Positions 1-64,000 of a stretch of DNA of 64,000 nucleotides are shown piece after piece. This DNA is from a virus (Duplodnaviria > Caudoviricetes). The translations under genes were made by a program, and so were the position numbers. How positions within the stretch are numbered: position 1 is the stretch's first letter; the number at the start of each line of letters is the position of its first letter. Location: the IMG/VR virus record IMGVR_UViG_3300022752_000016. One strand, 5' to 3'. The notes beneath the pieces were generated by a model. That model did not search any database. It was not told where the DNA came from and saw only the letters and a program-made list of their open reading frames with translations.

Positions 1-1
1 G

Positions 2-133
2 ACTGAGTTGGTTGTAATGGGTGCAAAGATTGCTTTAAAAACTTACAAGCTTCCAATTGAACCCAGTCAATTGAAGAACTTTGATGAGTTTCACAAGCGT
101 TATGGTAAATACATTGTAGAGGCAGGTAACTAA
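2..133 (+). CDS. C-terminal end of a gene truncated by the window edge (TELVVMGAKIALKTYKLPIEPSQLKNFDEFHKRYGKYIVEAGN*), probably the MoxR-like AAA ATPase that usually precedes VWA genes
   Basis: Open frame from base 2 to TAA at 131-133, read by hand. The function is inferred only from its position next to the VWA gene. Confidence 0.55.
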   Translation, partial: TELVVMGAKIALKTYKLPIEPSQLKNFDEFHKRYGKYIVEAGN

Positions 134-134
134 A

Positions 135-302
135 ATGAAGAAACAACTAGGGGGTAAAAAGTATTTTTATGCCCTTGGTCAGTGGGCCCGTAGTAAAGGG
201 CTCACCAAGGATCAAGGTATGAGTGTTTTAGGTCTTAAAGAAGGGACCTATGCTAGTATTGCGTATGACAAAGGTTATCGTGGACTATCAACTAAAGGTT
301 GA
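135..302 (+). CDS. 55-aa basic hypothetical protein (MKKQLGGKKYFYALGQW...)
   Basis: ATG at 135, TGA at 300-302. Not in the ORF track; fills the gap between neighbouring genes. Confidence 0.6.
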   Translation: MKKQLGGKKYFYALGQWARSKGLTKDQGMSVLGLKEGTYASIAYDKGYRGLSTKG

Positions 303-327
303 CAGTAATTCTTTGTATTGCTATACT
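299..327 (+). promoter_or_regulatory. sigma70-type promoter TTGACA-N17-TATACT
   Basis: TTGACA 299-304, 17-nt spacer, TATACT 322-327, followed by RBS AAGGAG and ATG 349. Confidence 0.85.
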
Positions 328-348
328 AGTAAAAATTAAGGAGCTTAT

Positions 349-1614
349 ATGTCTGATGTAATTGGTCGCAAGAGTAAAAAACGTAGTAGCAAGTTTGATA
401 ACTTGATTGGTGTCACTGATCCTAAAATTGATAATTTGGCACGTGAGAAGTTAGTAACTGCTAGAATTGGTTTGTTACTGCGCCATAGTTTTTTCGGTAA
501 TCTTGCTACCCGTCTCAGACTAATTAACGCGGATGAGTGGTGTAGCACTGCGGCCACTGACGGATTAAAATTCTATTACAATTCACGTTTCATTAATATG
601 CTCAAGCCTAAGGAAGTAGAATTCCTAGTAGGGCATGAAGTGTTACACGTGGTCTATGATCACATGGGCCGTCGCAATAATCGTGATCCGCAGATTTGGA
701 ACATTGCTGATGACTATGCAGTTAACGCAGACCTAAAACGTCATCGTGTTGGCGAGTTTATCAAAACTGTTCCGTGCTTATACGAGGCAAAATATGACGG
801 CAAGGCAGCTGAGGAAATCTATGATGACCTGATGAAAAATGTTCAAAAGATTAATATTGAGGACCTCATCGACCAAATGATTGATGATCATATGGACGGA
901 GAAGGTGATGGAGAAAGTGACGGAGAAGGTAATAGTAATCGTCCTAAGATGAGTGCCGAGGAGCGTGAACGTGTCCGTCAAGAAGTAAGGCAAGCAATTC
1001 TTAATGCCGCACAGGGTGCTGAAGCAGGAACTATTCCCAAAGGTGTTGAACGTCTTATTAAACAGCATACGAATCCAGTTATGCCGTGGCGTGAGTTAAT
1101 TCAAACTAACCTGACTAGTGCTATTCGCACTGATTTTAGTTGGATACGTCCTAGTCGGCGTGGTTGGCATAGTGACGCAATCATGCCTGGTATGACCCCA
1201 GGTGAAGAAATTGATGTAACTGTTGCTATTGACATGAGTGGATCAATCAGTGACAAACAGGCTCAAGCATTTTTGGGTGAAATTGCAGGCATGATGGCAA
1301 GTTTTGATGGGTACAAAGTACATGTATTTTGCTTTGATACTGATGTATACAATCCTGCTGATTTTAATTCAGAGAATATGGATACGATTGAATCGTATGA
1401 GCCAGCAGGTGGAGGTGGTACTGACTTTGATGTAATCTTTAGCTATCTTAAGGAACATGCAATTGATCCCAAACGATTGATTGTTTTTACTGATGGATAT
1501 CCCTGTGGTAGTTGGGGTGATCCTGATTATTGCGATACTACTTGGATCATTCACGGTGACAAGGATCCGAATCCTCCTTTCGGTACTTTCGCACTCTATG
1601 ATGAAAAGTCATAA
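349..1614 (+). CDS. Putative metallopeptidase (HExxH) plus C-terminal VWA domain protein (DUF2201-like)
   Basis: ATDG motif, GHEVLHVVYDH zincin motif, MIDAS DMSGS, GGGTDF and FTDG motifs. Confidence 0.85.
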   Translation: MSDVIGRKSKKRSSKFDNLIGVTDPKIDNLAREKLVTARIGLLLRHSFFGNLATRLRLINADEWCSTAATDGLKFYYNSRFINMLKPKEVEFLVGHEVLHVVYDHMGRRNNRDPQIWNIADDYAVNADLKRHRVGEFIKTVPCLYEAKYDGKAAEEIYDDLMKNVQKINIEDLIDQMIDDHMDGEGDGESDGEGNSNRPKMSAEERERVRQEVRQAILNAAQGAEAGTIPKGVERLIKQHTNPVMPWRELIQTNLTSAIRTDFSWIRPSRRGWHSDAIMPGMTPGEEIDVTVAIDMSGSISDKQAQAFLGEIAGMMASFDGYKVHVFCFDTDVYNPADFNSENMDTIESYEPAGGGGTDFDVIFSYLKEHAIDPKRLIVFTDGYPCGSWGDPDYCDTTWIIHGDKDPNPPFGTFALYDEKS

Positions 1615-1852
1615 TAATGATGTAGTTTACGAAAGTCCAGATGGAGGTAAGACGGTGTACGCACGTAAGATTGGCGACACCGTCCGTACTTTACATCAAG
1701 TTGATCCAAATTGGTTTAAAGAAACACAAATTTATGAACGTTGGGAAAGACTAAAACCAGCAGTCTATATGGCTGAGAACGATAAAAGTTTAGATGATGC
1801 CATTAAAACAGTAGAGATTTTATATGCCCTCAAGAAAAAAGAAAACACATAA
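1598..1852 (+). CDS. Hypothetical phage protein (VYESPDGGKTVYAR motif); probable start 1598 or 1601 rather than 1481
   Basis: In frame with track ORF 1481..1852. A later start avoids a long overlap with the VWA gene. Confidence 0.7.
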   Translation: MMKSHNNDVVYESPDGGKTVYARKIGDTVRTLHQVDPNWFKETQIYERWERLKPAVYMAENDKSLDDAIKTVEILYALKKKENT

Positions 1853-2195
1853 TTTTTTAGTTGTTTGGGATGTACTTGGTTTAGAAAGTATATTTGATGT
1901 TGATGATGCCATGTGTATCATTGAGGATTATGAAAAAGAAAAAACATGGAAGTTACTAAAAGGGGAACCAGTATCCAAACGACCAAATCCTATACCATTA
2001 CAAACGATATTGATGAGGGCTAGAGTAAACACACAACGTAGTTATGAAATATTTACGTTTAATAGTGAATTTACAATGAACGAGGTCAGAAAATTATTTG
2101 CTGATGATCCACAACCGATTGTGGATTGGATCCGTGAAAACGGTAATAAAATATACAGCGATTATTCTAAGACTAAAAAGAATTTGATTACATGA
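1824..2195 (+). CDS. Hypothetical protein
   Basis: 123-aa ORF in operon-like packing. Confidence 0.7.
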   Translation: MPSRKKKTHNFLVVWDVLGLESIFDVDDAMCIIEDYEKEKTWKLLKGEPVSKRPNPIPLQTILMRARVNTQRSYEIFTFNSEFTMNEVRKLFADDPQPIVDWIRENGNKIYSDYSKTKKNLIT

Positions 2196-2286
2196 TGTAT
2201 ATATCAACAAAGTGTCCGAGGTGAAGCTATTATAATTATTACCTGAACAGCATGAGATAAGTACAAAGTATTAATAATATTAATTC

Positions 2287-2535
2287 ATGAATGAAATTAA
2301 CCTACATACTTGGTATCAACAAAGAGAGGTACCATATTGCCCACAACATTTTGTAAAAACACGCACTGTTATTAGTAAAGAATCTTTACAATGGATTAAA
2401 CAAAAGTTAGTTGGTCGCTATGCTTTTGTACCTGCAATAGACGGAGAATATGCTTCAGTGCATGGTCAACTGGATAACGCACCTGCCTTTGAGGATCCTA
2501 CAGAAGCAATTTTATACGAATTAAAATGGTCGTAG
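2287..2535 (+). CDS. Small W-rich family protein (ends AFEDPTEAILYELKWS)
   Basis: Shares the C-terminal F..e..a..(F/Y).LKW motif with the ORFs at 4858 and 36215-37396. Confidence 0.75.
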   Translation: MNEINLHTWYQQREVPYCPQHFVKTRTVISKESLQWIKQKLVGRYAFVPAIDGEYASVHGQLDNAPAFEDPTEAILYELKWS

Positions 2536-2592
2536 TAAAAATTAAATTCATACAATTTACACATTAAATAGACAATAGACAGGAGAAAATAA

Positions 2593-3264
2593 ATGGCTTT
2601 TTTAAGACATGTTGGAAAGCATGGTGACAGGAAAGTTGCTGTAGTTTTTAGAGAAATTCCAGGTGAAGAACATATGTGTTTAGTCACTTATACTGAATTG
2701 TTAAATCAAAACATTCATGATCCAATGATTAAATGTATTGAAAGTGATATTGGACAACATAGTGAAAACTTAGCGGATGCACTTAATCGTACACATACAA
2801 AAGATGGAAGAATTATCCTACAAGTATTGCATGGAGAAGCACAATTAAAGAAAGTTAATACAGAACAAGTTGTAATGACTCCTCAACCTAATGTTAAAAT
2901 TAAATTAAGTGAACTAAACAAAATTTTAGATGAAATGAAACAAGGTGAGGCTGCTGTTAAGAAGTTAGCAGAGATGGATGCAAGTATGGGTATGCAAAAT
3001 CCTGTTGATGTTGCTAAACGTTTACGTGGAAATCAAAATCAACCAGTTGTATCTAGTGGTGACACATTGAGTGATGGGCATTTAGCAAATCAATTACGTG
3101 ACCAAGCTAATCGTATGAGCATGGAAGCAAAAGGATTAATGGCAGAAGCAGAACGGTTATTAAAAGAAGCCTCAAACTTAGACCCAATTGCTAAAGAATT
3201 AGTAACAGAGGGTATACCTGCAACAGTTAGTAAACGAGGTAGAAAGCCAAAAATTAAAGTGTAA
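2593..3264 (+). CDS. Hypothetical protein with C-terminal coiled coil and basic tail (KRGRKPK)
   Basis: 223-aa ORF with strong RBS AGGAG. Confidence 0.8.
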   Translation: MAFLRHVGKHGDRKVAVVFREIPGEEHMCLVTYTELLNQNIHDPMIKCIESDIGQHSENLADALNRTHTKDGRIILQVLHGEAQLKKVNTEQVVMTPQPNVKIKLSELNKILDEMKQGEAAVKKLAEMDASMGMQNPVDVAKRLRGNQNQPVVSSGDTLSDGHLANQLRDQANRMSMEAKGLMAEAERLLKEASNLDPIAKELVTEGIPATVSKRGRKPKIKV

Positions 3265-3268
3265 AACT

Positions 3269-3565
3269 ATGTCACCTGATTTCATTAAAAAATGGGAACA
3301 CATTCTCGAGGATGTGGAAAAACAAAAGATTCCAATTCAATTCATTAAAAAATTGGTAATTAAATTGGATAGTAAACGTCAACAAACAATTAATATACAA
3401 CGGTTACTTAATCAAGGATTAGATCCTGAACAAGTTGAGGTGGCAGTAAGTAAAAAATTGCATGAATTGGATGATGAAATAGCAAGTGTAGAATTTATAT
3501 TAAATGTAGAAGGAATAGCACAAATTGTTCAGCCTGAAACTGACAAATTACTTAATAAGTTATGA
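3269..3565 (+). CDS. Hypothetical protein
   Basis: 98-aa ORF whose stop overlaps the DHFR start (ATGA). Confidence 0.75.
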   Translation: MSPDFIKKWEHILEDVEKQKIPIQFIKKLVIKLDSKRQQTINIQRLLNQGLDPEQVEVAVSKKLHELDDEIASVEFILNVEGIAQIVQPETDKLLNKL

Positions 3566-4029
3566 AGTTAATTGTTGCTTGTGATGTAAATGGCGGTATA
3601 GGATATAAAAATAGTTTACCATGGAATAAAATAAAAGATGATTTGCCTAGATTTAGAAATTTGACAGAAGGAGGAGTGGTTATAATGGGACGTAATACTT
3701 GGGAAAGTCTTCCTATAAAACCTCTCCCAAATCGTATCAATTTTATAGTCACAAGCAAAACTGGTTTTTTTCCTAGAAGTTGTTTTACTATCCCAAATTT
3801 AAATTACCTAAGTAATTTTAAAAATGGTTGGATAATAGGCGGAGCTAAACTAATTAATACAAGTTGGGATTTAATTGATGAAGTGCACCTTACCAAAACA
3901 ATAATTAACTATGATTGTGATTCTTATATCAACTTATTCCAGTTAAAACAAAATTACAAGATTAAAACTATACAAAATAATGAAGATCATACCTATGAGG
4001 TTTATGTAAAAAATGCAACAATATCATGA
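3562..4029 (+). CDS. folA: Dihydrofolate reductase
   Basis: IVACD..GGIG..N.LPW, D L..F, VIMGRNTWESLP..PLPNR.N and WIIGGA motifs. Confidence 0.95.
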   Translation: MKLIVACDVNGGIGYKNSLPWNKIKDDLPRFRNLTEGGVVIMGRNTWESLPIKPLPNRINFIVTSKTGFFPRSCFTIPNLNYLSNFKNGWIIGGAKLINTSWDLIDEVHLTKTIINYDCDSYINLFQLKQNYKIKTIQNNEDHTYEVYVKNATIS

Positions 4030-4861
4030 TTTATTAAAAGACATTTTAGAAAACGGAGAAGATAAAGATGATAGAACTGGTGTGGGTACCATTAGTGTTT
4101 TTGGTCGTAATCTTCGCTTTGATTTGCGTAGAGGATTCCCTGCCATTACCACTAAGAAACTTGCTTGGAAAGCTATCGTTGGCGAGTTACTTTGGTTTAT
4201 TGAAGGTTCAAAAGATGAAAGACGATTGGCAGAAATAATCTATGGAACCAGAGAAGGAGTAGTTACTATTTGGACTCCTAATTCTTTAGCAGGGTATTGG
4301 AAAAATAAAGCTAAATTTGATGGTGATGTTGGACGTATTTACGGCGTACAGTGGCGACGTTGGCGTAAACCCTTTAATGAAGGATATGTAGACCAATTAC
4401 AAAATTTAATTGATGGATTAATACAAGATCCTAATGGGCGTAGACATATTATATCTGCTTGGAACCCAGGTGAATTACATGAAATGGTATTACCACCCTG
4501 TCATATATTGGCACAATTTTATGTTAATAAAAATAAAGAATTAAGTTGTCAAATGTATCAACGTAGTGTGGATGTTTTTCTTGGATTGCCATTTAATATT
4601 GCAAGTTATGCATTATTTACACATATGATTGCACAAGTTACAGATTTAAAAGTAGGTGAATTAATTATTAATATGGGTGACACCCATATATACAAAACTC
4701 ATATTGAACAAACTAAGCAACAACTTACAAGAGATGTATTATCAAGTCCTTTACTAGTTTTAAATCCTGAAATAAAGGATATAACAAAATTTACATTCAA
4801 AGATATTAGTTTATTAAATTATACACATCATGGCATAATAAAAGCTGAAATGGCAGTATGA
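4013..4861 (+). CDS. thyA: Thymidylate synthase (ThyA)
   Basis: DRTGVGT, ELLWF, GRIYG.QWR, catalytic LPPCH and YQRSVD.FLGLPFNIASY. Confidence 0.97.
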   Translation: MQQYHDLLKDILENGEDKDDRTGVGTISVFGRNLRFDLRRGFPAITTKKLAWKAIVGELLWFIEGSKDERRLAEIIYGTREGVVTIWTPNSLAGYWKNKAKFDGDVGRIYGVQWRRWRKPFNEGYVDQLQNLIDGLIQDPNGRRHIISAWNPGELHEMVLPPCHILAQFYVNKNKELSCQMYQRSVDVFLGLPFNIASYALFTHMIAQVTDLKVGELIINMGDTHIYKTHIEQTKQQLTRDVLSSPLLVLNPEIKDITKFTFKDISLLNYTHHGIIKAEMAV

Positions 4862-5103
4862 ATACATTTAATACAGTTGTTTTTAAATTCAGCATGGGTG
4901 ACGTTGATGATCCTGATATATATGCAGCTCAATCTATAATGCAATGGCAAAGTACTGAAAGTGGTAAATGGATAATGGACCATGCTCTTTACTTACCAAA
5001 GTGGGAACGTTACGCAGATCCTTACCAACATGGTTGGACTTTCACAGTAAGAGCAACTCTAAGTCCTGAAAATTACACATTTTGGAAATTGAAGTATGCA
5101 TGA
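4858..5103 (+). CDS. Small W-rich family protein (ends NYTFWKLKYA)
   Basis: 81-aa ORF coupled to the thyA stop; C-terminal F.LK(W/Y)-type motif. Confidence 0.7.
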   Translation: MNTFNTVVFKFSMGDVDDPDIYAAQSIMQWQSTESGKWIMDHALYLPKWERYADPYQHGWTFTVRATLSPENYTFWKLKYA

Positions 5104-5118
5104 TAAATATGATAAATA
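5102..5118 (+). promoter_or_regulatory. Tandem T4-late-like promoter boxes GATAAATA
   Basis: GATAAATA at 5102-5109 and 5111-5118, just before ATG 5123. The same motif recurs before many structural genes. Confidence 0.6.
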
Positions 5119-5122
5119 AGCG

Positions 5123-5587
5123 ATGTGGATATTTACTGTTTTATCTGAATTATATATACATATAATATTTTTTGCAGGTTTTATATTAACACTTGCAGGG
5201 TTTGTGCTAGGCTTTATACCTTTTATAAAAACTTATAAAATACCTATACAGGTTCTAGGTGTACTAACCTTAATATTAGGCACATATTTGGAAGGTGGTT
5301 TAGCAGATAATAAAGAATGGCAATTAAAAGTTAAAGAATTAGAAATACAAGCCGCTAAAGTTGAAACAAAATCAGCCGAAAAAAACATAGAAATACAAGA
5401 AAAAATTGTCACAAAAACAAAAGTAATTAAAGAAAAGGGTGACGATGTAATAAAATACATTGACCGTGAGATTATTAAAAAAGAAGAAGTAATTAAATAT
5501 ATTGAGAATTGTCCGGTTCCTAAGGATATTATTGATGCACACAATGCTGCTGCTAAACTAAATGATACGGCAAAGGATAGAAAATGA
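5123..5587 (+). CDS. Inner-membrane spanin-like protein (Rz-like)
   Basis: N-terminal hydrophobic TM segments, charged coiled coil and C-terminal Cys (NCPVP); overlaps the start of a downstream lipoprotein gene. Confidence 0.65.
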   Translation: MWIFTVLSELYIHIIFFAGFILTLAGFVLGFIPFIKTYKIPIQVLGVLTLILGTYLEGGLADNKEWQLKVKELEIQAAKVETKSAEKNIEIQEKIVTKTKVIKEKGDDVIKYIDREIIKKEEVIKYIENCPVPKDIIDAHNAAAKLNDTAKDRK

Positions 5588-5862
5588 GACTGTTATCAAT
5601 ATTTTTTTTTACAATATTTGTGACAGGGTGTTCATTGTTTAAGCAGCCTGTTACAGTTGTGCCAAAGTTTCCTAACGCCACTCCCGAATTAATGAAAAAA
5701 TGTGAGAATCTTAAGCAAATAGAAGGTGACAAAGTGTCTATAGCGGATATGTTAAAAGTGGTAGTAAATAATTACACATTGTACTATGAATGTTCTACTA
5801 AAGTTGATGGTTGGCAAGACTGGTATTATGAACAAAAGAAAATATATGAAACTAAAAAATAG
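5584..5862 (+). CDS. Outer-membrane lipoprotein spanin-like protein (Rz1-like)
   Basis: Signal peptide with lipobox VTGC, Pro-rich linker, further Cys residues; coupled to the i-spanin candidate. Confidence 0.65.
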   Translation: MRLLSIFFFTIFVTGCSLFKQPVTVVPKFPNATPELMKKCENLKQIEGDKVSIADMLKVVVNNYTLYYECSTKVDGWQDWYYEQKKIYETKK

Positions 5863-5870
5863 GAGTTACC

Positions 5871-6752
5871 ATGAAAAAAAAATTACTTGTAACGATTTTA
5901 GCTAGTTTAAGTTTAATTGGGTGTGCATCCACACAAACTGCATATCAATTATATGCAGAAACACAAGCAAAAATAGCTCAGGCCAATGCGGTTGCTGAAA
6001 CAGCAAGATATAATGCACTTGCAGAAATTGCTAAAACTGGGGATAGTGCTGCCAAAGTTGCTGCTGTTTTAAGCATTCAAATAAATAATGGTACTTCACA
6101 ACGAAATCATTTACAAATGGTTCCACCAGAATCTTTTGAAGATAAAGCATTAAAATGGACAAGTGTGTTATTGCCTAACTTTGTACAGTTTTATACAATT
6201 AATAGAAATACAAGCGTGGCAATGAGACAAAGTGATAATCAGGCAGCTATAGCTATTAGTACAAATAAAGCATTTACTGATATATCTAATGCAGGTCATG
6301 CTGCAAATAGTAGTATTGCAAATAACGGATTTAGTGCTATGAATACATCTACTATTGCAGGTCATGCTGCAAATAGTAGTATTGCAAATAACGGATTTAG
6401 TGCTATGAATACATCTACTATTGCAGGATTTAACGCTTTGGGTACACAAAGCACAGCAGCGTTTAACACTTTACAAAACATAGGTGTGGCTGGGTTTAAT
6501 TCTCTTAAGGATGTTGCACCAACCGTTACGGTACAAGGAAACTATAATATAGGCGAAAACAGCGGTAACAGTGGTAAGTTAGCTGGTTATGGATTAAATG
6601 ACAATACTTCTACCCCAACAGTTGTTACACAGCCTGCTCCAACTATTGTTAATCCTACTGTTGTTACACAGCCTACGCCTACTATTGTTAATCCTACTGT
6701 TGTTACACAACCTGCTCCTACTATTGTAAATCCAGTCATAGTTAGACCTTAA
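5871..6752 (+). CDS. Ala/Asn-rich lipoprotein with internal tandem repeats
   Basis: Basic N-terminus, hydrophobic stretch and lipobox LIGC; 22-aa duplication and three PTVVTQP(A/T)PTIVN units. Confidence 0.8.
   Translation: MKKKLLVTILASLSLIGCASTQTAYQLYAETQAKIAQANAVAETARYNALAEIAKTGDSAAKVAAVLSIQINNGTSQRNHLQMVPPESFEDKALKWTSVLLPNFVQFYTINRNTSVAMRQSDNQAAIAISTNKAFTDISNAGHAANSSIANNGFSAMNTSTIAGHAANSSIANNGFSAMNTSTIAGFNALGTQSTAAFNTLQNIGVAGFNSLKDVAPTVTVQGNYNIGENSGNSGKLAGYGLNDNTSTPTVVTQPAPTIVNPTVVTQPTPTIVNPTVVTQPAPTIVNPVIVRP
6291..6427 (+). repeat. Perfect 66-nt in-frame tandem duplication (AGHAANSSIANNGFSAMNTSTI x2)
   Basis: Copies start at 6291 and 6357 and are identical by eye. Confidence 0.9.
6615..6731 (+). 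repeat. Three 39-nt in-frame repeats (PTVVTQPAPTIVN)
   Basis: Units start at 6615, 6654 and 6693 and differ by a few substitutions. Confidence 0.9.
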
Positions 6753-6756
6753 TAGT

Positions 6757-6764
6757 GATAAATA
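6757..6764 (+). promoter_or_regulatory. T4-late-like promoter box GATAAATA
   Basis: Immediately upstream of the RBS and ATG 6781. Confidence 0.55.
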
Positions 6765-6780
6765 CACTATAGGATAAATT

Positions 6781-7689
6781 ATGTCTGAGCAACAAGTTAT
6801 TAATTTGGGTACTTTATCAATTGAGGAAACTTTAAGCACTTCAAATGCTAATATTGTTTTGGCAAATATTAATGTTGGAACTTTACCTAATGATGGTTTA
6901 GGTGATCCATTAAGAATTGCATTTAGTAAAATCAACAATAATTTTAGTAATTTAATAAGTACGCTTGGTGGTAACCTAAGTAGTACAATAGAACTGACAC
7001 AAGTAGAGGATTTTAGAGAAACTACTAGTATAGAAAACAATTTATATATTAACCAACTCAGTATTTTTAATAATAACGTAAGCACTGTAACAAGCACTCC
7101 TTTACCCATAGTAAGTACTCCTATTAATTCTGCAAATCTTGCTACCCAAATAGGTCCGTTTGGAAATCAGTTGTATATTAATATTGGTAATACCCCAAAT
7201 GATGGACAGGGAGATCCCTTACGTGTTGCCTTTGGCAAAATCAATAATAATTTTAGTAATTTATTTTTTACTACAACTAATACCACATTAAGTTATACTG
7301 TTGGAGTATTGGATCAAATTATTTTTGAAGCAGATGCTAATAAATTTACACAGGCAGAATTTAAAATTCAAACTTCCGATAGTGAAGGACCCAATAGTCA
7401 AAATATAACTATATCTGCTCAAATGAAAAATAGTGGAACAAATGTTAGATGGACGGGATATGCTACAATATTTGATGGATCTCCGCTTACAAATTACAAT
7501 TTAGAAGTAATTGGAGGAAATGTAGTAATTATTGCTAAACCTATTGCAAATACTACAATGACACATTTTATTGCTAGCTCTATTACATGGCAAGGTGATC
7601 CTTTACCTGGATTAGACATTGAACTTGATGGATACATGAACTCAGTAATGTCTACACAAAATAATTTAAATATCACTACAGAAAATTAA
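6781..7689 (+). CDS. Baseplate/virion structural protein with two copies of a T4 gp9/gp10-like N-terminal motif
   Basis: INVGTLPNDGLGDPLRIAFSKINNNFSNL and INIGNTPNDGQGDPLRVAFGKINNNFSNL resemble T4 gp9/gp10 NIG...DDGTGD.LR....KIN.NF.EL. Confidence 0.7.
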   Translation: MSEQQVINLGTLSIEETLSTSNANIVLANINVGTLPNDGLGDPLRIAFSKINNNFSNLISTLGGNLSSTIELTQVEDFRETTSIENNLYINQLSIFNNNVSTVTSTPLPIVSTPINSANLATQIGPFGNQLYINIGNTPNDGQGDPLRVAFGKINNNFSNLFFTTTNTTLSYTVGVLDQIIFEADANKFTQAEFKIQTSDSEGPNSQNITISAQMKNSGTNVRWTGYATIFDGSPLTNYNLEVIGGNVVIIAKPIANTTMTHFIASSITWQGDPLPGLDIELDGYMNSVMSTQNNLNITTEN

Positions 7690-8090
7690 TGAGAGCAAAA
7701 GAATTTATTAAAGAACAAAAATTAAGTGATGTCCATGATGGATTGGATGTAGCTGCTAAAGCATTACCCAATACATTTGTTATTCCTGAATTAAAAAATC
7801 AAGACTTTTATGATTTGTACAGATTTGGTGTGGCGATAGCTGATGTTCGTGGTAATTCAGGTGATGTAAAAAATATTGACCCTTATAAACCAAAATTTCG
7901 TCCTGAAACAAGATGGGGTGAAAATCAAATTATAAGTAGTTTTGATCCTAATATAGGAAAAATTATTGACCAAGCACTTAAGAAAGTTAAAAAAACAGGA
8001 AAACGTGCAGTAAGTAGTCCAGGTAGTGATGAATTTGATGATACCTTAAAAAATAGTCCTATTAAACCTTTTAAAGGGTATAAACGATGA
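7689..8090 (+). CDS. Small putative head-internal protein, paralog of the next gene
   Basis: Starts MRAKEFIKE and ends SPIKPFKGYKR. Confidence 0.75.
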   Translation: MRAKEFIKEQKLSDVHDGLDVAAKALPNTFVIPELKNQDFYDLYRFGVAIADVRGNSGDVKNIDPYKPKFRPETRWGENQIISSFDPNIGKIIDQALKKVKKTGKRAVSSPGSDEFDDTLKNSPIKPFKGYKR

Positions 8091-8464
8091 GAGCAAATGA
8101 GTTTATATCTGAGGCTAAAAAGAACGGAAAAATTAGAAAAAGTCATAGGTTTGCAACAAGAGGGTTACATAAGTTTAGAGATGAAACTTTAGCAGATAGA
8201 ATATATGAATTAAATAGAATTATGATGGCAGCTGCATCAACTGATGGCACATTTATGCCAGATATGAATCATGAAAGTTGGGCAGGAAGATATGATATCG
8301 CTGCCCCCTACACTAAACAAGAGCATGATATGTTAAAAATGGCTTATGCTGTAAACGGTACAGAATATAAAGATTTAAATAATGGCGATTTGCGTAGTCA
8401 AGAATTACCTGGGACAAATACAACAAGTATAGTAAAGCCATTTAAAGGCTACAAGAAAAAATAA
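8087..8464 (+). CDS. Small putative head-internal protein, paralog of the previous gene
   Basis: Starts MRANEFISE and ends SIVKPFKGYKKK. Confidence 0.75.
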   Translation: MRANEFISEAKKNGKIRKSHRFATRGLHKFRDETLADRIYELNRIMMAAASTDGTFMPDMNHESWAGRYDIAAPYTKQEHDMLKMAYAVNGTEYKDLNNGDLRSQELPGTNTTSIVKPFKGYKKK

Positions 8465-8509
8465 CATATTCATAAATTTAAATAAGTAATATTTAAATAG
8501 AGGGTAATT

Positions 8510-9205
8510 ATGGAAGTTATAGATATTAATAAAACATTAGACTTAGTAAAAATAAAGTTTTATAATGAATGGTTATATACTGCACACATATACGACGAGG
8601 GTGATAGTCAATTTCATAAAGAATTAACAAAGCAAGTTGTTACAAAATATGTTGATCCATTAAATTTGTCAAAAGATGCTAAAATTTTAGATTTAGGTTG
8701 TGGTCCTGGATATTTTTTAGATGAAATGAAGGCACGTGATTATACTGATATTATTGGAGTTACATTAAGTCCTGGAGATATAAAAATTTGTGAAAATAAA
8801 GGTCATAAAATTAAAAAATATGATCTAAGTTTCTTGCCACAACAAGAAGGATATTACGATGAATCAGTAGATTTTTTATTTATCCGTCATGCTTTAGAAC
8901 ATAGTCCTTATCCAATTTTTAGTCTTATTGAATATAATCGTGTATTAAAACAAAATGCTAAAATGTATATAGAAGTACCTGCCCCAGATTGTGAGCGTCA
9001 GCATGAATTTAATGCTAATCACTATAGTATACTTGGGTCAATGCAATTAGGGGCATTGCTTGTAAGAACAGGTTTTAAAATTGATATTTTTAATAATTTA
9101 GAATTTGACCTAAACGCTCCTGATAATAACGGCGAATTAAGAACTTATAAAGAAAAATATTATTGTATAATTGCAACAAAGGTTCAACCACTTGATATAA
9201 AATAA
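8510..9205 (+). CDS. Class I SAM-dependent methyltransferase
   Basis: ILDLGCGPG motif I; FLFIRHALEH and YNRVLK..A.MYIEVP motifs. Confidence 0.88.
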   Translation: MEVIDINKTLDLVKIKFYNEWLYTAHIYDEGDSQFHKELTKQVVTKYVDPLNLSKDAKILDLGCGPGYFLDEMKARDYTDIIGVTLSPGDIKICENKGHKIKKYDLSFLPQQEGYYDESVDFLFIRHALEHSPYPIFSLIEYNRVLKQNAKMYIEVPAPDCERQHEFNANHYSILGSMQLGALLVRTGFKIDIFNNLEFDLNAPDNNGELRTYKEKYYCIIATKVQPLDIK

Positions 9206-9239
9206 TTATAAATACTTTTAACAATGTTAAAGGTATTAT

Positions 9240-9881
9240 ATGCTCAAAGACCATTTAAAAAGAAGATATACAGCTAAATGGTGGGATGACAAGGAAGTTG
9301 AACAAGAAAAACTAAACAATGTTTTAGAAACCACATATCTTGCACCAAGTAAACAAGGTATTTACCCCTATACTGTGATTGTTGCTACAAATAGTATAGA
9401 GGGTAAAACTTTTAAAAATTGGTTATTCTATGATCACACATGGTGTGTCGATGGAATCCGTGGAAAAAAATCCGATAATCTTAAAGTTTATAATGGACAA
9501 GTATTAGCTCCTATACTACTAGTTTATCTTTGTCATTCTCAAAATATTTCTAATCAACAATTGATTTTAGAATATACTATGGATACTATAGTAAGTGCAA
9601 CAATAGCAATGTGTGCAGCAGAAGAGCAAGGATTACAAACAGGTTTTTGTGCCTGTCTTCATGGATTGACGATAGCAGAAAAATTAAAAGTTTCTGATGC
9701 AACCTGTACAGTTTTATTAGGTATAGGATATGCAACTCATGATTTGAGAATTAGACGTGGATTATATGATAGTAATGATAAATTGTATGGAATGGATAGA
9801 TCAAATACAGATCCTAGATTAAAAATAAGTAGTAATAGACTACAAAAAAAAGAATATGAAAACTTTTATAAAGTATTATGA
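9240..9881 (+). CDS. Nitroreductase-family (FMN-dependent) protein
   Basis: RRYTAK FMN-binding start, APSKQG, A..AM.AAEEQGLQTGF and LGIGY motifs; upstream TATAAATA at 9207-9214. Confidence 0.8.
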   Translation: MLKDHLKRRYTAKWWDDKEVEQEKLNNVLETTYLAPSKQGIYPYTVIVATNSIEGKTFKNWLFYDHTWCVDGIRGKKSDNLKVYNGQVLAPILLVYLCHSQNISNQQLILEYTMDTIVSATIAMCAAEEQGLQTGFCACLHGLTIAEKLKVSDATCTVLLGIGYATHDLRIRRGLYDSNDKLYGMDRSNTDPRLKISSNRLQKKEYENFYKVL

Positions 9882-10198
9882 TTAAAGAAATTAGTTTAAG
9901 ATTATTACATAATAAGAATACAGTAAACTTTGAAGATGAACTTGATAAAGTTTTTGTAAATGAAAAAGCTATTATTTTAGCTGATTGGGAAAAATTAATT
10001 TGGGATATGGAACTTAGGGGAGTTTTCCTACATAGGAAATTAAATTCTTTAAATAATGGTTTTGAATGCATATTTGTTACGGATAAATCTGATAACTTTT
10101 TAAGCTATTTTAATAACTCACTTTTTCAAAAATTATTTACCATATTAAAAAATAATAATTGGACAATAGAACACAGAGTAGAGGATTGGTCCATTTAA
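9878..10198 (+). CDS. Hypothetical protein
   Basis: 106-aa ORF overlapping the nitroreductase stop (ATGA). Confidence 0.6.
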   Translation: MIKEISLRLLHNKNTVNFEDELDKVFVNEKAIILADWEKLIWDMELRGVFLHRKLNSLNNGFECIFVTDKSDNFLSYFNNSLFQKLFTILKNNNWTIEHRVEDWSI

Positions 10199-10240
10199 TA
10201 AAGATTGTTTAAATATTACAAGAGATTTATAAATAATTTT

Positions 10241-11794
10241 ATGAATAAGTCAGGATCAGTAACATTAATTAAAGATCCATATGTAAAAACTGTTTTTAAA
10301 ACACAACAAGAACTTGATGACTTTATCAAATGTTGTGATCCAAAAACTGGTTATTTGCATTTTATGGATAATTTCTTTTATATACAACATCCTACCAAAG
10401 GTAGCATGGTGTATCACCCATATCCATATCAAAAACGTTTAATTGAAACCTATCATAACTATCGTTTTAGTATATCATTGATGCCAAGACAAAGTGGTAA
10501 ATCTACCAGTGCAGCAGGGTATTTATTATGGTATGCAATGTTTGTACCAGATAGTACGATATTGATTGCTGCACACAAATACACAGGTGCTCAAGAAATT
10601 ATGCAACGTATTCGTTATGCTTATGAAAATTGTCCTATGCATATAAAAGCTGGTGTTACAACATATAATAAAGGTAGTCTAGATTTTGAGAATGGTAGTA
10701 GAATTGTAAGTGCAACTACAACAGAAAATACAGGTCGTGGTATGTCTATATCGTTACTGTACTTAGACGAATTTGCATTCGTTAGACCAACCATTGCTGA
10801 ATTGTTTTGGACATCAATAACACCAACATTAGCGACTGGTGGTAAAGCTATTATTACCAGCACACCAAATAGTGATGAAGATCAATTTGCATTAATTTGG
10901 AAACAGGCTACCAAAACAGAGGATGAATATGGAAATCAAACAGAATTAGGTAAGAATGGTTTCAGAGCTTATCGTGCTAATTGGTGGGAACAACCAGGAC
11001 GTGATGAAGCTTGGGCAAAAGAAATCAGAGCACAACTAGGTGAAGATCGTTTTAGGCGTGAGATTGGTTGTGAATTTATTATTGCAGAAGAAACTTTGAT
11101 CGCACCTACTACATTGGTAGATATGGAAGGCATTGAACCTGTACAACGTATGGGACAAGTTCGTTGGTATAAGAAACCAGAGAAAGGTAATATATATGTT
11201 GTTGGATTAGATCCTAGTTTAGGTACAGGAAGTGATCCTGCAGCTATACAAATATACGAAGCTAACACTACCATACAAATAGGTGAGTGGAAACATAATC
11301 AAACAGATATCCCAAATCAAGTTAAATTATTAGCACAAATAAACAAATATATTGAAGAATGCACTAATGAACCAAATAATATATATTACAGTATTGAAAA
11401 TAATACGATAGGAGAAGCCGCATTAATTTCATTAGCAGAATACAGTGAAAGTAATATACCTGGTATATTTTTAAGTGAGCATGGGAAGAAAAGAAAAGGA
11501 TTTAATACAACTCATAAGGTAAAATTAGCAGCGTGTGCTAAATTTAAAACCTTAATTGAAAGTAGAAAAATGAAAGTAAATAGCCGTAGTTTGGTAAGTG
11601 AATTAAAAACTTTTGTAGCAACAGATGGAAGTTATAGAGCGAAAATAGGCGAAACAGATGATTTGGTTATGGCAAGTTTATTAGTAATTAGAATGTTACA
11701 ACATTTAAGTGATTATCATGTAGATTTAGAGACACAAATTCGTGACCATGACGAATACATTCCACCATTGCCATTCTTTGCAGTACTGAACTAG
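10241..11794 (+). CDS. terL: Terminase large subunit, T4 gp17-like (track start 10205; ATG 10241 preferred)
   Basis: Walker A MPRQSGKS, Walker B LYLDEFAF, ITSTPN coupling motif, nuclease-domain GLDPSLG and ETDDLVMA. TATAAATA at 10228-10235 lies just before ATG 10241. Confidence 0.95.
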   Translation: MNKSGSVTLIKDPYVKTVFKTQQELDDFIKCCDPKTGYLHFMDNFFYIQHPTKGSMVYHPYPYQKRLIETYHNYRFSISLMPRQSGKSTSAAGYLLWYAMFVPDSTILIAAHKYTGAQEIMQRIRYAYENCPMHIKAGVTTYNKGSLDFENGSRIVSATTTENTGRGMSISLLYLDEFAFVRPTIAELFWTSITPTLATGGKAIITSTPNSDEDQFALIWKQATKTEDEYGNQTELGKNGFRAYRANWWEQPGRDEAWAKEIRAQLGEDRFRREIGCEFIIAEETLIAPTTLVDMEGIEPVQRMGQVRWYKKPEKGNIYVVGLDPSLGTGSDPAAIQIYEANTTIQIGEWKHNQTDIPNQVKLLAQINKYIEECTNEPNNIYYSIENNTIGEAALISLAEYSESNIPGIFLSEHGKKRKGFNTTHKVKLAACAKFKTLIESRKMKVNSRSLVSELKTFVATDGSYRAKIGETDDLVMASLLVIRMLQHLSDYHVDLETQIRDHDEYIPPLPFFAVLN

Positions 11795-11812
11795 GTTTGG
11801 ACTAAATAATAA

Positions 11813-14629
11813 ATGCCACTAGACAAAAATTCTTACAATCTTAAATTATATAACCTGTTAAAGACACGAGGTTATCGTCCTATTCCATTAGATAGTAAAG
11901 GCGAACGTTCAGAAGCACCACAGGAAGCAGATGTTTTCAAGTTTACTTTTTCAAAAGCTGATGAAAAAGTAGGCACAATGTATGCAACTGTAGAAGAAGG
12001 TGACATAGTCCTTTATTATGATGAAGATGAAGTTAGTAAATCAAGCGATGCTAATACATCAGGAACAGAGTTTACTGATAGTTTTACAGGATTGATAAGA
12101 CATTTAAAGCATTGGGCAATGACAAGACAATTAGGTTTTAGAACTGAACCTGATGACAAATTAGGTAGTGATATGGCGCAAAGGGAATATATGAAAAAGA
12201 AAGAAAACATTAGCGAGGGATATTATCCCATGGGTAAATCAGCAAGTTACAATGATGCTGTACCTACAGTAAAAATTATTTTACAACATACTCGCCAAAT
12301 ACAAGAGGGTGAACAACGTTTTCGCCATGTAAGTAAGATATTTTTAGAAAACACTTTAGGTGAAAGAATTCTTGCACCAACTATTCGTCCTGGCATTGCC
12401 CAAGTATATGCCAGACATATTGCTGAAGGTGGAGTTCCTAATGATGAGCGTTGGAATCATATTAAAAGCCTTTGTGAAGATTATAGTAAAATGGCAGGTT
12501 TTGTTCGTGCTGTAAAAAATAATCAATTTAATGAATCAGCACAACAATTAGTTAATGAAGGTGTTAATCATTATCAAAGTTTGCGTGAAACCTTAGGAAG
12601 AATGCGTGGTCATCGTGGGTATAACGCTTATTTTGAAAGTTGGACGCCAACATTAATGGAAGAGGAAAATTCTGATAATACATTAAATGAATTATTTGTC
12701 CAAGAAACATTAGATCCTAGAATTGAAAGTGTTCTTCCAATATTAAGTAAATTAAGAAAAACAGTTGGTGAAATGAAAGAAGTTAATGAATTAGCGGAAT
12801 GGGCTGAAGAATTAACTGAAGCGCCTGGTGCCGAAACATTAGCACATAATGAAAAAACAGAAAAGTCACGTTTGGATGCATTTGACCTAGAGGAAAGTGA
12901 TGATGCAGTAAAAGCAGGTCAAGTAGCCCGTGATAAAATTAAGAAGCCTGCGTTTATGCGTAAAGCAGCAGGCGAGAGGCCAGCCACATTAGGTGATGTT
13001 GAAAGATCACAGCAGCATCGTAGTAGCCAAGCAATGGTTGGTCAAAAAGGTGAAGAAGTTGAAGAAAGTGGATTACAAGCATATCTTGGTAATAAGAAGT
13101 ATGGCAAAGATGGTATGGATGCTTTACGCAAAGCAGGGCGTGATGGTGCAAGCAAAGAAAAAATGGCTAAGATTCGTGCCAAGTATGACAAATTAGATGA
13201 AGAAGGTGTGGCGGAAGCAGCCAAATGGCGTGATCCAAAGTATAAAGATAAACTCTATACACAAGAACCCGGTGATAGTGATGACTATGACAATATTGGC
13301 TATGGATACGATTTTCCAGAACGGCCAGAAAATGACCCAGGTCAGAAACGTAGAATGGGTGGTGTAGGCAGTGAATTTGATCGCAATGACCCTTTGGTCA
13401 AGGGGCAGGGCATTGGTCGTAGCGGCATCAAGCACAGCCTCAATCTTGCTGGCAAGAGAAAAGGTCTGCCGTCAAGAGATCAAATCACCAGCCTTAAAGG
13501 CAGTATCAAAGATGCACATGGAAAACATCGCAAGCCCAATTTGCCAGAGCAAGGTGTGGCGGAAGGCTGGAATGACCATTTAGATGATCCTGATGATTAT
13601 GAAGGACATTTGGAAAGATTGCGTGATTTAGCAGACCTAAAGCGTATGCAGGATAGAGAAAAAGAATCTACGGATAAAGAAGATAATAGTAAAAAAAAAG
13701 TAGATGAGGTTAATCCACATTATTACGATAGTGATTTAGATTATTATGATGCTGTTAGGCGTAGTAAATTACCTAAAATGCCTCGTCCTGGAGATGAGGA
13801 CTTTGAAAAATACGATACCTTTGATAAACCATATGATGACTATGACGACGATGATAAAGATTTAAAGGAAGGTGTAACAAAAAGGTCATTATCAGAAATG
13901 GATTCTCAAGGTTATAAAGGATACAGGGACAATGAAGATAAAGGTAAAGGTCCAGAGAAAGTAGTCAAGCCAGCTAAGGCAAAAGATGTTGCTAAAGATG
14001 CTGAAAAAGAATTGACCAAGGTAATGGATAAAGCACACAAGAAAGATGTGGCAGAAGGCAGTGGCTCAAAATACAAAGTTAAATCTATTGGTAAAGATAG
14101 TAAAGGTGATTATTATATAAGTCCAGTCACTGGTAAAAAAGTATATAAGTCAGGAGTTAATAAAGGTGATCACGAAAATCCTAAAACAGGAGAAATTAAA
14201 AAAGGTGTGGCGGAAGGCTCGCTGCGTGAATTCGCACCCGATGATGGGGGTGACGGTGGCGATGATGGGTTCAGTGAAGAAACACTAAAGCGATTTGCGG
14301 CACAATGGTACAACGGTGATGAAGATCCCAGGATCGAACGTGCCCTAGCAGCAGCTGGTTGGGAGATCGGACAGGATGAGGGCTACGACGATGAGCCCGG
14401 TGTGTTCGTGGTACAGGTTGGTGATGTCAACGGCAATAGCTATCTAAGTTGGCCAGCACACGAATTGAAGCAAGGTGTCTCGGAAGACCTAGATGCTAAT
14501 CAAAAGCGTGTAGGTCAATTGGGCCCAACTGAAAAAGTCAAAAATAATAATATTGGTAAATTGGTTGGAGCAAGTGAATCAATACAACATGATCCATTAA
14601 AAGATATTTTAAGATTATCGGGTAAATAA
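11813..14629 (+). CDS. 938-aa modular protein: globular-looking N-terminal part, then charged cassettes separated by GVAE(G)-type motifs; putative processed head/internal polyprotein
   Basis: EGVAEA, QGVAEG, KDVAEG, KGVAEG, QGVSED and many other [LIV]xE motifs; located directly after terL. Confidence 0.85.
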   Translation: MPLDKNSYNLKLYNLLKTRGYRPIPLDSKGERSEAPQEADVFKFTFSKADEKVGTMYATVEEGDIVLYYDEDEVSKSSDANTSGTEFTDSFTGLIRHLKHWAMTRQLGFRTEPDDKLGSDMAQREYMKKKENISEGYYPMGKSASYNDAVPTVKIILQHTRQIQEGEQRFRHVSKIFLENTLGERILAPTIRPGIAQVYARHIAEGGVPNDERWNHIKSLCEDYSKMAGFVRAVKNNQFNESAQQLVNEGVNHYQSLRETLGRMRGHRGYNAYFESWTPTLMEEENSDNTLNELFVQETLDPRIESVLPILSKLRKTVGEMKEVNELAEWAEELTEAPGAETLAHNEKTEKSRLDAFDLEESDDAVKAGQVARDKIKKPAFMRKAAGERPATLGDVERSQQHRSSQAMVGQKGEEVEESGLQAYLGNKKYGKDGMDALRKAGRDGASKEKMAKIRAKYDKLDEEGVAEAAKWRDPKYKDKLYTQEPGDSDDYDNIGYGYDFPERPENDPGQKRRMGGVGSEFDRNDPLVKGQGIGRSGIKHSLNLAGKRKGLPSRDQITSLKGSIKDAHGKHRKPNLPEQGVAEGWNDHLDDPDDYEGHLERLRDLADLKRMQDREKESTDKEDNSKKKVDEVNPHYYDSDLDYYDAVRRSKLPKMPRPGDEDFEKYDTFDKPYDDYDDDDKDLKEGVTKRSLSEMDSQGYKGYRDNEDKGKGPEKVVKPAKAKDVAKDAEKELTKVMDKAHKKDVAEGSGSKYKVKSIGKDSKGDYYISPVTGKKVYKSGVNKGDHENPKTGEIKKGVAEGSLREFAPDDGGDGGDDGFSEETLKRFAAQWYNGDEDPRIERALAAAGWEIGQDEGYDDEPGVFVVQVGDVNGNSYLSWPAHELKQGVSEDLDANQKRVGQLGPTEKVKNNNIGKLVGASESIQHDPLKDILRLSGK
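13203..14486 (+). repeat. Dispersed in-frame 15-nt direct repeat AAGGTGTGGCGGAAG (3 exact copies, 2 variants)
   Basis: Exact at 13203-13217, 13551-13565 and 14202-14216. Variants AAGATGTGGCAGAAG at 14043-14057 and AAGGTGTCTCGGAAG at 14472-14486. All spacings (348, 492, 159, 270) are multiples of 3. Confidence 0.92.
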
Positions 14630-14638
14630 ACTTACAAA

Positions 14639-14662
14639 AAACCGCACAAAAAAGTGCGGTTT
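14639..14662. terminator. Stem-loop AAACCGCAC-AAAAAA-GTGCGGTTT, probable terminator after the 938-aa gene
   Basis: 9-bp inverted repeat 10 nt after the stop codon. Confidence 0.6.
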
Positions 14663-14685
14663 ACCATATTTGGGATAAATATATA

Positions 14686-14714
14686 TTGACACAGCGTATT
14701 ATGTAGTTTATAAT
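14686..14714 (+). promoter_or_regulatory. Perfect sigma70 promoter TTGACA-N17-TATAAT for the SSB operon; late box GATAAATA just upstream (14674-14681)
   Basis: TTGACA 14686-14691, TATAAT 14709-14714. Confidence 0.9.
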
Positions 14715-14782
14715 CATTCTGTGTTTAGGCAAATTTTTAGGCACAAAACAAAGACCATCTTAATGAAATAAGGAGAAACATT

Positions 14783-15799
14783 ATGGCAAGTTTAGCAGAT
14801 ATCCGCGCAAGAATCGCAGCGCAAGAAAACAAAACACAAAAAGGTCAAATCACGACCGACAACGCAGTATATCCTCACTGGAATATGGAAGAAGGTACAG
14901 TTGCTACTATTCGTTTCCTACCAGATGCAGATTCAAACAATACGTTCTTTTGGGTAGAACGTCAAATCATCAAGCTTCCCTTCAATGGGCTTAAGGGTGA
15001 TCCTAATGTAAAACAAATTACTGTACAAGTACCTTGTGCTGAGATGTATGGCGATACTTGCCCAGTACTAACTGAAGTTCGTCCTTGGTATAAAGATGAA
15101 ACACTAAAAGAAATGGCAAATAAATATTGGAAAAAGCGTAGTTATCTATTCCAAGCTTTTGTTCGTCAAAATCCAATTGGTGATGATAAGACACCAGCTA
15201 ATCCAATTCGTAGACTTGTGATAAGTCCACAGATTTTCACAATTATCAAATCAAGTTTGATGGATCCTGAAATGGAAGAATTACCCACTGATTATGTACG
15301 TGGGTTGGATTTTAATATTAAGAAAACTAGTAAAGGTGGTTATGCTGATTATTCAACAAGTAACTGGGCACGTAAAGAAAGTCCATTGACTGAAGCAGAG
15401 CAAGCAGCAATTGAAGCACATGGATTATTTAATCTAGCAGATTTCTTACCAAAGCGTCCTAATGAAGCAGAATTGAATATTATTAAAGAAATGTTTGAAG
15501 CTTCGGTAGATGGGCAACCTTATGACAATGATCGTTGGGGTTCGTATTATCGTCCCTTTGGAGTTGATGCTCCGCAACATCAGGTAGATAGTGATAGCGA
15601 AACTGTTACAGAAAAGAAAGTATCAGTTTCAGTTTCAAAGCCTGCTGTTTCGAAGCCTGATGTTAAAGAAGAAACTGCTCCATGGGAAGATGAACCAGCT
15701 GAGGCAAGTCAACCTGTTAATATTCCAAAGTCAACATCAAGTGATAAGGCACAAGATATTTTAGCAATGATTCGTGCCCGTCAAAACAAGACAGCCTAA
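14783..15799 (+). CDS. ssb: Single-stranded DNA-binding protein, T4 gp32-like
   Basis: A.IRFLPD, C...G..CPV, YWKKRSYLFQ, G.DF.IKK..KGGYADYS.S motifs; acidic linker; C-terminal ILAMIRAR. Confidence 0.9.
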   Translation: MASLADIRARIAAQENKTQKGQITTDNAVYPHWNMEEGTVATIRFLPDADSNNTFFWVERQIIKLPFNGLKGDPNVKQITVQVPCAEMYGDTCPVLTEVRPWYKDETLKEMANKYWKKRSYLFQAFVRQNPIGDDKTPANPIRRLVISPQIFTIIKSSLMDPEMEELPTDYVRGLDFNIKKTSKGGYADYSTSNWARKESPLTEAEQAAIEAHGLFNLADFLPKRPNEAELNIIKEMFEASVDGQPYDNDRWGSYYRPFGVDAPQHQVDSDSETVTEKKVSVSVSKPAVSKPDVKEETAPWEDEPAEASQPVNIPKSTSSDKAQDILAMIRARQNKTA

Positions 15800-15807
15800 G
15801 GTAACAC

Positions 15808-15826
15808 GGGAGGATTAATTCCTCCC
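15808..15826 (+). terminator. GC-rich hairpin GGGAGGA-TTAAT-TCCTCCC after ssb
   Basis: 7-bp stem 9 nt after the stop; weak U-tract. Confidence 0.5.
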
Positions 15827-15846
15827 TATTCAATTAGGAGAATACA

Positions 15847-16083
15847 ATGACGTTACCAGACGAAAGATACAGAGCCTTAAAACAGGGCAAAAAGTTATTA
15901 GAGGAATTGTGCGACCCAGGTCGCACACCACGTGTTCCTAGTTTAATCAGAGATAGGGCAAGGGCAGCATTACGACATTACCCGAGTGATTATGAATTGG
16001 ATCGTATTGCTGATAGTTGTCCAGATATGCTTGATAAGATAAGTTTTTCTGATAAACTATACATGAAAATAGCAAACAAATAA
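15847..16083 (+). CDS. Conserved-looking small phage protein (MTLPDERYRA...LRHYP)
   Basis: Strong RBS AGGAG; 78 aa. Confidence 0.8.
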   Translation: MTLPDERYRALKQGKKLLEELCDPGRTPRVPSLIRDRARAALRHYPSDYELDRIADSCPDMLDKISFSDKLYMKIANK

Positions 16084-16093
16084 GGAGAGACCC

Positions 16094-17161
16094 TTGGGGA
16101 AACCGTTCGATGTTAGTAAATTTAGAAAAGATATTACCAAGTCCATTGAGGGACTTAGTATCGGGTTTAACGATCCAACAGATTGGATTAGTACAGGAAA
16201 TCACGCACTTAATTATCTCATTAGTGGTGATTTTAATAAAGGCGTACCTCTTGGTAAAGTTACTGTCTTTGCCGGAGAGTCAGGATCAGGAAAAAGTTAT
16301 ATCTGTGCAGGAAATCTCGTCCGTCACGCACAACAACAAGGGATCTTTGTCGTATTGGTCGATACTGAAAATGCGCTTGATGAAGATTGGTTACATAACT
16401 TGGGAGTTGATACGTCAGAAGAAAAACTATTAAAACTTAATATGGCAATGATTGATGATGTTGCCAAAACTATTAGCGAGTTTATGAAAGGATATCGCAC
16501 TATTCCTAGTGAAGATCGTCCTAAAGTACTTTTTATTATTGATAGCTTAGGAATGTTACTTACTCCTACTGATGTTAATCAATTTGAAGGCGGTGATTTA
16601 AAAGGTGATATGGGTCGTAAACCAAAAGCACTAACCGCACTAGTACGTAATTGTGTAAATATGTTTGGTAGTCACAATGTTGGATTGGTAGCTACAAATC
16701 ATACCTACGCAAGTCAGGATATGTTTGATCCTGACGATAAAATCTCAGGTGGGCAAGGCTTTATCTATGCAAGTTCAATTGTTGTAGCAATGAAAAAATT
16801 GAAACTTAAAGAAGATGAAGATGGTAATAAAACAAGTGAAGTCCTTGGTATTCGTAGTGCTTGTAAAGTAATGAAAACACGTTATGCTAAACCTTTTGAA
16901 AGTGTACAAGTAAAGATTCCATATAGTACAGGAATGAATCCATATAGTGGGTTGTTAGATTTATTTGAAAAATCAGGGCTGCTTGTAAAAGAAGGCAATC
17001 GTTTAAGCTACACTACGTTAGATGGTGAAGTTATCAAACATTTCCGTAAAGGTTGGGAAACTAATACTGATAATTGTTTAGATACGGTTATGAGTGAGTA
17101 TAGTAAAAGAAACGAAAATAAACTAAGTAATGTAACAACTGAGGAGGAAGTTACAGAATGA
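16094..17161 (+). CDS. uvsX: RecA/UvsX-like recombinase (TTG start)
   Basis: ISTG...LNYLISG, Walker A GESGSGKS, VDTENALD, IIDSLG, SGGQGFIYASS and KTRY.KPF; RBS AAGGAG. Confidence 0.93.
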   Translation: MGKPFDVSKFRKDITKSIEGLSIGFNDPTDWISTGNHALNYLISGDFNKGVPLGKVTVFAGESGSGKSYICAGNLVRHAQQQGIFVVLVDTENALDEDWLHNLGVDTSEEKLLKLNMAMIDDVAKTISEFMKGYRTIPSEDRPKVLFIIDSLGMLLTPTDVNQFEGGDLKGDMGRKPKALTALVRNCVNMFGSHNVGLVATNHTYASQDMFDPDDKISGGQGFIYASSIVVAMKKLKLKEDEDGNKTSEVLGIRSACKVMKTRYAKPFESVQVKIPYSTGMNPYSGLLDLFEKSGLLVKEGNRLSYTTLDGEVIKHFRKGWETNTDNCLDTVMSEYSKRNENKLSNVTTEEEVTE

Positions 17162-17403
17162 GTTTAACATTGATTAGTGAAGCATGGGATGCATTACGCC
17201 AACATATCCAAATGGCAGATAAAAGTGACGCTGCCGATACTTTGGTTAATTTGTTAATTGATAACGGGTATGATGTAGATGAGATTAAAGAAAATTTTCG
17301 TGGGGATAAAGACATTGCTAATGCTCTAGTTTATTTTAGTGAACAGGACGATTATATAGAAGATTATGAGGATGACAATTTAACCGACGATGATGAATGG
17401 TGA
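17158..17403 (+). CDS. Small acidic hypothetical protein
   Basis: Coupled to the recA stop; very acidic C-terminus. Confidence 0.75.
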   Translation: MSLTLISEAWDALRQHIQMADKSDAADTLVNLLIDNGYDVDEIKENFRGDKDIANALVYFSEQDDYIEDYEDDNLTDDDEW

Positions 17404-17407
17404 TTAA

Positions 17408-17866
17408 GTGAGTTGGTATTCACAGATAACAGGTGACTTATCTGTTATCCCTGATTTTATTACGCACTATGAGTCTGAGTTAAACTCAGCCAAAAAAGAT
17501 GTAAAAATATTTGGTAATGTTGAAAAGAACATTTCAGCATTACCTGGTATTACTGAACATCGTTTTAATCAACTACAAGAAATTGAAGCAGTATTAAATT
17601 TCTTAAATGTACAGCTAAGAAAAATTCGCCGAAAACATTTTCAAAAATATCTTGAGGCGTATAATAGAGTTTTAACAAGTCGTGATGCTGAAAAATATGT
17701 TGATGGGGAGGGTGAAGTTATTGACTTTGAGACAATCATCAATGATGTAGCATTGTTAAGAAACAAGTGGTTGGGCGTAATGAAAGGTCTAGATAGTAAA
17801 AACTTTATGCTAGGTCATATTGTAAGATTACGTTCAGCTGGTATGGAAGATATAACCGTAAGTTAA
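17408..17866 (+). CDS. uvsY: UvsY-like recombination mediator (GTG start)
   Basis: Helical protein with YLE.Y.R.L.SRDAEKYVDGE and LRSAGMED, typical of UvsY; near uvsX. Confidence 0.75.
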   Translation: MSWYSQITGDLSVIPDFITHYESELNSAKKDVKIFGNVEKNISALPGITEHRFNQLQEIEAVLNFLNVQLRKIRRKHFQKYLEAYNRVLTSRDAEKYVDGEGEVIDFETIINDVALLRNKWLGVMKGLDSKNFMLGHIVRLRSAGMEDITVS

Positions 17867-17874
17867 GGAATAGT

Positions 17875-18585
17875 ATGGCTAAGATTCAAAATCTTTTTAA
17901 TGATATATTAAATGATACAATATCTGAGGGGACGAATAATATATATATTACAGATTATCCATTATTAGTATTAAGTGCATGTAATTACAGGTTAAAACAA
18001 GAAGATCCTGAATTTAATTCTAATTCTTTACTAGGCAATATTATTATAAATCATGTAACAGATATTGATATAGAGTTTGCAAATAAAATTGGTGACTACT
18101 ATAGTAAAAAATTAATGTTACTTAAATTAAAAGGTAAAGAGTTGACAAAGTTTCGCAAAGAATTAATTACTTTTTTACATGACAATTTTAACCATCAAGA
18201 TGGTAGGTACCATACCCCTGAGAAATTTGCAGGTATGGCTTATAAATTACCTTATTTTTACACATATGACACAACATTAGATATGTTATTTGATTTGAAA
18301 AGTATTCCATATAAGCCTTTTAAAGGTGTTAAGCAATTAAAGTTTGTTACAAAACTTTTTACATCAAGAAAACATTGGGGAAATATTATAGAATATTGGT
18401 TTGTAGATATTGACAATAATAAATATCTTTTAGACTTTAACAAAGAAAATATGTTATGTAGTTTATTAGAAAAGGTAATTGAAAAAAATCAAATTATAGT
18501 ATCAGGTGTATTTGGTGTAAATAGGAAAGACTATGAGTTTTTTGTACCAAGCAAATATACAATGGACTTCAAAAATATTATTTAA
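17875..18585 (+). CDS. Hypothetical protein
   Basis: 236-aa ORF with RBS AAGGA. Confidence 0.75.
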   Translation: MAKIQNLFNDILNDTISEGTNNIYITDYPLLVLSACNYRLKQEDPEFNSNSLLGNIIINHVTDIDIEFANKIGDYYSKKLMLLKLKGKELTKFRKELITFLHDNFNHQDGRYHTPEKFAGMAYKLPYFYTYDTTLDMLFDLKSIPYKPFKGVKQLKFVTKLFTSRKHWGNIIEYWFVDIDNNKYLLDFNKENMLCSLLEKVIEKNQIIVSGVFGVNRKDYEFFVPSKYTMDFKNII

Positions 18586-19336
18586 ATTTTTTGTTATCTT
18601 TATCAACTGCTTTAAATAAAGAAATATTAAGCCCCAATTGTTTAGTAAGTTTATTAAAACTTTTCACATCTTTAGGAAGACAGGTTCCACCGTATCCACG
18701 TAAATTTTTATTCACTTCTAAATAATCAGAAGTGGGTGTTCCTCTCAAAATATATGTGTCTTTTATTTTGCTATAATTTGAATTTAATTTTTTACAAATT
18801 TCATACATGCTATTAGCAAAAACTATTTTGGTAGCATTGTATACATTGGAATAATATTTTAGTATTTCTGCCTCAGTTGGTGTAAGACTTACTATGTTTT
18901 TTGGTAAGAACCCATGGCTGGCAACAATTTTTTTAAAAATTTCTTTTCTATGACACCCAATGGCAAGTAAATTGTGATTTATTATAAAATCTTTTTCAGC
19001 ATGAACTTCACGTAAAAATTCAGGAACAAAACAAATATTTAAATTGGTTTCTTTTATTAATTTTTCTGTAGTACCAGGTACTAAGGTAGACTTAATAGCT
19101 ATTATTCCATCAAAGGATATTTTTTGTAAATCTTTTAAAACATTTTTAATTATTTTGTCTGTATACTTATTACCTTTATGTGTAGGAACACAAATATAAA
19201 TAATTTCTGTTTTTTTTAAGGATTTAATATCAGTTTTGTATTTAATATCATGTACAATAACTTTATGACCTAGTAATGTGAAACCTTGTTTACATGCATT
19301 ACCTACAACACCAGCACCTATTATACCAATTTTCAT
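18578..19336 (-). CDS. ugd: UDP-glucose/GDP-mannose 6-dehydrogenase family protein, short form (NAD-binding plus central domain only)
   Basis: IGIIGAGVVG Rossmann motif, ICVPT, IKST..PGTT, PEFLRE, AE..KY.SN and catalytic GYGGTCLPKD. Confidence 0.85.
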   Translation of the reverse strand: MKIGIIGAGVVGNACKQGFTLLGHKVIVHDIKYKTDIKSLKKTEIIYICVPTHKGNKYTDKIIKNVLKDLQKISFDGIIAIKSTLVPGTTEKLIKETNLNICFVPEFLREVHAEKDFIINHNLLAIGCHRKEIFKKIVASHGFLPKNIVSLTPTEAEILKYYSNVYNATKIVFANSMYEICKKLNSNYSKIKDTYILRGTPTSDYLEVNKNLRGYGGTCLPKDVKSFNKLTKQLGLNISLFKAVDKDNKKFK

Positions 19337-20211
19337 AATGAGTCCAAAGTTAACTTTATCCCTTGTTCTAATGAAATTTTAGGTTTAAAATTAATTATTT
19401 TTTTTAGTTTGTTAGTATCACACAACCGTCTTGATACACTTCCAATAGGAGCATTATTAAGAATAAGATTTTTATTTATTTTTGCATATCTACAAATTAG
19501 TTCTGCAACTTCTTTAATTGTTCTTTCGTCACTGACCCCTATATTTATAATTTCATTATTACAATTTTGAGTTTCTAGAATATTTACAGTGGCATCAACA
19601 GCATCACTTACATACATAAAACTTCTTGTATTAGAGTGTCCGTACAAATTTAAATCTCCTTTTTTAATTCTGCCATAAAACTCTGGTATAAAGTGATTAA
19701 TTTGTCTTGGTCCATAAACATTATGATACCTCAATATAATAAAGTTTTGTTTTGTTTGATGATATGCAGCATTTACTTGTACCTCATTAGCAATTTTGCT
19801 AGCAGCATAGCTCCAGCGTGGATTAGTTACATCACTTATTGATAAAGGAACTTGTTCGTCTGTAGGAATTTTATAATTAAATGTATCAATTGTGCCTGCA
19901 TAGGTTTCACAGCTACTTGAAAATATAAATTTTTCTATCTTACCTGCATATCTATCAAGTAAATATTGAGTTGGCAATAAATTATTTCTAATTACATCAA
20001 AAGGACGCTGGTAAAAAAATTTGGTACCATTTAATGCTGCTAAATGCACAACAATTTCAACATCGGGTAAATTCTTAACATTTTCCCAATTAGATAAATC
20101 AAGACCTGTTTTAATATCTGCCTTGTGTAAATTATATCCTAAATTTTCTAATTTGTCACACAGATGACTTCCAATGAATCCACAACTGCCTGTAACTAAA
20201 ATTGATTTCAT
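19333..20211 (-). CDS. NAD-dependent nucleotide-sugar epimerase/dehydratase (extended SDR)
   Basis: ILVTGSCGFIGSHL, HLAA, FSSS, YAASK (YxxxK), RYHNVYGPR and RSF.YV.D motifs. Confidence 0.92.
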   Translation of the reverse strand: MKSILVTGSCGFIGSHLCDKLENLGYNLHKADIKTGLDLSNWENVKNLPDVEIVVHLAALNGTKFFYQRPFDVIRNNLLPTQYLLDRYAGKIEKFIFSSSCETYAGTIDTFNYKIPTDEQVPLSISDVTNPRWSYAASKIANEVQVNAAYHQTKQNFIILRYHNVYGPRQINHFIPEFYGRIKKGDLNLYGHSNTRSFMYVSDAVDATVNILETQNCNNEIINIGVSDERTIKEVAELICRYAKINKNLILNNAPIGSVSRRLCDTNKLKKIINFKPKISLEQGIKLTLDSL

Positions 20212-20256
20212 ATATAAATTATTTATAAATATAAATCGACGCTTTAAATAAGTGTA

Positions 20257-20892
20257 ATGAAACCTAAGATAAAAATATTTTTAAATCATCCTGAGTGTAG
20301 TATAGAGTGTGGTGCAGGAATGTACCATGCTCTTAATAAAGATTTTCGTATAGACTTTTTTACAAAAGACGATATTAAACCCAAATTATTTAGAAACTTA
20401 GAAATTATTGCCTTCCCTGGCGGTATTGGTGATAGTGATAAATTTGATAAAATTCTTAAACACAACCAAGATTACATTATTGAATTTGTAAAAAATAATG
20501 GAAGATACTTAGGTATTTGTATGGGTGCTTATTGGGCGGGTAGTCATTATTTTAATATACTTAAAAATGTAGAACCTGTACAATATATTAAAAGACCTAG
20601 GGCAAATATTAAAAGAAGTTACGGTACCACAACAAAAATAAATTGGCTAGGTAACGAACATAAAATGTATTTTTATGATGGCTGTGCATTGATTGGCAAT
20701 GAAAGTAAATTTAAAGTAATAGCAAGATATAGTAATAAAGATCCAATGGCTATCATTCAGAAAAACATTGGGTTAATAGGTTGTCATCCTGAAAGTATGC
20801 CAACTTGGTATAATAAAAAATATCTTTCAGATAAATGGCACAATTACCATCATCATTATTTGTTATTAGACTTCACAAAACGATTATTGTAA
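20257..20892 (+). CDS. Class I glutamine-amidotransferase-like protein (BPL_N family)
   Basis: FPGG, nucleophile elbow YLGICMGAY, and H-P-E triad motif GCHPE. Confidence 0.75.
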   Translation: MKPKIKIFLNHPECSIECGAGMYHALNKDFRIDFFTKDDIKPKLFRNLEIIAFPGGIGDSDKFDKILKHNQDYIIEFVKNNGRYLGICMGAYWAGSHYFNILKNVEPVQYIKRPRANIKRSYGTTTKINWLGNEHKMYFYDGCALIGNESKFKVIARYSNKDPMAIIQKNIGLIGCHPESMPTWYNKKYLSDKWHNYHHHYLLLDFTKRLL

Positions 20893-20920
20893 TACTTTTG
20901 TAATAATAATATGATAGTAT
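20887..20920 (+). promoter_or_regulatory. Pho-box-like 11-nt-periodic repeat TTGTAAT-ACTT-TTGTAAT, then a -10-like TAGTAT 10 nt later, upstream of phoX-pstS
   Basis: Half-sites 20887-20893 and 20898-20904, TAGTAT 20915-20920. This matches the PhoB-box geometry (CTGTCAT-N4-CTGTCAT, about 10 bp before the -10). Confidence 0.65.
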
Positions 20921-20951
20921 ATATGTAAATACGACAACATATAAAAGGAGA

Positions 20952-23168
20952 ATGCGTATGTTACAACAAGTAGTACAAGAAGAAAACACTTCTAACAATG
21001 AGCATATTAATGACATTGTAAATCAAATATTACAAGATCCCAAACGCCGAACTTTTTTAAAAACAGGTTCGGCGTTTTTAACTGCTGCCACAGGCGCAAC
21101 TTTAGCAGGTTGTGCTAGTGGAGATGACACCTTAACTGTGTCACATCTCAATTTTCCTGCTGTAGCTAAAAATATAGCAGATAAAATTACATTACCACCA
21201 GGTTATCAATATTCAATAGTACATGCTACCGGAGATAGACTGACTAGTAGTGTAGGTGCTTATACCAATAAAGGAACTGAAACTGATGATTGGTCTAACA
21301 GAGTAGGTGACCATCATGATGGTGTAGAATTATTTCACCTAGATAGTGCAGGTAAACGTACAAATCAAATGACTGATCGTGCTTTATTAGTTATGAATCA
21401 TGAAAGTTCAGCAGACGCACACTTCTTTCACCCAAATGGACAAACCAGTAATGGAACTACCGGCAAAAAGTACGACCAATTTGGAAGTTGGGATTTAGGG
21501 GTTCGTCCTGGACTTGAAGCATTAAAAGAAATAAATCATCACGGCGTTAGTGTTGTTGAAATTAATAAGAGTAGCAATGGTTGGTCTTATAAATTAGATA
21601 GCGGGTTTAATAGACGTATTACTCCTCAAACAGTAATGAAAATTGCTGGACCTGTTAATGAACTTAGTAACATTAAAGCATTATTAGCAACCAAATATGA
21701 TCCAACAGGTGCTACAAGTCGTGGTACATTAAACAATTGTGGTACAGGCATTACACCATGGGGTACTTTCTTAACATGCGAAGAAAATTGGGCTACCTAT
21801 TTCGCTATGCCTAAAGGTAGCGTTGCTCCAGATGCACGTATGGCGCAGAGCCGTGCTAGATATGGTGTTCGTAACGCAGCTATTGCCGATACTGCCACAA
21901 CAAGTAATACACAAGGATGGCACACTGTAACCGACATGCCCGATACCGCACAAAGATTTAGTCGTTGGGATGTAAGTGTAAAGGGAGCTACAGACAAAGA
22001 TGATTTTCGTAATGAACCACATACGTTTGGTTACATCGTAGAAATTGATCCAACTAACCCAACAAGTCAACCAGTAAAGCGTATTGCTTTAGGTCGTACA
22101 GCACATGAAGCAGCAGTATATGGAAAATTAGTTGCAGGTCAACCAGTAACTTTTTACATGGGATGTGACAGTCGAAATGAGTATATCTATAAGTGGGTAA
22201 GTAATCAACCATGGAATCCAGCCGATGCTAACGGTGGTTTGGCAGCAGGTGACAAATATTTAAATGATGGCAAACTGTACGCAGCTAAATTTAATAATGA
22301 TGGAACTGGTGTATGGTTAGAATTAAGCATTACAAATCCTCTTATTGCAGGATATTCAACTTTTGTATTTAAAAACCAAGCTGAAGTTTATGTTTTTACT
22401 AGACTTGCTGCTGACGCAGTTGGTGCCACCAAAATGGATCGCCCAGAATGGGGTGCTGTAAATCCTGCTAATGGTGAAGTGTATTTTGCTTTAACAAATA
22501 ATAGTTCTGCAAATCGTACGCCTTCTACAGTTAATGCAGCTAACCCACGTAGTTATGCTGATCCAGATGGCAAAAAAGGTTCAGGCAATCCTAATGGGCA
22601 CATTATTCGTTGGCGTGAAGAAACTAGTGGATTTAAGTGGGATATTTTCTTATTTGGTTCAGAAGAGGATAATTCTCAAAGTAATGTCAGCAAACTGACT
22701 GCCAATAATAGTTTTAGTAGCCCAGATGGATTATGGTTTAGTCGTGCTACTGGCTTATGCTGGATTCAAACTGACGATGGTGCATATACTGATGAAGTTC
22801 ATAATCAATTACTTGTTGCTATCCCTGGTAAAGTTGGCGATGGTCAGGCAATTACAGTCAATAACAGTCTAAGTGGTGCTACTGGCACACAAGCAACATT
22901 TGTTGGTGCTGAATTAGGGGAAACTAAATTACGTAGATTCATGACTGGTCCTGCTGGTTGCGAAATTACTGGTATTACTGAATCAGCAGATGGTCGTGCT
23001 ATCTTTGTAAATGTTCAGCATCCTGGCGAAGATACTTCGGCAGCATTTTGGACAGGAGGAGCGCCACAAAGTCAATGGCCAGGTAATGCTAATTATGGGA
23101 TAACTGGTCGTCCTCGCTCAGCCACAATTTGTATTACAAGGGTTGACGGAGGCCTAATAGGCGTATAA
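20952..23168 (+). CDS. phoX: PhoX-family alkaline phosphatase (DUF839), Tat-exported lipoprotein
   Basis: Tat motif KRRTFLK, lipobox LAGC, GDHHDG, MNHE, GTLNNCG.G.TPWGTFLTCEEN, LGRTAHEA, MDRPEW, SPDGL, WIQTD, CEITG and NVQHPGE. Confidence 0.93.
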   Translation: MRMLQQVVQEENTSNNEHINDIVNQILQDPKRRTFLKTGSAFLTAATGATLAGCASGDDTLTVSHLNFPAVAKNIADKITLPPGYQYSIVHATGDRLTSSVGAYTNKGTETDDWSNRVGDHHDGVELFHLDSAGKRTNQMTDRALLVMNHESSADAHFFHPNGQTSNGTTGKKYDQFGSWDLGVRPGLEALKEINHHGVSVVEINKSSNGWSYKLDSGFNRRITPQTVMKIAGPVNELSNIKALLATKYDPTGATSRGTLNNCGTGITPWGTFLTCEENWATYFAMPKGSVAPDARMAQSRARYGVRNAAIADTATTSNTQGWHTVTDMPDTAQRFSRWDVSVKGATDKDDFRNEPHTFGYIVEIDPTNPTSQPVKRIALGRTAHEAAVYGKLVAGQPVTFYMGCDSRNEYIYKWVSNQPWNPADANGGLAAGDKYLNDGKLYAAKFNNDGTGVWLELSITNPLIAGYSTFVFKNQAEVYVFTRLAADAVGATKMDRPEWGAVNPANGEVYFALTNNSSANRTPSTVNAANPRSYADPDGKKGSGNPNGHIIRWREETSGFKWDIFLFGSEEDNSQSNVSKLTANNSFSSPDGLWFSRATGLCWIQTDDGAYTDEVHNQLLVAIPGKVGDGQAITVNNSLSGATGTQATFVGAELGETKLRRFMTGPAGCEITGITESADGRAIFVNVQHPGEDTSAAFWTGGAPQSQWPGNANYGITGRPRSATICITRVDGGLIGV

Positions 23169-23196
23169 AATATCAATCACACACAAAGGAAAAACA

Positions 23197-24201
23197 ATGA
23201 AAAAATTTATATTGGCTCTTGCGACCATATTTTTCGCAATTTCAGCACAGGCACAAATTACAGGTGCAGGTGCTACATTCCCTTATCCGATCTATGCTAA
23301 ATGGGCAGAAGCCTATCAAAAGCAAACAAGCGTCGGTCTTAATTATCAAAGCATTGGTAGTTCGGGGGGAATCCGTCAAATTAATGCCAAGACTGTAACA
23401 TTTGGAGCAACAGATGCGCCAGTTAAAGGTGAAGACCTTGATAAGAACGGTCAAGTTCAATTTCCTGTTATCATTGGCGGTACTGTGCCCGTTATTAATC
23501 TTGACGGTTTTAAGCCAAGTGAACTTCGCATTACAGGTGCTGTCTTGGCAGAAGTTTTTATGGGAAACATTGTTAAATGGAATGATCCGAAATTATCACA
23601 ATTAAACCCAGGTAAAAATTTACCTGATCTTAATATAACGGTAGTGCATCGTGCTGATGGTTCTGGTACAACATTTAATTTTACTGATTATCTAACTGAA
23701 GTAAGTCCTGCTTGGAAGGACAAGGTTGGTAAAGGTGCAGCAGTTAAATGGCCTGCTAATAGTTCTGTTGGTGGAAAAGGTAACGAAGGTGTTGCAGCTA
23801 ATGTTAATAGAGTTAAAGGTGCAATTGGATATGTTGAATATGCTTATGTTAAAAAGAATAACATGAATTATATGAAACTACAAAACAAAGCAGGTAACTT
23901 TGTTGACCCTGATGATACAACATTTGCTGCCGCAGCAGCAGGTGCAGATTGGTTCTCAGTTCCAGGAATGGGATTGAGTATTGTAAATCAAGGCGGCAAA
24001 GATACTTGGCCCATAACAACAGCTAGCTTTATTATAATGCATAAAGATCCTGCTGATAAAAAGGCTAGCCAAGAAGTCATCAAGTTCTTTGACTGGGCAT
24101 TTAGGAATGGTGCCAAAATGAGTGCGGATCTTGATTATGTTCATTTACCAGAGAAATTACAGAATGAAATACGTACAAAAGTATGGACTCAAATTAAGTA
24201 A
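23197..24201 (+). CDS. pstS: Phosphate ABC transporter substrate-binding protein PstS
   Basis: Signal peptide, ITGAGATFP.P.Y.KWA, YQSIGS.GG, FGA.DAP, VHRADGSGTTFNFT.YL, GKGNEGV, IGYVEYAY and WPIT.ASF. Confidence 0.97.
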   Translation: MKKFILALATIFFAISAQAQITGAGATFPYPIYAKWAEAYQKQTSVGLNYQSIGSSGGIRQINAKTVTFGATDAPVKGEDLDKNGQVQFPVIIGGTVPVINLDGFKPSELRITGAVLAEVFMGNIVKWNDPKLSQLNPGKNLPDLNITVVHRADGSGTTFNFTDYLTEVSPAWKDKVGKGAAVKWPANSSVGGKGNEGVAANVNRVKGAIGYVEYAYVKKNNMNYMKLQNKAGNFVDPDDTTFAAAAAGADWFSVPGMGLSIVNQGGKDTWPITTASFIIMHKDPADKKASQEVIKFFDWAFRNGAKMSADLDYVHLPEKLQNEIRTKVWTQIK

Positions 24202-24218
24202 TGTAATAATACTGTAAA
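24201..24218 (+). promoter_or_regulatory. Second Pho-box-like repeat ATGTAAT-AATA-CTGTAAA upstream of the plcP/agt unit
   Basis: Half-sites 24201-24207 and 24212-24218 with 11-nt period; the -10 candidate TAAATT (24231) is less well placed. Confidence 0.5.
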
Positions 24219-24245
24219 CTAATCAAAAGTTAAATTTTGTAAATA

Positions 24246-24274
24246 GTTATAGAGAATCACAAATTCTCTATAAC
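24246..24274 (+). other. 12-bp perfect hairpin with CACAA loop, upstream of the RBS of gene 24295
   Basis: GTTATAGAGAAT-CACAA-ATTCTCTATAAC. Confidence 0.8.
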
Positions 24275-24294
24275 CCACATCAAGGAGTCACAAA

Positions 24295-24519
24295 ATGAAA
24301 CTAGAAATGAGAGCTTGGGATTTAGACGTAAAATTAGAATTACAGGATGATGATGCAGTAGACCAATTACAAGTTTTGGAAGTTGTTAAAAATTTATTAG
24401 ACACACTTTCACAATTTGAAAAAGTCAATGTAGTAATTAAACAAATTGAAGAAACAACAGAAGAATTAGATAATAATTCTGATAACGTTGAAGCAATTAC
24501 TCATACAACAGGTTACTAA
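24295..24519 (+). CDS. Small acidic hypothetical protein
   Basis: RBS AAGGAG; 74 aa. Confidence 0.75.
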   Translation: MKLEMRAWDLDVKLELQDDDAVDQLQVLEVVKNLLDTLSQFEKVNVVIKQIEETTEELDNNSDNVEAITHTTGY

Positions 24520-24535
24520 AAGGTCCCCCAATGAA

Positions 24536-25306
24536 ATGGTTTATAATGCTATCTTTATATCAGATGTACACTTGGGCACAAAAGGATGTAAAGCCGAAGA
24601 ATTAATTAATTTTTTGAAAAACAACACCGCTTCAAAGTTATATCTTATAGGTGATATATTAGACGGCTGGAAAATACAACAAAATAAATGGGTCTGGAAA
24701 CAGACCCATTCCAATGTAATCCGTAGAATTTTAGGTCATGCTAAAAATGGTACAGAAGTTTTCTATGCTATAGGAAATCATGATGAATTTATACGTCCTT
24801 TACTTCCATATAAGATAAGTTTTGGCAAAATTAAACTTGCTAATCAGTTTACACATAATGGTATAGATGGGAAGAAATATTTAGTTGTTCACGGAGATTT
24901 ATTTGATGGAATAACAAGGCTCGCTCCTTGGATTAGTTTTTTGGGGGATAGAGCCTATGACATGCTTCTTTCACTTAATACCACATTTAATCGTATTCGC
25001 CATCGTTTTGGGTTCGGCTATTGGAGTCTTAGCAAATATCTTAAGCACAGAGTCAAACGGGCTATGGATTTTATGTTTAGATTTGAGAATAATATGGCTG
25101 ATTATTGTATTAAGCGTGGGTATGATGGAGTTATATGTGGTCATATACATTATGCCGAAATTAAAACAATAAAGGGTATAACATATATGAATGATGGTGA
25201 TTGGGTAGAAAGTTGTAGCGCACTAGTAGAAAATGTCAATGGAAGTTGGGAAATTATATATTGGACAAAAAAGCAAGATGTGGATATTGTTCCTAGTGGT
25301 AGTTAA
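24536..25306 (+). CDS. plcP: PlcP-like calcineurin-type metallophosphoesterase (phospholipase C of lipid remodelling; often auto-annotated as LpxH); track start 24488, ATG 24536 preferred
   Basis: IFISDVHLGT.GC.A, LYL.GDI.DGW, GNHDEF, YLV.HGDLFD, W+.FLGD.AYD, N..FNR.R...G..YWSLS, GVICGHIH, YMN.GDWVESC.A+VE. The extended motif set matches my recollection of Sinorhizobium/SAR11 PlcP, and the gene sits next to a GT4. Confidence 0.75.
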   Translation: MVYNAIFISDVHLGTKGCKAEELINFLKNNTASKLYLIGDILDGWKIQQNKWVWKQTHSNVIRRILGHAKNGTEVFYAIGNHDEFIRPLLPYKISFGKIKLANQFTHNGIDGKKYLVVHGDLFDGITRLAPWISFLGDRAYDMLLSLNTTFNRIRHRFGFGYWSLSKYLKHRVKRAMDFMFRFENNMADYCIKRGYDGVICGHIHYAEIKTIKGITYMNDGDWVESCSALVENVNGSWEIIYWTKKQDVDIVPSGS

Positions 25307-25463
25307 TACATTTGATACGAATGATGTACCTGGTAGAATCCAATTACAGTTTAAGGATCAACAAAGTTGTGAATTCGCACTGGCTAATATGACAAGTTAT
25401 GTTAAATTTCCTTGGTTTAAAGTAGAGGGTAAATGTGAAAAAAATATTAATAATAACAGATAA
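25278..25463 (+). CDS. Small exported/membrane phage protein (MWILFLVVV...SCE...KCEK) between plcP and agt
   Basis: ATG 25278 in the frame of the 76-aa track ORF; hydrophobic N-terminus and two Cys. Confidence 0.6.
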   Translation: MWILFLVVVNTFDTNDVPGRIQLQFKDQQSCEFALANMTSYVKFPWFKVEGKCEKNINNNR

Positions 25464-26430
25464 TTTACAGGATCAAATAAATGGTGTGGTTACCACTTAC
25501 AAAAATCTTGAAGCGTGTGCGGTTCGTGACAACTATAACATTGTTTATATTACTCCCGATGAGTTCCGCCACTTTGATTGCCCTATCTATAACGAAGTCA
25601 AGATTGCCTTTCCGAGGAAAATGGGCGAGAAGATTGAGGAGATATCTCCACATCATATCCACATCGCCACAGAAGGTCCTGTGGGTCTGTGGGCTAGAGC
25701 ATATCTTACAAAACATAATTATAATTACAATACTGCTTATCATACTAAATTTCCTGAAGGATTACATACCTTGGTTGGACTTCCTGAGTCTATTACTTGG
25801 CGCTATATAAAATGGTTTCATAAACATACAGGAAAAGTTCTTACAACCACTAATTCTATGGTTGAACAATTACAACAAAAAGGATTAAAAAATCTTGTAC
25901 CATGGACTAGAGGTGTTGATAGAGAAATATTTTCTTCTAAATTACGAACAAAAACAGCGGAAAAACTTAATCTTGTCTGTGTAAGTCGAATTAGTAAAGA
26001 AAAAAACTTAGACGATTTTTGTAGTATCGATTATTTTCATGCACATAAAATAATGGTAGGTGATGGTCCTTATCGTAGGGAATTAGAAAAGAAATATCCT
26101 AACGTAGAATTTGTAGGATTTAAAACAGGAGTAGAATTGGCTACATATTTTGCAAACGCCGATGTATTTGTTTTTCCAAGTCGTTGGGAAACATTTGGTA
26201 TCGTTATGATTGAGGCTATGGCGTGTGGTACACCTGTTGCGGCATATCCCTGTCAAGGACCACTGGATGTTGTAGATCATGGGATAACAGGGTTCTTACG
26301 AGATAATCTTAAACAGGCTATTACAGAATGTTTAACATTAGATAGGTATACAGTTGAAAAGCATAGTTTAAAATACAGCTGGGATAAAGCTTGGGAAATT
26401 TTTAAAAATAATTTAATACCATTAAAGTAA
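25435..26430 (+). CDS. agt: GT4 glycosyltransferase, Agt-like diacylglycerol glycosyl/glucuronosyl transferase
   Basis: ILI.TD...Q+NGVV.T, CP.Y.E+++, HIHIATEGP+GL, T.YHT+FPE, WTRGVD, VSR+S.EKNL, VGDGP, DVFVFPS..ETFG+V..EAMACGTPVAAYP. Confidence 0.75.
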   Translation: MKKILIITDNLQDQINGVVTTYKNLEACAVRDNYNIVYITPDEFRHFDCPIYNEVKIAFPRKMGEKIEEISPHHIHIATEGPVGLWARAYLTKHNYNYNTAYHTKFPEGLHTLVGLPESITWRYIKWFHKHTGKVLTTTNSMVEQLQQKGLKNLVPWTRGVDREIFSSKLRTKTAEKLNLVCVSRISKEKNLDDFCSIDYFHAHKIMVGDGPYRRELEKKYPNVEFVGFKTGVELATYFANADVFVFPSRWETFGIVMIEAMACGTPVAAYPCQGPLDVVDHGITGFLRDNLKQAITECLTLDRYTVEKHSLKYSWDKAWEIFKNNLIPLK

Positions 26431-26467
26431 TTAAAAATTAACAATAAAACAATAATTTTTAAATATA

Positions 26468-26496
26468 TTGACTTTCTAATATAAATATTGTACAAT
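26468..26496 (+). promoter_or_regulatory. sigma70-type promoter TTGACT-N17-TACAAT upstream of ahpC
   Basis: TTGACT 26468-26473, TG extension, TACAAT 26491-26496. Confidence 0.65.
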
Positions 26497-26517
26497 TACA
26501 CACACAAGGAGAAAACT

Positions 26518-27111
26518 ATGAAAACAGTTGGAGATGTACTTAAGCCTTTCGCAATGACAGGCGTAAAACCAGGAGCGTTAACCTTAGATAATGCTTTTGA
26601 AACAATCACAGAAAAATCTTTTGAAGGTAAGTGGAAAGTAATCGTTTACTATCCTAAAGATTTTACTTTTGTATGCCCCACAGAAATTGTAGCATATGAT
26701 AAACTTAACAGTGACTTTGCTGACCGTGATGCTGTATTATTAATTGGTAGCACAGATAATGAGTTTTGTAAATTAGCATGGCGTAATGCACATGAAGATT
26801 TGAAAAAAACTAATAGCTGGATGTTTGCTGATACAGCAAGAGAAGCAGATGAGAGTTATAACGTTGAAAGTGATAAATGGGAGCATAAGCTTCCAGAAGG
26901 TTTAGCTCAACAACTTGGTATTTTTTACAAACCTGCAGGAGCAGCATTAAGAGCTACATTTATTGTTGATCCTAATAATGTTATTCAACATGTTACTGTA
27001 AACAATTTAGATGTTGGTCGTAACCCAGATGAAACACTACGCATTTTAGATGCACTACAAACTGGTGAACTTTGCCCATGTAGTCGTCCAATAGGCGGTG
27101 AAACACTTTAA
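26518..27111 (+). CDS. ahpC: Peroxiredoxin AhpC (2-Cys); ATG 26518 after RBS AAGGAG preferred to 26488
   Basis: YPKDFTFVCPTE peroxidatic motif, RATFIVDP, VGRN.DETLR.LDALQ and resolving GELCPC. Confidence 0.95.
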   Translation: MKTVGDVLKPFAMTGVKPGALTLDNAFETITEKSFEGKWKVIVYYPKDFTFVCPTEIVAYDKLNSDFADRDAVLLIGSTDNEFCKLAWRNAHEDLKKTNSWMFADTAREADESYNVESDKWEHKLPEGLAQQLGIFYKPAGAALRATFIVDPNNVIQHVTVNNLDVGRNPDETLRILDALQTGELCPCSRPIGGETL

Positions 27112-27278
27112 TGTTTAAGTATGAAACTCTTTGGGATTTTTACAAAGTAAAATTTTTATTTCTTTTAATTTCTTTTGTAGTAGCAATAATTTTATCAAAC
27201 TATTTGTATAACCATGATAAAGATAAAAAGATGATTGAGTTTCATAAAACATTTATTAAAAAATATTATGGAGAATGA
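27111..27278 (+). CDS. 55-aa single-TM protein between ahpC and ahpD (MFKYETLWDFYKVKFLFLLISFVVAIILSNYLY...)
   Basis: ATG overlaps the ahpC TAA; TGA at 27276-27278; not in the ORF track. Confidence 0.55.
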   Translation: MFKYETLWDFYKVKFLFLLISFVVAIILSNYLYNHDKDKKMIEFHKTFIKKYYGE

Positions 27279-27279
27279 G

Positions 27280-27795
27280 TTGAACTGGATAGATCAAATT
27301 AAAGCAAGCATTCCTGAACATTGTAAGGATAATAAACTTAACCTTGATAGTGTAATGAACCGTAGTGGTTTGGATGAGATAGATGCTCATGGGTGTGCGT
27401 TAGCCGCAGCGATATCTGCAGGCAATGGAGAATTAGCTTATGACATTCAATTAAATGGTCCTTTAAAAGGCACTAAAGAATCTGAGGCAGCAAAAACGGC
27501 AGCAGCGTTAATGGGTATTAATAATGTATTTTATCCATTTATTGAAATGTGTAATGATCCTGATTTAAAAGGATTGCCACCTGGATTGCGTATGAATGCT
27601 TATGCTAACCATGGCGGAGTCAGTAAAAAGCAATTTGAAATGTATGCGTTAGCAGCAAGTATTGTTGGTAAATGTCATTTTTGTGTAAAAAATCATTATG
27701 ACACATTAAAGAAAGAAGGTCTTACCGTTCAGCAATTACAAGCAATCGGTAAGATTGCTAGTGTAATTGCTAGTATTAATAAGATAGCAGTATAA
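27280..27795 (+). CDS. ahpD: Alkylhydroperoxidase AhpD; probable TTG start 27280 (MNWIDQIK...) after GGAG, track start 27235
   Basis: IPEH.KD.KLNL, AA.LMG.NNVFYPF, LRMN, FEMY.LAAS..GKCHFCV..H (CxxC plus His). Confidence 0.9.
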   Translation: MNWIDQIKASIPEHCKDNKLNLDSVMNRSGLDEIDAHGCALAAAISAGNGELAYDIQLNGPLKGTKESEAAKTAAALMGINNVFYPFIEMCNDPDLKGLPPGLRMNAYANHGGVSKKQFEMYALAASIVGKCHFCVKNHYDTLKKEGLTVQQLQAIGKIASVIASINKIAV

Positions 27796-27918
27796 TTAAA
27801 TTATCCACCACTTACTGGCACGATAAACACAGTTTACACCGTCTAATACATTTATAAAATCACCTACTTCAACAACACCATATTCGGTAGTTGATGCTGG
27901 TACTGATAAATAACTCAT
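27796..27918 (-). pseudogene. 40-aa ORF (MSYLSVPASTTEYGVVEVGDFINVLDGVNCVYRASKWWII), probably an internally deleted remnant of a fibre-domain gene
   Basis: Perfect RBS TAAGGAG, ATG at 27918, stop at 27796-27798; its C-terminus resembles the collagen gene's end ([12 protein letters not shown]). Confidence 0.5.
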
Positions 27919-27933
27919 TTATTATTCTCCTTA

Positions 27934-28611
27934 TCAAATTATATACCAATTACTTGAACCGCTATAAATCAAATGAACTGCTTGCCATGGAACTTCTATA
28001 ATATATTGTGTTTCACCATCAATAAATGATCCATCACTAGTGGTTATTGTAATTTTTCGATTACCTAAAGGTGGACCCATTTCAGCTTTTATAATAATTT
28101 CATCACAACCTGAAGGATTTGGGGGAAGTGTAACAGTAACCGGTCCATCACTATTAACGCCAATATAATAATCATCCATCGTAGCAGTGTAGTCTTGGTA
28201 AACCAAAACAGCTTGGCATTTGCAATCACACTGCCCAGGCGGTCCAATAGGTCCTGGAGGCCCTTGTTCACCAGGAGGGCCTGGCTCTCCAGCAGGTCCA
28301 GTCGAGCCTTGTGGGCCCTCAGGTCCAGGTGGTCCTGGTGGACCTTGTTCTCCAATTGGTCCAGGCGGACCTTCAGGACCTTGGGGTCCTGCTGGGCCTG
28401 GTGGTCCAGGGGGGCATTCATCGCATGGATCTCCTTTATCATTATTATTAATTACAATAGTATCATTACCTGGGCCAGTATTAATTGGAATTCTTCCGCC
28501 TGCTAATTGTAATTGAGCATGTTGTAACAGTTTTGGGTCTACTGGTTTACCCATACTCATAGTTAATAATGCCTGTTGCAATTCTACTAATCTTCTATCA
28601 TGTCCGTCCAT
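27934..28611 (-). CDS. Collagen-like (Gly-X-Y) protein with Cys-rich flanks and C-terminal beta-rich fibre-type domain
   Basis: About 20 GXY triplets between CDEC and CDCKC; C-terminal YYIGV...TVTLP...IDG...W domain. Confidence 0.88.
28225..28415 (-). repeat. Collagen GXY repeat tract, locally GC-rich
   Basis: Repeated GGA/GGT/GGC-CCN codons on the minus strand; boundaries approximate. Confidence 0.85.
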
Positions 28612-28630
28612 ATCATGATCCTCATTTGAA

Positions 28631-28663
28631 ATAAGGTAATTTCCTTGTGAGAAATTACCTTAT
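28631..28663 (-). other. 13-bp perfect hairpin (plus U-G closure) with CACAA loop, upstream of the collagen gene RBS
   Basis: Minus strand: ATAAGGTAATTTC-T-CACAA-G-GAAATTACCTTAT. Confidence 0.8.
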
Positions 28664-28696
28664 AGTTTATACAACTATTGTGAGTTTTATCTCACA

Positions 28697-29287
28697 TTAT
28701 TGTACATTATTGCTTGTTGCTCTTTGACCAACACCTAATTGTGTACCAAAATTGACCATGCTTGCTTGTGCTTGGCCTAATTGGCTACCAAATGCTTGGA
28801 TTTGTGACTGAAGTGATGCCCACTGAGCTTGGTCAGCGTGGTGTCTCCAGTGACGACCTTCTACAACTTCAGCATTACGCTCAATTAGCATACGATTTAA
28901 ATCTTGTGTTTTCAAATCGTTAATTAATGCACGAGTTTTTTCACCATCAGCATCAATCTTATCGCTAATATAAGTTGATTGTCTAGCAATTTCAGCTTGT
29001 GTTTTAAGAGCAGTAATTTCTGTATCTTTGCTCACACCTGAAAATCCTGCTGCCATTTGCTGCTGTTGTGCAACTACTTGAGCACGTAGGTCAGCGGAAT
29101 CACGACCCACTGTAAAAAAACGGTCGTCAACATTTACTTCAAATGCATTAATACGACTGTTAATATCAAAACGTGCGTCTTTAATTGCACCTAATGTAGC
29201 GTAGCTTTCTTTTAAACCTTCTTTAATTATTTCTGTGTGACCATTTTCTAACATCATTACATCATTTTTGTCTGCTGGATCAGCCAT
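28697..29287 (-). CDS. Ala/Gln-rich coiled-coil hypothetical protein; start 29287 (MADPADK) after RBS CAGGAG
   Basis: In frame with track ORF 28697..29422; DGEKTRALI motif. Confidence 0.8.
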   Translation of the reverse strand: MADPADKNDVMMLENGHTEIIKEGLKESYATLGAIKDARFDINSRINAFEVNVDDRFFTVGRDSADLRAQVVAQQQQMAAGFSGVSKDTEITALKTQAEIARQSTYISDKIDADGEKTRALINDLKTQDLNRMLIERNAEVVEGRHWRHHADQAQWASLQSQIQAFGSQLGQAQASMVNFGTQLGVGQRATSNNVQ

Positions 29288-29399
29288 TGTTTTTTTCTCC
29301 TGAAAATTATAGAGGGGCAATTCATCATCACCCTTCATATAATACTTAAAAGAAAAACCTTTACTTTTACCTATGTTTTGGTATAGTATATACTTCAGC

Positions 29400-30110
29400 T
29401 TATGTTTCCAAAGAATTTGCAAACACTGCGAGTTGTGTTCTATTTCTTAACCCATATTTGCGTAATATTGCACCCATGTGTAGTTTTACAGTGCTTTCAG
29501 CAATTTTTAATGTCTTTGCTATAACTTTATTAGTAGCACCACGTTTTGCTACCATTGTAAACACTTGTTTTTGCCTTGGCGTTAACTCTACTTCTGTACT
29601 TTTTTCTTTTTTTGATTTGCGTTTTAACATGTTTTGTATTGGTTTAGGTGTGCTTAAATCACCCGAAACTAATTTTATTTGATCCTCTACTAACATATCC
29701 ATTGTAAACTTATCACACATACTCATTTGTAAACCATCAACTAATTTGCTAATTTCTTTAATATCACTTATTTTTGACTCACTATTGGCACAGGCTAAAA
29801 TCTTAGTAGTTCGCTTTTTGGTTTTATCTTCATCAATAAACAATGTAGATATTGCTAAAATTTTCAATGTATTAATTAAAGCAATTGGGTCCCCGTGTTC
29901 AAAATTACTCAATTCATCAACATCAATAAGAATATAATCAACATCAAATTTTGGATCACTTAATTTTGGAAAAAGTGACTCAATATTTGGATAACTGCAA
30001 TAAGACGCATTGGGAATTTTTTCCTTTGCTAAAGGTATCCAAACATCGTAAAACATTCTGTCAGGATATTTGCCATTATTTACATAAACAATTTTTGTAG
30101 TATGGGGCAT
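29400..30110 (-). CDS. LuxR/NarL-family transcription regulator (C-terminal HTH, atypical receiver-like N-terminus)
   Basis: LTPRQKQVF..V..G.TNK.IA..L.IAESTVK.HM..I..K.G.RNRTQ is a classic LuxR HTH. Confidence 0.9.
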   Translation of the reverse strand: MPHTTKIVYVNNGKYPDRMFYDVWIPLAKEKIPNASYCSYPNIESLFPKLSDPKFDVDYILIDVDELSNFEHGDPIALINTLKILAISTLFIDEDKTKKRTTKILACANSESKISDIKEISKLVDGLQMSMCDKFTMDMLVEDQIKLVSGDLSTPKPIQNMLKRKSKKEKSTEVELTPRQKQVFTMVAKRGATNKVIAKTLKIAESTVKLHMGAILRKYGLRNRTQLAVFANSLET

Positions 30111-30323
30111 AGAACTTCCTTTATTTGTAGTACTTAATTTTTTTAATACAAGGGGTTTAGATAGGTAAGTTGTGGGTGTACTAGGGTATATGTTTTGTCT
30201 ATTTTTAAATATAAGCTATTGTACAAATGATTTGAATTATTGTCTTGCGTATAGGACACAACATTCCATTTATTTTTTGCCCAATGAAGTTTACAATAAT
30301 TAAGAGTAAGCATAGATTATTTT

Positions 30324-30578
30324 ATGGAACCTTGTACAGCACTACAATATAGGCAAAAAGTTGAGACTATTAGAGCAAACCTTCGCACAATAAGGTTCAA
30401 CATGGACTTACATACTATGTTACGCAACATTGATAAAATGGTTACAGAATATGGTAAACTTGAAGTACAATGTAGACACCATACCAAACGTTATCAATTA
30501 GAAGAACCTAGCAAAAAGATAGCAAACAGCATAGACCACTTGGAAAAATTGATGCTCATGGCTAAATTGATGGATTGA
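30324..30578 (+). CDS. Hypothetical protein
   Basis: 84-aa helical ORF. Confidence 0.7.
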   Translation: MEPCTALQYRQKVETIRANLRTIRFNMDLHTMLRNIDKMVTEYGKLEVQCRHHTKRYQLEEPSKKIANSIDHLEKLMLMAKLMD

Positions 30579-30603
30579 CAATAATTAGAAAATCAACTAT
30601 ACT
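30575..30603 (+). promoter_or_regulatory. sigma70 promoter TTGACA-N17-TATACT
   Basis: TTGACA 30575-30580, TATACT 30598-30603. Confidence 0.8.
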
Positions 30604-30632
30604 ATGGGTATTGTAAATAAAAGGAATGTGAA

Positions 30633-30779
30633 ATGTTCCAATTTGAGTTTAGATTTATTGATGGCGAGTCTTTACCCCATGCTATGACCGTGTTTAATGC
30701 TGATAGTTTGGAACAGGCTATTGCTAAATTCCGTCGTTTTTATACAACAAATCGAATTATTCAGGTGATTGCACACTAG
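30633..30779 (+). CDS. 48-aa early hypothetical protein (MFQFEFRFIDGESLPHAMTVFNADSLEQAIAKFRR...)
   Basis: Has its own promoter and RBS AAGGA; TAG at 30777-30779; not in the ORF track. Confidence 0.65.
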   Translation: MFQFEFRFIDGESLPHAMTVFNADSLEQAIAKFRRFYTTNRIIQVIAH

Positions 30780-30780
30780 G

Positions 30781-30809
30781 TTGACAATAAATCAGCTTGG
30801 GTGTATAAT
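30781..30809 (+). promoter_or_regulatory. Perfect sigma70 promoter TTGACA-N17-TATAAT
   Basis: TTGACA 30781-30786, TATAAT 30804-30809. Confidence 0.92.
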
Positions 30810-30843
30810 ACGTAGTATTGAAACTGATTAACAGGGATAGCAA

Positions 30844-31875
30844 ATGAGCACTGTACGAGTGATTTCAGGAACTTATCGTAATCTTCCCGTCATAAATACA
30901 ACTTTCAAGTTAGTCAAGGGCTTTACAAAAGGCGCTAAAGGCAACTATATTACTGTTAAAAACGACGGACAGTTTGCCATTAACATTGACAGTGTTAAAG
31001 TAAAAGTAGATAATATTAGTGATTTTGAATTCGTAGATGGAGAACCAATGTTAGAAAATACTGTGAAATTTACTAAACCTGTTGTAACCGAATCCGATGA
31101 AGATGCAATGAATCGGATTGCAACTCGGTTCGCAATTTTGGACGAGATGAGCAAGGCATGTATTGCAGGCGATATCCGTGCTATGATCGTATCTGGTCCT
31201 CCAGGTGTCGGTAAATCGTTTGGCGTTGAAACGCAACTTGAAAAGGCAGCAATGTTTGACAAGATTGCAGGTAAACGTGTTCGCTTTGAAATTGTAAAAG
31301 GTGCAATGACCCCTATCGGGTTGTATTGTACGCTTTACAAATACAGCGACCCAAAAAATGTGTTGGTGTTTGATGATTGCGATTCAGTGTTTCAAGATGA
31401 CCTAGCACTTAACATCCTTAAGGCAGCACTTGACTCAGGCAAGCGTCGGCGTATCTGCTGGAACAGCGATAGTGCTATGTTACGCCGTGAAGGAGTTCCC
31501 GATACTTTTGAGTTTAAAGGTTCGGCAATCTTCATCACTAACTTGAAGTTTGAAAACCTCAAGTCTAAAAAGTTGCAGGATCACTTAGAAGCATTGCAAA
31601 GCCGTTGTCACTTTCTTGACCTTACTATTGATAGTGAGCGTGATAAGATTTTACGCATCAAACAAGTACACCGTGATACCGATGGTGGGTTGTTTAAAGA
31701 TTACACCTTTGACGATGCTAATACTGCCGAATATATTTTGGACTTCATGCAGACCAATAAAAACAAATTGCGTGAGTTGTCGCTACGTATGGCACTAAAA
31801 ATTGCCGACTTAGTAAAAGTGTCTCCCAGTAACTGGAGAATTCTTGCTGAGTCTACGGTAATGAAACGTAGCTAG
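30844..31875 (+). CDS. P-loop (AAA+-type) ATPase
   Basis: Walker A GPPGVGKS, Walker B VLVFDDCD, sensor-1 IFITN and arginine finger ALQSRC. Confidence 0.85.
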   Translation: MSTVRVISGTYRNLPVINTTFKLVKGFTKGAKGNYITVKNDGQFAINIDSVKVKVDNISDFEFVDGEPMLENTVKFTKPVVTESDEDAMNRIATRFAILDEMSKACIAGDIRAMIVSGPPGVGKSFGVETQLEKAAMFDKIAGKRVRFEIVKGAMTPIGLYCTLYKYSDPKNVLVFDDCDSVFQDDLALNILKAALDSGKRRRICWNSDSAMLRREGVPDTFEFKGSAIFITNLKFENLKSKKLQDHLEALQSRCHFLDLTIDSERDKILRIKQVHRDTDGGLFKDYTFDDANTAEYILDFMQTNKNKLRELSLRMALKIADLVKVSPSNWRILAESTVMKRS

Positions 31876-31890
31876 GTTGTAGTACTTTTA

Positions 31891-31915
31891 AAGGGAGCAT
31901 ATGCTCCCTTTTTTT
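31891..31915 (+). terminator. Rho-independent terminator
   Basis: 20-bp palindrome AAGGGAGCATATGCTCCCTT followed by a T-run. Confidence 0.85.
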
Positions 31916-31959
31916 GCCTTATAACTTGCATAAGTAACTGTATATTATACAATACTACA

Positions 31960-32997
31960 ATGAAATCCTACAAGAATAAAGAGGAAATACTTGTCCAATT
32001 TCTAACCTTAGAGCTAAGACTAAACAAGTATGATAACAAGTTCATAAGTAATTTGGCAATGTTATTGTCTAAAAACAGATATGTAACAACTAATCAAAAC
32101 AACCTTTTTAACAAACTACTAGTGAAATACAAAAGACAATTATCCAAACATAAAATTAACGTTGATGAAGTTCTACAATTAGAATGGAATACTAAAGTCA
32201 TTGAAAGTTTACCTGAATTTACAGAGGCTCATCTTTCAATCGAGAATGATAAGCTCAAGTTAAGGTTACCCTTTAACAAAAAACTAATTGAAAACTTACG
32301 ACAAGTAGAGCCTTATTTTAATATAACTTGGAACGTCACAAAGAAATGTTATTATTCTAATTTCTGTACTGATATACTTAAAATAATTATTAACATAATT
32401 CCACATTATTATAAACTTAATCTTTCAGGTGAAATTAAACAATATTTACATGTATTAAATGATTACAATGATTGCAAATATTGGGACCCAACTTTAATTA
32501 AGCAACCTTCAGGCTACTATATTGTGGCTGCCAATCAATATTTACTTAATGCTATTGAACATATAACCCTTAATAATGAACCACAAACATTGGTTGAACT
32601 AAGCAAACATGCTATAATTATTGCTCCCGAGATAACAACTAATGATGATTTTTTAAAGTTTTGTGCAACATATGATGTTAAAATGGAACTTGACAAGTTA
32701 CCATTATTACATGATTATTGTAGTATATTGAAAATTAAAAACATTATTTGTAATTACCGTATTGCAAGAATAAGAGAAGTAAGAAACGAAATCGAAAAAG
32801 TGTTTGGTACAACCTATAACATTTACTATGAGAAATCAATCAACAATATTACAATGCCACATAATAAAAAAAGTTACCATGGTAAAACAATTGGTTTATA
32901 TTATGGTAGTGCAAATGTAGCTATTGATTTAGTACGGTATTACCCAATTGAAAAAATAATAAACATAGTTAACAATAGACCTGTTAATATTAAATGA
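31960..32997 (+). CDS. Hypothetical protein
   Basis: 345-aa ORF coupled to the helicase start. Confidence 0.75.
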   Translation: MKSYKNKEEILVQFLTLELRLNKYDNKFISNLAMLLSKNRYVTTNQNNLFNKLLVKYKRQLSKHKINVDEVLQLEWNTKVIESLPEFTEAHLSIENDKLKLRLPFNKKLIENLRQVEPYFNITWNVTKKCYYSNFCTDILKIIINIIPHYYKLNLSGEIKQYLHVLNDYNDCKYWDPTLIKQPSGYYIVAANQYLLNAIEHITLNNEPQTLVELSKHAIIIAPEITTNDDFLKFCATYDVKMELDKLPLLHDYCSILKIKNIICNYRIARIREVRNEIEKVFGTTYNIYYEKSINNITMPHNKKSYHGKTIGLYYGSANVAIDLVRYYPIEKIINIVNNRPVNIK

Positions 32998-34448
32998 AAA
33001 AATGTAAAATAATCATCAAGGATGAAGTCAATGCTAAGATACAGGATCTTGAATTAGACACACGGAAATTGCTTGTAAAAAAATTTGAGTTTGAAGTACC
33101 AGGTGCAAGATTTCTTCCTAGTGTAAAACTAGGGCGTTGGAATGGCAAATCAAGTTATTTCAGTATATCAGGTGCTACATACATCAACTTGCTACAAGAC
33201 ATTTTGCCTGTACTTGACCAACATGGATACGATATTGATTTAGAGGATTTACGTACCTACTCAACTAATTTCAAATTTGGTCAAGTGTCCGACAACACGT
33301 TTGCCGATAGAAATTGGCCCAAAGGACATACACAAGAAGGCAACCCTATCGTATTACGTGACTATCAGGTAGAAATTATAAACAACTTTTTACAGAATCC
33401 ACAGGCATTGCAAGAAGTAGCGACCGGGGCAGGCAAAACAATTATGACTGCTGCCTTAAGTAAAACAGTAGAACAATATGGCAGGTCTATTGTTATTGTA
33501 CCCAATAAAAGTTTAGTTACACAAACCGAAGAAGATTACATTAACATGGGATTAGATGCAGGTGTATACTTTGGTGATCGTAAAGAGTTTGGGAAACAGC
33601 ATACCATATGTACTTGGCAAAGCTTAAACAACCTACTTAAAGACACTAAAAATGGAAATGCAGATATTACTATTGCTGAATTTTTAGAAGATGTAATTTG
33701 TGTGATTGTTGATGAGGTGCATATGGCAAAAGCTGATGCCCTAAAACAATTGTTGACTAGTGTGATGAGTCATATTCCTATAAGATGGGGGTTGACAGGT
33801 ACAGTACCAAAAGCAGACCATGATAGATTAAGCATAGTTGTAAGTTTGGGACCTGTTATTAATAAATTAGCAGCTGCCGAGTTACAAGAAAAAGGTGTGT
33901 TGGCACGATGCCATGTTAATATCGTGCAGTTTAAGGATGATGTAGAGTTTAAAAACTACCAAAGTGAATTAAAATATCTATTAGAAAATGAAAAACGATT
34001 AGACACCATAGCAAATTTAGTAAATAAAATAAGTGAATCTGGAAATACATTGGTGTTGGTGGATAGGGTATTACCAGGCAAACAGTTAGTAGAGAAAATT
34101 ACTGACAGTGTGTTTATCAGTGGCGAAACCAAACTTGTAGAAAGGAAAGAAGAATATGACCAAGTGGCGACGGCATCAAATAAAGTTATTGTTGCCACCT
34201 ACGGTGTGGCAGCAGTTGGGATCAATATTCCTCGCATTTTTAATTTGGTTCTTATTGAGCCTGGCAAGTCCTTTGTACGTGTTATACAAAGTATTGGAAG
34301 AGGCATACGTAAAGCGGAAGATAAAGACTTTGTACAAATTTGGGACGTAACCAGTAATTGTAAGTTTAGCAAACGTCATTTAACACAACGTAAAACATTT
34401 TACAATGAAGCCAATTATCCTTTCTCATTGGAAAAATTAAGCTATTGA
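32994..34448 (+). CDS. uvsW: SF2 DNA helicase, UvsW-like
   Basis: LRDYQ Q-motif, ATGAGKT, IVDEVH, GLTGT, ATYGVAAVGINIP and IQSIGRG.R. Confidence 0.9.
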   Translation: MKKCKIIIKDEVNAKIQDLELDTRKLLVKKFEFEVPGARFLPSVKLGRWNGKSSYFSISGATYINLLQDILPVLDQHGYDIDLEDLRTYSTNFKFGQVSDNTFADRNWPKGHTQEGNPIVLRDYQVEIINNFLQNPQALQEVATGAGKTIMTAALSKTVEQYGRSIVIVPNKSLVTQTEEDYINMGLDAGVYFGDRKEFGKQHTICTWQSLNNLLKDTKNGNADITIAEFLEDVICVIVDEVHMAKADALKQLLTSVMSHIPIRWGLTGTVPKADHDRLSIVVSLGPVINKLAAAELQEKGVLARCHVNIVQFKDDVEFKNYQSELKYLLENEKRLDTIANLVNKISESGNTLVLVDRVLPGKQLVEKITDSVFISGETKLVERKEEYDQVATASNKVIVATYGVAAVGINIPRIFNLVLIEPGKSFVRVIQSIGRGIRKAEDKDFVQIWDVTSNCKFSKRHLTQRKTFYNEANYPFSLEKLSY

Positions 34449-34479
34449 CAAACATATACAAACATGTTAATATAATACT

Positions 34480-34980
34480 ATGAGAATACTATTACTTGAT
34501 GACAACAGTTACAACCTAGAAACATTACCAGAAGAAATTGATGACTTACGATTTGCGATATTAGATAATAGCAACCCAAATAATGTTGATTATTACTTTA
34601 TTCCATTAGTATTTTTGGAATCGTTTAACAGTCCTGCATTAGTTCTACAGATTGGTGATCGTACTATAAAAATGCCCGTTGATTGGCAAATATTAATTGG
34701 AGAAAAAGATCATGGTGACTTAGAAACATTACCATTGTCAAGTTTAAATGATCGTGGATTCAGCGCATTTCAATTTAACCCAATAAGCAGTTTTAGCCCA
34801 GGTTTCTTGCCTGTAGAAATCATTGACATTTACAATGATGTTACTTGGTATGCACCTAGGCTACGTAATGGGCAATTTTTAAGCGTACCTATTGAAGATG
34901 GGCCTAAACCCCGATGTATATATTTTGTAAAAGAAATAAGCAGAAATTGTGAAATTGTAGATTATAGTCAAGTGTTTTAA
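34480..34980 (+). CDS. Hypothetical protein
   Basis: 166-aa ORF preceded by TTGACA at 34445. Confidence 0.8.
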   Translation: MRILLLDDNSYNLETLPEEIDDLRFAILDNSNPNNVDYYFIPLVFLESFNSPALVLQIGDRTIKMPVDWQILIGEKDHGDLETLPLSSLNDRGFSAFQFNPISSFSPGFLPVEIIDIYNDVTWYAPRLRNGQFLSVPIEDGPKPRCIYFVKEISRNCEIVDYSQVF

Positions 34981-35561
34981 TGAAAAAAACAATACCAACT
35001 GATGAAAAGTTAGAGAAACAAGACTTTGACTTGTTTGAAGCTGTTACTGCCATAGATAAAAAAGACTATGGTTATTACGATAGATTGAATGAAGAACAAA
35101 AGAAAAAGTTTGTGCCCTTTATGTTGTTACATTGGATCAGTGCGGTAAAAGGTAATAGAGATTTACAAGGGTATTATTTAATGAGTACCGAGCATCATGC
35201 AAACAAATATCTTTTTAATGAGAACATACAAAAGAACCCAAAATTACAATGGTTGATGCTATGTGCAAGTAGTCCAGGTATTGGAAAACAATTCCATCAA
35301 TATATTCCGCATATTAAAGATCGTGTTGCAAAACTACGTGATATAGCAAAACAAAAAGATATAGAGGAATATTTCAAAAAAATCTACAAAACAGATGATA
35401 ATACGTTAAAAGAAATGTCTGAGTTATATGTACAAAATCAAAAACGTAAGGTTTATTTGGCTAACAAATTTCCTCATCTAAAAATAGATGATATTGATTT
35501 ATTAAATGAACTAATTACAGACAATGAAATAGAGCAGTATGAGCGAGACAGTGGAAATTAA
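34980..35561 (+). CDS. Possible clamp-loader small subunit (T4 gp62-like)
   Basis: F.PFM+..W+S, N.Y and LQW.+L pattern is loosely like gp62; replication context. Weak match. Confidence 0.4.
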   Translation: MKKTIPTDEKLEKQDFDLFEAVTAIDKKDYGYYDRLNEEQKKKFVPFMLLHWISAVKGNRDLQGYYLMSTEHHANKYLFNENIQKNPKLQWLMLCASSPGIGKQFHQYIPHIKDRVAKLRDIAKQKDIEEYFKKIYKTDDNTLKEMSELYVQNQKRKVYLANKFPHLKIDDIDLLNELITDNEIEQYERDSGN

Positions 35562-36231
35562 ATTCGGGTGTGAATTTTGTAATCGTACTTTTTTACGTGA
35601 AAGTACGATTGCCAAACATATCTGTGAATATAAACATCGTTGGCAAGAAAAAGATAAACGAGGTAACCAAATTGGTTTTCAGGGTTGGCTACATTTTTAC
35701 AAAAGAAATACTGCTACAACAAAACAAAGAACCTATTTAGACTTTATTAAAAGCAGTTATTATATTGCATTCGCTAAGTTTGGTAACTATTGCGTTGACG
35801 TAAACGTAATTAATGTACAACGGTATATAGATTGGCTACTAAAAAATAAAATACGTATTGATGTTTGGAACCACGATACCAATTACAGTAAATTTTTAAT
35901 TGAATATTTGCGTAATGAAGATCCATTAGATGCAATACATCGTAGTGTAGAATCTACTATTCTACTAGCAAGTGAAGAAAGGGTATTGCCTAAGGATATA
36001 TTAAGATATGGTAATAAAAATAAAATATGTTATCATGTTACTACAGGAAAGATTAGTCCATGGATGTTATACCAATGTGACAGCGGACTAAAGTTTATAG
36101 ATAGTTTAGATGAATCACAAGTAAAAATGATTATTAACTATATTGATCCTGAAAAATGGGCTATAAAATTTAAAAGAAATTCTGATATTGTAACATCAGT
36201 AAAGGAAATTTTAAATGCAGGGCAGTACTAA
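35539..36231 (+). CDS. Protein with N-terminal C2H2-type zinc finger
   Basis: CEFCNRTF...IAKHICEYKH. Confidence 0.75.
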   Translation: MSETVEIKFGCEFCNRTFLRESTIAKHICEYKHRWQEKDKRGNQIGFQGWLHFYKRNTATTKQRTYLDFIKSSYYIAFAKFGNYCVDVNVINVQRYIDWLLKNKIRIDVWNHDTNYSKFLIEYLRNEDPLDAIHRSVESTILLASEERVLPKDILRYGNKNKICYHVTTGKISPWMLYQCDSGLKFIDSLDESQVKMIINYIDPEKWAIKFKRNSDIVTSVKEILNAGQY

Positions 36232-36427
36232 TAATTTTCCACATACTATAAGATTACATTGGAGACTAGGTGACAAAATAGAAGATTGGGATACTAAGTG
36301 TATTTGGGTAATAGAAACATTTGGCAAACCTGGAGTTAATTATATTACCCACGCAACTGATGATTTTATGGATTTTATGTTTAAATACGAAAAGGATGCT
36401 ATATTTTTTTCGTTAAAATGTTTATAG
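36215..36427 (+). CDS. Small W-rich family paralog 1
   Basis: W+IETFG.PG..Y...F.F..EKDAIFF.LK. Confidence 0.8.
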   Translation: MQGSTNNFPHTIRLHWRLGDKIEDWDTKCIWVIETFGKPGVNYITHATDDFMDFMFKYEKDAIFFSLKCL

Positions 36428-36618
36428 AAAAAGCTAGAGTAAGATTAATTAATCATAATCAATTTACTGAGATAATATTATGGTGTACACAATTTATTGG
36501 CGAAGAAAACACAAACTGGTATTGGACATACGTAAATGATAGTGTATTTGATTCAATGATTGATTTTGTTTTTAGTAAAGAAGAATATGCCAATTTATTT
36601 GCATTAAGATGGCTATGA
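36418..36618 (+). CDS. Small W-rich family paralog 2
   Basis: WCTQFIGE....W...F.F..EE.A.LF.LRW. Confidence 0.8.
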   Translation: MFIEKARVRLINHNQFTEIILWCTQFIGEENTNWYWTYVNDSVFDSMIDFVFSKEEYANLFALRWL

Positions 36619-36866
36619 TGCTACATTACTTTGATTTTAGACGAGGGTTCGACAATGATAAACCAAATTGGTTTATTTGCAACATTGAAAACTACAATAA
36701 TGACATGTTTGAATTTATGGATAGATGTGAGACAATGATAGATTGGGTATATAGTGAGTTAGATATGCCTGAACGTCATTGTCGTTGGACTTGTCACAGT
36801 AATAATTTTACAATAAAGTTTAGATATTTACATCATTTGAATTGGTTTAATTTACGTTGGAAATAA
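36609..36866 (+). CDS. Small W-rich family paralog 3
   Basis: IDWV.SEL......RW...IKFR....LNWFNLRW. Confidence 0.75.
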   Translation: MAMMLHYFDFRRGFDNDKPNWFICNIENYNNDMFEFMDRCETMIDWVYSELDMPERHCRWTCHSNNFTIKFRYLHHLNWFNLRWK

Positions 36867-37178
36867 ATGAAAAATTTTAAGATAATTAAGTTAGATAAAC
36901 GTTTTAAAGGATATGGTCACTTTAAATACGGTGTGACCACTAATTTCGAGTATACATTCTGTGAAATGCGTGAATGGTGTTGGACTACATTTGGACCAAG
37001 CAAAGAAATTGGGTATTGGCTAGATGATACAGACTTTAGAATTCATTATATGGCTAAACCAAAAACTATAGTACATCATAATGAACATTGGTCTTGGCAC
37101 AGTGAAGATTTAAATTTTAATAAGATTTTTTTACGATCAGAAAAAGAACTTGTATTGTTTAAGCTAAGGTTTGAATAA
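36867..37178 (+). CDS. Small W-rich family paralog 4
   Basis: EWCWTTFGP...W.W...IFLRSEKELVLFKLRF. Confidence 0.8.
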   Translation: MKNFKIIKLDKRFKGYGHFKYGVTTNFEYTFCEMREWCWTTFGPSKEIGYWLDDTDFRIHYMAKPKTIVHHNEHWSWHSEDLNFNKIFLRSEKELVLFKLRFE

Positions 37179-37396
37179 TGGTTGATACTTCTTTTAAAAC
37201 AAGAAAAGGCACAGGATATACCTACGATTGCAAAGGTAGAAAAGAAAATCCAACACATATTGTTAAATGGTGTAGAAATAATTTCGGTGAGCGTGGTAAA
37301 GGTTGGGACTTTTACACGGTACAAGGGAATGTCCATATTGAAATTTGGGATAGCAAATATAAAATGATGTATGAACTTTGGAAATATAATGTATAA
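37178..37396 (+). CDS. Small W-rich family paralog 5
   Basis: KWCRNNFGERG.GWDF...I.I.D.K..MMYELW. Confidence 0.75.
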   Translation: MVDTSFKTRKGTGYTYDCKGRKENPTHIVKWCRNNFGERGKGWDFYTVQGNVHIEIWDSKYKMMYELWKYNV

Positions 37397-37952
37397 TCAT
37401 GTAATGATTGATATGGAAACGTTAAGCACAGATCCAAACTGTGTAATATTAACAATAGGTGCTGTAAAATTTAATCCAAGGAGTACAGGTGTAATTAAAA
37501 AATTAGAATTAAGACCTACTGTTGATGAACAAATTGAAATTCATAATAGGACAATTAACGATGATACTTTACGCTGGTGGTCTGAGCAAAGCCCTGAAGC
37601 ACTTGAAGAAGCATTGGGAGACAGGGGAAGGCAATCATTTAAAGAGTGCATGGATATACTTTACAAGTTTTGTTGGAACTGTGATGCTGTTTGGAGCAAT
37701 GGTGCATCATTTGATATTGTTGTTGCTGAAACCGCATTTAGGCAAACTCTCATTGATCGCCCTAATCCTATTCCTTGGCCTTTTTATGCTATTAGAGATA
37801 CTAGGACTTTATACGAAATTGCGGGAGTCAAACTTAAAGATGGAGGTTACGTTACCACACACAAAGCAGTAGAAGATGCAGAACGTCAAGCAATTGTTGT
37901 ACAACAAGCGTATACTAAGTTAATTAAAGCAGGATTGTATGCGAATAAGTAG
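37389..37952 (+). CDS. DEDDh 3'-5' exonuclease (Rv2179c/DUF5051-like); start approximate
   Basis: VMIDMETL (Exo I), WSNGASFD (Exo II), RDTRT and HKAVEDA (Exo III). Confidence 0.88.
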   Translation: MYNHVMIDMETLSTDPNCVILTIGAVKFNPRSTGVIKKLELRPTVDEQIEIHNRTINDDTLRWWSEQSPEALEEALGDRGRQSFKECMDILYKFCWNCDAVWSNGASFDIVVAETAFRQTLIDRPNPIPWPFYAIRDTRTLYEIAGVKLKDGGYVTTHKAVEDAERQAIVVQQAYTKLIKAGLYANK

Positions 37953-38523
37953 TGATATTGATATTGATTTGGCAGATCGTGAGTCACTATTAAAATTAAT
38001 AGAACATATTCCTGCATCAATAAGAAAAAACAATACAGTAAAAAAACATCCAACTGGTGTTTATGTAACAGATATACCATATGATCCAATTAACAACATG
38101 TCAGCATTGGATTATGAAATAGCAGAAAATAGAGGATATTTTAAACTTGATTTTTTAAATGTACATGTATATGGAAAAATTAAAGATGAGCAACATTTAA
38201 TAAACTTAATGTGCGAACCTAATTGGACAAATTTGTATAAAAAAGATTTTGTTGAAAAATTAATACATATTAATAATCAATTTGACATATTATTAAAAAT
38301 GCCAGAGCCTATCGATAGTATACCTAAATTAGCTATGTTTTTGGCAATTATTCGACCTGGTAAACGACATTTAATTGGTAAAACATTTGATGTAATTGAA
38401 AAAAGTGTTTGGGATAAAGTAGATGATAGTTATTATTTCAAAAAAAGTCATAGTTACAGTTATGCACAATTAGTTGTTGTGCATATGAATTTGCTTGATG
38501 AATCAAATAACTTTTTTAACTAG
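37939..38523 (+). CDS. dnaE: Miniature DNA polymerase III alpha-like protein (catalytic-palm motifs only)
   Basis: SDIDIDLADR, KHPTGVY, GYFKLDFLN, LA++RPG and YYFKKSHSYSYA match DnaE motifs; only 194 aa. Confidence 0.75.
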   Translation: MRISSDIDIDLADRESLLKLIEHIPASIRKNNTVKKHPTGVYVTDIPYDPINNMSALDYEIAENRGYFKLDFLNVHVYGKIKDEQHLINLMCEPNWTNLYKKDFVEKLIHINNQFDILLKMPEPIDSIPKLAMFLAIIRPGKRHLIGKTFDVIEKSVWDKVDDSYYFKKSHSYSYAQLVVVHMNLLDESNNFFN

Positions 38524-38883
38524 TGTTATACTACGCCTTTTTAATCTACGCTTATTTAAATCTTGTAAAGAACAAACAGGACCATGTAAAATAGTAAGAC
38601 TTTTTGTATTAAATGTGCGTAAAAATATTTTAAATGATGTCCATTCATCCTTTAAAAAAAGATTAATTGGTATTAATCTATTACTTTCCCACCACCAAAC
38701 CTCACCTAGCATTAAAAATCTGCTTTTTTCATCTCTATCAATTATTGCACCATAATCATACAATGTAGTCACAATGTCATCACTATTTTGGATTATTCCA
38801 ACATATTCTTGATTTGCATAGGATACAACAGACATAAAAGGGTGTGTATCACTTAATTTTTTTAAAAAATCATTATTAATCAT
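38503..38883 (-). CDS. Hypothetical protein
   Basis: 126 aa; VWWWESNRLIPINLFL; convergent with the mini-dnaE gene. Confidence 0.75.
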   Translation of the reverse strand: MINNDFLKKLSDTHPFMSVVSYANQEYVGIIQNSDDIVTTLYDYGAIIDRDEKSRFLMLGEVWWWESNRLIPINLFLKDEWTSFKIFLRTFNTKSLTILHGPVCSLQDLNKRRLKRRSITLVKKVI

Positions 38884-38967
38884 TATTTTATAAGTCCAAA
38901 TATATTTACACCAATTTTACCATATTTTATATTTTGATAATCATAAATAAGTATAGGAGCATTAAAT

Positions 38968-39750
38968 GTGTATTCAACATCTGTTTTTTATTATACTCAA
39001 CGTCAAATCGTTGTTTTATTATCAGGATATTCACCGAGAAGATATATGCCAGTTTATGCCAAACCATTAACCCTTAATAAGGGTGTAGATAATCAAATAC
39101 AATTTCAATTTTTAAATCAAGAACAAAAGCCGATTGATATTACTGGCAAAACAATTACGTGTAGAATATTAAACAATGCTGGAAATAAGGTTTTATTACG
39201 AAAGTCACTTACATTACAATTACCAGCTACAGGTATAGCAGCATTGATGTTAAATGCAGCGGAGCTTGAAAACATCGATGCACAAAAAGGTTATTATAGT
39301 TTGGAAATTCCAGTTGGTGAATTTGATTATCCTGTATTTGTTGATCAAAATGCGGGTGCACGTGGCGATGTGAATATTGTTAATAGTGTATTACCAAATT
39401 TTGTTCCAAGTCAAGAAGTTACAATACCAACTGGTCAACCTTTTCCAAATCTTGATGCCAATAATAGTATAAGTAATGTATTACCAAATGCTAATACATA
39501 TTACAGTAGTATTATTAATACACAGGATAATCCTATACTAACAATTCAAGCAAAATTAACTGAATATAACGGAGATGTTATAATTGAAGGTACTGTAAAT
39601 CAACAAGCCACAGATTGGTATCCAATTACAACATCTGTTTATTCAAATAATTCAAATACACATGGATGGACTATTCATGGATATCACCCATTTGTACGTA
39701 TGGTATTTATCAGCAATACAGGTATTGTTAGCGATATTTTAGCCAGATAA
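38968..39750 (+). CDS. Probable virion/baseplate-associated beta-rich protein
   Basis: Late-type CATAAATA at 38942 and RBS AGGAG; composition rich in Asn, Thr and Val. Confidence 0.65.
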   Translation: MYSTSVFYYTQRQIVVLLSGYSPRRYMPVYAKPLTLNKGVDNQIQFQFLNQEQKPIDITGKTITCRILNNAGNKVLLRKSLTLQLPATGIAALMLNAAELENIDAQKGYYSLEIPVGEFDYPVFVDQNAGARGDVNIVNSVLPNFVPSQEVTIPTGQPFPNLDANNSISNVLPNANTYYSSIINTQDNPILTIQAKLTEYNGDVIIEGTVNQQATDWYPITTSVYSNNSNTHGWTIHGYHPFVRMVFISNTGIVSDILAR

Positions 39751-39795
39751 GCCAACTTAGTTGTAATTAAGTCATATTTTTGTTAATATTTTCAG

Positions 39796-40767
39796 ATGTT
39801 TGACATATTATCCTTTATTCCAAGTAAAAAAACGTTAAGTCAAAGTGGCTGGCATAGTTTTAATGCAATATGTTGTCAATATCGTGGACATAGACAAGAT
39901 ACTCGAAAACGCGGAGGCATACGTTTAGCTAATAACAGTTGGCAATATCATTGTTTTAATTGTGGATTTAAAGCTGGTTTCTTTCTAGGTAAAAGCATAA
40001 CAAAAAATGCAAGACAGCTATTTAAATGGTTAAACATTGATGAGCAACAAATAAATCGTTGGAATCTAGAGAGTATACAACATCGAGATTTATTAGAAAT
40101 AATAAAAGTTCGTAAAGAAAATAAAAAAATAAAGTTTAAAGATTATAAAATAGAAGATGGAGAAATTTTAGATATTAAAAATAGTCAACACAAAAAGTAC
40201 ATAGAATATTTAAATAAAAGAGGATTGAAGCATGATTGCTATCCTTTTTTGGTAACTCCAAATTTAATTGGAAGAAAGGCAAATAGAATAATAATTCCTT
40301 TTACCTTTGAAGGAAAAATTGTAGGACAAACGTCAAGATTTTTAGATGATAAAAAACCTAAGTTTATTAATGATCAACAACCTGGTTATGTATTTGGTTA
40401 TGATTTACAAAAACCAAATTGGGAAATTTGTATTTTGTGCGAAGGTATTTTTGACGCATTAAGTATTGACGGGTGTGCCATAACACATAATGTTATAAAT
40501 AATGACCAAGTCGAAATAATTAGTAGATTAAATAGACGAATTATATTTGTTCCAGATCAAGATAAAACAGGATTATCTCTTTGTGATCAAGCACTTGAAT
40601 TAGGATATGAGGTAAGTATACCTGAATGGGATAATAATATCAAAGATATAAATGATGCAGTGGTAAGTTATGGTAAATTTAGTACTTTGCTAAGTATTAT
40701 ACAGGCATCGACAAATAATAAAATAAAAGTTGAGATGAGGAGAAAGGCTATTGCTAAAAGATTATAA
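39796..40767 (+). CDS. DNA primase (Zn-binding domain plus TOPRIM), T4 gp61-like
   Basis: NAICC...YHCFNCG zinc motif, CEGIFDALS, VPDQD and KDINDA. Confidence 0.88.
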   Translation: MFDILSFIPSKKTLSQSGWHSFNAICCQYRGHRQDTRKRGGIRLANNSWQYHCFNCGFKAGFFLGKSITKNARQLFKWLNIDEQQINRWNLESIQHRDLLEIIKVRKENKKIKFKDYKIEDGEILDIKNSQHKKYIEYLNKRGLKHDCYPFLVTPNLIGRKANRIIIPFTFEGKIVGQTSRFLDDKKPKFINDQQPGYVFGYDLQKPNWEICILCEGIFDALSIDGCAITHNVINNDQVEIISRLNRRIIFVPDQDKTGLSLCDQALELGYEVSIPEWDNNIKDINDAVVSYGKFSTLLSIIQASTNNKIKVEMRRKAIAKRL

Positions 40768-42157
40768 TAATGATGTGCAATTGTTATTTTTGCGTATGAT
40801 GGTAACTAATTCAGAATTATATACAAGAATTATGAATATAATGAATGTAAAAAACTTTAATAAAAATTTGTTGCCTGTAGCAGAATTTATAGTTGAGCAT
40901 AGTAAAAAGTATAATGTAATGCCTGAATCAATACAAATAAAGGCTACTACAGGTATTGAAGTAGAAGTTATACAAGATTTAGATGAAGGACATTATGAAT
41001 GGTTTCTTGAGGAATTTGAAGCATTTACTAAAAGACAAGAACTAGAACGAGCTATCTTAAAAAGTGCTGACCTATTAGAGAAAGGAGAATACGATCCTGT
41101 AGAAAAACTAATTAAAGATGCTGTGCAGATTAGTTTACAGCGTGATATGGGTACAGATTATTTTGCTGACCCAAAAGCTAGATTAATGGCATTAAAATCA
41201 AATAACGGACAAAACAGCACAGGTTGGCCTAGTATGGATCAAAAACTATATGGTGGCTTTAATCGTGGTGAATTACAAATCTTTGCAGGTGGTAGTGGAT
41301 CTGGTAAATCGTTGTTTATGCAAAATCTTGCGGTGAATTGGGCACAAGCAGGACTGTCAGGAGTATATATTACATTAGAACTTAGTGAAGGTTTATGTAG
41401 TATGCGTATTGATAGTATGATGACGGATACAAGTAGCCGTGAAATTTTCAAAGACATTGATAATGTTGAGATGAAGGTTAAAATGGCAGCTAGGAAAGCA
41501 GGAAAATTGCGTATTAAATATATGCCTGCACAATCTACTGTAAATGATATTCGTGCTTATTGTAAAGAATTACAAATACAAACAGGCATAAAGATTGACT
41601 TTTTGTGTGTAGATTACTTAGACTTATTAATGCCCGTCAGTGCTAAGGTTAGCCCTAGTGATTTATTTGTCAAAGACAAATATGTTAGTGAAGAATTACG
41701 TAATTTAAGTAAAGAATTAAATGTATTATTTGTAACTGCAAGTCAACTAAATCGTACAGCGGTAGATGAGATTGAATTTGATCATAGTCATATAAGCGGT
41801 GGTATTAGTAAAATCAACACAGCAGATAATGTATTTGGTATTTTCACAAGTCGTAGTATGAGAGAGCGTGGTCAATATCAGTTACAATTAATGAAAACTA
41901 GGAGTAGCAGTGGTGTAGGACAAAAAATTGAATTAGATTTTAACATTGAAACATTAAGGATAACTGATAGTAATGAAGAAGTAAAACAATATTCACAACC
42001 AAGTCCAACTGAAATTTTAAATAAAATTCGTCCAAACAATACAGTTAATGACGTTATACAGAACACTGTACAGCCTCAAACAGGCAAAGTTGTTGCGGAT
42101 GTTCAGAGTAGCAAACTAAAGTCTTTGTTAAATAGTTTACAGAAACAAAATCAATAA
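40751..42157 (+). CDS. Replicative helicase, DnaB/T4 gp41-like
   Basis: STGWPSMDQKLYGG, GGSGSGKS, YITLEL, VDYLDL, TASQLNR and KTR. Confidence 0.93.
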   Translation: MLKDYNNDVQLLFLRMMVTNSELYTRIMNIMNVKNFNKNLLPVAEFIVEHSKKYNVMPESIQIKATTGIEVEVIQDLDEGHYEWFLEEFEAFTKRQELERAILKSADLLEKGEYDPVEKLIKDAVQISLQRDMGTDYFADPKARLMALKSNNGQNSTGWPSMDQKLYGGFNRGELQIFAGGSGSGKSLFMQNLAVNWAQAGLSGVYITLELSEGLCSMRIDSMMTDTSSREIFKDIDNVEMKVKMAARKAGKLRIKYMPAQSTVNDIRAYCKELQIQTGIKIDFLCVDYLDLLMPVSAKVSPSDLFVKDKYVSEELRNLSKELNVLFVTASQLNRTAVDEIEFDHSHISGGISKINTADNVFGIFTSRSMRERGQYQLQLMKTRSSSGVGQKIELDFNIETLRITDSNEEVKQYSQPSPTEILNKIRPNNTVNDVIQNTVQPQTGKVVADVQSSKLKSLLNSLQKQNQ

Positions 42158-42187
42158 CCCGAATAAATACATACGGGAAATAATCTT

Positions 42188-42436
42188 ATGCAAAAGAAAA
42201 CCAAAAGTTTACTAGAAGAATTAGAAGCAATCGGTAATAATAGAGACATGAATCTAGTGATAGAAAATAGAGCGGTAAACATTATAACCAGTGCTATTAA
42301 TTTAATAGAACTTATGAATAGACATTATCAAAAAGATAAGGCTGATGTTTTGGAGCGTAGACTATTAAGTGCTATTAAAAATAAAGATAGAAATAAATTT
42401 TCTAAGTCATTAAGGAAGAAAGATGAAAATAGTTGA
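42188..42436 (+). CDS. Small hypothetical protein (T.S.LEEL)
   Basis: Late-type AATAAATA at 42162; 82 aa. Confidence 0.75.
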   Translation: MQKKTKSLLEELEAIGNNRDMNLVIENRAVNIITSAINLIELMNRHYQKDKADVLERRLLSAIKNKDRNKFSKSLRKKDENS

Positions 42437-43694
42437 ATTTAAGGACATGCAAAAGTTAGACGAGTTACGTTTGGACCAAGTTGTTGGTGATTATGGGGCA
42501 GCGGCCTTAAAACAGTTAGGTAATAGATTGACTGGCAGAGCAGTTGGGCAGGCAAGTGTGGATCAAAGACAATTAATGGACAAATGGATTAATAACTTTG
42601 TAGGAGATGCGGTATTAAATATCAACCAAGCTATTGAAACTGGGTTAGTTGATCCAAACCAAACTACACAAAATACAACTCAAGTAGATCCTAGTCAAGT
42701 TCAACAAACTGCACCTACAACCCAAGCTGTACCTGCAGCAGCAGGACGAGTTAGAGATCCGGATGCAGGCGCTAAAGCACGAGGCAAATATAAAGCACAA
42801 CAAGAAACTAGTCAAAATATTAATAATTATGTAAGACAAATCTCTGCTGAATTAAACGCTACTACTGATAAACGACAGAAAATGGCGTTAACTAAAGAAA
42901 TTGTAAATTTTATGGCAGATAGAAAAAATTACCCTGAGTGGCAAAATGCTGTTGCCACTGTACAACAAGTTATTAAAAAACAAAACCAAGATCCTAATTT
43001 TGCTAACGCGGCTATTGAAAGATTAAAAACAGGCAAAGTAATGGCTGAAGCATGGCAAATTTATTGGATTAACAAATTATTAGAGAGTGTTAATATAAGT
43101 TGGAAAGAGTTAGGATTTGTTGTATTAAAAGAAAATAAGCGTAAAAACTATTATATTGCAGAAACCAAATATAACAAGTTAAACAGTTTATTTGAGGGTT
43201 TGCTTAAAGAAGCACTTAGTATTAGTGATTTTATCAAAACACGTTGGTTACCTGCATATGCAAAAAGAAAAGGTAATTTAGATTATAGTTCAGACATGGC
43301 AAGTGTTGAAAAGGCTGCTGACGAAATACAAGCAAGTTATAGCAAAGATCAAGGACAACAAGCTTTAAGAAAATTAGGTAGTATGATGTTTACAATTGGT
43401 AATTTAGCTGGCACAGGCGGTTCGGCAGGCGGCACTGGTACATCAGGTGCAGGTACCTCTGCACAAGCTTCAGCTACACAACCAAGTTCTACTGCACAAG
43501 CTCCAGCTACACAACCAAGTTCTACTGCACAAGCTCCAGCTACTCAAAGTACTGCACCAGTAACTTCAGCACAAATGTCAAGTATAATTGAAAAATATGC
43601 TGAAAAATTAAAAGCTACTGATGCAGCAATGTATGAAAAATTAATGAAAAAGTTATTAGAAAAGTATAGAATGTGGGATGAATTACAAAGGTGA
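42423..43694 (+). CDS. Hypothetical, probable head-associated protein with Ala/Thr/Gln low-complexity linkers
   Basis: 423-aa ORF; N-terminal IVE/LDE motifs. Confidence 0.75.
   Translation: MKIVEFKDMQKLDELRLDQVVGDYGAAALKQLGNRLTGRAVGQASVDQRQLMDKWINNFVGDAVLNINQAIETGLVDPNQTTQNTTQVDPSQVQQTAPTTQAVPAAAGRVRDPDAGAKARGKYKAQQETSQNINNYVRQISAELNATTDKRQKMALTKEIVNFMADRKNYPEWQNAVATVQQVIKKQNQDPNFANAAIERLKTGKVMAEAWQIYWINKLLESVNISWKELGFVVLKENKRKNYYIAETKYNKLNSLFEGLLKEALSISDFIKTRWLPAYAKRKGNLDYSSDMASVEKAADEIQASYSKDQGQQALRKLGSMMFTIGNLAGTGGSAGGTGTSGAGTSAQASATQPSSTAQAPATQPSSTAQAPATQSTAPVTSAQMSSIIEKYAEKLKATDAAMYEKLMKKLLEKYRMWDELQR
43459..43543 (+). repeat. 33-nt tandem repeat x2.6 (AQAPATQPSST)
   Basis: Units start at 43459, 43492 and 43525. 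Confidence 0.85.
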
Positions 43695-44827
43695 ATATAG
43701 CATTATTGCGTGATAAGTTAATAAATTTAACGGTTATTAACGAAGCTAAAGGTCATTTGGATCATCCTGAAGATTTAATATTTCTACAGGGTTCTAGTGG
43801 TGCAAACACTGCGATTAATGCAACACTTGCTACAGCGAAAAATCCTAAAACAGTAACTATTAAATGGGATGGATATCCTGCATTGATATTTGGTAGGGGT
43901 ACTAATAATAAGTTTAGTATAATGGATAAACATATGTTTAATAAACGTGATTTATCTGGTAGACAAGTATATAGTCCTGAACAATTTGTTCAATATGATC
44001 AGGCACGGGGAGTAGACAGATCAGGGTTACATCAATTAATTGCTAATATTTGGCCTGATTTAGAAAAAGCAGACAGAGGTTTAGGTTATTATTGGGGTGA
44101 TGTATTATTTTTTAGTCCATTACAAGAAAAGAATGGCTTATATACATTTAGAGCTAATCCAAATGGTATTACATATACTGTTGAAACTAATAGTGAAATA
44201 GGTAACTTTTTACGTGGCAAAAAAGCAGGAATTGTTGTACATCAATATATTGCACCAAATGCTGAAAGTACAGATGAAGCTACACCATTAAATGGAACTA
44301 TAGGTAAACTTAAAAATAACACAGACGTAGCAATTGTACCTGCTAAAATGCCTATTACCCCTAAGTTAAAGATAGATAATAAATTAATAAGTGCTGCTAA
44401 AAATGAAATAGCAAGATACGGAGAAGATGTTGACAGACTATTAGATACAGCTCCACAAGCAAGAAACACATTTGTACAGCTTTTTACAACATATATTAAT
44501 AAAAAAATTGTTGAAGGAAATTTGTCTAATTTAGTTAAAGGTTTTTATGAATATTTTAATAATAAGCTTATGACAGATCCTATGCGTAAAAAGTTAACTC
44601 AGCATTTCCAAGAGAATCAAAAAGGTGTATTAGGTGCCTTTGCCATATGGATTGCATTATATAATTTAAAAATGAGTTTAGTTACACAATTAAACACTGC
44701 TGCTGAAGCCAGTCCTGTAAAAGGGTATTTACAAACTGGACAACAAACACAAGAAGGCTTTGTTAGTCAAGGGTTAAAATTTGTTGATAGAATGGGTTTT
44801 AGCCGTCAAAATTTAGCTGCTAGATAA
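43691..44827 (+). CDS. Conserved T4-like-phage protein with HLDHPED and TIKWDGYPA motifs (DUF6267-like); GTG start
   Basis: Motif pattern recalled from T4-like phage hypothetical proteins; KxDG motif present. Confidence 0.65.
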   Translation: MNIALLRDKLINLTVINEAKGHLDHPEDLIFLQGSSGANTAINATLATAKNPKTVTIKWDGYPALIFGRGTNNKFSIMDKHMFNKRDLSGRQVYSPEQFVQYDQARGVDRSGLHQLIANIWPDLEKADRGLGYYWGDVLFFSPLQEKNGLYTFRANPNGITYTVETNSEIGNFLRGKKAGIVVHQYIAPNAESTDEATPLNGTIGKLKNNTDVAIVPAKMPITPKLKIDNKLISAAKNEIARYGEDVDRLLDTAPQARNTFVQLFTTYINKKIVEGNLSNLVKGFYEYFNNKLMTDPMRKKLTQHFQENQKGVLGAFAIWIALYNLKMSLVTQLNTAAEASPVKGYLQTGQQTQEGFVSQGLKFVDRMGFSRQNLAAR

Positions 44828-44903
44828 CTCAAAACCAAGTTTTTTTGTATTTGGGATAAATAATAGTATGAGCAATGCTCAACTAACATAAGGAAATAGA
44901 AAA

Positions 44904-45293
44904 ATGGCACAATTTACAAGAGTCAATGGTGACTTTAAACCAGTAATGAACTATGACCAACCTGCGTATACAAACACAGGCGTTAATGCAGTAACATCAG
45001 GTGAAACAGTTCAACCACAAGGTCCAAAGCTACAATTTGGTACAGTAACATTTACAGGTGCAGCAACACCAAGTGGCACTGATATTTTAACTGCTATAAA
45101 CACAATTCAGCAATTAGCTACTATTTATATGTATGAATTCACAGAAGTTGGTGATAACACAGATACATTAGCAGTTGCAGTTTACCCAGTAAATGCATGG
45201 GACTTTACAAACGCTGGTAACTTAGATGCTGCCTTGACAACAGCATTAGGTTACGCTGTAACGACAGCAGCTACAGCAACATTTACGAACTAA
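44904..45293 (+). CDS. Probable abundant virion protein (head decoration-like)
   Basis: GATAAATA at 44855, strong RBS, Ala/Thr-rich, followed by its own terminator. Confidence 0.6.
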   Translation: MAQFTRVNGDFKPVMNYDQPAYTNTGVNAVTSGETVQPQGPKLQFGTVTFTGAATPSGTDILTAINTIQQLATIYMYEFTEVGDNTDTLAVAVYPVNAWDFTNAGNLDAALTTALGYAVTTAATATFTN

Positions 45294-45314
45294 TTAAAGG
45301 TCGTTTAAAAAATG

Positions 45315-45342
45315 AACCCGAGATTTTATTCTCGGGTTTTTT
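45315..45342 (+). terminator. Rho-independent terminator
   Basis: AACCCGAGA-loop-TCTCGGGTT followed by a T-run. Confidence 0.85.
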
Positions 45343-45343
45343 A

Positions 45344-45799
45344 TTGCTTAAATACGAAATGTCACATAAAATTAAATGTTATACTTTGTTTGATATTACA
45401 CAAACAGATATACGACAAAGATCACGTATACCAGAAGGAATAGATTTAGTGAAATATGTATATCAAAGAAATACTCAAAATAATTTAGATACAATATTAC
45501 AAATTATTTCACTTAGATCCCAACCAGAGTTAGTTCAAAGCCCTAAAACATTAAAAATTAATTTAAATGATTCAGATTGGTTTGGTTTTTTATATATGGA
45601 TGAACAAGTAAATGTATGGTCTTTTGAATTTGAGGTTCATCATTCAAATGTCTTTAATGATGGTTACGAAGAATTTGGATATTTATATAGGGATTGTGAT
45701 GGTATTCCAATGATTAAATGTGAAACAGAATATAATCAATTAACCAATTTTTTAGATATAAACCCTGAAACAAAAAATATACATTTTATATTATGTTAA
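45344..45799 (+). CDS. Hypothetical protein (true start probably ATG 45359)
   Basis: YTLFDIT.T and Q.N..T+LQ.+SLR.QP motifs. Confidence 0.75.
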   Translation: MLKYEMSHKIKCYTLFDITQTDIRQRSRIPEGIDLVKYVYQRNTQNNLDTILQIISLRSQPELVQSPKTLKINLNDSDWFGFLYMDEQVNVWSFEFEVHHSNVFNDGYEEFGYLYRDCDGIPMIKCETEYNQLTNFLDINPETKNIHFILC

Positions 45800-46278
45800 A
45801 TACACAAGACAGAATAGATTTATTTATACATAAGGAATACAAAAAAGACCTTATAAATTGTTCAATTATAAAAGAAGGTCGTAGTATTTTACTATTTAAT
45901 AGGTATAAAATTTCACCTACTAATATAGGTTACAAAGTTGATATGTTAAGATCGTCAAGTAATATTACTTTTTTTGATATAAAAAATGCACTTACCTATT
46001 GTATATTTGAAAATTATCAAAATTATTCCGAAGCTAATCATGTAGTAAATTTGGATAGAATAATTAATAATTACGAATTTAATGTTAAGCTACAACAAAA
46101 AATGATTAATAATAAAATTTCTAAAGACCAAAAAACTATTCATTTATCTAAACTTTTAGAGAATTTATCAAAGAAAAAACAGGCAAAAGAACAAATGGAT
46201 AAATTAATAAATATATCAAGAACTTTGCTACTCAATAAATTTAATTCTAGTTTAAAAAGCAAAGATTTTGATAAATAG
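45793..46278 (+). CDS. Hypothetical protein
   Basis: 161-aa ORF in operon packing. Confidence 0.65.
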   Translation: MLNTQDRIDLFIHKEYKKDLINCSIIKEGRSILLFNRYKISPTNIGYKVDMLRSSSNITFFDIKNALTYCIFENYQNYSEANHVVNLDRIINNYEFNVKLQQKMINNKISKDQKTIHLSKLLENLSKKKQAKEQMDKLINISRTLLLNKFNSSLKSKDFDK

Positions 46279-46299
46279 TATATAAATTGGAAACAGACC

Positions 46300-47010
46300 A
46301 TGAAACTATATGATTTAGATACAAAAAAATATGCTAGTAAGGCTTTAAAAGAAAATTTTGATTTTGAATTTAATCCATCAAAATTATCAAAAAATGCCAC
46401 GCAAAGTATGCTTGCTAAAGTCAAAAAAATTATAGCTGAAACAAAACAAAATCCTGATTTTAGGAAACAACAACAAAATAAAAGTTATTTAAAATTGTTG
46501 TTTATGGAACAAGCTTTGAAAGACCACTACCGCGAATTATTAAGTAAATACAAATCACGTATTGTATTTGAAAATGAAGAAGTTGAAAAGTCTCAAGTTA
46601 TTTTAGCTGCCCAAGATATGGTTGACAGTATACAAAAGATGCTTGAAGATGTTGGACAAATGCAAGTTAAAGAATTACCTGCATTAGTTTCAAGTATTGA
46701 AAGTGAAATGGATGCACAAAAAGCACAGACCTTTAATGATAGTGTAAGCCAACAATTAACAACATTAAGTGAAGCGTTAAAGGCTAGCTATGATGGTGTT
46801 AAAGGTTCGTTAAATGCATTGACTGGCATGGGCGGTGATGCAATGGCTGCGTTTGATACAGGCGCAGATGCAGCAGCAGACCTAGGTGCAGAAGCAGGAG
46901 CTGAGATGGGAACAGACATGGCATCAGGCGTAGACGCTATGGCACCTGTGACACCCGAGGAAGAACCTGAGCAAATGCCTGTGGCAGGAGCCGGTAGACC
47001 TAAGAGATAA
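46300..47010 (+). CDS. Probable head assembly/scaffold-type coiled-coil protein
   Basis: Late box GATAAATA at 46270; acidic Ala-rich C-terminus ending GRPKR. Confidence 0.6.
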   Translation: MKLYDLDTKKYASKALKENFDFEFNPSKLSKNATQSMLAKVKKIIAETKQNPDFRKQQQNKSYLKLLFMEQALKDHYRELLSKYKSRIVFENEEVEKSQVILAAQDMVDSIQKMLEDVGQMQVKELPALVSSIESEMDAQKAQTFNDSVSQQLTTLSEALKASYDGVKGSLNALTGMGGDAMAAFDTGADAAADLGAEAGAEMGTDMASGVDAMAPVTPEEEPEQMPVAGAGRPKR

Positions 47011-47012
47011 TT

Positions 47013-47330
47013 ATGCTCTTATGGGAATTTGAAGATGCGTTGGTTACTAAAATTGTAACAGTTAGTGACCAACTCAAATCTGATTTAGAAAGTGGTAAAA
47101 TTCAGGGTAATTGGACATTGGATCAATTATTGAATTATTTTCAAGATTATGATATTATCTTAGATCCTGATGATTTATATAATATGATACAAAAAGAACC
47201 ACTTAAAAAAGTAATTGCTAATATTCAAGGTGATGAAGTTGTTTGGAAAGGTACTGAAACTCCTGAGACACCAACAGATCAAAATCAAAAGGTTGTAAAA
47301 CAAATGGCTCAACGGGCAACAGACATATGA
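47013..47330 (+). CDS. Hypothetical protein
   Basis: 105 aa, acidic. Confidence 0.75.
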   Translation: MLLWEFEDALVTKIVTVSDQLKSDLESGKIQGNWTLDQLLNYFQDYDIILDPDDLYNMIQKEPLKKVIANIQGDEVVWKGTETPETPTDQNQKVVKQMAQRATDI

Positions 47331-47647
47331 TAAGTTTAACTGAAAGAGCAGTAGATTCTATTAGACACAAAATTGAAAAAAGAGGTAAAGGTAAAGGAAT
47401 TAGAATTAGTGTAAAAACCACTGGTTGTTCTGGCTTAGCATATGTATTAGAATTTGTAGATAATCCATATATTGATGACCAAATAGTAGATTGCAATGGT
47501 TGTTTAGTTTATGTGGATCAAAAAAGCTGTCCATATTTGCAGGGTATGACAATTGATTATGTTAAAAAAGGATTAAATGAAGGATTTGAATTTATCAACC
47601 CAAACGAAAAAAATCGCTGCGGATGTGGCGAAAGTTTTAATGTATAA
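47327..47647 (+). CDS. iscA: A-type Fe-S cluster assembly protein IscA/HesB
   Basis: ISLTE.A, IR+SVKTTGCSGLAY, L.G.T+DY...GLNEGF.F.NPN and CGCGESF. Confidence 0.95.
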   Translation: MISLTERAVDSIRHKIEKRGKGKGIRISVKTTGCSGLAYVLEFVDNPYIDDQIVDCNGCLVYVDQKSCPYLQGMTIDYVKKGLNEGFEFINPNEKNRCGCGESFNV

Positions 47648-48326
47648 CCCACATAAGTTTCAATATACAAAAATAAATAAAATAGATACTATAAATGGTA
47701 GACGTTATGCGACTCCAGATGGACACAAGTTGCCTAGTGTTACAACTATTTTAGATGCTACAAAACCAGAAGAAGCCAAGAAAGCATTACAAGAATGGCG
47801 AAAACGCATAGGTCCTGAAAAAGCACAACAAATTACTACAGAAGCAGCAGGTCGTGGTACTAGAATGCATAAGTGGCTTGAGAATTATGTTAAGACTGGA
47901 GAGGCAGGGGAACCTGGTAGTAATCCATATAGTCAACAAAGTCATAAAATGGCAAAGACTATTATCAATGAAGGGTTAAGTAAATGTAATGAATTTTGGG
48001 GTACAGAAATCTCATTATATTTTCCTAAAATTTATGCAGGCACAACTGATTTGGTCGGGATACATAATGGCAGTGAAGCTATTATGGATCACAAACAATC
48101 AAACAAAATTAAAAAACGTGAATGGATAGAAGATTATTTTTTACAACTTGTAGCATATGCATTAGCTCACAATGAAATTTATAATACAAAAATTAACAAG
48201 GGAGTAATTTTTATGTGTACTTCTGACAATGTTTACCAAGAATTTATTATAGAAAATAAAGAATTTAAAGAATATGAACAAAAATGGTACACAAGGTTAG
48301 AGGAGTACTATACCAAGTTCATTTAA
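47640..48326 (+). CDS. PD-(D/E)XK exonuclease (lambda-exo/Cas4-like); start ATG near 47640 rather than 47577
   Basis: LPSVTTIL, RGT.MH..LE, YAGTTDL, DHKQS and QL.AYA.AH. Confidence 0.85.
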   Translation: MYNPHKFQYTKINKIDTINGRRYATPDGHKLPSVTTILDATKPEEAKKALQEWRKRIGPEKAQQITTEAAGRGTRMHKWLENYVKTGEAGEPGSNPYSQQSHKMAKTIINEGLSKCNEFWGTEISLYFPKIYAGTTDLVGIHNGSEAIMDHKQSNKIKKREWIEDYFLQLVAYALAHNEIYNTKINKGVIFMCTSDNVYQEFIIENKEFKEYEQKWYTRLEEYYTKFI

Positions 48327-48367
48327 TAATAGATAAATAGTTATATTAAATTTAATTAAATACATCT

Positions 48368-51300
48368 ATGGCTATTATTCAAATTTCCAAAATTCAACAA
48401 CGTACAGGTAATCTTATCGATTTACCTCAGTTAGATGAAGCTGAGTTCGGTTGGGCAAGTGATGAAAAAAAGTTATTTATAGGAAAAACCACTCCCAATG
48501 AAAACATTGAAATACTGACTTCGTATTCTACTGTAAATTTTGATGCTATTGCAGGAAGTTATGGAAATTTAAATATAAACCCGAACACTGTTGGTAATGG
48601 ACAAATTTTAACCTTTAATGGTGTAAATTGGGTAAATAGAGGTGGAAATGCAGGGGGAATAATAAATTTAGGTGATGTAGCTAATTTAAAAATATTAGGT
48701 GGCGGTATAGGCTACATCTTAGAAACTGACGGAACAGGAAATCTTTCATGGACTCCTAAAGGAACATTGATTGCTTTTATTGAAAATGCAACTCCAAGTA
48801 AAGTTCCTTTAAATCAAACTGTAGCCACAACTTCTTATGCATCAAATGGTAATATATTAATAGCCAATACATCAGGTTATTTGCAAGATACACCTATTGT
48901 GTTTACTGGAACAGGATTTGGTAACATTTCTACAAATACATTGTATTACGTAAATTCAGTAAGTTCTGGGGATAGTACAATAAAAATTACAGATGTATTA
49001 GGCGGAAGTGCAATAAGTTTAACTGACGCCAATGGTAATCTAGGCTTAAACATTGTAGGCACCATTGTCACTACAGTAGCAAATAATTTTTTTACTCAAG
49101 GTACGGAAATAACTGTAACCGATGCTGCTGGAATGGTACAGCTTAATGGAAATACATTTTTTATAGATGTAATTACAGCTAACACGTTTGCACTTTATAC
49201 TAACCCAGCACTTACGGATCCTGTTTATTCTAATAATTATAATAGTTATGCATACACAAGTGTTACTGCAACTGACTCAGCAACTAGCACTATTACAGTA
49301 GGAAATTCTTCTGAATTTACCTTGAATGCGCCTGTTATGTTTAAAGGAGATTTGGGAAATAGTGACCTGATTGATGGAGAAACTTATTATGTTAACAATA
49401 TTGTTTCAGGAACAGAAATTAAAGTAAGTAGTTTTTTATTTCCAAATGGCATTGCAGGTAATACGTTCCCTGTAGATACAGATTTAACAATTTTTAATAG
49501 TATTGTATTTCAACAAGGTGGTAGAATAATTTCCTCGATAGGTGGTTCAACTAGTACACAAGCATCTGGATCAAATACTACAATACAATTTAATAATAAT
49601 AATATTTTAGACGGTGACCCTGATTTTACTTTTGATTTTGGTACTACACCAAAACTGGTTACATTAAATGGTAATGCAAATGTCGGTAATCTTGTCGCAA
49701 ACGGTATAGTAAGTGGAACGCAATTAATTTCAAACATTCCAACTTTATCAGGACCTCCGTTAATAGTGACCTCTACTCTAAGAGTAAGTAATTTAAACGT
49801 AAACTATGCTAATGTAAGTGATTTCAGTAATGTAGTGTCTGAAACAACAGGAAATACATACTTAATACTTGCAAATAATAGTACAAGTGGTAATTACCAA
49901 TTAAGATCAAATTCTAATTTAAGTTTTAATGTAAGTACAGGTAACTTAATTGCCTCAATATTAACAGCTACAGGAAATATTAATGGTAATAATTTAATAA
50001 TTTCTAATCAGTCAACAACTGGTAATTTAATCGTTACAGGTAATTTATCATCTAATAATTGGGCAGCTAATGGTATAGCCTTTAGAACGACACCTCAAAC
50101 TTACACAGATTCTAACACTCCAGGTAATGCTATATTGTCTAGTACACATATAAGTGCTTTGTCTGCAAGTAATATTGATACAGCTAATGGCAATGTCACA
50201 ATAAGTAATGCTGCAACTTTGTATATTGCAGGTGCACCTTCTAACGCTAGTACAAATCTTACCATAACAAATACATATGCCTTGATGATAAATTCTGGTA
50301 ATGTTTTGATAGCAGGAAATGCAAATATAGGAAATATTTTAACAAATGTTGCCAACATTACAACTATCAATAGTGGTTTATTACAGAACGGTAATAGTAA
50401 TGTAACTATTGCAGCCAACGGAAATATTACACTAAATGCCAATGGTGGCGCAAGAATAATAGCTACCTCTACTGGTGCGAATGTATCGGGTACATTGGCA
50501 GTTTCTGGTAACGCAAATACCGCAAATTTAGGAACAACAAACTTATTTGCTAATAATTTATCATTATCAGGTACATCAAATGGTAACATAAATGTTGCTA
50601 CCATAGCTAATTCATTAGGTTTCAGAATAATCCCATCAACATATACAGATAATTTATCTGCACCATCATCTAATGTAAATGTTGCTGCCATTCATGCTAT
50701 AGGAAGACCAACTGTAACAGCTTCAAATACAGCTATTACAGCAAATAATTTAGCAACCTTTTATATAGAAAATGCTCCTAATGCAAGTACTAATATGGCT
50801 ATAACTAGTCCATGGGCCTTATACATTGCTAACGGAAATAGTTTCTTCGGACAAGGTATAATGTTTGGAGATGGAAGTGGTATAGGGAACGTAAGAACAA
50901 TTTCATTTGGAACCAGTAATGTAAGAGTTTATCAAAATGCAAATGTTGAGGTAAGTATAAATGGCATTTCAAATTTAGCTACATTCTTTTCTACTGGATT
51001 TAAGGTAGCAGGAACAATTGAAACTACTAATGGTAATATTCAAGCAAATGGCAACATAATTGCTAATGGAAATATTTCTGGCGGCAATGCATTTTTTACA
51101 GGTAATGCAAACGCAGCCTTAGTTGGAACAGCACAAATAACATCTCCAACAGGAAATTTAACAATCAGTGCATCAGGAAGTAATCAATCAATATTTTTAG
51201 TTCCTTCAGGTACAGGCACGGTAGACGTTGCAGGTAAAAGATTATCCCAAATTGGTTCAGTCATAAATCCAAATGACGCTACAAACAAGGAATATGTTGA

Positions 51301-53335
51301 TGCTCTTTCAGGTACAGGGTTAACAATTCATAGCCCTGCAAATGTAGCACAGACTACTAATTTAGCTGGCTCATATACTATTGGAGGCACAACACCCACA
51401 GTTACAACCATATCAGGCAATAATACAATTACATTTAATGCTACTCATGGACTATCAGTAAATGACGGAATCGTATTTACCAATACCTTTAACGGAATAG
51501 TAGGCGGAGAAGGGTATTGGGTGTCAAATATACCATCTGCTACACAAATTACAATAAAAAATGCATTTTTTGGTTCAGAAATTACAACATTAACAAATGC
51601 TACTGGATTAACTCAACCGGCTAGAGCCAATCCAGGCGTAGGTGCTACTTTAACTAATTCAGGACCTAATGCAGCTTTAGTAATAGATGGTATTACCTTA
51701 AGCGCCTCACAAAGAGTTTTACTTGTAGGGCAAACAACTGGTGGACAAAACGGTGTTTATGTTGTAACTAACCCTGGAAATGTAAGTGCAGCATGGGTTC
51801 TTACACGCTCTTCTGATATGAATAAGTATATACCAGGATCCGCATCTGGAATCGGCGCTGGAGATTATTTATTTGTTACACAAGGCTTAAATAATGCTGG
51901 TACAAGTTGGGTTTTATCGAATCCAACAGGTGAAATTATAATCGGTACTACAGCCATATCATTTAGTCAATTCAGTTCCGCAGGAGCCTATACAGCAGGA
52001 AATGGTATCACAATTACTGGCACTGTAATTACTGCTAATACAGATGGGGTTACGACTTCTATTGTTGGGGGTAATATAGTTGTTAAAACAAGTGCAAATT
52101 TGACCACACCAAATATTGGAGCAGCGTCAGGTACAAGTTTAACCGTATCAGGAAATATCACTGCTAATAATTTAAGCATAGGTAATTTAGCAAACATAGG
52201 CGGCAACATTACTACAGGTGGAAATTTATTTGCTAATTATAATATTCAGGCAAATGGAAATATTACAGCAAACAATGCTAATATTACTAACATATGTATT
52301 GCAAATATTTTCCAAGGAACATTTGCTAATGGAAATAGTTATATTTCTATTCCGACTGCCGGCGGTAGTATTGTTATGTATGTTAATGGTAATTCTAATG
52401 TAAGATTAAGTACTAATACATTAGGGGTAAATGTAAACCCAACCTTAACATTAGAAGGCGGTACTACAGCTTTGGGTTGGGGAAATGCTGGAATAGGTTT
52501 TAAAGTCTTAGCTGCTACATATACTGCAAATGGATATACTGGTAATAGTGTACAGAGCGAAAATCATATTCACGCTATTGCACAACCAACTATTGCCTCA
52601 AGCAATAGTAATGTAACTATTCAAAATTCATCAACATTTTATATTGCAGATAGACCTGCTGCAGGGACAAATATTACAATAGGCAATGCATATGCTTTGT
52701 ATGTTGCACAAGGTAATTCATATTTTGGTGGAAATTTAACTACTATAGGAAATATTACAGCAGGTAATTTTGTTGGAGCAGGTAATGGAGCACCTGCTAT
52801 TACAAGTAATAATACTTTAACTATTTCTGCTTCAAATGCACTTACAATTATTGGCAATAGCCTTGCATTAAGTAATGTAAATTCAATAAGTGCTGGGGCA
52901 AACACATCAAATTGCACATTAACTGGTAATTTTATATTGAGTGCAGGATCAAGGTTACAAGCTACTTATGCGGACTTAGCAGAATTTTATGAATCAGATT
53001 TTTTCTATGAACCTGGCACAGTGCTTGAATTTGGTGGTGACAAAGAGGTAACGATTGCGAAAAATGAAACCAACAAAGTTGCAGGAGTTGTAACCTCAAA
53101 TCCTGCATACATTATGAATGCAAATTGTTTAGGTATTGCTGTAGCAGTTGCACTACAAGGTAGAGTACCAGTTAAAGTAGAAGGAAATATCATAAAAGGA
53201 GATTTAATGGTTTCAAGTGGTAATGGATACGCTAAAGCATCATCAAGTCCTATTATAGGATCTGTATTAGGAAAAGCTCTTCAAAATTTTAAAGGAGCGA
53301 AAGGTATTATTGAAATAGCTATAGGAAGATTATAA
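48368..53335 (+). CDS. Long tail-fibre/receptor-binding virion protein (1655 aa) with Mtd_N-like N-terminus and C-terminal chaperone-like domain
   Basis: N-terminal QISKIQQR.G...LPQL..AEFGW..D..KLFIG; Asn/Gly/Thr-rich repeats; C-terminal ADLAE.Y...GTV...GVV..NP...VAL.GRVPVKV; late box at 48332. Confidence 0.8.
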   Translation: MAIIQISKIQQRTGNLIDLPQLDEAEFGWASDEKKLFIGKTTPNENIEILTSYSTVNFDAIAGSYGNLNINPNTVGNGQILTFNGVNWVNRGGNAGGIINLGDVANLKILGGGIGYILETDGTGNLSWTPKGTLIAFIENATPSKVPLNQTVATTSYASNGNILIANTSGYLQDTPIVFTGTGFGNISTNTLYYVNSVSSGDSTIKITDVLGGSAISLTDANGNLGLNIVGTIVTTVANNFFTQGTEITVTDAAGMVQLNGNTFFIDVITANTFALYTNPALTDPVYSNNYNSYAYTSVTATDSATSTITVGNSSEFTLNAPVMFKGDLGNSDLIDGETYYVNNIVSGTEIKVSSFLFPNGIAGNTFPVDTDLTIFNSIVFQQGGRIISSIGGSTSTQASGSNTTIQFNNNNILDGDPDFTFDFGTTPKLVTLNGNANVGNLVANGIVSGTQLISNIPTLSGPPLIVTSTLRVSNLNVNYANVSDFSNVVSETTGNTYLILANNSTSGNYQLRSNSNLSFNVSTGNLIASILTATGNINGNNLIISNQSTTGNLIVTGNLSSNNWAANGIAFRTTPQTYTDSNTPGNAILSSTHISALSASNIDTANGNVTISNAATLYIAGAPSNASTNLTITNTYALMINSGNVLIAGNANIGNILTNVANITTINSGLLQNGNSNVTIAANGNITLNANGGARIIATSTGANVSGTLAVSGNANTANLGTTNLFANNLSLSGTSNGNINVATIANSLGFRIIPSTYTDNLSAPSSNVNVAAIHAIGRPTVTASNTAITANNLATFYIENAPNASTNMAITSPWALYIANGNSFFGQGIMFGDGSGIGNVRTISFGTSNVRVYQNANVEVSINGISNLATFFSTGFKVAGTIETTNGNIQANGNIIANGNISGGNAFFTGNANAALVGTAQITSPTGNLTISASGSNQSIFLVPSGTGTVDVAGKRLSQIGSVINPNDATNKEYVDALSGTGLTIHSPANVAQTTNLAGSYTIGGTTPTVTTISGNNTITFNATHGLSVNDGIVFTNTFNGIVGGEGYWVSNIPSATQITIKNAFFGSEITTLTNATGLTQPARANPGVGATLTNSGPNAALVIDGITLSASQRVLLVGQTTGGQNGVYVVTNPGNVSAAWVLTRSSDMNKYIPGSASGIGAGDYLFVTQGLNNAGTSWVLSNPTGEIIIGTTAISFSQFSSAGAYTAGNGITITGTVITANTDGVTTSIVGGNIVVKTSANLTTPNIGAASGTSLTVSGNITANNLSIGNLANIGGNITTGGNLFANYNIQANGNITANNANITNICIANIFQGTFANGNSYISIPTAGGSIVMYVNGNSNVRLSTNTLGVNVNPTLTLEGGTTALGWGNAGIGFKVLAATYTANGYTGNSVQSENHIHAIAQPTIASSNSNVTIQNSSTFYIADRPAAGTNITIGNAYALYVAQGNSYFGGNLTTIGNITAGNFVGAGNGAPAITSNNTLTISASNALTIIGNSLALSNVNSISAGANTSNCTLTGNFILSAGSRLQATYADLAEFYESDFFYEPGTVLEFGGDKEVTIAKNETNKVAGVVTSNPAYIMNANCLGIAVAVALQGRVPVKVEGNIIKGDLMVSSGNGYAKASSSPIIGSVLGKALQNFKGAKGIIEIAIGRL

Positions 53336-55344
53336 TGCTGGAGAAAAAATATTATGTTATTGGCACTACTAATGAGCAAGCATGGGATTACGTTCATAGC
53401 GTATTGACTGAAGATGGAAGTTTAGACGATAATATTCCAACTAGAAAAATTGAATGCACAGATTTAATTGAACACAGTCCTACAAGATCAGTTTATTTAA
53501 TGACAGATGAAGAGGCTAAAAAATTAAGCAAACATCCTAATATTATATTTGTACATATAAATCCAGAAAATCATCCAGAATTATTTCCAACAAATGTGGC
53601 AGATGATTTACATTGTAATACAGAAAGTTATAGATATGATAATTCAGTAAAAAATTATATGAATTTTGCTAATAGTCTTCCTGCAACTCCTACTTCAACA
53701 GATCTGAATAGAACAGGATATCAATTATTACGTCCTGCACAGTTTCAAAATCCATGGCAAGATTATGCTACAACTACAATTATAATGAGCAGGATTCCAA
53801 ATTCATTTACAGGTCGTAATGTAGATTTAGTAGTGGGAGATGATGGTTGTTGGATAGGTCACGTTGAATTTCAAAGTAATCCTATTGCCACTGATGGGAC
53901 TACTATACCTAAGCCTAGAGATTATTTACCTGGTAATGTTTTAAATAGAAATGCTACTTGCAATATCTTAGATATGGTTCTTGATGGTCCATATTATATT
54001 GATCCTAACTATTTTAATCAATCCCCATCAACAAGACTTATTACAAGATGGGACGGAACATTAGTACCTGAAGAAAATACCGCACGAAATTGGTGGGGGT
54101 TCGGATCTAATAGATCACCACAATTCGCTAACATAGGTACAGTGTCTATTCCTTCAAGTTATACTCGACTTAATACCGGTGGGTCAAATATTGCTATGCC
54201 AGCTGGGAGTGACGGAACGCATGGTACTCCTTGTGCAGGACTGTCATATGGTAGGACAATGGGGATAGCGTATAATGCAAACAAATGGTTTATCGATGCA
54301 TATGGATTGTACTCATTTTGGCCTAGTATAGACAGATATTTTAATATAATGAAAATTTTTCATTTGAACAAACCAATAAATCCTTTATATGGAACTAGAG
54401 ATCCTACTGTTTCTAGTAATAGTTGGGGATTCAGAGCAACATTGTCTGTAACGTCAGGTCAATATTTTTTTCGACAAGGAACATCAGGAACAGGTGGAGT
54501 ATTTTATAATAGTACGTCTATACCTGCCTTTATTCAAAATTTAGGAACTCAAGGCGATGCTAATCGGTTTAAAGGTGAAATGGCTCCGAATACTTTTACA
54601 ACTGCAGGAGATGAATTAATTAATAGTGGTGTTATATTTGTTGTAGCAGCAGGGAATAGTAATCAACAACAGGTAGGATCTGATCATCCAAATTATGATA
54701 ATTACTATTCCTTTGGTCCTAATCCATTAGTAAGCTCAACACACACAGAATTTAACGTAACTTGTTATAATACCACAAGTAGGCGTGGTTTTCCACAACA
54801 ATTAGGAAAAAGAATAGAAAATGGACAAGTAGTATATCCAGCAATTAATATTGGGGCACTAGATGATAATTATTCGTTAAATGGACAAGAACAAAAAGTT
54901 AATTATAGCGACATGGGAACAGAAATTGATATGTATTTGCCTGCGGATGGTACACTAACCCCAAACGCTAAGTACACTCCTCAATATTTGAGATATGATA
55001 AGTTAAATAATGGTATGGCTAATTATTATGATTGCCGTTTTTCTGGGACAAGTGCTGCCTGTCCTGTAGCTGCAGGTTTAATTGCTGCTATGATGGAAAA
55101 TAATCGTTCATGGACTTGGAAAGAAGTACGTGATTGGATAAGATCATTACAATTACAACCAAGTTCTACCTTTTATATAGGACCTAATCCAAACACAGCC
55201 ACTACTAATGAATGGTTTGATTATAATAGTTTACGAGGCGGACCAAGTCGTGTTGGTTATATAACTGCTAGTGTCACGCCCTCATCTATTGGCATTTCGG
55301 GAAGTTTAAACATCTCTGGTGATGGATTAAAAATTAATTTTTAA
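53335..55344 (+). CDS. Subtilisin-like S8 serine protease 1 with N-terminal propeptide-like region
   Basis: Asp (DLVVGDDG), His (THGTPCAG), oxyanion AAGNS and Ser (FSGTSAACP.AAG). Confidence 0.88.
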   Translation: MLEKKYYVIGTTNEQAWDYVHSVLTEDGSLDDNIPTRKIECTDLIEHSPTRSVYLMTDEEAKKLSKHPNIIFVHINPENHPELFPTNVADDLHCNTESYRYDNSVKNYMNFANSLPATPTSTDLNRTGYQLLRPAQFQNPWQDYATTTIIMSRIPNSFTGRNVDLVVGDDGCWIGHVEFQSNPIATDGTTIPKPRDYLPGNVLNRNATCNILDMVLDGPYYIDPNYFNQSPSTRLITRWDGTLVPEENTARNWWGFGSNRSPQFANIGTVSIPSSYTRLNTGGSNIAMPAGSDGTHGTPCAGLSYGRTMGIAYNANKWFIDAYGLYSFWPSIDRYFNIMKIFHLNKPINPLYGTRDPTVSSNSWGFRATLSVTSGQYFFRQGTSGTGGVFYNSTSIPAFIQNLGTQGDANRFKGEMAPNTFTTAGDELINSGVIFVVAAGNSNQQQVGSDHPNYDNYYSFGPNPLVSSTHTEFNVTCYNTTSRRGFPQQLGKRIENGQVVYPAINIGALDDNYSLNGQEQKVNYSDMGTEIDMYLPADGTLTPNAKYTPQYLRYDKLNNGMANYYDCRFSGTSAACPVAAGLIAAMMENNRSWTWKEVRDWIRSLQLQPSSTFYIGPNPNTATTNEWFDYNSLRGGPSRVGYITASVTPSSIGISGSLNISGDGLKINF

Positions 55345-55360
55345 ATATAGGAAATAAAAA

Positions 55361-55636
55361 ATGGCATCATATATCTATACGGCTACAGGATCAAGTCAAT
55401 TAAGTGATCAAATTGATACTGATAAAGTAAGAATATCAACTTCAAGTTCTGCCATAGCTATTGCTATTGGCAATGCAAATGTTACAGCAAATTTAACAGG
55501 GTGTGAGATAGTGCCTGCATTTACTGTCATGAATAGTGTAATAGTTGGTGAAGGAAATTATATAGCATATATAAATGTAGGAGGGGTGGCAAGTGCATTT
55601 AGTGTTACTGAGTTAGGCATGCCAATTGGTGTATAA
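55361..55636 (+). CDS. Small beta-rich structural protein
   Basis: RBS AGGA; 91 aa, between the two proteases. Confidence 0.7.
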   Translation: MASYIYTATGSSQLSDQIDTDKVRISTSSSAIAIAIGNANVTANLTGCEIVPAFTVMNSVIVGEGNYIAYINVGGVASAFSVTELGMPIGV

Positions 55637-55640
55637 TTAA

Positions 55641-58166
55641 ATGTCAGAAAAAAAGATATATCAAATTTGCTGTCATACTGAACAAGATTGGGACTTTATA
55701 CATGAGGTTTTGACAAAAGATGGCACATTAGAAGATAATATACCAACTAGGGCAGTTGAACTAGTTGATTACAAAGAACATAGTTCTACTAGATCCACTT
55801 ATCTTTTAAGCGATGACGAAGCCCAAGAACTTCAAAAAAATTCAAGAATAAAGTTTGTAAATATTGACTACGCAAGTTATCCTGAGTATAAACCGCCTAA
55901 AGATGAATTACACGCAGCTTTTTATAGATATCCCACTGATATTAAATGTTATAGAAATTTTTCAAATCCAAATATTATGCCAACAGATTTTACTGAGGCC
56001 GACAACAATCGTAGCGGATATCAATTATTACGTGTTACTCAAAAATTAGATCCATGGTATGGTGCAAGTAGTCAAACTGTTCTTGTAAATCGAATTGATA
56101 TGTCTGGTACAGGAAAAGATGTAGATGTGATTGTAGGCGATGAGGGTTGTGCTTTTGGGCATTGTGAATTTCAAACAAATACAGGATCAGGCCCAACCAG
56201 TTTAATTGGCGGTAATCCTCTTTCAACAACAGGTACGTGTATGTTGTTAGATTTAGTGCTTGAGGGTCCATATTACATTGATCCTGCTTATTTTAATGCA
56301 GAACCCTTATCCAGATTAACAACTAGATGGGACGGTACAACAGTTCCTGTCGAAACTGTAGCAAGAAATTGGTGGGGCAATAGTGCAGCTAGATCAAGTC
56401 AATTTAGTTCAATAGGTACTGTTACTATAACTTCATCTTATACTAGGGACAATTGTAACGGTGATAATCAATATTTTCCAAACGAAGGAGATCATGGTAC
56501 GTGTTGTGCAGCACTAACATATGGCAGAACACAAGGTTGGGCTTACAATGCTAATAAATGGTTCATTGATGCATATGGTTCTTACGGTGTTGGTTTAGAG
56601 CAATATTTTGACATTATGAAAATATTTCATTTAAATAAACCTATTAATTCAAAATATGGTACACGTAATCCTACTATTTCAAGTAACAGTTGGGGATATC
56701 GTGCTACATTGCCTATTTCAAGTGGTGCTTATTATTTTAGACAAGGTACTACTGGATCAGGCGGGGTGTCTTTTACAAGTAGTACTAAGCCTGAATTTAT
56801 GAAATATTTAGGAACAACAGGAGATGCTAATAGGTTCAAAGGTGAAATGTTAGATAATAGTTATACTGAAGCAGGCAATGAACTTATTGCATCAGGTGTA
56901 ATTTTTATAGCAGCAGCAGGGAATAGTAATCAACAACAGGTAGGATCTGATCAACCAGATTATAATAATTATTGGGCAACTGGTTTAAATGTAGCCCTTG
57001 CTAATGCAACACATTCAGAATTTGGATTAACATGTTATAATACTACAAGTAGACGTGGTTTCCCACAACAATTAGGTAAATATTTTGAGAATGGACAAGT
57101 AGTGTATCCAGCAATTAATATTGGTGCATTGGATGATCAATACATGTCTGATGGAAAAGAACGAAAAGTTAACTATAGTGATATGGGAAATCAAATTGAT
57201 GTTTATGCTCCAGCAGATGGTACAATGGCTGCAAATAGGAATTACAGTCCACAATATTTAAGACCTGACAGCTATCCAGGATCGGGGGTGCCAGAAGGAT
57301 TCGTTGGACTGTGTAATGCAGTTGCGTATTTAAATGGTACGTCAAGTTTTGATCCAGAACCAAATACAGGTTGGAGGTTAGTCACTAGTAATCAATCATC
57401 TGCGACATTGACTCCTATTCCCAGTGATTTAAAAGGAACTACAGGTTTAAGTTTATTATCACTGACAGGTGGAGACAATGATGATGGATATTATGGAGTT
57501 AATATATCAGGTGGCGGAGGATTTACAATTACCTTTGCAGGTACAACTTTTGGTAATGTCTACATAAACACCAATAGTTTAGTTACTTTTACAAGTGCAT
57601 ATATTCAACTTGTGTTTAATGTATCTACTCCAAATATGCGTAAAATTTGTATAAATGCAGACGATAATAGTTGCCAAAGATGTTGGGGTGGATTTGAAGG
57701 AACTGCTCCTAATAGAAGAATAAGATTTAGATATGAAGGTACTAATGATATAAGCGGAGTAGTTGGTAGTCCAAATATGGTTTGGGAATTAACCTTATAC
57801 GAAAATGCTAGAAACCAATTTGATATACAAATAGGTGTTAATGCTAGACAAACTTCACTATTTTATGATGCAGCATTTGGAGGCACTAGTGCTGCATGTC
57901 CTGTTGCTACTGGTTTTATTGCAACTGTTTTACAATATAATAGGAATTGGACTTGGAAAGAAGTGCGACAATATTTACAAAATTTAGAAGTACAAGATAC
58001 GACAAGGTTCTACCAAGGACCTACACCTGAAACTGCAAATAGTGTTTCTTGGGCAGATTTAAATAGTTTAATGGGGGGAGATAGACGAGTATTATATAAT
58101 AAGACAGATTATGTAAATATGTCAGGGAACAATTTGTCAATTACAGGAAGTAATTTTAGCTCCTAA
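55641..58166 (+). CDS. Subtilisin-like S8 serine protease 2, with an inserted domain of about 190 aa before the catalytic Ser
   Basis: DVIVGDEG, DHGTCCAA, AAGNS and FGGTSAACP; clear paralog of 53335..55344. Confidence 0.88.
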   Translation: MSEKKIYQICCHTEQDWDFIHEVLTKDGTLEDNIPTRAVELVDYKEHSSTRSTYLLSDDEAQELQKNSRIKFVNIDYASYPEYKPPKDELHAAFYRYPTDIKCYRNFSNPNIMPTDFTEADNNRSGYQLLRVTQKLDPWYGASSQTVLVNRIDMSGTGKDVDVIVGDEGCAFGHCEFQTNTGSGPTSLIGGNPLSTTGTCMLLDLVLEGPYYIDPAYFNAEPLSRLTTRWDGTTVPVETVARNWWGNSAARSSQFSSIGTVTITSSYTRDNCNGDNQYFPNEGDHGTCCAALTYGRTQGWAYNANKWFIDAYGSYGVGLEQYFDIMKIFHLNKPINSKYGTRNPTISSNSWGYRATLPISSGAYYFRQGTTGSGGVSFTSSTKPEFMKYLGTTGDANRFKGEMLDNSYTEAGNELIASGVIFIAAAGNSNQQQVGSDQPDYNNYWATGLNVALANATHSEFGLTCYNTTSRRGFPQQLGKYFENGQVVYPAINIGALDDQYMSDGKERKVNYSDMGNQIDVYAPADGTMAANRNYSPQYLRPDSYPGSGVPEGFVGLCNAVAYLNGTSSFDPEPNTGWRLVTSNQSSATLTPIPSDLKGTTGLSLLSLTGGDNDDGYYGVNISGGGGFTITFAGTTFGNVYINTNSLVTFTSAYIQLVFNVSTPNMRKICINADDNSCQRCWGGFEGTAPNRRIRFRYEGTNDISGVVGSPNMVWELTLYENARNQFDIQIGVNARQTSLFYDAAFGGTSAACPVATGFIATVLQYNRNWTWKEVRQYLQNLEVQDTTRFYQGPTPETANSVSWADLNSLMGGDRRVLYNKTDYVNMSGNNLSITGSNFSS

Positions 58167-58263
58167 AAAATCTAAAAAATTAATAAATACTTTATCATTT
58201 TATGATTTATGCGGTTCCCGCCGCGTAGTGGAATAGAACCCACATATTATAAGGAGAAAACAA

Positions 58264-59493
58264 ATGGGCCGCCCTTTAAAAATTGCCAAAGCGCAAGCAA
58301 TTCTAACAATTACAGATACTACAGCAGCAACAGATTATGTAACAGTTAGTCAAAGTTTAACAAATTTAGGTGTAATTGCTGGTATGCCTTTTGTTACTGC
58401 AAGTTCAACAGGTGGATTAACAGCAGGTACAACATATTACATTTTGCAAGTAATTAATGCTAACAATTTTACAGTATCAGCAACTCAACTCAGTGCTAAT
58501 CCAACTTATGCTGTAGTTGCATTAAGTGATACATCAGGTACTACAGTAAGTGCAACAGTAGGTGTTGTTGATAGTGGATTTAACAATCCAGAAGGCACAG
58601 CAAATACATATGGCGTAGTTGGTGGTAATACTGCTATTATTGGAAAACAAGTTTTATGCCGTGTTGCGATAGGTGTAACTGGGACTGGCAATATATATAC
58701 TTCAAATGCAAGTGATATTGTAGTAGGACAAGGTACTGATTTTGGTAATGTAGCAGATTTAGCAGCAGGATCAGCAATTCAAGTTATTAACAGTCAAACA
58801 GGTGCTGTAACAAATATTGGATTTGTAAATGCTGTTGCAGCTATTACAGAGGCAGTAACTGATACAGTGGCTACAGGATCTTTTGTTGTAACAAGTGGTA
58901 ATGCTCAAAACTTTCTGCCAAATGCACCATTAACATTTGATGCAAACATTGGTGGTTTAACAACAGGCACAACATATTACATTAAAACAGTTGCAAACGC
59001 TACACACTTTACAGTTTCTACAACACAAGGTGGTGTAGCAGTTGCAGTTACAAATGATACTGATACAGCTAATGCAACACAAGATGCGTTTACATTAACT
59101 GCTAATTCCGTTGTTTCTACAAGTAATAGTGCATGGATTTACGCAAATGATGAAGCAGGGTTTATTGTTCGTCAAAAAGGTAAACAAAAATATCTAGTAA
59201 CAGGTGCTACAAGTGGTTTGACAGCACAATGTTACACAGCAAATTTGGCAAACACAGCATTAATACCTAACTCAATGAGTATACTTGCTACATATGCTAA
59301 TACAACAACTCAGCGTGTTCAAAGCTTAAGTGATATTAATTCTGAATTGTTTACAGCAACATCAGGACCAATTGCAACAGGTAATATTGTACTAGCAAAT
59401 GCGACTCCAGTATATGGAACATTTAACAGTGCAGTAGCAGCTAACACAGCAAATGGTTTAATTTACCCATTAGTACAAATTGCATCAGCATAA
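58264..59493 (+). CDS. Virion structural protein with duplicated GGLT.GTTYY...FTVS.T module
   Basis: Late box AATAAATA at 58182 and RBS AAGGAG; Thr/Ala-rich. Confidence 0.75.
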   Translation: MGRPLKIAKAQAILTITDTTAATDYVTVSQSLTNLGVIAGMPFVTASSTGGLTAGTTYYILQVINANNFTVSATQLSANPTYAVVALSDTSGTTVSATVGVVDSGFNNPEGTANTYGVVGGNTAIIGKQVLCRVAIGVTGTGNIYTSNASDIVVGQGTDFGNVADLAAGSAIQVINSQTGAVTNIGFVNAVAAITEAVTDTVATGSFVVTSGNAQNFLPNAPLTFDANIGGLTTGTTYYIKTVANATHFTVSTTQGGVAVAVTNDTDTANATQDAFTLTANSVVSTSNSAWIYANDEAGFIVRQKGKQKYLVTGATSGLTAQCYTANLANTALIPNSMSILATYANTTTQRVQSLSDINSELFTATSGPIATGNIVLANATPVYGTFNSAVAANTANGLIYPLVQIASA

Positions 59494-59496
59494 TAT

Positions 59497-59803
59497 CATG
59501 GCACAACCATTACAAGTTCATACAGAAACCGAGGTAGCTATCCTTCAAGTTCAATATAAAAATCTTGATGAAAAAGTCGATGATTTAAAAGTTGAAGTTA
59601 AAGATATGCGTGTATCTTTAGAAAGGCATTCCAAAGAACACACGGAAATGATGAAGTCTATGGAAGTTTCAGCATCCAATGCACATTCTGAGTTAAGTAA
59701 GAAAATTTCAGCTTTAGAAAAATGGCGTTGGATGTTAATGGGTGCAGGTGTAGTTATCGGAGCTTTAGGTTGGCCTACAATAGGTAAATTATTAGGTAAC
59801 TGA
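59497..59803 (+). CDS. Coiled-coil protein with C-terminal TM (XhlA/holin-like); start ATG 59497 or 59480
   Basis: Heptad coiled coil, then LEKWRWMLMGAGVVIGALG. Confidence 0.55.
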
Positions 59804-60217
59804 TAAAGTTGAGGGAATGTTTCCCTCAACTAATTTTAATTTTTCTTGTACTAATTCAAAATTAATTGTAGAAAATAAACCAGGATGTAGGGGTTTGGGA
59901 TATTGATCTTTCATTACCCAAGCATATCCACAATGTTCATTGTTTAAAATAGGAATAAATTCTATTCCTACATCACAAAAAAATGTATGATAAACAAAAG
60001 TTTTATTAACAAATTTTTGAATAGGAATTAATTTATATAAGGTTATATCGAAATTTATTTCTTCTAAACATTCTCTTTTTAAACCAGTAAACAGTGTTTC
60101 ATTTTTTTCAATTTTGCCACCTGGAATACCCCAAGACGCATTTTTGTCTGTTCTTAATAAAAAAAGATATCGATTTGTTGATTTACTGTAAAAAAAAATA
60201 CCTGCTGAATTACTCAT
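59792..60217 (-). CDS. NUDIX hydrolase
   Basis: W..PGGKIEKNETLFTGLKRECLEEI Nudix box and LN.EH.GY.W. Confidence 0.9.
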   Translation of the reverse strand: MSNSAGIFFYSKSTNRYLFLLRTDKNASWGIPGGKIEKNETLFTGLKRECLEEINFDITLYKLIPIQKFVNKTFVYHTFFCDVGIEFIPILNNEHCGYAWVMKDQYPKPLHPGLFSTINFELVQEKLKLVEGNIPSTLSVT

Positions 60218-60235
60218 ATTAATAATTTATCTAAA

Positions 60236-61606
60236 TTAAATTACAATAGAATAATCTCCTTCACCATACCATCCTTCATAAGATTTATACCAGGCATTAT
60301 CATTAAAGCGATATTGCACATTATTAGTTAAATTTGTTACATATTCTATTGTAGTTGCAGTGTTTGAATTAAAAACAACGTTCCAAAGGCCAGTAGTCGA
60401 ATTATACTGTATTATATCATTTGCATTTGCAACAAGAGTTCCCCAGCCTTGTGTAGTTTCTCCAATACTTCCAATTTCTTCAACAAGTAAGTATCTTGTA
60501 TTATTAATAGGTCCTGGTAATCCAAAATTAGGTGACATTAATCTAGGATTTATAATTTTATTAACTGGCAGTAACGTATTTTGTGGCAGTGTGTCAGGGT
60601 CAATATTATACAATAAAATCCTATCATCTAAAGGATCAGGTACAATTGTTCCAACAATATCTTCATCCATATATGGATTTTCTAACCAAATTTGACTTAT
60701 ACCTGGTTTAAATTCGCCATAAACATTTAAAAAACTACTCCAGTATAATGAACTATTCGGTGGGATAGGTAATTCTATTTCTGTATTTGGTGGATAAAAT
60801 GGTTGATTTGCAGGCAATAGTTGTAAAGTATTATTAATTAACAAAATTTTATAACCAAATGGTGTAATTTTCTGTCTTGTCCCTAATAGTAAATCATCGT
60901 CTTGCATATCTTCTAAGGCTTTGCCTTGAAAAATACTTGTTATAATTTTATAAATTACTCCTGCCTTTTTAAGTTTACTAGAATTACTTAACCAAATAGG
61001 CATATAAAACTTCCATGTAAGTACATCAATAGGATTATTAGTACCTTGAGGAATTGAACGAGATGAAAAAGTAAGTCCATCCTGATATACAACAGATAGC
61101 GAAGTCCAATCTACGAAGTTATCAGTACTTTGTATCTCCAAACTTGGATTAAATAGTGTTCCCAGTTGTTCTATTAATTCTAATTTTTGATTATAATTTG
61201 TTGTCCAAAAGTCTACTGTAACTCTTAGAGTATATGGGACAGGCATAAGTCTTTCTATTGTAAATGCTTGTCCTTGGGTCTGCATGTATGACTCAGTTTG
61301 TTGATCATAAGTTCTTTGTCTTACATTAAGTTTATCAACATAATAAGGTTCTTGTGTTCTACTTTGATCATATTCCAATCCACTTATATAATATGTAATT
61401 AAAGGAGCACTGGGTAAATTACTACTTGAATTTTTTGCAATTATAGTTGCAGCTTGTCTACTACTATCTCCATACATTATAGGCACTCTAACTAATATAT
61501 TATGACCATTGGGATCTTTACCTTTGGTTACATACCAATTGCTAAAAATTTTAGCGAATTGTAACAAAAAACGTCTTATTTGTTGATCGTAAAAAAATTG
61601 TGCCAT
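60236..61606 (-). CDS. Tail completion/sheath-stabiliser protein, T4 gp15-like
   Basis: FFYD.QIRRF+LQF, VPI.YG, PVPY.L..DFW, Q.LE++EQ+..LFNP pattern. Confidence 0.7.
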   Translation of the reverse strand: MAQFFYDQQIRRFLLQFAKIFSNWYVTKGKDPNGHNILVRVPIMYGDSSRQAATIIAKNSSSNLPSAPLITYYISGLEYDQSRTQEPYYVDKLNVRQRTYDQQTESYMQTQGQAFTIERLMPVPYTLRVTVDFWTTNYNQKLELIEQLGTLFNPSLEIQSTDNFVDWTSLSVVYQDGLTFSSRSIPQGTNNPIDVLTWKFYMPIWLSNSSKLKKAGVIYKIITSIFQGKALEDMQDDDLLLGTRQKITPFGYKILLINNTLQLLPANQPFYPPNTEIELPIPPNSSLYWSSFLNVYGEFKPGISQIWLENPYMDEDIVGTIVPDPLDDRILLYNIDPDTLPQNTLLPVNKIINPRLMSPNFGLPGPINNTRYLLVEEIGSIGETTQGWGTLVANANDIIQYNSTTGLWNVVFNSNTATTIEYVTNLTNNVQYRFNDNAWYKSYEGWYGEGDYSIVI

Positions 61607-61609
61607 AAT

Positions 61610-63328
61610 TTAAGGTTTAGGTGGTAAATCAGGAAAAGGTAAATCAAGTATAGAAGATAAAGGTTGTGCACTAGGAATATAAGTTTGTGTTTGTTGGGTA
61701 AATATAACTTCTTTGTTATTTATAAAAGATGAACGTAAAGATTTATCTTCATCTGTAAATCCTGTTTCAGTACGAACTTTTTTAGAAATTCTAACCCAAA
61801 TTTTACCGTCCCATCTATATAAAATTTGCGGTAAATAATCAATTCGTAAAAAATAATCACCTACCTGAGGATTTTTAGGAAAACTTATGCCTGCACCTGA
61901 AGGTAACCCGTTAGGTGGTAGTCCTGTACCAGTCATATACCCTATGGCATAACCATAACTTCTAGGAGTAGCCCTCGCAATATATTGAAATCTAGGATCA
62001 GCGTCCGCACGATAATCCATTTGCTGGGTAACTGTTCCAGTAAATCCTGGTTCTACGGGGTTTTGATCGGCTGTAGCATAAGTATTGTCTGCTGTACCAT
62101 AAGGTCCAGTTACTGGTCCCATTGAACGCACCACTAGTACTTTTTCTCCAGAGACTTGTCCTGAACCAGTATCTAGTTTTTCTAAAGCTACTGTTTGAAC
62201 TTCTAAACTTGTCTGTACAAACTTATCTAGCTTATCCGCTAAATGATCCATGTCTACAGTCATGTCCCAAAAATTGCTTAATTCGGCATTGTTTAGTTTA
62301 ATCACAGGACTTGCATTTTTATATTTAGGATTTCTAACCATAGCAACTGTACCTGTTACAGTTGTAATAGGTGGCCCATTATTTGTATTAACATTAATAG
62401 GAGGAGCAGGCTGCCCAACTTTATGTGAAAGAACATTATTTTCTTCGTATTCACCATAAGTTGGCAAAACATAAAGTCGAGAATCATCATATCCCGCTAA
62501 AGGTAAAATACGTTTTGCTTCATCAAGGACAGCATTATTAATTTCAATGTTTTTATTATAGGTAGCAAGTATATCTTTAAGGTCTTCTGCTGTATCGATT
62601 TCCCAATATGTACTATTTGGCGGAGTTATACCTGCAGGTACTTCAATTTTAGATTTATAATTTTTATTACCAAAACTTACAACATATCCTGCAGGATAAA
62701 CTTTTGTATTATCGTAAATTCCTAAATAGGTATCATTATTAATTGGTTCTTGAAGTATTTGACTAAATTCCTGACTATCAATTAAAGGTTCACATTTAAT
62801 GCGCCAAAGATGTGGATACCATGTTTGACTGAAACCTTCACTCGCAAAGTTTGAATCAGTAATTTGATAAAATCTTTTAAGTGCAACTGGAATAGTTTCA
62901 GGCAACGGATTGTAATCAAGCAAATGTGGGAGTTCTAAAACATCTCCTACCATAAGTTTTCTACCAATTATATCAATCATATCATTATAATGTACAGTTA
63001 CAAATATTATGTCATTATTTAAAAATAAACCGAATTGACTTAAATCAAAATCAAGATTTTGTACATTATAATGACCACGCAACCTATATATGTTTGGATC
63101 GTAACTACGGTCTCTATTTTCTAAAAATAATAGGTCCTGAATATTATTAGGGTTAAGATTACTGTACTCAGGTAAGGTATAATCTTCGCTAGCACCTTGA
63201 TTAGTTGGCCCTAAATACTTGTGAATGTATAAATCAGTGCCACCAACCGTAAGCATCTCCGATATTGTCTTATCGAAAAACCTGTAGTCATTTTGTTTAT
63301 TTGGTCTATAAAGAGATAATTTTGGCAT
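61610..63328 (-). CDS. Neck protein, T4 gp14-like head-closure protein with long C-terminal extension
   Basis: IQDLLFLENRDR.YD, FDLSQFG and GD++ELP motifs; late box GATAAATA on the minus strand at 63333-63340. Confidence 0.7.
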   Translation of the reverse strand: MPKLSLYRPNKQNDYRFFDKTISEMLTVGGTDLYIHKYLGPTNQGASEDYTLPEYSNLNPNNIQDLLFLENRDRSYDPNIYRLRGHYNVQNLDFDLSQFGLFLNNDIIFVTVHYNDMIDIIGRKLMVGDVLELPHLLDYNPLPETIPVALKRFYQITDSNFASEGFSQTWYPHLWRIKCEPLIDSQEFSQILQEPINNDTYLGIYDNTKVYPAGYVVSFGNKNYKSKIEVPAGITPPNSTYWEIDTAEDLKDILATYNKNIEINNAVLDEAKRILPLAGYDDSRLYVLPTYGEYEENNVLSHKVGQPAPPINVNTNNGPPITTVTGTVAMVRNPKYKNASPVIKLNNAELSNFWDMTVDMDHLADKLDKFVQTSLEVQTVALEKLDTGSGQVSGEKVLVVRSMGPVTGPYGTADNTYATADQNPVEPGFTGTVTQQMDYRADADPRFQYIARATPRSYGYAIGYMTGTGLPPNGLPSGAGISFPKNPQVGDYFLRIDYLPQILYRWDGKIWVRISKKVRTETGFTDEDKSLRSSFINNKEVIFTQQTQTYIPSAQPLSSILDLPFPDLPPKP

Positions 63329-63349
63329 ATAGTATTTATCGGATCAGGC

Positions 63350-63378
63350 TTGACAATAAATGGGCTTTATCGTATAAT
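63350..63378 (+). promoter_or_regulatory. Perfect sigma70 promoter TTGACA-N17-TATAAT, divergent from the neck gene
   Basis: TTGACA 63350-63355, TATAAT 63373-63378. Confidence 0.92.
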
Positions 63379-63407
63379 AGTAAATACTGTAAATTTTGGA
63401 GAATTAC

Positions 63408-64000
63408 ATGGCACGAAAGGCAAAAGCAGCACCAGTCGAACCTAAACAAAAGACAATTAAAAAGGTCACAAAGTCAGCGACTTCGTTAGTACTAATAAAA
63501 TCACTTGATCCTAAAGATCCTGATACCAAATATTTCGGTAATGAACCTGAATTTACTGTACAACCTGAAAATCGTTTTACAGCATTGGCAAAAGCTTTTA
63601 CTTGGTACAATAGATTTTATACAAGAAAAGATGCTAAGGAAGCACTTGCACAATATCTAGACCAAAGTGACAGGGCAGTAGATGCGAAGATTATTAGGAA
63701 AGTAGATGACAATGAATTGATTCCCACTATTTGTTGGTTGAGTCGAATGAAATTACGTGGCTTAGAACTAAACGAACAGGAACAAGCTACATTGGACAAA
63801 GAAATTTCACGTTTAATAAAGGCTGTTCATAAGCCTGAATTAAGAATTTCAGCTACTGGTAAAAATTCAATTTTTAAAAAAGAATCTCTTAAACCAAATG
63901 TTCAAGATATCATGCGTCAACGTACCCGAGAGGCAGGTGGTGAACTAGAGGGTTTGTTTGATGATTTTATTACTGAAGGTGCAAGTGCTAAGTTTGCTAT
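63408..64000 (+). CDS. Early hypothetical protein, truncated by the window end (MARKAKAAPVEPKQ...FTWYNRFY...)
   Basis: RBS GGAG and ATG 63408; frame read by hand is open to base 64000. Confidence 0.8.
   Translation, partial: MARKAKAAPVEPKQKTIKKVTKSATSLVLIKSLDPKDPDTKYFGNEPEFTVQPENRFTALAKAFTWYNRFYTRKDAKEALAQYLDQSDRAVDAKIIRKVDDNELIPTICWLSRMKLRGLELNEQEQATLDKEISRLIKAVHKPELRISATGKNSIFKKESLKPNVQDIMRQRTREAGGELEGLFDDFITEGASAKFA

Follow-up and report, generated by a model that had tools for sequence, protein, structure and literature searches.

What might one short DNA word be doing when it recurs five times, always in the same reading frame, inside a single phage gene? The gene in question (P0001, 938 aa; 11813..14629, plus strand) lies in a window of 64,000 nt, the whole stretch of DNA analysed here, which belongs to a 137-kb contig (~40% complete) from an uncultured freshwater jumbo phage. 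It sits directly 3' of the gene for the large terminase subunit (terL; 10205..11794, plus strand). The 15-mer AAGGTGTGGCGGAAG is present exactly at 13203, 13551 and 14202, and with two mismatches at 14043 and 14472. All five copies are on the plus strand and in frame with the gene, where they read (G/D)V(A/S)E, and they are spaced by 348, 492, 159 and 270 nt. A repeat scan combined with ORF mapping thus reproduced the three exact and two variant copies, and their spacings, that had been described in an earlier note on this DNA; none of 100 shuffles reached the observed number of matches. We refer to the copies as joint 1 (13203..13217, exact, E-GVAE-A), joint 2 (13551..13565, exact, Q-GVAE-G), joint 3 (14043..14057, two mismatches, K-DVAE-G), joint 4 (14202..14216, exact, K-GVAE-G) and joint 5 (14472..14486, two mismatches, Q-GVSE-D). 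The GTG and GCG codons, which the note had singled out as unusual, are rare in this 32% GC genome (7.6% of Val and 5.5% of Ala codons, respectively).

Upstream of the joints lies a conserved N-terminal domain (residues 1-335; 11813..12817, plus strand), 50-95% identical across 80 orthologous loci and probably a virion anchor. It is ~27% identical to gp278 of phage PA5oct, annotated as a virion structural protein on the strength of ESI-MS/MS (PMC7318152). Next comes a linker region (residues 336-464; 12818..13204, plus strand) that is 94% identical in L161, the closest relative (~86% nucleotide identity). Past the last joint, a conserved tail module (residues 892-938 plus the stop codon; 14486..14629, plus strand; beginning DLDANQKRVGQLGPTEK...) shows up to 94% identity in most orthologues, and an exact GVAE joint often precedes it. 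Homologues of P0001 number 2229 in the representative library, with lengths of 378-1601 aa among the 150 matches listed; the protein itself matched no Pfam (E<=0.01) or PHROG family. An AF2 model of the N-terminal domain (mean pLDDT 76) gave no convincing match to a solved structure when compared with the PDB (Foldseek, VIA-align) and the ESM Atlas, and its BFVD neighbours are uncharacterised phage proteins; GNAT and KA1-like matches were weak (low TM scores or Z ~6) and were set aside. Downstream, Pfam and PHROG searches, which also identified terL, place on the plus strand a gp32-like SSB (14783-15799), a UvsX-like recombinase (16094-17161) and a UvsY-like mediator (17408-17866), which, to judge by these matches, constitute a T4-type recombination system.

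The joints delimit four cassettes, all on the plus strand. The first, cas1 (residues 469-580; 13217..13552), is basic, with a GC3 of 0.39. From orthologue comparison and composition, cas2 (residues 585-744; 13565..14044) is acidic, Lys-rich and native-like (GC3 0.23), and its C-terminal block is located after the tail module in orthologues. The small cas3 (residues 749-797; 14057..14203) is rich in Lys and Gly (GC3 0.125), and cas4 (residues 802-887; 14216..14473) is predicted to form a small acidic alpha/beta domain (GC3 0.48). Hand estimates in the earlier note, of ~46% and ~54% GC for two segments and AT-richness for the other cassettes, were close to the computed values: 46.4% at 13220-13549 and 54.0% at 14219-14470, against 30-35% in the other segments. 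The shift does not merely reflect amino-acid composition, an explanation ruled out because GC3 is also raised in cas1 and cas4 relative to the rest of the gene (0.13-0.23). Searches aimed at function yielded no assignable role for any cassette, those of the ESM Atlas with cas1 and cas4 being uninformative.

Comparison with relatives reveals how the array changes. From terL to 13217 the window and L161 are collinear at ~86% nucleotide identity; homology stops at joint 1 and restarts at joint 2, from 13551. The single site of L161 aligns to both joints, and therefore cas1 plus one joint is a precise, repeat-flanked insertion of 348 bp relative to L161. Downstream of this insertion the cassettes differ and are reordered; homology restarts at 14469, at joint 5, and the gp32 and UvsX genes are collinear again. 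A lake strain represented in run X8 has a 95-99% identical backbone without cas1, cas3 and cas4. Its contigs diverge from the window at 13220, 13548, 14051 and 14490, positions that coincide with the edges of joints, the last being the point where they rejoin the window after joint 5. In runs X3 and X5, at least five different sequences follow positions 14216-14218, at the end of joint 4, and cas3 shows a very high summed depth in lake runs. The orthologue alignment bears out the expectation that the N-terminal part would be conserved while cassettes vary in content, number and order, with breakpoints at the repeat. Cassettes are gained, lost and replaced exactly at the joints. As the window is a metagenomic contig and its GC-rich segments look foreign, one might suspect a chance repeat, or a chimera assembled across short repeats. 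We regard this as having virtually no chance of being correct. Besides the outcome of the shuffles, contigs from X2 and X3, public freshwater runs of independent origin and from other studies, span every junction with no difference from the window, so that the arrangement is not an assembly chimera; moreover, 15 nt is less than the k-mers used by assemblers, and every insertion is in frame.

The same cassettes are found in other genes and other phages, flanked by the same repeat, as the earlier note had anticipated. Copies of cas1 occur at 77 other loci, with nucleotide identities of up to 96.7%; homology stops at the joint on both sides and the flanks are unrelated, and in one locus (L085) the cassette lies in a different ORF from the N-domain gene. 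Another 80 loci have copies of cas4, most of them in ORFs that lack the N-domain; the closest ones are in phages of 41-49% GC. Copies of cas3 in L242-L249 are 84-93% identical and have exact GVAE joints and other neighbours. Neither cas1 nor cas4 was present in any of the 80 N-domain orthologues (391-959 aa), and neither was found in cultured phages. Per-segment GC and GC3 values shift at the repeat boundaries, again as anticipated, and the GC3 of cas1 and cas4 matches that of the higher-GC phages bearing their closest copies. Judged by composition and distribution, cas1 and cas4 are horizontally acquired, through the joints, from phages of higher GC content.

Is the joint maintained as a peptide or as DNA? 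More than 120 IMG/VR stretches contain the exact 15-mer, and all but one of 116 copies that were checked (115) belong to long ORFs, in the frame that reads GVAE; the search in other phages that the earlier note had proposed thus showed the joint to be widespread. The exact 12-mer has 107 occurrences in 2.27 Mb of loci, in 76 peptide contexts; all are in coding orientation and none is on the opposite strand. The segments bounded by it (n=97) fall into 82 families, the 20 largest segments giving in Pfam one GNAT domain, DUF6321 and a weak DUF5872. Across 193 ORFs, the Val of GVAE is encoded by GTG in 90% of cases versus 18% elsewhere, and the Ala of G[VM]AE by GCG in 67% versus 5%; identity among motif codons is 8/8 where the synonymous codons of the cassette are only ~60% identical. 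This conservation goes well beyond codon usage and upholds the claim that synonymous positions are constrained: the joint is spread over many genes and phages, and it is conserved at synonymous sites. The exact 12-mer accounts for 61 of 84 GVAE joints, whereas GMAE joints have GCG in only ~19% of cases (manual count) and, as with other variants, show no constraint on codons; the number of exact 12-mers in each complete relative is just 0-4. Because of these low numbers and of the unconstrained variants, we view the exact word as one widespread allele rather than a universal signal.

Two rival explanations address the fixed codons. One could envision GTG-GCG being kept for the sake of RNA or translation, for instance as a ribosome pause that aids co-translational folding at domain boundaries, with recombination playing no part in their conservation. 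Both codons are rare in all these phages and fall exactly between domains. Still, GMAE joints in equivalent places are written in common codons; one exact 12-mer predominates, although many codings would serve for a pause; and homology breaks exactly at the word. We find this explanation very improbable. The other invokes a dedicated enzyme with specificity for the 15-mer, for example an integrase or a nickase or endonuclease of the homing type, which would perform true site-specific, integron-like capture. The extreme conservation at synonymous sites, the location of every copy on the coding strand and the many homing endonucleases of jumbo phages in this group, one of them encoded near the PA5oct homologue of the N-domain, would fit such an enzyme. 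It is nonetheless quite unlikely, as no candidate is linked to the joints, whose neighbours are terL, gp32, UvsX and UvsY; the word lacks palindromic symmetry and does not fold into a hairpin like that of attC; joints reading GMAE, GLAE, DMEE and others also bound cassettes; and exact copies number only 0-4 per complete genome. In an integron the array lies beside a gene for the tyrosine recombinase IntI; no integrase was seen among the scanned neighbours, which comprise, besides those just named, a methyltransferase, a nitroreductase-like protein and one unassigned ORF. Of the suggestion that the array is "integron-like or recombination-shuffled", shuffling at the repeat is supported and a strict integron is not. 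Integron attC sites, which flank gene cassettes devoid of promoters, are imperfect inverted repeats of ~55-140 nt that fold into hairpins, as opposed to a 15-nt direct repeat that is not self-complementary, with cassettes in frame within one ORF. A CRISPR array would have repeats of ~23-50 nt and regular non-coding spacers; the spacers here measure 144-477 nt, are unequal and code in one frame. As for inteins, which have Hint-domain blocks and nucleophiles at their splice junctions, P0001 has no Pfam Hint or intein match, and cas1 (starting AAKW) and cas4 (starting SLREF) lack a Cys/Ser/Thr +1 residue or a terminal His-Asn. A literature search turned up no account of the motif or of a cassette system of this kind, which, its coverage being incomplete, is weak evidence of novelty.

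The peptide encoded by the joint points to a second function. The T4 prohead protease gp21 cuts after L/I-X-E (PMC9026906), and if P3 is extended to Val or Met, the cassette boundaries fit this pattern of a P1 Glu and a hydrophobic P3. At the left boundaries of cas1, P1 is Glu in 22/22 cases and P3 is V, M, L or I in 18/22, P2 being free; at the right boundaries of cas4, hydrophobic-x-E is found in 52 of 54. P0001 has eight strict hydrophobic-x-E sites, between residues 333 and 888, a 14-fold excess over the genome background; besides the joints, a motif scan places three hydrophobic-x-E sites in the linker region (ELTE/A, DLEE/S and EVEE/S). A Peptidase_S77 (gp21) is encoded by four complete relatives in which the N-domain, cas1 or cas4 is present (G001, G002, G003 and G005), and the three of them that were searched for a gp23-type capsid protein all have one, with LLAE/S-like sites near its N-terminus. 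On the window's own 137-kb contig, covering only ~40% of the genome, neither a prohead protease nor a capsid gene was found. A leader resembling the T4 capsid targeting sequence (CTS) is present on 33% of complete joint-bearing ORFs versus 10% of other ORFs at the same loci, figures obtained with a CTS regular expression that, like the breakpoint statistic, was designed after the data had been seen. P0001 itself begins with MPLDKNSYNLKLYNLL and has no such leader. By their sequence, then, the boundary peptides look like T4 gp21-type cleavage sites.

The reading that we favour, with a probability of roughly 60%, is that P0001 is a virion polyprotein in which recombination swaps the cassettes at a joint that also serves as a protease site. 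The exchange itself is shown; cleavage, packaging, a role in cargo delivery or ejection, and the mechanism of recombination are what we infer. In this scheme, which gives the phage a T4-type head module, a conserved N-terminal anchor would be followed by a hypervariable array of small modules, each boundary consisting of a short peptide with a hydrophobic P3 and a Glu at P1, here (G/D)V(A/S)E. Because the boundaries match the L/I-X-E specificity of T4-type gp21, the chain is probably cut inside the prohead into separate small proteins, like the T4 internal proteins. The earlier note had likewise proposed that the protein is packaged in the head and cut at every VAE, and that the pieces may be injected as small effectors; all this stays conditional, and its first two elements draw on the gp21-like residue pattern, the proteases of relatives and the PA5oct virion homologue.

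Two alternatives deny the array its role as a source of processed cargo. In the first, P0001 would be an uncleaved multidomain virion or accessory protein, and GVAE a flexible linker at which recombinants stay in frame and folded. In the AF2 model of cas4, the core is well defined (pLDDT 77-90), the ends are disordered and the joints fall in these ends, which agrees with this alternative and with the polyprotein reading alike; the model had no convincing fold match in the PDB (Foldseek, VIA-align) or the ESM Atlas. Shuffling of domains at linkers is common, and many head proteins of SPN3US are uncleaved (PMC10052503). However, an invariant P1 Glu and a hydrophobic P3 next to variable P2 and P4, seen throughout divergent boundary variants, form the signature of a protease site rather than of a Gly/Ser/Pro-rich linker, the lineage has gp21-type proteases, and CTS-like leaders mark many joint-bearing ORFs, which makes an uncleaved protein unlikely. 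In the second, the array would be sacrificial core or scaffold filler like T4 gp22, gp67 and gp68, cut and mostly expelled. T4 core proteins are indeed cut at the same motif into many fragments that largely leave the head (PMC9026906), and cas2 and the linker region are low in complexity, charged and probably disordered. We give this possibility little credence: copies of cas1 are 97% identical as proteins when only ~62% of their synonymous codons match, cas4 appears to be a conserved folded domain, specific functions account better than filler for such strong purifying selection and for a repertoire that is open and counts 82 families, and fast turnover between strains fits a role in an arms race.

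In the favoured polyprotein reading, how might the cassettes move? The commonest form of the boundary is encoded by one fixed DNA word, GGTGTGGCGGAA, often CAAGGTGTGGCGGAAGG, and this word would provide the microhomology for joining. Through recombination or template switching inside it, cassettes would be inserted, deleted, replaced or reordered without loss of frame, both from gene to gene and across phages infecting the same cell, and excision of a mini-circle followed by re-integration, as for the PeSL cassettes of T4-type phages, would yield a cassette plus one extra joint. For homologous recombination 15 nt is a short stretch, and intermediates of such an event were not seen. More tentatively, and as something less likely than not, one may regard GGTGTGGCGGAA as a dual-coded "universal joint", at once a prohead-protease site and a maintained DNA recombination signal, through which jumbo phages would capture capsid-cargo modules from a shared pool, swap them and change their order, always in frame. 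If so, it would represent an in-frame, homology-driven analogue of the integron across a clade of uncultured freshwater phages, and a natural case of overlapping protein and DNA codes. Giant phages would then diversify the contents of their capsids by plugging small modules into a polyprotein instead of evolving whole genes, one short sequence ensuring that the modules stay in frame and that the head protease later releases them; this natural in-frame "expression-packaging-processing" design would be comparable to the engineered T4 CTS system. In practical terms, the exact 12-15-mer or the hydrophobic-x-Glu boundaries would offer a handle for cataloguing hundreds of unannotated candidate cargo or anti-defence modules in metagenomes, and, given the turnover of cassettes between lake strains, time-series metagenomes could put the arms-race hypothesis to a direct test.

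These properties invite comparison with known systems. [quoted passage not shown] As is proposed for the cassettes here, they are small diverse proteins of a T4-type head, released from a precursor through cleavage after hydrophobic-x-Glu, that vary greatly between related phages and have a short conserved sequence as their only constant; the CTS-like leaders of joint-bearing ORFs elsewhere extend the likeness. Unlike the T4 proteins, which are products of separate genes each with its own N-terminal CTS, the modules of P0001 are concatenated behind a large anchor lacking a CTS, and what stays constant is a joint inside the protein whose DNA sequence is itself conserved. The polyvalent proteins of phages and conjugative elements (Iyer et al. 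2017, PMC5512222) similarly combine many unrelated modules in one polypeptide and evolve as mosaics, and delivery with DNA and processing have been proposed for them. P0001 comprises separately distributed parts (N-domain, linker, four cassettes and tail), and one BFVD neighbour of its N-domain is named "Large polyvalent protein-associated domain". In contrast to polyvalent proteins, which have recognisable enzymatic domains and usually their own zincin-like MPTase, P0001 showed no embedded MPTase or papain-like peptidase and no effector or LPD domain in Pfam (E<=0.01), LPD appearing only as the name of that structural neighbour. Its modules are 43-130 aa long and unannotated, the prohead protease would process them, and the nucleotide word at their junctions is fixed.

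A further comparison is with the PeSL, mobile regulatory cassettes of T4-type phages (PMC2839356, PMC4122927). There too, variable cassettes in hyperplastic regions lie between short conserved DNA repeats, recombination inserts, deletes or replaces them, and the mini-circle route would leave the cassette with an additional repeat, the arrangement found for cas1. PeSL, however, are intergenic, consist of a sigma70-like promoter and a stem-loop terminator and flank whole genes, whereas the GVAE joint is 12-15 nt long, lies within an ORF and is translated. Head proteolysis in the giant phages phiKZ (gp175), 201phi2-1 and SPN3US (gp245) resembles the processing envisaged here: short motifs mark where head and ejection proteins are cleaved, on the C-terminal side of Glu, and a precursor often has several of them (PMC10052503, PMC5694885). 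Their motifs, S/A-X-E or A-X-E, are different and belong to another lineage, and no DNA-level joint or cassette exchange has been reported there. In bacteria, polymorphic toxins such as CdiA (VENN) and Rhs (PxxxxDPxGL) have a conserved junction, between a constant part and exchangeable C-terminal modules, that marks processing and provides homology for replacement. Unlike the GVAE array, they have one variable tip per protein, an accompanying immunity gene, and a different motif and delivery route.

Exact copies of the 15-mer AAGGTGTGGCGGAAG lie at 13203, 13551 and 14202, and variants with two mismatches at 14043 and 14472; with up to three mismatches allowed the window holds 7 matches, against a shuffle mean of 0.64, a count reached in 0 of 100 shuffles. 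All five joints fall in frame within a single ORF (11813-14629, plus strand) encoding the 938-aa protein P0001, and read, 5' to 3', E-GVAE-A, Q-GVAE-G, K-DVAE-G, K-GVAE-G and Q-GVSE-D. They delimit four cassettes, cas1 (13217-13552), cas2 (13565-14044), cas3 (14057-14203) and cas4 (14216-14473), which follow an N-domain (residues 1-335) and a linker (336-464) and precede a tail (892-938). The earlier note had placed the three exact copies and two variants correctly, and its GC estimates of about 46% and 54% agree with the 46.4% and 54.0% measured for 13220-13549 and 14219-14470. GC3 is 0.39 and 0.48 in these segments and 0.13-0.23 in the remainder of the gene. The note was also right that GTG-GCG is unusual here: in the 137-kb contig GTG accounts for 7.6% of valine and GCG for 5.5% of alanine codons, which rules out codon preference as the source of three identical pairs.

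The closest relative, locus L161, shows how such an array can change. The two sequences (N-domains 95% and linkers 94% identical) are collinear at about 86% nucleotide identity from terL to 13217, and homology restarts at 13551. The single L161 site, AAGGTATGGAAGAAG (GMEE), aligns with both window repeats, at 13203 and 13551; cas1 plus one joint therefore constitute a precise 348-bp insertion, which has the look of a target duplication in this alignment. Between 13636 and 14469 the modules differ or are reordered, and from 14637 (gp32, UvsX) collinearity resumes at 85%. More broadly, N-domains 50-95% identical to that of P0001 occur in 80 loci, in ORFs of 391-959 aa. Neither cas1 nor cas4 is present in any of these 80 ORFs. 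The tail module is retained in most of them, and several carry the cas2 C-terminal block behind the tail instead of ahead of cas3. In L166 and L170 the exact GVAE word connects one left module (...KYDKLDE[EQ]) to the tail, and in L190 it connects that module to another cassette. The expectation of a conserved N-terminal part with cassettes varying at the repeat was thus borne out by the orthologues and the L161 alignment.

The cassettes themselves recur elsewhere beside the same repeat, as the earlier note had supposed: cas1 in 77 and cas4 in 80 other viral contigs, the two sets being disjoint. The N-domain is undetectable in the ORFs holding most cas4 copies, and in L085, L103 and others the cas1 ORF is separate from the N-domain gene. 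Nucleotide identity of cas1 is 96.7% in L085 and 84-87% in L084, L086 and L091; each of these alignments ends at about 13203 and about 13565, with flanks just beyond the word that are unrelated from one locus to the next. The contigs that carry the nearest copies of cas1 and cas4 are 39-49% GC and match the cassettes in GC3, which accounts for these composition islands in a 32% GC phage as recent imports. The rare GTG-GCG codons arrived with the imported cassettes. Two tandem cas1-like modules lie within one 1015-aa ORF of L124 (5001-5765), and local cassette duplication is therefore also possible.

The arrangement exists in natural populations. Seven public metagenome runs contain at least 80% of sampled words of 12900-14700; six of them are freshwater or lake samples from three studies, and the seventh may be where this DNA came from. 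In runs X2 and X3, contigs cross every joint without a single difference; the window arrangement is therefore real, and an assembly artefact was rejected. In run X8, a strain with a 95-99% identical backbone gives no cover over cas1 or cas3 plus cas4; its contigs depart from the window at 13220, 13548, 14051 and 14490, a few bases from joints, and run on in frame into different sequence. In X3 and X5, the sequence after 14216-14218 continues in at least five different ways. Since cas1 flanks of the L085 type are present in these runs (in X5 at a depth above that of the window-type backbone), possible donor and recipient types coexist. Summed contig depth over cas3 and joint 4 (14059-14241) in X3 and X5 is about 770-2,900, compared with about 50-140 in the flanks, and cas3-like modules must therefore be common to several abundant phages in those lakes.

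The earlier note had proposed searching related phages for the 15-mer, and an unbiased scan found exact copies in at least 120 IMG/VR stretches. The first 80 loci contain 116 copies, of which 115 are read as GVAE in the longest ORF (median length 545 aa); spacings are multiples of three in 31 of 36 cases, and 115 contexts are unique. The coding strand of 2.27 Mb of loci contains the 12-mer 107 times, in 76 different peptide contexts, and the opposite strand not once. When joints were compared with the rest of the same 193 distinct ORFs, valine in GVAE was GTG in 90% of cases (18% elsewhere) and alanine in G[VM]AE was GCG in 67% (5% elsewhere); the exact sequence GGTGTGGCGGAA encodes 61 of the 84 GVAE motifs. 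Between cas1 copies that share only about 60% of their synonymous codons, all eight motif codons are the same (8/8). Segments with the exact word at both ends (97 unique, 43-676 aa, median 102) fall into 82 families, and occurrences of the same family have different neighbours; the P0001 N-domain is found in only 6 of 128 joint-bearing ORFs. Because complete relatives carry 0-4 exact copies each (control pattern, 0) and GMAE variants escape the codon constraint, the exact word is a successful joint allele rather than a universal signal. Among 20 large segments scanned, only two gave clear Pfam matches, DUF6321 and a GNAT acetyltransferase domain (E 2e-6), the latter in a 575-aa segment between exact GVAE joints (L353, 3365-5089).

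Gain, loss and replacement of cassettes precisely at the joint are well supported; these exchanges occur both between genes and between phages, always in frame. The recombination-shuffled array of the earlier note is partly supported, its "integron-like" character in the strict sense is not, and strict integron, CRISPR array and intein were all rejected as its identity. We propose that the phage UvsX/UvsY/gp32 system would recombine or switch templates on 12-17 nt of identity. Every exchange within the word would recreate it, with less recombination at mismatched variants; the process itself could therefore propagate and homogenise the exact word, and conservation at synonymous sites would be explained without selection for evolvability. 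A precedent exists in the PeSLs of T4-type phages, where direct-repeat recombination yields mini-circles re-insertable at another repeat (PMC2839356), although the GVAE joints are not intergenic. Re-insertion at an occupied single site would leave a cassette plus one extra joint, as seen for cas1 relative to L161.

At the protein level, the joint is a predicted prohead-protease site. T4 gp21 cleaves after Glu in L/I-X-E (PMC9026906), and its giant-phage homologues after Glu in S/A-X-E or A-X-E (PMC9026906, PMC10052503). Boundaries in divergent homologues conform to this: at the left boundary of cas1 (22 unique contexts), P1 is Glu in 22, P3 is V/M/L/I in 18, P2 is unconstrained and most P1' residues are Ser or Ala; at the right boundary of cas4, 52 of 54 contexts read hydrophobic-x-E. 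P0001 has 8 strict sites, all within residues 333-888 (0.85 per 100 aa, versus 0.06 for the genome), and an AF2 model of cas4 is confident for residues 21-90 with both joint regions disordered. A Peptidase_S77 protease is encoded by 4/4 complete relatives searched: G001 (60% N-domain orthologue), G002 and G003 (cas1) and G005 (cas4). The first three, 3/3 searched, also encode a gp23-type capsid protein; the G001 protein carries an LLAE/S-like site some 45 residues from its N-terminus, and an adjoining gp22-like gene is rich in such sites. ORFs of 113-139 aa in G001 (L278, L279) match only the first ~55-60 Gp23 family positions (...VGVQPMT...); they may have arisen from the N-terminus of the capsid protein and act as decoys or assembly factors.

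Leaders resembling the T4 capsid targeting sequence (CTS), whose 10 residues include processing determinants at 8 and 10 (PMC9026906), begin one-third of complete joint-bearing ORFs elsewhere versus 10% of other ORFs of the same loci. Examples are MRAHEFIVE, MKAYEFITE and MKIDQLFES. Across L285, L351, L391, L331, L394 and other loci, many polyproteins with the joint have leaders of this type (MRAELLYES, MRAHEFIVE, MRAKDLFEK and MKIDQLFES among them), with hydrophobic-x-E as their end at residue 8-10. By analogy with T4, processing and a cargo role are plausible, as is the reading of the array as capsid-targeted, protease-processed, recombination-shuffled phage cargo. The N-domain would bring P0001 into the prohead; in other proteins of this kind, the CTS-like leader would do so. 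Cutting at each joint would release a ~38-kDa N-domain, linker peptides, cas1 (~117 aa), cas2 (~164 aa), cas3 (~53 aa), cas4 (~90 aa) and the tail (~46 aa). Specific functions are indicated both for cas1, which is basic and 97% conserved in protein sequence despite synonymous divergence, and for cas4, an acidic alpha/beta domain that is also conserved. T4 IPI* blocks a restriction system (PMC3012670), and by analogy a role against host defences seems most likely. P0001 resembles the T4 internal proteins but lacks a CTS, and the polyvalent proteins of Iyer et al. (PMC5512222) but lacks an embedded peptidase. Our literature search found no description of the GVAE joint or a comparable in-frame cassette system, and neither cas1 nor cas4 was found in cultured phages. 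The putative dual-coded joint is unusual and widespread, a pattern that is clade-wide, quantitatively strong and apparently undescribed.

The window covers positions 64001-128000 of the contig, which is an estimated 40% complete; terL (10205-11794) directly precedes the P0001 ORF, and gp32-like SSB, UvsX-like and UvsY-like genes lie downstream. Among cultured phages, the closest relatives belong to the PA5oct and RaK2-like groups of jumbo phages. P0001 had no match in Pfam or PHROG; PA5oct gp278, recorded as a virion structural protein by ESI-MS/MS (PMC7318152), is about 27% identical to residues 60-316. An exhaustive profile search returned 2229 homologues (378-1601 aa among the 150 listed) whose similarity is essentially confined to the first ~340 residues. 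In many, the block matching residues ~125-340 is shifted by 100-900 residues (in one protein of 1477 aa, for example, query residues 124-419 align with 1041-1352), which suggests that insertions have a second hot spot within or ahead of the N-domain, at residues ~75-125 (window ~12035-12190). Directly upstream of terL, a SAM-dependent methyltransferase gene and a nitroreductase-family gene (8510-9881) are unusual neighbours for a packaging gene. Finally, the window and the searchable record G000 differ at 21 positions (41352-42273) inside the ORF 40796-42157; gaps between the listed examples are mostly multiples of three, and the differences look like synonymous microdiversity between two near-identical records.

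Follow-up and report, generated by a model that had tools for sequence, protein, structure and literature searches.

In phosphate-poor waters, phage production is thought to be limited by the phosphorus needed for DNA, and the known phage answers are uptake genes such as pstS and phoA. Can a phage also draw phosphorus from the membrane lipids of its host? The question is raised by a stretch of 64,000 nucleotides of viral DNA (hereafter, the window), which belongs to an IMG/VR virus record with a contig of 137,248 bp. The source virus is a T4-like jumbo myovirus from lake metagenomes. An original prediction, made from the letters of the window alone, placed phoX, pstS, a metallophosphoesterase gene and a GT4 glycosyltransferase gene in one co-oriented block; all four are present where it placed them, on the plus strand (Table 1). 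Each computational check that had been set as a possible refutation favoured the prediction. We interpret the whole as the phosphate-starvation response of bacteria, copied into a phage and organized in two units that each lie behind a Pho-box-like site, and assign this interpretation a probability of roughly 0.7.

Table 1 Features of the phosphate-starvation block and its neighbours (positions within the window)
Feature	Coordinates	Strand	Basis	Remarks
Class-I glutamine-amidotransferase-like / BPL_N-like protein	20257..20892	+	PF09825 + PF00117	Directly 5′ of phoX promoter
Pho-box-like direct repeat 1	20888..20904	+	TGTAAT-N5-TGTAAT	11-bp period; 48 nt 5′ of phoX ATG
phoX, alkaline phosphatase	20952..23168	+	Pfam PF05787, E 1.6e-122	
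pstS, periplasmic phosphate-binding protein	23197..24201	+	NCBIfam equivalog NF008171; PHROG 5385	
Pho-box-like repeat 2	24202..24218	+	TGTAAT-N5-TGTAAA	Directly after pstS stop; 77 nt 5′ of orf74
Hairpin	24249..24273	+	Read from sequence	Perfect 10-bp inverted repeat; between repeat 2 and orf74
orf74, small acidic protein	24295..24519	+	ORF list	74 aa; first gene of lipid operon
PlcP-like Mn-type metallophosphoesterase (putative phospholipase C)	24536..25306	+	Pfam Metallophos PF00149	
~55-aa ORF	25296..25463	+		Overlaps esterase stop and GT4 start; 61 aa if ATG 25278
Agt-like GT4 (putative DAG glycosyltransferase)	25435..26430	+	Pfam Glycos_transf_1 + Glyco_transf_4	GTG start
AhpC-like peroxiredoxin	26488-27111	+	Pfam AhpC-TSA	Downstream neighbour
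AhpD-like alkylhydroperoxidase	27235-27795	+	Pfam CMD	Downstream neighbour

The block is set among phage core genes, with TerL, gp32, UvsX and UvsY upstream and a UvsW-like helicase and gp41 downstream. A variant-strain contig from a different study covers positions 22638–26415 in one piece, lake and freshwater metagenomes from at least six studies contain near-identical DNA, and an independent IMG/VR contig (L082) keeps the order gp32, UvsX, PhoX, PstS, orf74, esterase and GT4. The original prediction would have fallen had the block been a chimeric host fragment, which is contradicted by the contigs from other studies that span the junctions and by the core genes on both sides. Mis-assembly of host DNA into a viral contig might still be suspected from the cellular origin of the genes and from close copies on two MAG contigs, L002 and L037; however, these contigs span only 2.6 and 11 kb and are nested in the viral esterase clade, and the GC content of the block is in line with that of the remainder of the window. 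We attach practically no weight to this explanation.

The first unit encodes two proteins with export signals. PhoX begins with a Tat-type RRTFLK signal that is followed by a lipobox-like LAGC, and PstS, which exceeds the cut-off of its equivalog model (397.6 bits compared with 339), has a Sec signal peptide that ends in AQA. Copies of phoX with 75–81% identity occupy the same position in nine viral loci, and PhoX and PstS lie upstream of the lipid pair in nine viral loci. The PstS is of the proteobacterial type (51–52% identity to enterobacterial PstS, compared with 36–38% to cyanophage PstS). A host-type PstS and a phosphatase that carry export signals and are flanked by phage core genes meet the criterion for Pho-regulon auxiliary genes. 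Marine cyanomyoviruses carry pstS and phoA under host PhoB/Pho-box control, and the window resembles them in being a T4-like phage with host-derived Pho-regulon genes, a PstS with a signal peptide, a phosphatase gene beside pstS and Pho-box-like promoter elements; it differs from them in its phosphatase, which is PhoX and not PhoA, and in its proteobacterial-type PstS. The membrane-lipid module was absent from the cultured cyanophages that we searched, except for a lone esterase in S-SRM01.

Repeat 1 overlaps the −35 position, and a TATGAT −10-like hexamer is found at 20910–20915; a promoter scan reads the site as TTGTAA, a 17-nt spacer and TATGAT. The site is kept 5′ of phoX in nine related viral loci. 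The start that the original prediction gave for the block, 20887, coincides with this repeat. At repeat 2, the promoter scan picked out no clear −10 hexamer where the spacing would place it; in related loci, homologous sites precede orf74 or the esterase gene, and relatives have a hairpin of different sequence in the same place as that of the window. Exact matches to the motif occur twice in the 64 kb (0.32 expected), both intergenic and rightly placed. Across 1.95 Mb of viral loci, 39 of the 59 matches lie 200 nt or less 5′ of phoX, pstS, orf74 or the esterase gene, and the motif is around 40-fold enriched at such upstream positions in 80 viral loci. Some of the viral sites have the canonical form TGTCAC-N5-TGTCAT, and cellular homologues are also preceded by the same motif. 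The enrichment figures overstate the independence of this evidence, because the pattern was derived from the same sequences and the viral loci are interrelated. Control of both units by PhoB is inferred from such sites alone, without binding or expression data, and no RNA run that holds the stretch was among those listed.

The second unit centres on the esterase, the ATG of which is backed by alignment A1. It has no signal peptide and a complete set of metal ligands: D10, H12, D40, N81, H82, H119, H203 and H205 do not vary among 34 homologues from viruses and cells. Database names for the pair (‘UDP-2,3-diacylglucosamine diphosphatase’ and ‘glycosyltransferase involved in cell wall biosynthesis’) would make the two enzymes LpxH and an LPS glycosyltransferase, with a role in modifying lipid A or LPS, and virome surveys file viral ‘lpxH’ under LPS biosynthesis (PMC10653327, PMC9611531). 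The modelled fold is also LpxH-like—calcineurin-like, with a helical insertion—and its best structural matches in both the PDB and Swiss-Prot are to LpxH. These matches, however, share only 16–22% identity with the esterase (18–20% for the LpxH structures weighed here), and sequence matches to solved LpxH structures reach only E values of about 1e-3. The esterase falls short of both LpxH equivalog models (NF003743, 46 bits against a cut-off of 134; TIGR01854, 40 bits against 190). The motif GNHD is present in 162 of the 163 compiled esterases (the window and 161 homologues), and the sole exception is the Escherichia coli LpxH outgroup, which has GNRD. In LpxH, the Arg of GNRD contacts the substrate phosphate. 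In the esterase tree, a branch of length 10 leads to E. coli LpxH. The esterase gene is also found together with Pho boxes, pstS and phoX. The claim that the esterase does not group with LpxH therefore holds, and we find a role of the pair in lipid A or LPS modification very improbable.

Kinship with alphaproteobacterial PlcP, which had also been predicted, fits the tree better than LpxH does. The viral esterases form a clade (SH-aLRT 97) that is sister (87) to a cellular clade (100). The latter comprises 33 esterases (alphaproteobacterial and related), and a GT4 gene adjoins the genes for 30 of them; the esterase thus falls beside alphaproteobacterial esterases with an Agt-like GT4 immediately downstream. 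Known bacterial PlcPs include Sinorhizobium meliloti SMc00171, Phaeobacter MED193_17359 and SAR11 PB7211_983, and known Agts include Agrobacterium tumefaciens Atu2297 and the SAR11 enzyme GTcp, PB7211_960 (PMC4796936, PMC8231724). A gene for non-phosphorus lipid synthesis (agt) directly downstream of plcP is termed the ‘type 2’ arrangement, and PlcP was assigned in that work by a BLASTP E value of <1e-40 to the Phaeobacter MED193 PlcP (PMC4796936). Similar to these bacterial pairs, the window has a non-LpxH metallophosphoesterase gene, immediately followed by a gene for a GT4 of around 330 aa, with Pho-box-like sites upstream, and its nearest cellular relatives are alphaproteobacterial pairs of the same arrangement; unlike them, it is phage-encoded, its proteins fall in viral clades of their own and an ORF of around 55 aa is wedged between the genes. 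As far as sequence comparison can establish descent, we show that the viral esterase and GT4 descend from an alphaproteobacterial plcP–agt operon. Both trees were made in a ‘quick’ mode, have long outgroup branches (a single LpxH outgroup for the esterase) and lack any PlcP or Agt with experimental validation. The case for orthology is accordingly built on motifs from the literature, on the arrangement of the operon and on trees whose homologues are themselves unvalidated. Phospholipase C activity of the esterase is inferred.

The GT4 is 331 aa in length, with the motifs SRISKEKN, FPSRWETFG, HIATEGPVG and YHTKFPE. Its AF2 model (pLDDT 92.9) has two Rossmann-like halves in a GT-B fold, and its nearest Swiss-Prot folds are MgtA, SQD2 (27% identity), PimB/C and MGlcDAG synthases, which glycosylate DAG or PI lipids. 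Mutagenesis has shown that 14 residues are important in GTcp (PMC8231724). The window GT4 keeps 13 of these (G17, G81, G84, H103, T158, R159, R185, K190, T253, F254, G255, E260 and W316), all but T158 of which are invariant in alignment A2; mutation of the GTcp counterparts abolished activity (PMC8231724). Residues were matched by order and by offset or spacing, as GTcp itself was outside the alignment. In GTcp, His104 is catalytic, Thr162, Arg163 and Trp320 coordinate DAG, and Arg190 and Lys195 belong to the UDP-binding motif (PMC8231724); His104, Thr162, Arg163 and Trp320 correspond to H103, T158, R159 and W316 (in WTRGVDR) of the window. The GRVAxEKN motif of Agt has its equivalent in SRISKEKN, in which R185, E189 and K190 are invariant and the leading Gly is replaced by Ser in most viral copies.

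The published set of Agt/GTcp motifs is nevertheless incomplete. In contrast to the residues and the GRVAxEKN equivalent above, FPSxTDTFG is altered and reads FPSRWETFG in the window, with Trp-Glu in place of Thr-Asp. The Trp-Glu form occurs in 45 viral homologues; the Asp is kept in 7 viral and all 32 cellular GT4s, and all 32 of the esterase-adjacent cellular GT4s that were analysed have FPSxTDTFG. The viral GT4s form one clade, placed next to the GT4s of alphaproteobacterial esterase–GT4 pairs; its basal lines keep the Asp and a single derived clade (support 98) has Trp-Glu. What the phage enzyme has in common with Agt and GTcp (around 334 aa) is a Gly-rich motif, R..EKN, the frame FPS....FG and the residues (His, Thr-Arg and Trp) assigned to DAG binding; it departs from them in FPSxWETFG compared with FPSxTDTFG and in SR(I/V)SKEKN compared with GRVAxEKN.

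The altered residue corresponds to Asp256 of GTcp, which is catalytic, and the D256E mutant lost more than 90% of its activity (PMC8231724). Replacement of the catalytic Asp by Glu means that donor or acceptor specificity may differ in the phage GT4. It could be that the esterase still frees head groups, while the Trp-Glu GT4, perhaps with the small ORF, has diverged to another donor or acceptor and makes a product other than the classical glucosyl- or glucuronosyl-DAG. Fixation of both replacements in a single viral clade, the coupling of a phage-only small ORF to the pair and the occurrence of the esterase without a GT4 in 21 viral loci would all fit such divergence. We consider it quite unlikely, however, as the UDP pocket and the counterparts of the residues to which DAG binding was assigned in GTcp are kept and the nearest folds are lipid glycosyltransferases. 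Glu is, moreover, the canonical residue of the GT4 EX7E motif at this position, which suggests that the phage GT4 is active, although there are no activity data; that DAG is its acceptor is likewise inferred.

The pair of esterase and GT4 genes is common in phages. The esterase is encoded on at least 599 IMG/VR contigs, and metagenomes contain thousands of close proteins. Of 74 viral loci that could be assessed, 44 have the GT4 gene directly downstream of the esterase gene and a further 9 have it within 4 kb; in the 21 loci mentioned above, no GT4 was found within the fetched flank. Direct adjacency, and with it the type 2 context, is found in the window, in those 44 viral loci and in 33 cellular loci. 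The small ORF between the two genes was found in 46 of 80 viral and none of 80 cellular loci. It is aligned in A3 and was also called by an independent gene caller; its frame is open in all 40 unique DNAs (the other two frames have around 4–5 stops each), and differences at third codon positions are 1.75-fold those at positions 1–2. Its overlap with the esterase stop and the GT4 start indicates translational coupling. The closest viral loci have a copy of orf74 (63–76% identity) at this place, and no Pfam or PHROG family was found for this protein. Neither small ORF, nor the second Pho-box-like site or the divergence of the GT4 motif, had been part of the original prediction.

How might the two units serve the phage? 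The interpretation that we favour, a phosphate-starvation response carried by the phage, builds on observed gene identities, descent, synteny, intact active sites, export signals, motif enrichment, viral context and wide phage occurrence; the gain of phosphorus is inferred. In a phosphate-starved host, active PhoB would turn on both units. The first would supply the host periplasm with an exported phosphatase and a high-affinity phosphate-binding protein. The second, a putative translationally coupled operon of orf74, the plcP-like esterase gene, the ~55-aa ORF and the agt-like GT4 gene, would act on the membrane: the cytoplasmic PlcP-like enzyme would convert phospholipids to diacylglycerol and phosphorylated head groups, the phosphorus of which would supply the synthesis of nucleotides for a phage genome of 205 kb or more, and the Agt-like enzyme would turn the diacylglycerol into a phosphorus-free glycolipid, such that the membrane holds until lysis. 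Published counts of phospholipid phosphorus are 0.27–2.6 million atoms per cell (PMC4796936). By our inference, a 205-kb double-stranded DNA genome requires around 0.41 million phosphorus atoms, and the published counts would correspond, for phages of at least 200 kb, to around 1–6 genome-equivalents of phosphorus per cell. The fuller proposal—that phages of phosphate-poor lakes carry an operon for lipid renovation that is wired to PhoB, encodes three proteins (PlcP, a new partner of ~55 aa and a re-tuned Agt) and moves phosphorus from host phospholipid to phage DNA with the cell intact—seems to us evenly balanced between holding and failing.

The pair might make glycolipid from phospholipid and yet be selected for a changed envelope, through a block to superinfection or a stabilized or altered membrane, and not for phosphorus. 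MGDG and GADG are inner-membrane lipids in known systems and are therefore not obvious receptors, and the association of the module with phoX, pstS and Pho-box-like sites ties it to phosphate status and not to the stage of infection. Conversely, phages adsorb differently to Caulobacter once phosphate starvation has changed its lipids (PMC6445935), a proposed role of pelagimyophage glycosyltransferases is to modify the surface of the host as a defence against co-infection (PMC7029224) and the active-site motif of the phage GT4 is altered. We regard an envelope benefit as the main selected function as unlikely; the two benefits are not exclusive.

In line with the original prediction, a phage-encoded lipid-remodelling pair is not known to have been characterized, and we found no description of one in the open-access literature that we searched. 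Cultured phages with esterase homologues include Pelagibacter phage Mosig EXVC030M (Mosig_00120; 48.5% identity) and Synechococcus phage S-SRM01 (36%); both are annotated as LpxH, neither record mentions lipid remodelling and the Agt-like GT4 was not found in either genome. The Mosig gene adjoins pstS in divergent orientation, and its product falls outside the main viral clade; the pelagimyophage literature that we examined does not link esterases of this type to lipid remodelling. Auxiliary-metabolic-gene tables of viromes probably count the PlcP-like esterase as LPS biosynthesis (‘lpxH’), which would be a mis-assignment if our interpretation is correct. Phage mining of host phospholipids would then be a new kind of auxiliary metabolism, and viral production would draw on a reservoir of phosphorus, membrane lipid, that has not been counted before. 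Infection would also be linked to the lipid make-up of membranes and to glycolipid signals that serve as markers of phosphorus stress. For enzymology, the small ORF confined to phages and the change from Asp to Glu offer direct handles on the substrate choice of DAG glycosyltransferases.

Three neighbouring genes recur beside the esterase gene in other phages. Homologues of the amidotransferase-like protein (40–58% identity) are found near it in 20 of 80 viral loci, and this gene may be associated with the module. Downstream, the AhpC-like and AhpD-like proteins match the NCBIfam AhpC and AhpD models below their respective cut-offs; they occur near the esterase in 9 and 7, respectively, of the 80 viral loci.

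Within the 137,248-bp IMG/VR virus record (CheckV completeness of about 40%), the window corresponds to bases 64001–128000. A glycosyltransferase protein identical to the GT4 of the window is present on another contig of 205,163 bp, and the phage is therefore a jumbo phage. The nearest relatives of its TerL (42–52% identity) are those of jumbo phages of Pseudomonas (PA5oct), Sinorhizobium, Agrobacterium, Vibrio and Cronobacter. The original prediction of a co-oriented block of phoX, pstS, a metallophosphoesterase and a GT4 was confirmed, as all four are on the + strand; two small open reading frames, a 74-amino-acid ORF (orf74) and an ORF of about 55 amino acids (the small ORF), lie among them. 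PhoX carries a Tat export signal and PstS, which is of the proteobacterial type, a Sec signal; neither signal was found on the esterase or the GT4.

Phosphate block and flanking phage genes, with window positions
Feature	Position	Strand	Remark
TerL	10205-11794		upstream of block, phage core gene
gp32-like SSB	14783-15799		upstream of block, phage core gene
UvsX	16094-17161		upstream of block, phage core gene
UvsY-like	17408-17866		upstream of block, phage core gene
PhoX	20952-23168	+	Pfam E 1.6e-122
PstS	23197-24201	+	above NCBIfam equivalog model cut-off
orf74	24295-24519	+	
Metallophosphoesterase	24536-25306	+	
Small ORF	25296-25463	+	
GT4	25435-26430	+	
Collagen-like tail-fibre gene	27934-28611		downstream of block
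UvsW-like helicase	32994-34448		downstream of block
gp41-like helicase	40751-42157		downstream of block

Near-identical DNA (63–98% of sampled 31-mers shared) occurs in lake and freshwater metagenomes from at least six studies. Such a block could be a fragment of host DNA joined chimerically to phage sequence, so that its continuity with the phage genome, for which the original prediction had asked, bears directly on its origin. When contigs of four runs, one set from each of four studies, were placed on the block, exact contigs tiled it; a single 8,241-bp contig of a variant strain from another study covers 22638–26415 (the end of phoX, pstS, orf74, the esterase and the GT4), and a further contig links the upstream phage gene with phoX. 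On an independent IMG/VR contig (L082), gp32, UvsX, PhoX, PstS, orf74, esterase and GT4 follow each other in the same order as in the window. Because contigs of other studies tile and span the block and this gene order is shared, we reject the chimera; the block is continuous phage DNA.

The esterase could be read as LpxH, the UDP-2,3-diacylglucosamine diphosphatase: an ESM Atlas search returned only names of the ‘LpxH family’, and in the AF2 model (pLDDT 82) the fold is LpxH-like and includes a helical insert. The protein shares just 18–20% identity with LpxH structures, a PDB sequence search found LpxH only at E of about 1e-3, and the scores with the two LpxH equivalog models (46 and 40 bits) fall below the respective cut-offs of 134 and 190. 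The metal-binding residues are all invariant across 34 homologues, and the esterase and 161 homologues carry GNHD where E. coli LpxH has GNRD. A tree of 132 sequences includes E. coli LpxH as the single LpxH and no validated PlcP; in it, E. coli LpxH sits apart on a branch of length 10. The viral esterases group in one clade (support 97) that is sister (support 87) to a clade of 33 alphaproteobacterial and related esterases (support 100), 30 of which are followed directly by a GT4 gene; the next branch is made up of Hyphomonadaceae esterases without a GT4. On these grounds the LpxH identity was rejected, as the original prediction had anticipated, and we classify the esterase as PlcP-like, with phospholipase C activity inferred from sequence. 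Two esterases from bacterial metagenome-assembled genomes (MAGs), on contigs L002 (Fischerella, 11 kb) and L037 (Competibacteraceae, 2.6 kb), are nested within the viral clade; both contigs are probably phage DNA that was mis-binned.

Agt glycosyltransferases of the clade of GTcp, a SAR11 enzyme studied by mutagenesis, have about 334 residues, a catalytic dyad of His104 and Asp256 and the motifs GRVAxEKN and FPSxTDTFG; a set of residues whose mutation abolishes activity has been defined, and D256E removes more than 90% of the activity (PMC8231724). The GT4 of the window is 331 amino acids long, and its G17, G81, G84, H103, T158, R159, R185, K190, T253, F254, G255, E260 and W316 match the order and spacing of the activity-essential GTcp residues; all but T158 are invariant in a 35-sequence alignment. 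All 32 analysed cellular GT4s that adjoin an esterase contain FPSxTDTFG and are therefore of the published Agt/GTcp kind. The window GT4 and 45 viral homologues have FPSxWETFG instead, and the Asp is kept in 7 viral homologues. The viral GT4s form one clade, within which the Trp-Glu forms group together in one derived subclade (support 98); the E. coli WaaG and WaaB outgroups lie on branches of length 10 and gave no useful root, and no validated Agt was included. At the position of GTcp Asp256, the canonical residue of GT4 enzymes is Glu. Even so, because the same exchange is so damaging in GTcp, the specificity of the phage enzyme may have shifted relative to it. AF2 modelled the protein with confidence (pLDDT 92.9), and the closest reviewed structural neighbours of the model are lipid glycosyltransferases: MgtA, Arabidopsis SQD2 (27% identity), PimB/C and, from S. 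pneumoniae and A. laidlawii, the monoglucosyl-DAG synthases. We conclude that the GT4 is Agt-derived, with diacylglycerol (DAG) as its inferred acceptor.

At least 599 IMG/VR contigs encode the esterase, and a large protein database holds thousands of close homologues of both it and the GT4. The best 80 of these viral esterase matches share 68–86% identity and include contigs of 191–367 kb. Among these 80 loci, the GT4 is directly downstream in 44 and within 4 kb in 9; it is missing from the fetched flank in 21, and 6 could not be assessed. PhoX and PstS together lie upstream of the esterase in 9 of the 80, and PstS is present in 14. The esterase–GT4 pair is thus a conserved and widespread phage module.

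The small ORF between the two genes overlaps the esterase stop and the GT4 start. It is a phage-only gene, present in 46 of the best 80 viral loci and absent from all 80 cellular loci compared. Its frame is open in 40 of 40 distinct DNA versions (the other two frames have about 4–5 stops each), differences are 1.75-fold more frequent at third codon positions than at positions 1–2, and seven residues, two of them Cys, are invariant. The ORF remains beside the esterase where the GT4 is displaced or missing, and an independent gene caller also predicted it on other contigs. Neither Pfam nor PHROGs contained a family for it or for orf74. A predicted complex with the esterase scored 0.00 with an uncertain small-ORF fold, which is evidence neither way.

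The pattern TGTAAY-N5-TGTAAH has exactly two matches in the 64 kb, compared with 0.32 expected. Its 11-bp period is the layout of the proteobacterial Pho box, here with C replaced by A. Site 1 precedes phoX by 48 nt, overlaps a −35 position and is followed 17 nt downstream by TATGAT; a Pho box over the −35 with a −10 downstream is the usual arrangement of PhoB-activated promoters. Site 2 is just past pstS, 77 nt upstream of orf74, and a promoter scan found no sigma-70 −10 hexamer at the proper spacing from it. With a slightly relaxed pattern, 39 of 59 matches in the 80 viral loci are located in the 200 nt that precede phoX, pstS, orf74 or the esterase (around 40-fold enrichment), and some are canonical TGTCAC-N5-TGTCAT. 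This tendency is shared by cellular homologues (5 of 9 matches), in agreement with published Pho boxes of plcP clusters (PMC4796936). The pattern was derived from the same sequences and the viral loci are mutually related; the sites are therefore good, but not independent, evidence of putative phosphate control. There are no binding or expression data, and no RNA run is among the sequencing runs listed as containing the DNA of the block. Site 2 and orf74 are separated by a perfect hairpin with a 10-bp stem (24249–24273), and at the corresponding position relatives carry a hairpin that differs in sequence; this element may terminate pstS or have a regulatory role.

In the mechanism that we propose, host PhoB, active in phosphate starvation, would switch on both units; PhoX and PstS would scavenge external phosphorus, the PlcP-like enzyme would free head-group phosphorus from membrane phospholipid, and the Agt-like enzyme would cap the resulting DAG with a sugar. 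In Phaeobacter, phospholipid was measured to contain 0.27–0.54 million P atoms per cell, and in Dokdonia 1.7–2.6 million (PMC4796936); a 205-kb double-stranded genome contains about 0.41 million by our computation. From these counts, we infer that the lipid pool could supply phosphorus for roughly one to six copies of the phage genome.

All sequence-level tests that were run support the predicted PlcP–Agt module, with the enzyme functions inferred. New here is the occurrence in phages of this known bacterial pathway, with Pho-box-like sites, a phage-only small protein and a changed catalytic residue. The open-access literature that we searched contained no description of phage-encoded plcP/agt or of lipid remodelling as an auxiliary function, and a pelagimyophage survey (PMC7029224) does not mention plcP/agt lipid remodelling. 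Two cultured phages, Pelagibacter phage Mosig and Synechococcus phage S-SRM01, have a lone esterase homologue annotated as LpxH. In Mosig (EXVC030M; MT647606.1, 93031–94866), the PlcP-like gene, annotated as UDP-2,3-diacylglucosamine hydrolase, divergently adjoins pstS; unlike in the window phage, no Agt-like GT4 was found. As a cultured SAR11 phage isolate, Mosig is tractable for studying phage PlcP. Viral ‘lpxH’ has been placed under LPS biosynthesis in two virome studies, one of surface oligotrophic seawater and one of a Lake Baikal viral metatranscriptome (PMC10653327, PMC9611531); we suspect, without a sequence check, that these genes belong to the same family.

The contig that holds the window also encodes a circularly permuted, two-piece phage tmRNA (57682–58223 of G000:C1, 5.8 kb before the window; 714–1133 in locus L165), for which ARAGORN gives the tag ANDDYFYQDLKLAA. 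It scores 114.9 bits with Rfam tmRNA_permuted (gathering score 47); the best lineage model, beta_tmRNA, reaches 61.9 bits, under its threshold of 84. The tmRNA is a possible host clue. The host labels ‘Caulobacteraceae’, ‘Fischerella’ and ‘Competibacteraceae’ were discarded, as the MAG contigs that bear them are phage-like or very short.

Several neighbouring genes deserve mention. A 1.7-kb segment (18560–20257) with − strand genes for a UDP-glucose-dehydrogenase-like protein (18578–19336; 252 amino acids, GGTCLPKD catalytic motif) and an NAD-dependent sugar epimerase/dehydratase (19333–20211) is a strain-variable insertion, replaced by 19 nt in variant strains of two other studies. The dehydrogenase was considered as a UDP-GlcA source for glucuronosyl-DAG and rejected; because it lacks the C-terminal UDP-binding domain and the segment is absent from variant strains, it falls outside the conserved module. 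Just upstream of the phoX promoter is a class-I glutamine-amidotransferase/BPL_N-like gene (20257–20892), with homologues (40–58% identity) near the esterase in 20 of the 80 viral loci. Directly after the GT4, 26488–27795 encodes an AhpC-like peroxiredoxin and an AhpD-like alkylhydroperoxidase, with homologues of the former close to the esterase in 9 of the 80 loci and of the latter in 7; the pair may be a phage-borne defence against (lipid) hydroperoxides. A 236-amino-acid protein encoded on the − strand (29400–30110), opposite to the lipid operon and about 3 kb beyond it, has a C-terminal LuxR/GerE, sigma-70 region-4-like helix–turn–helix and is a possible phage transcription factor.

Follow-up and report, generated by a model that had tools for sequence, protein, structure and literature searches.

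The 64,000-nt window analyzed here belongs to a 137-kb virus record (G000) rated 40% complete. An intact ORF of 194 aa (positions 37939–38523, + strand) extends from ATG to TAG in this window, beginning with an ATG inside the last 14 nt of an exonuclease gene (37389–37952, + strand). The encoded protein carries the motifs of DnaE in the DnaE order, namely DIDID (D6, D8, and D10), KHPTGVY, GYFKLDFL (including D71), RPG, and FKKSHSYSYA, and both this motif series and the overlap with the exonuclease gene were as the initial annotation had described them. Based on a match to PHROG 11778, a family annotated as "DNA polymerase" (E-value 1e-55), a fold search, and the tracing of its partner gene, the protein is the C-terminal half, predicted to bind metal and template, of a split minimal Pol III α of group 2.2 (Rak2-like) jumbo phages (hereafter, the C-half; its partner is termed the N-half).

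The ORF begins five residues ahead of the first aspartate. D6-I7-D8 (37954–37962, + strand), equivalent to E. coli D401/D403, was invariant in 99/99 and 59/59 homologs. K69-L70-D71 (38143–38151, + strand) aligned to the E. coli KFD motif and contains the equivalent of D555, whereas R139-P140-G141-K142 (38353–38364, + strand), aligned to E. coli residues 639–641, marks the edge of a large deletion in the fingers. K69, D71, R139, and P140 were also invariant among the 99 homologs, down to approximately 30% identity, and K142 was conserved in 91. H171 (38449–38451, + strand), kept in 98/99 homologs, aligned to the FNKSH motif and is the equivalent of H760, the presumed steric gate of E. coli Pol III α. 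The C-half is not an assembly artefact, because the identical protein was found on 10 public contigs and four lake/freshwater sequencing runs mapped to this stretch showed no indels.

Gene neighborhood and conservation of the C-half

The C-half has constant neighbors, comprising a UvsW-type helicase, genes of 166, 193, and 230 aa, a convergent gene of 126 aa, a primase, and a helicase. The gene order was fixed in cultured phages of many hosts and shared with cultured group 2.2 phages, and overlapping genes were the norm in this operon. The upstream 230-aa zinc-finger protein (35539–36231, + strand; PHROG 11058) is encoded immediately next to the C-half in many relatives. Downstream, the convergent 126-aa gene (38503–38883, − strand; PHROG 11637) overlaps the C-half stop codon and was kept in nearly all relatives; its Atlas search gave no usable match. 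The DNA primase and the DnaB-type helicase form a conserved replication block (39796–42157, + strand). On inspection by eye, the 193-aa (34980–35561) and 230-aa genes resemble T4 gp62 (the clamp-loader small subunit) and gp59 (the helicase loader), respectively, although searches of Pfam, PDB, and Atlas did not confirm this likeness. Five small tryptophan-rich ORFs (66–103 aa; 36215–37396) separate the 230-aa gene from the exonuclease gene, and their number differs among close relatives. In one relative (G009; L201:1008–1499, − strand), a peptide-deformylase-like gene, recognized by eye from GIGLAAPQ, EGCLS, and HELDH, is inserted directly 3′ of the C-half.

Homologs of the C-half were abundant, with at least 7,991 clusters of similar length and matches reaching 47% identity in 95 records of cultured phages. 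Cultured carriers included Atu_ph07, PA5oct, Paride, GAP32, PBECO4, and the 141-kb Alishewanella phage Slicko01, and identity to the C-halves of Atu_ph07, PA5oct, GAP32, and PBECO4 was 36–47%. The median dN/dS was 0.11 (42 pairs), and the three catalytic aspartates were kept in 99/99 homologs; these substitution patterns indicate that the C-half is under purifying selection, and the relaxed selection that the initial annotation had named as a possible sign of decay was not seen. Internal stops in nine homolog loci proved to be an artefact of BLAST alignments that overran the true stop, and no homolog was broken. The C-half behaves as a core gene of the phage group rather than as a patchy counter-defence gene.

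Relationship of the C-half to bacterial family C polymerases

Single-sequence searches of Pfam and PDB with the C-half gave nothing useful, and only the profile and fold comparisons were informative. A profile of the 99 homologs matched E. coli Pol III α (E-value 3.7e-5), with C-half residues 55–140 aligned to E. coli 539–641 and residues 151–178 aligned to 739–767. The AlphaFold model of the C-half alone had a pLDDT of 94.5, and its seven best matches among 48,161 were PolC/DnaE chains (Z 9.6–6.3; next best 4.0), with 187–189 residues aligned at a root mean square deviation of 3.3–4.3. This comparison with the DnaE palm, which had been proposed as a check on the initial annotation, places the 194 residues as the equivalent of E. 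coli DnaE 398–781 with large internal deletions. As judged from the model, the fold is that of the DnaE/PolC palm and part of the fingers, and the fold search and alignment located in it a Pol-β-like palm with the DxD motif and the third aspartate.

The phage enzyme shares with DnaE/PolC (PDB ID: 2hnh, 5m1s, 2hpi, 5lew, and 3f2b) the palm fold, the three catalytic aspartates, the RPG motif, and the sugar-gate histidine, as well as the GRGS loop, which in the phage resides in the N-half. It differs in size and organization, consisting of approximately 360 residues in two chains, whereas the bacterial enzymes exceed 1100 residues in one chain. It also has no intact PHP domain and nothing past residue 781, the thumb is mostly gone, residues 642–738 are deleted, and several triphosphate-binding arginines are apparently lost. 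The PHP, thumb, clamp-binding motif, HhH, and OB elements that a full replicase combines in one chain were not found together in the C-half. The initial annotation had correctly listed the PHP domain, most of the thumb and fingers, and the clamp-binding and OB regions as missing, but had overlooked a further absence, namely that of the N-terminal part of the palm, which bears the GRGS nucleotide-binding loop and is encoded by a separate gene.

We take R390, R396, R709, and R710 to be the arginines of E. coli DnaE that bind the dNTP triphosphate. The R390 column is occupied by a conserved glutamate in the N-half, the R396 position falls at the split point, and positions 709–710 lie inside the deleted 642–738 segment. 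Because these arginines appear to be replaced or deleted, catalysis may be weak or differently organized; the conserved residues K142 and K168 may serve as substitutes. The retained histidine bears on the choice of substrate. H760 of E. coli Pol III α is the presumed ribonucleotide steric gate (PMC8485763), and H171 aligns with it and is kept, so that DNA synthesis is favored for the C-half enzyme. The near-universal retention of this deoxyribose-selecting residue argues against the RNA-end modification that had been considered among the possible roles.

The N-terminal partner, natural fusions, and other polymerases

Iyer et al. (2021; Viruses 13:63; PMC7824862) described group 2.2 jumbo phages with a minimal Pol III α beside a family B polymerase. 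In that description, the minimal enzyme is split between distant genes, one for an N-terminal NTP-binding part and the other for a C-terminal Mg- and template-binding part; an active two-subunit enzyme is presented as a prediction, and synthesis of one strand, or repair, is suggested as its role. The initial annotation had treated the mini-polymerase as new and had offered "one subunit of a split enzyme" as one alternative. The novelty does not hold in view of the 2021 publication, and the alternative proved correct, since we traced the N-half in the same phage.

The N-half gene (L310:9335–9844), located outside the window, encodes 169 aa with the GRGS loop and matched PF07733 and PHROG 11127 (E-value 1e-35). 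A 61.9-kb public contig that carries the C-half, 99.9–100% identical to G000 where compared, includes at its end the first 57 codons of the N-half, and the whole gene is present on an overlapping identical contig, with GroES and a clamp loader downstream. The N-half is thus located 50,271 bp downstream of the C-half. Searches of the 137-kb record G000 with PF07733, a protein query, and GRGS patterns did not find it, and a family B polymerase (PolB) search of G000 was likewise empty; both genes are missing because this 40%-complete fragment ends ahead of them. Consistent with this, in close relatives the N-half lay 10–12.5 kb beyond the gene where G000 stops.

In relatives, the N-half is a separate gene of approximately 170 aa ending at the equivalent of the DnaE motif FERFLN, and the C-half starts just before PDFDVD, which defines the split point. 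Both halves were present in the same cultured phages and in 4/4 environmental records of at least 90% completeness, and the C-half was found in 11 of the 12 large records with an N-half, two of which had been first found by the C-half. Slicko01 (OQ508956.1; L088 and L089) encodes both halves approximately 11 kb apart in a 141-kb genome, and the split system therefore extends beyond jumbo genomes. At the start of the N-half of the window's phage (L310:9290–9337), TTGACT is followed by TGTTAAAAT 6 nt upstream of the ATG, a spacing that cannot accommodate a ribosome-binding site and suggests that the transcript is leaderless.

Three metagenomic clusters from different data sets (ENA and Logan) represent naturally fused versions of the N-half and the C-half, namely P0162 (375 aa), P0271, and P0272 (375–376 aa in all), in which a short linker joins the N- and C-terminal parts (L113:1066–2193; L114:519–1649; and the P0271 locus). 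The N part of P0162 was 41% identical to the N-half of relative G002 and its C part 43% identical to the C-half of the window, whereas P0271 and P0272 were 78–81% identical to P0162. These two further clusters from other data sets indicate that the fusions represent a real lineage rather than a misassembly. The fusion genes occupy the usual C-half position, ahead of the convergent gene. A search for longer C-half homologs had returned none, a false blank given that other routes did find the fusions.

The fusion model (pLDDT 86) matched DnaE with a Z of 21.2 over 336 residues (root mean square deviation, 4.1), approximately twice the Z of the C-half alone, and by Foldseek with an E-value of 1e-7. 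Together with these predicted structures, the fusions offer the best indirect indication that both halves would work as one enzyme. The structural alignment with DnaE starts at approximately residue 10, within the PHP region, where the pLDDT was 45–69; this hints at a possible PHP remnant in the N-half, although the profile comparison did not reach this PHP-aligned part.

The same phage also encodes a PolB of 902 aa that includes an exonuclease domain, located on overlapping contigs beyond the window; the link from the N-half to PolB was made by joining contigs via identical proteins rather than on one contig. PolB was found in 10/13 records, including all complete ones, and its matches lay in two separate frames in Slicko01, Atu_ph07, and the relative G011. 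Moreover, the phage contains a 566-aa PHP-less DnaE (P0286; L317:9098–10798, − strand) with the motifs GSAGS, PDIDLD, and KID, transcribed away from the PolB unit. A homolog occurred in only 1/14 relatives (60% identity), and this DnaE is therefore considered accessory. The search for other DnaE pieces and a family B polymerase, which had been recommended earlier, thus located the N-half, the 566-aa DnaE, and PolB beyond the G000 fragment, giving the phage three polymerases, i.e., the split mini Pol III, the 566-aa DnaE, and PolB.

The window phage shares with the system of PMC7824862 the two distant genes (PHROG 11778 for the C-half and PHROG 11127 for the N-half) and the family B polymerase. 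It differs from the published system in that the start of the C-half is overlapped by a DexA-like gene and in possessing the 566-aa DnaE, whereas the paper states that group 2.2 phages have no other Pol III domains. The accessible text makes no mention of the fusions or of the copy in the 141-kb phage. The C-half of the window is a further member of the system published in 2021 and adds little as a discovery.

Division of dnaE between two distant genes is also found in cyanobacteria. There, the genes carry split inteins, the halves splice to a full-size protein, and the split lies far nearer the C-terminus. The phage arrangement resembles the cyanobacterial one in dividing dnaE between distant genes, but the phage ORFs are too short to accommodate an intein, and the division falls immediately ahead of the first catalytic aspartate.

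The adjacent exonuclease and the proposed function

The gene preceding the C-half (37389–37952, + strand) encodes a 187-aa DexA/Rv2179c-like DEDDh 3′–5′ exonuclease (PF16473; E-value 3.5e-32), which is a lineage-limited neighbor. It belongs to the same family as T4 DexA (PMC12153337), and its only PDB matches were the T4 DexA structures 8KEL and 8KEN; the relation is distant (E-value 1e-7), and DexA is longer (227 aa). The catalytic residues D8, E10, D109, H158, and D163 were invariant (16/16), the median dN/dS was 0.14, and the gene was single-copy in 10/10 environmental genomes.

We examined how stably this gene accompanies the C-half. The exonuclease was located within approximately 1.5 kb upstream of the C-half in 22 of 80 C-half loci and was absent from that position in 57. 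Conversely, among the 80 closest exonuclease loci, the C-half lay within 2.2 kb in 77; the two genes overlapped in 49 of these loci, and other genes intervened in 28. On a quick tree of the C-half, all exonuclease-adjacent cases fell in one 48-row branch that includes the window (SH-aLRT 84), and adjacency required four changes versus 29 for shuffled labels, consistent with a single move of the exonuclease into the replication operon of this lineage. Five environmental relatives carry an exonuclease (31–44% identical) 36–50 kb or more from the C-half, and searches for PF16473 gave no match in four cultured phages with both halves (Atu_ph07, Slicko01, Paride, and RsoM2USA). The exonuclease was therefore not present and linked wherever the polymerase occurs, in contrast to what would be expected of an ε-like subunit. 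In GAP32 and PBECO4 (L205:735–1580; L208:814–1632), a gene for an ε-like "DNA polymerase exonuclease subunit", different from the window exonuclease, is located approximately 4.5 kb upstream of the C-half, ahead of the UvsW-type helicase; its product is possibly another candidate proofreader.

Because the exonuclease is adjacent in one sub-lineage and distant or not found elsewhere, a general proofreading partnership is unsupported, and the functional coupling with proofreading in trans that the initial annotation had proposed found no support in this comparison. The exonuclease is most likely an independent DexA-type enzyme for DNA trimming or scavenging, although local cooperation with the polymerase is conceivable inside the window's lineage, where the link is stable. 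The 230-aa zinc-finger protein that often abuts the C-half is a better candidate partner.

The two halves are encoded by one phage, are found together and conserved in relatives, are joined in natural fusions, and adopt a DnaE-like fold in models. We consider it probable that the C-half serves as the C-subunit in a minimal family C DNA polymerase, encoded by two genes and free of inteins, that performs short, distributive synthesis in aid of PolB. In this mechanism, the 169-aa N-subunit and the 194-aa C-subunit would pair to form a core of approximately 360 residues, with the N-subunit supplying the GRGS nucleotide-binding loop and the C-subunit the three metal-binding aspartates, the fingers helix, and the sugar gate. 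The two subunits would bind each other and polymerize dNTPs on a template, and PolB of the phage itself would act as the main replicase. Synthesis should be short and distributive because the clamp-binding, HhH, and OB regions are missing, together with most of the thumb and a large share of the fingers; with the sugar-gate histidine kept, a low-processivity DNA polymerase is the likely activity. A literature search covering few subscription papers found no experimental study of the split mini-polymerase.

Within this proposal, the enzyme may well extend primase-made primers at the replication fork and hand them off to PolB. DnaE of Bacillus subtilis extends primers for PolC in this way. Gap filling in recombination-dependent replication and repair is a tenable second role. 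The fork role is slightly favored because the C-half is a core gene grouped with those for helicase and primase, and the N-half lies near the clamp loader, a choice that reflects gene context only. A bolder version, in which the approximately 360-residue enzyme is an essential fork component of a hybrid family B and family C replisome, with the DexA-like exonuclease perhaps as a proofreader in this lineage, is conceivable yet doubtful. If it were true, the 375-aa fusion would represent a functional family C polymerase of very small size in a single chain.

Other explanations were judged against the same data. A three-part mini Pol III, in which the DexA-like exonuclease of this lineage was recruited as a proofreading or trimming subunit of the two halves, like E. 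coli ε, would account for the 14-nt overlap in the window and for the 49 overlapping loci, and the single-copy state, invariant DEDDh residues, and low dN/dS of the exonuclease agree with it. We regard it as unlikely, given that gene overlap is the norm in this operon, that genes intervene in 28 of the close loci, that the exonuclease is distant in five relatives, and that PF16473 was not found in the four cultured phages. Similarly improbable is that the two halves together start DNA chains themselves or add untemplated nucleotides to ends, e.g., in genome-end processing or counter-defence. The deleted thumb and duplex-binding parts and the apparent loss of the usual triphosphate arginines would fit such an activity, as would a Pol-β-like palm common to terminal transferases, to which the structural matches were weak (Z of 4 or below). 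The best structural matches by far, however, were templated family C polymerases; both halves are located among replisome genes, the phage has its own primase, and the C-half is a core gene of the group rather than a patchily distributed one.

Two further explanations concern the C-half by itself. The initial annotation had proposed a minimal C-family nucleotidyltransferase; the conserved core, the DnaE-like fold, and purifying selection uphold that description, but not its self-sufficiency, as the half with the GRGS loop is a separate gene. A 194-aa enzyme that needs no partner, which the presence of all three aspartates and the confident model of the C-half alone might suggest, is very improbable, because the C-half has neither the GRGS loop nor the supporting palm helices, and there is a complementary gene, ending where the C-half begins, that accompanies it and in three natural proteins forms a single chain with it. 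That the C-half is a host dnaE fragment undergoing decay, as its length of one sixth of DnaE might imply, is hardly credible and is already refuted by the conservation data, i.e., the thousands of homolog clusters of similar length, the catalytic residues invariant to approximately 30% identity, the low dN/dS, and a gene order that is constant across cultured phages infecting many hosts.

The preferred reading thus remains a two-gene minimal family C polymerase working beside PolB, encoded by two core genes of a phage group that is both large and abundant; the function of this gene pair is a matter of prediction. To the published system, this analysis makes several useful additions: the single-chain fusions ease expression and assay, the sugar gate is kept while the triphosphate arginines are apparently lost, and the exonuclease is no general partner. 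Should the two-gene enzyme prove active, it would set the minimal catalytic core for the family of bacterial replicases.
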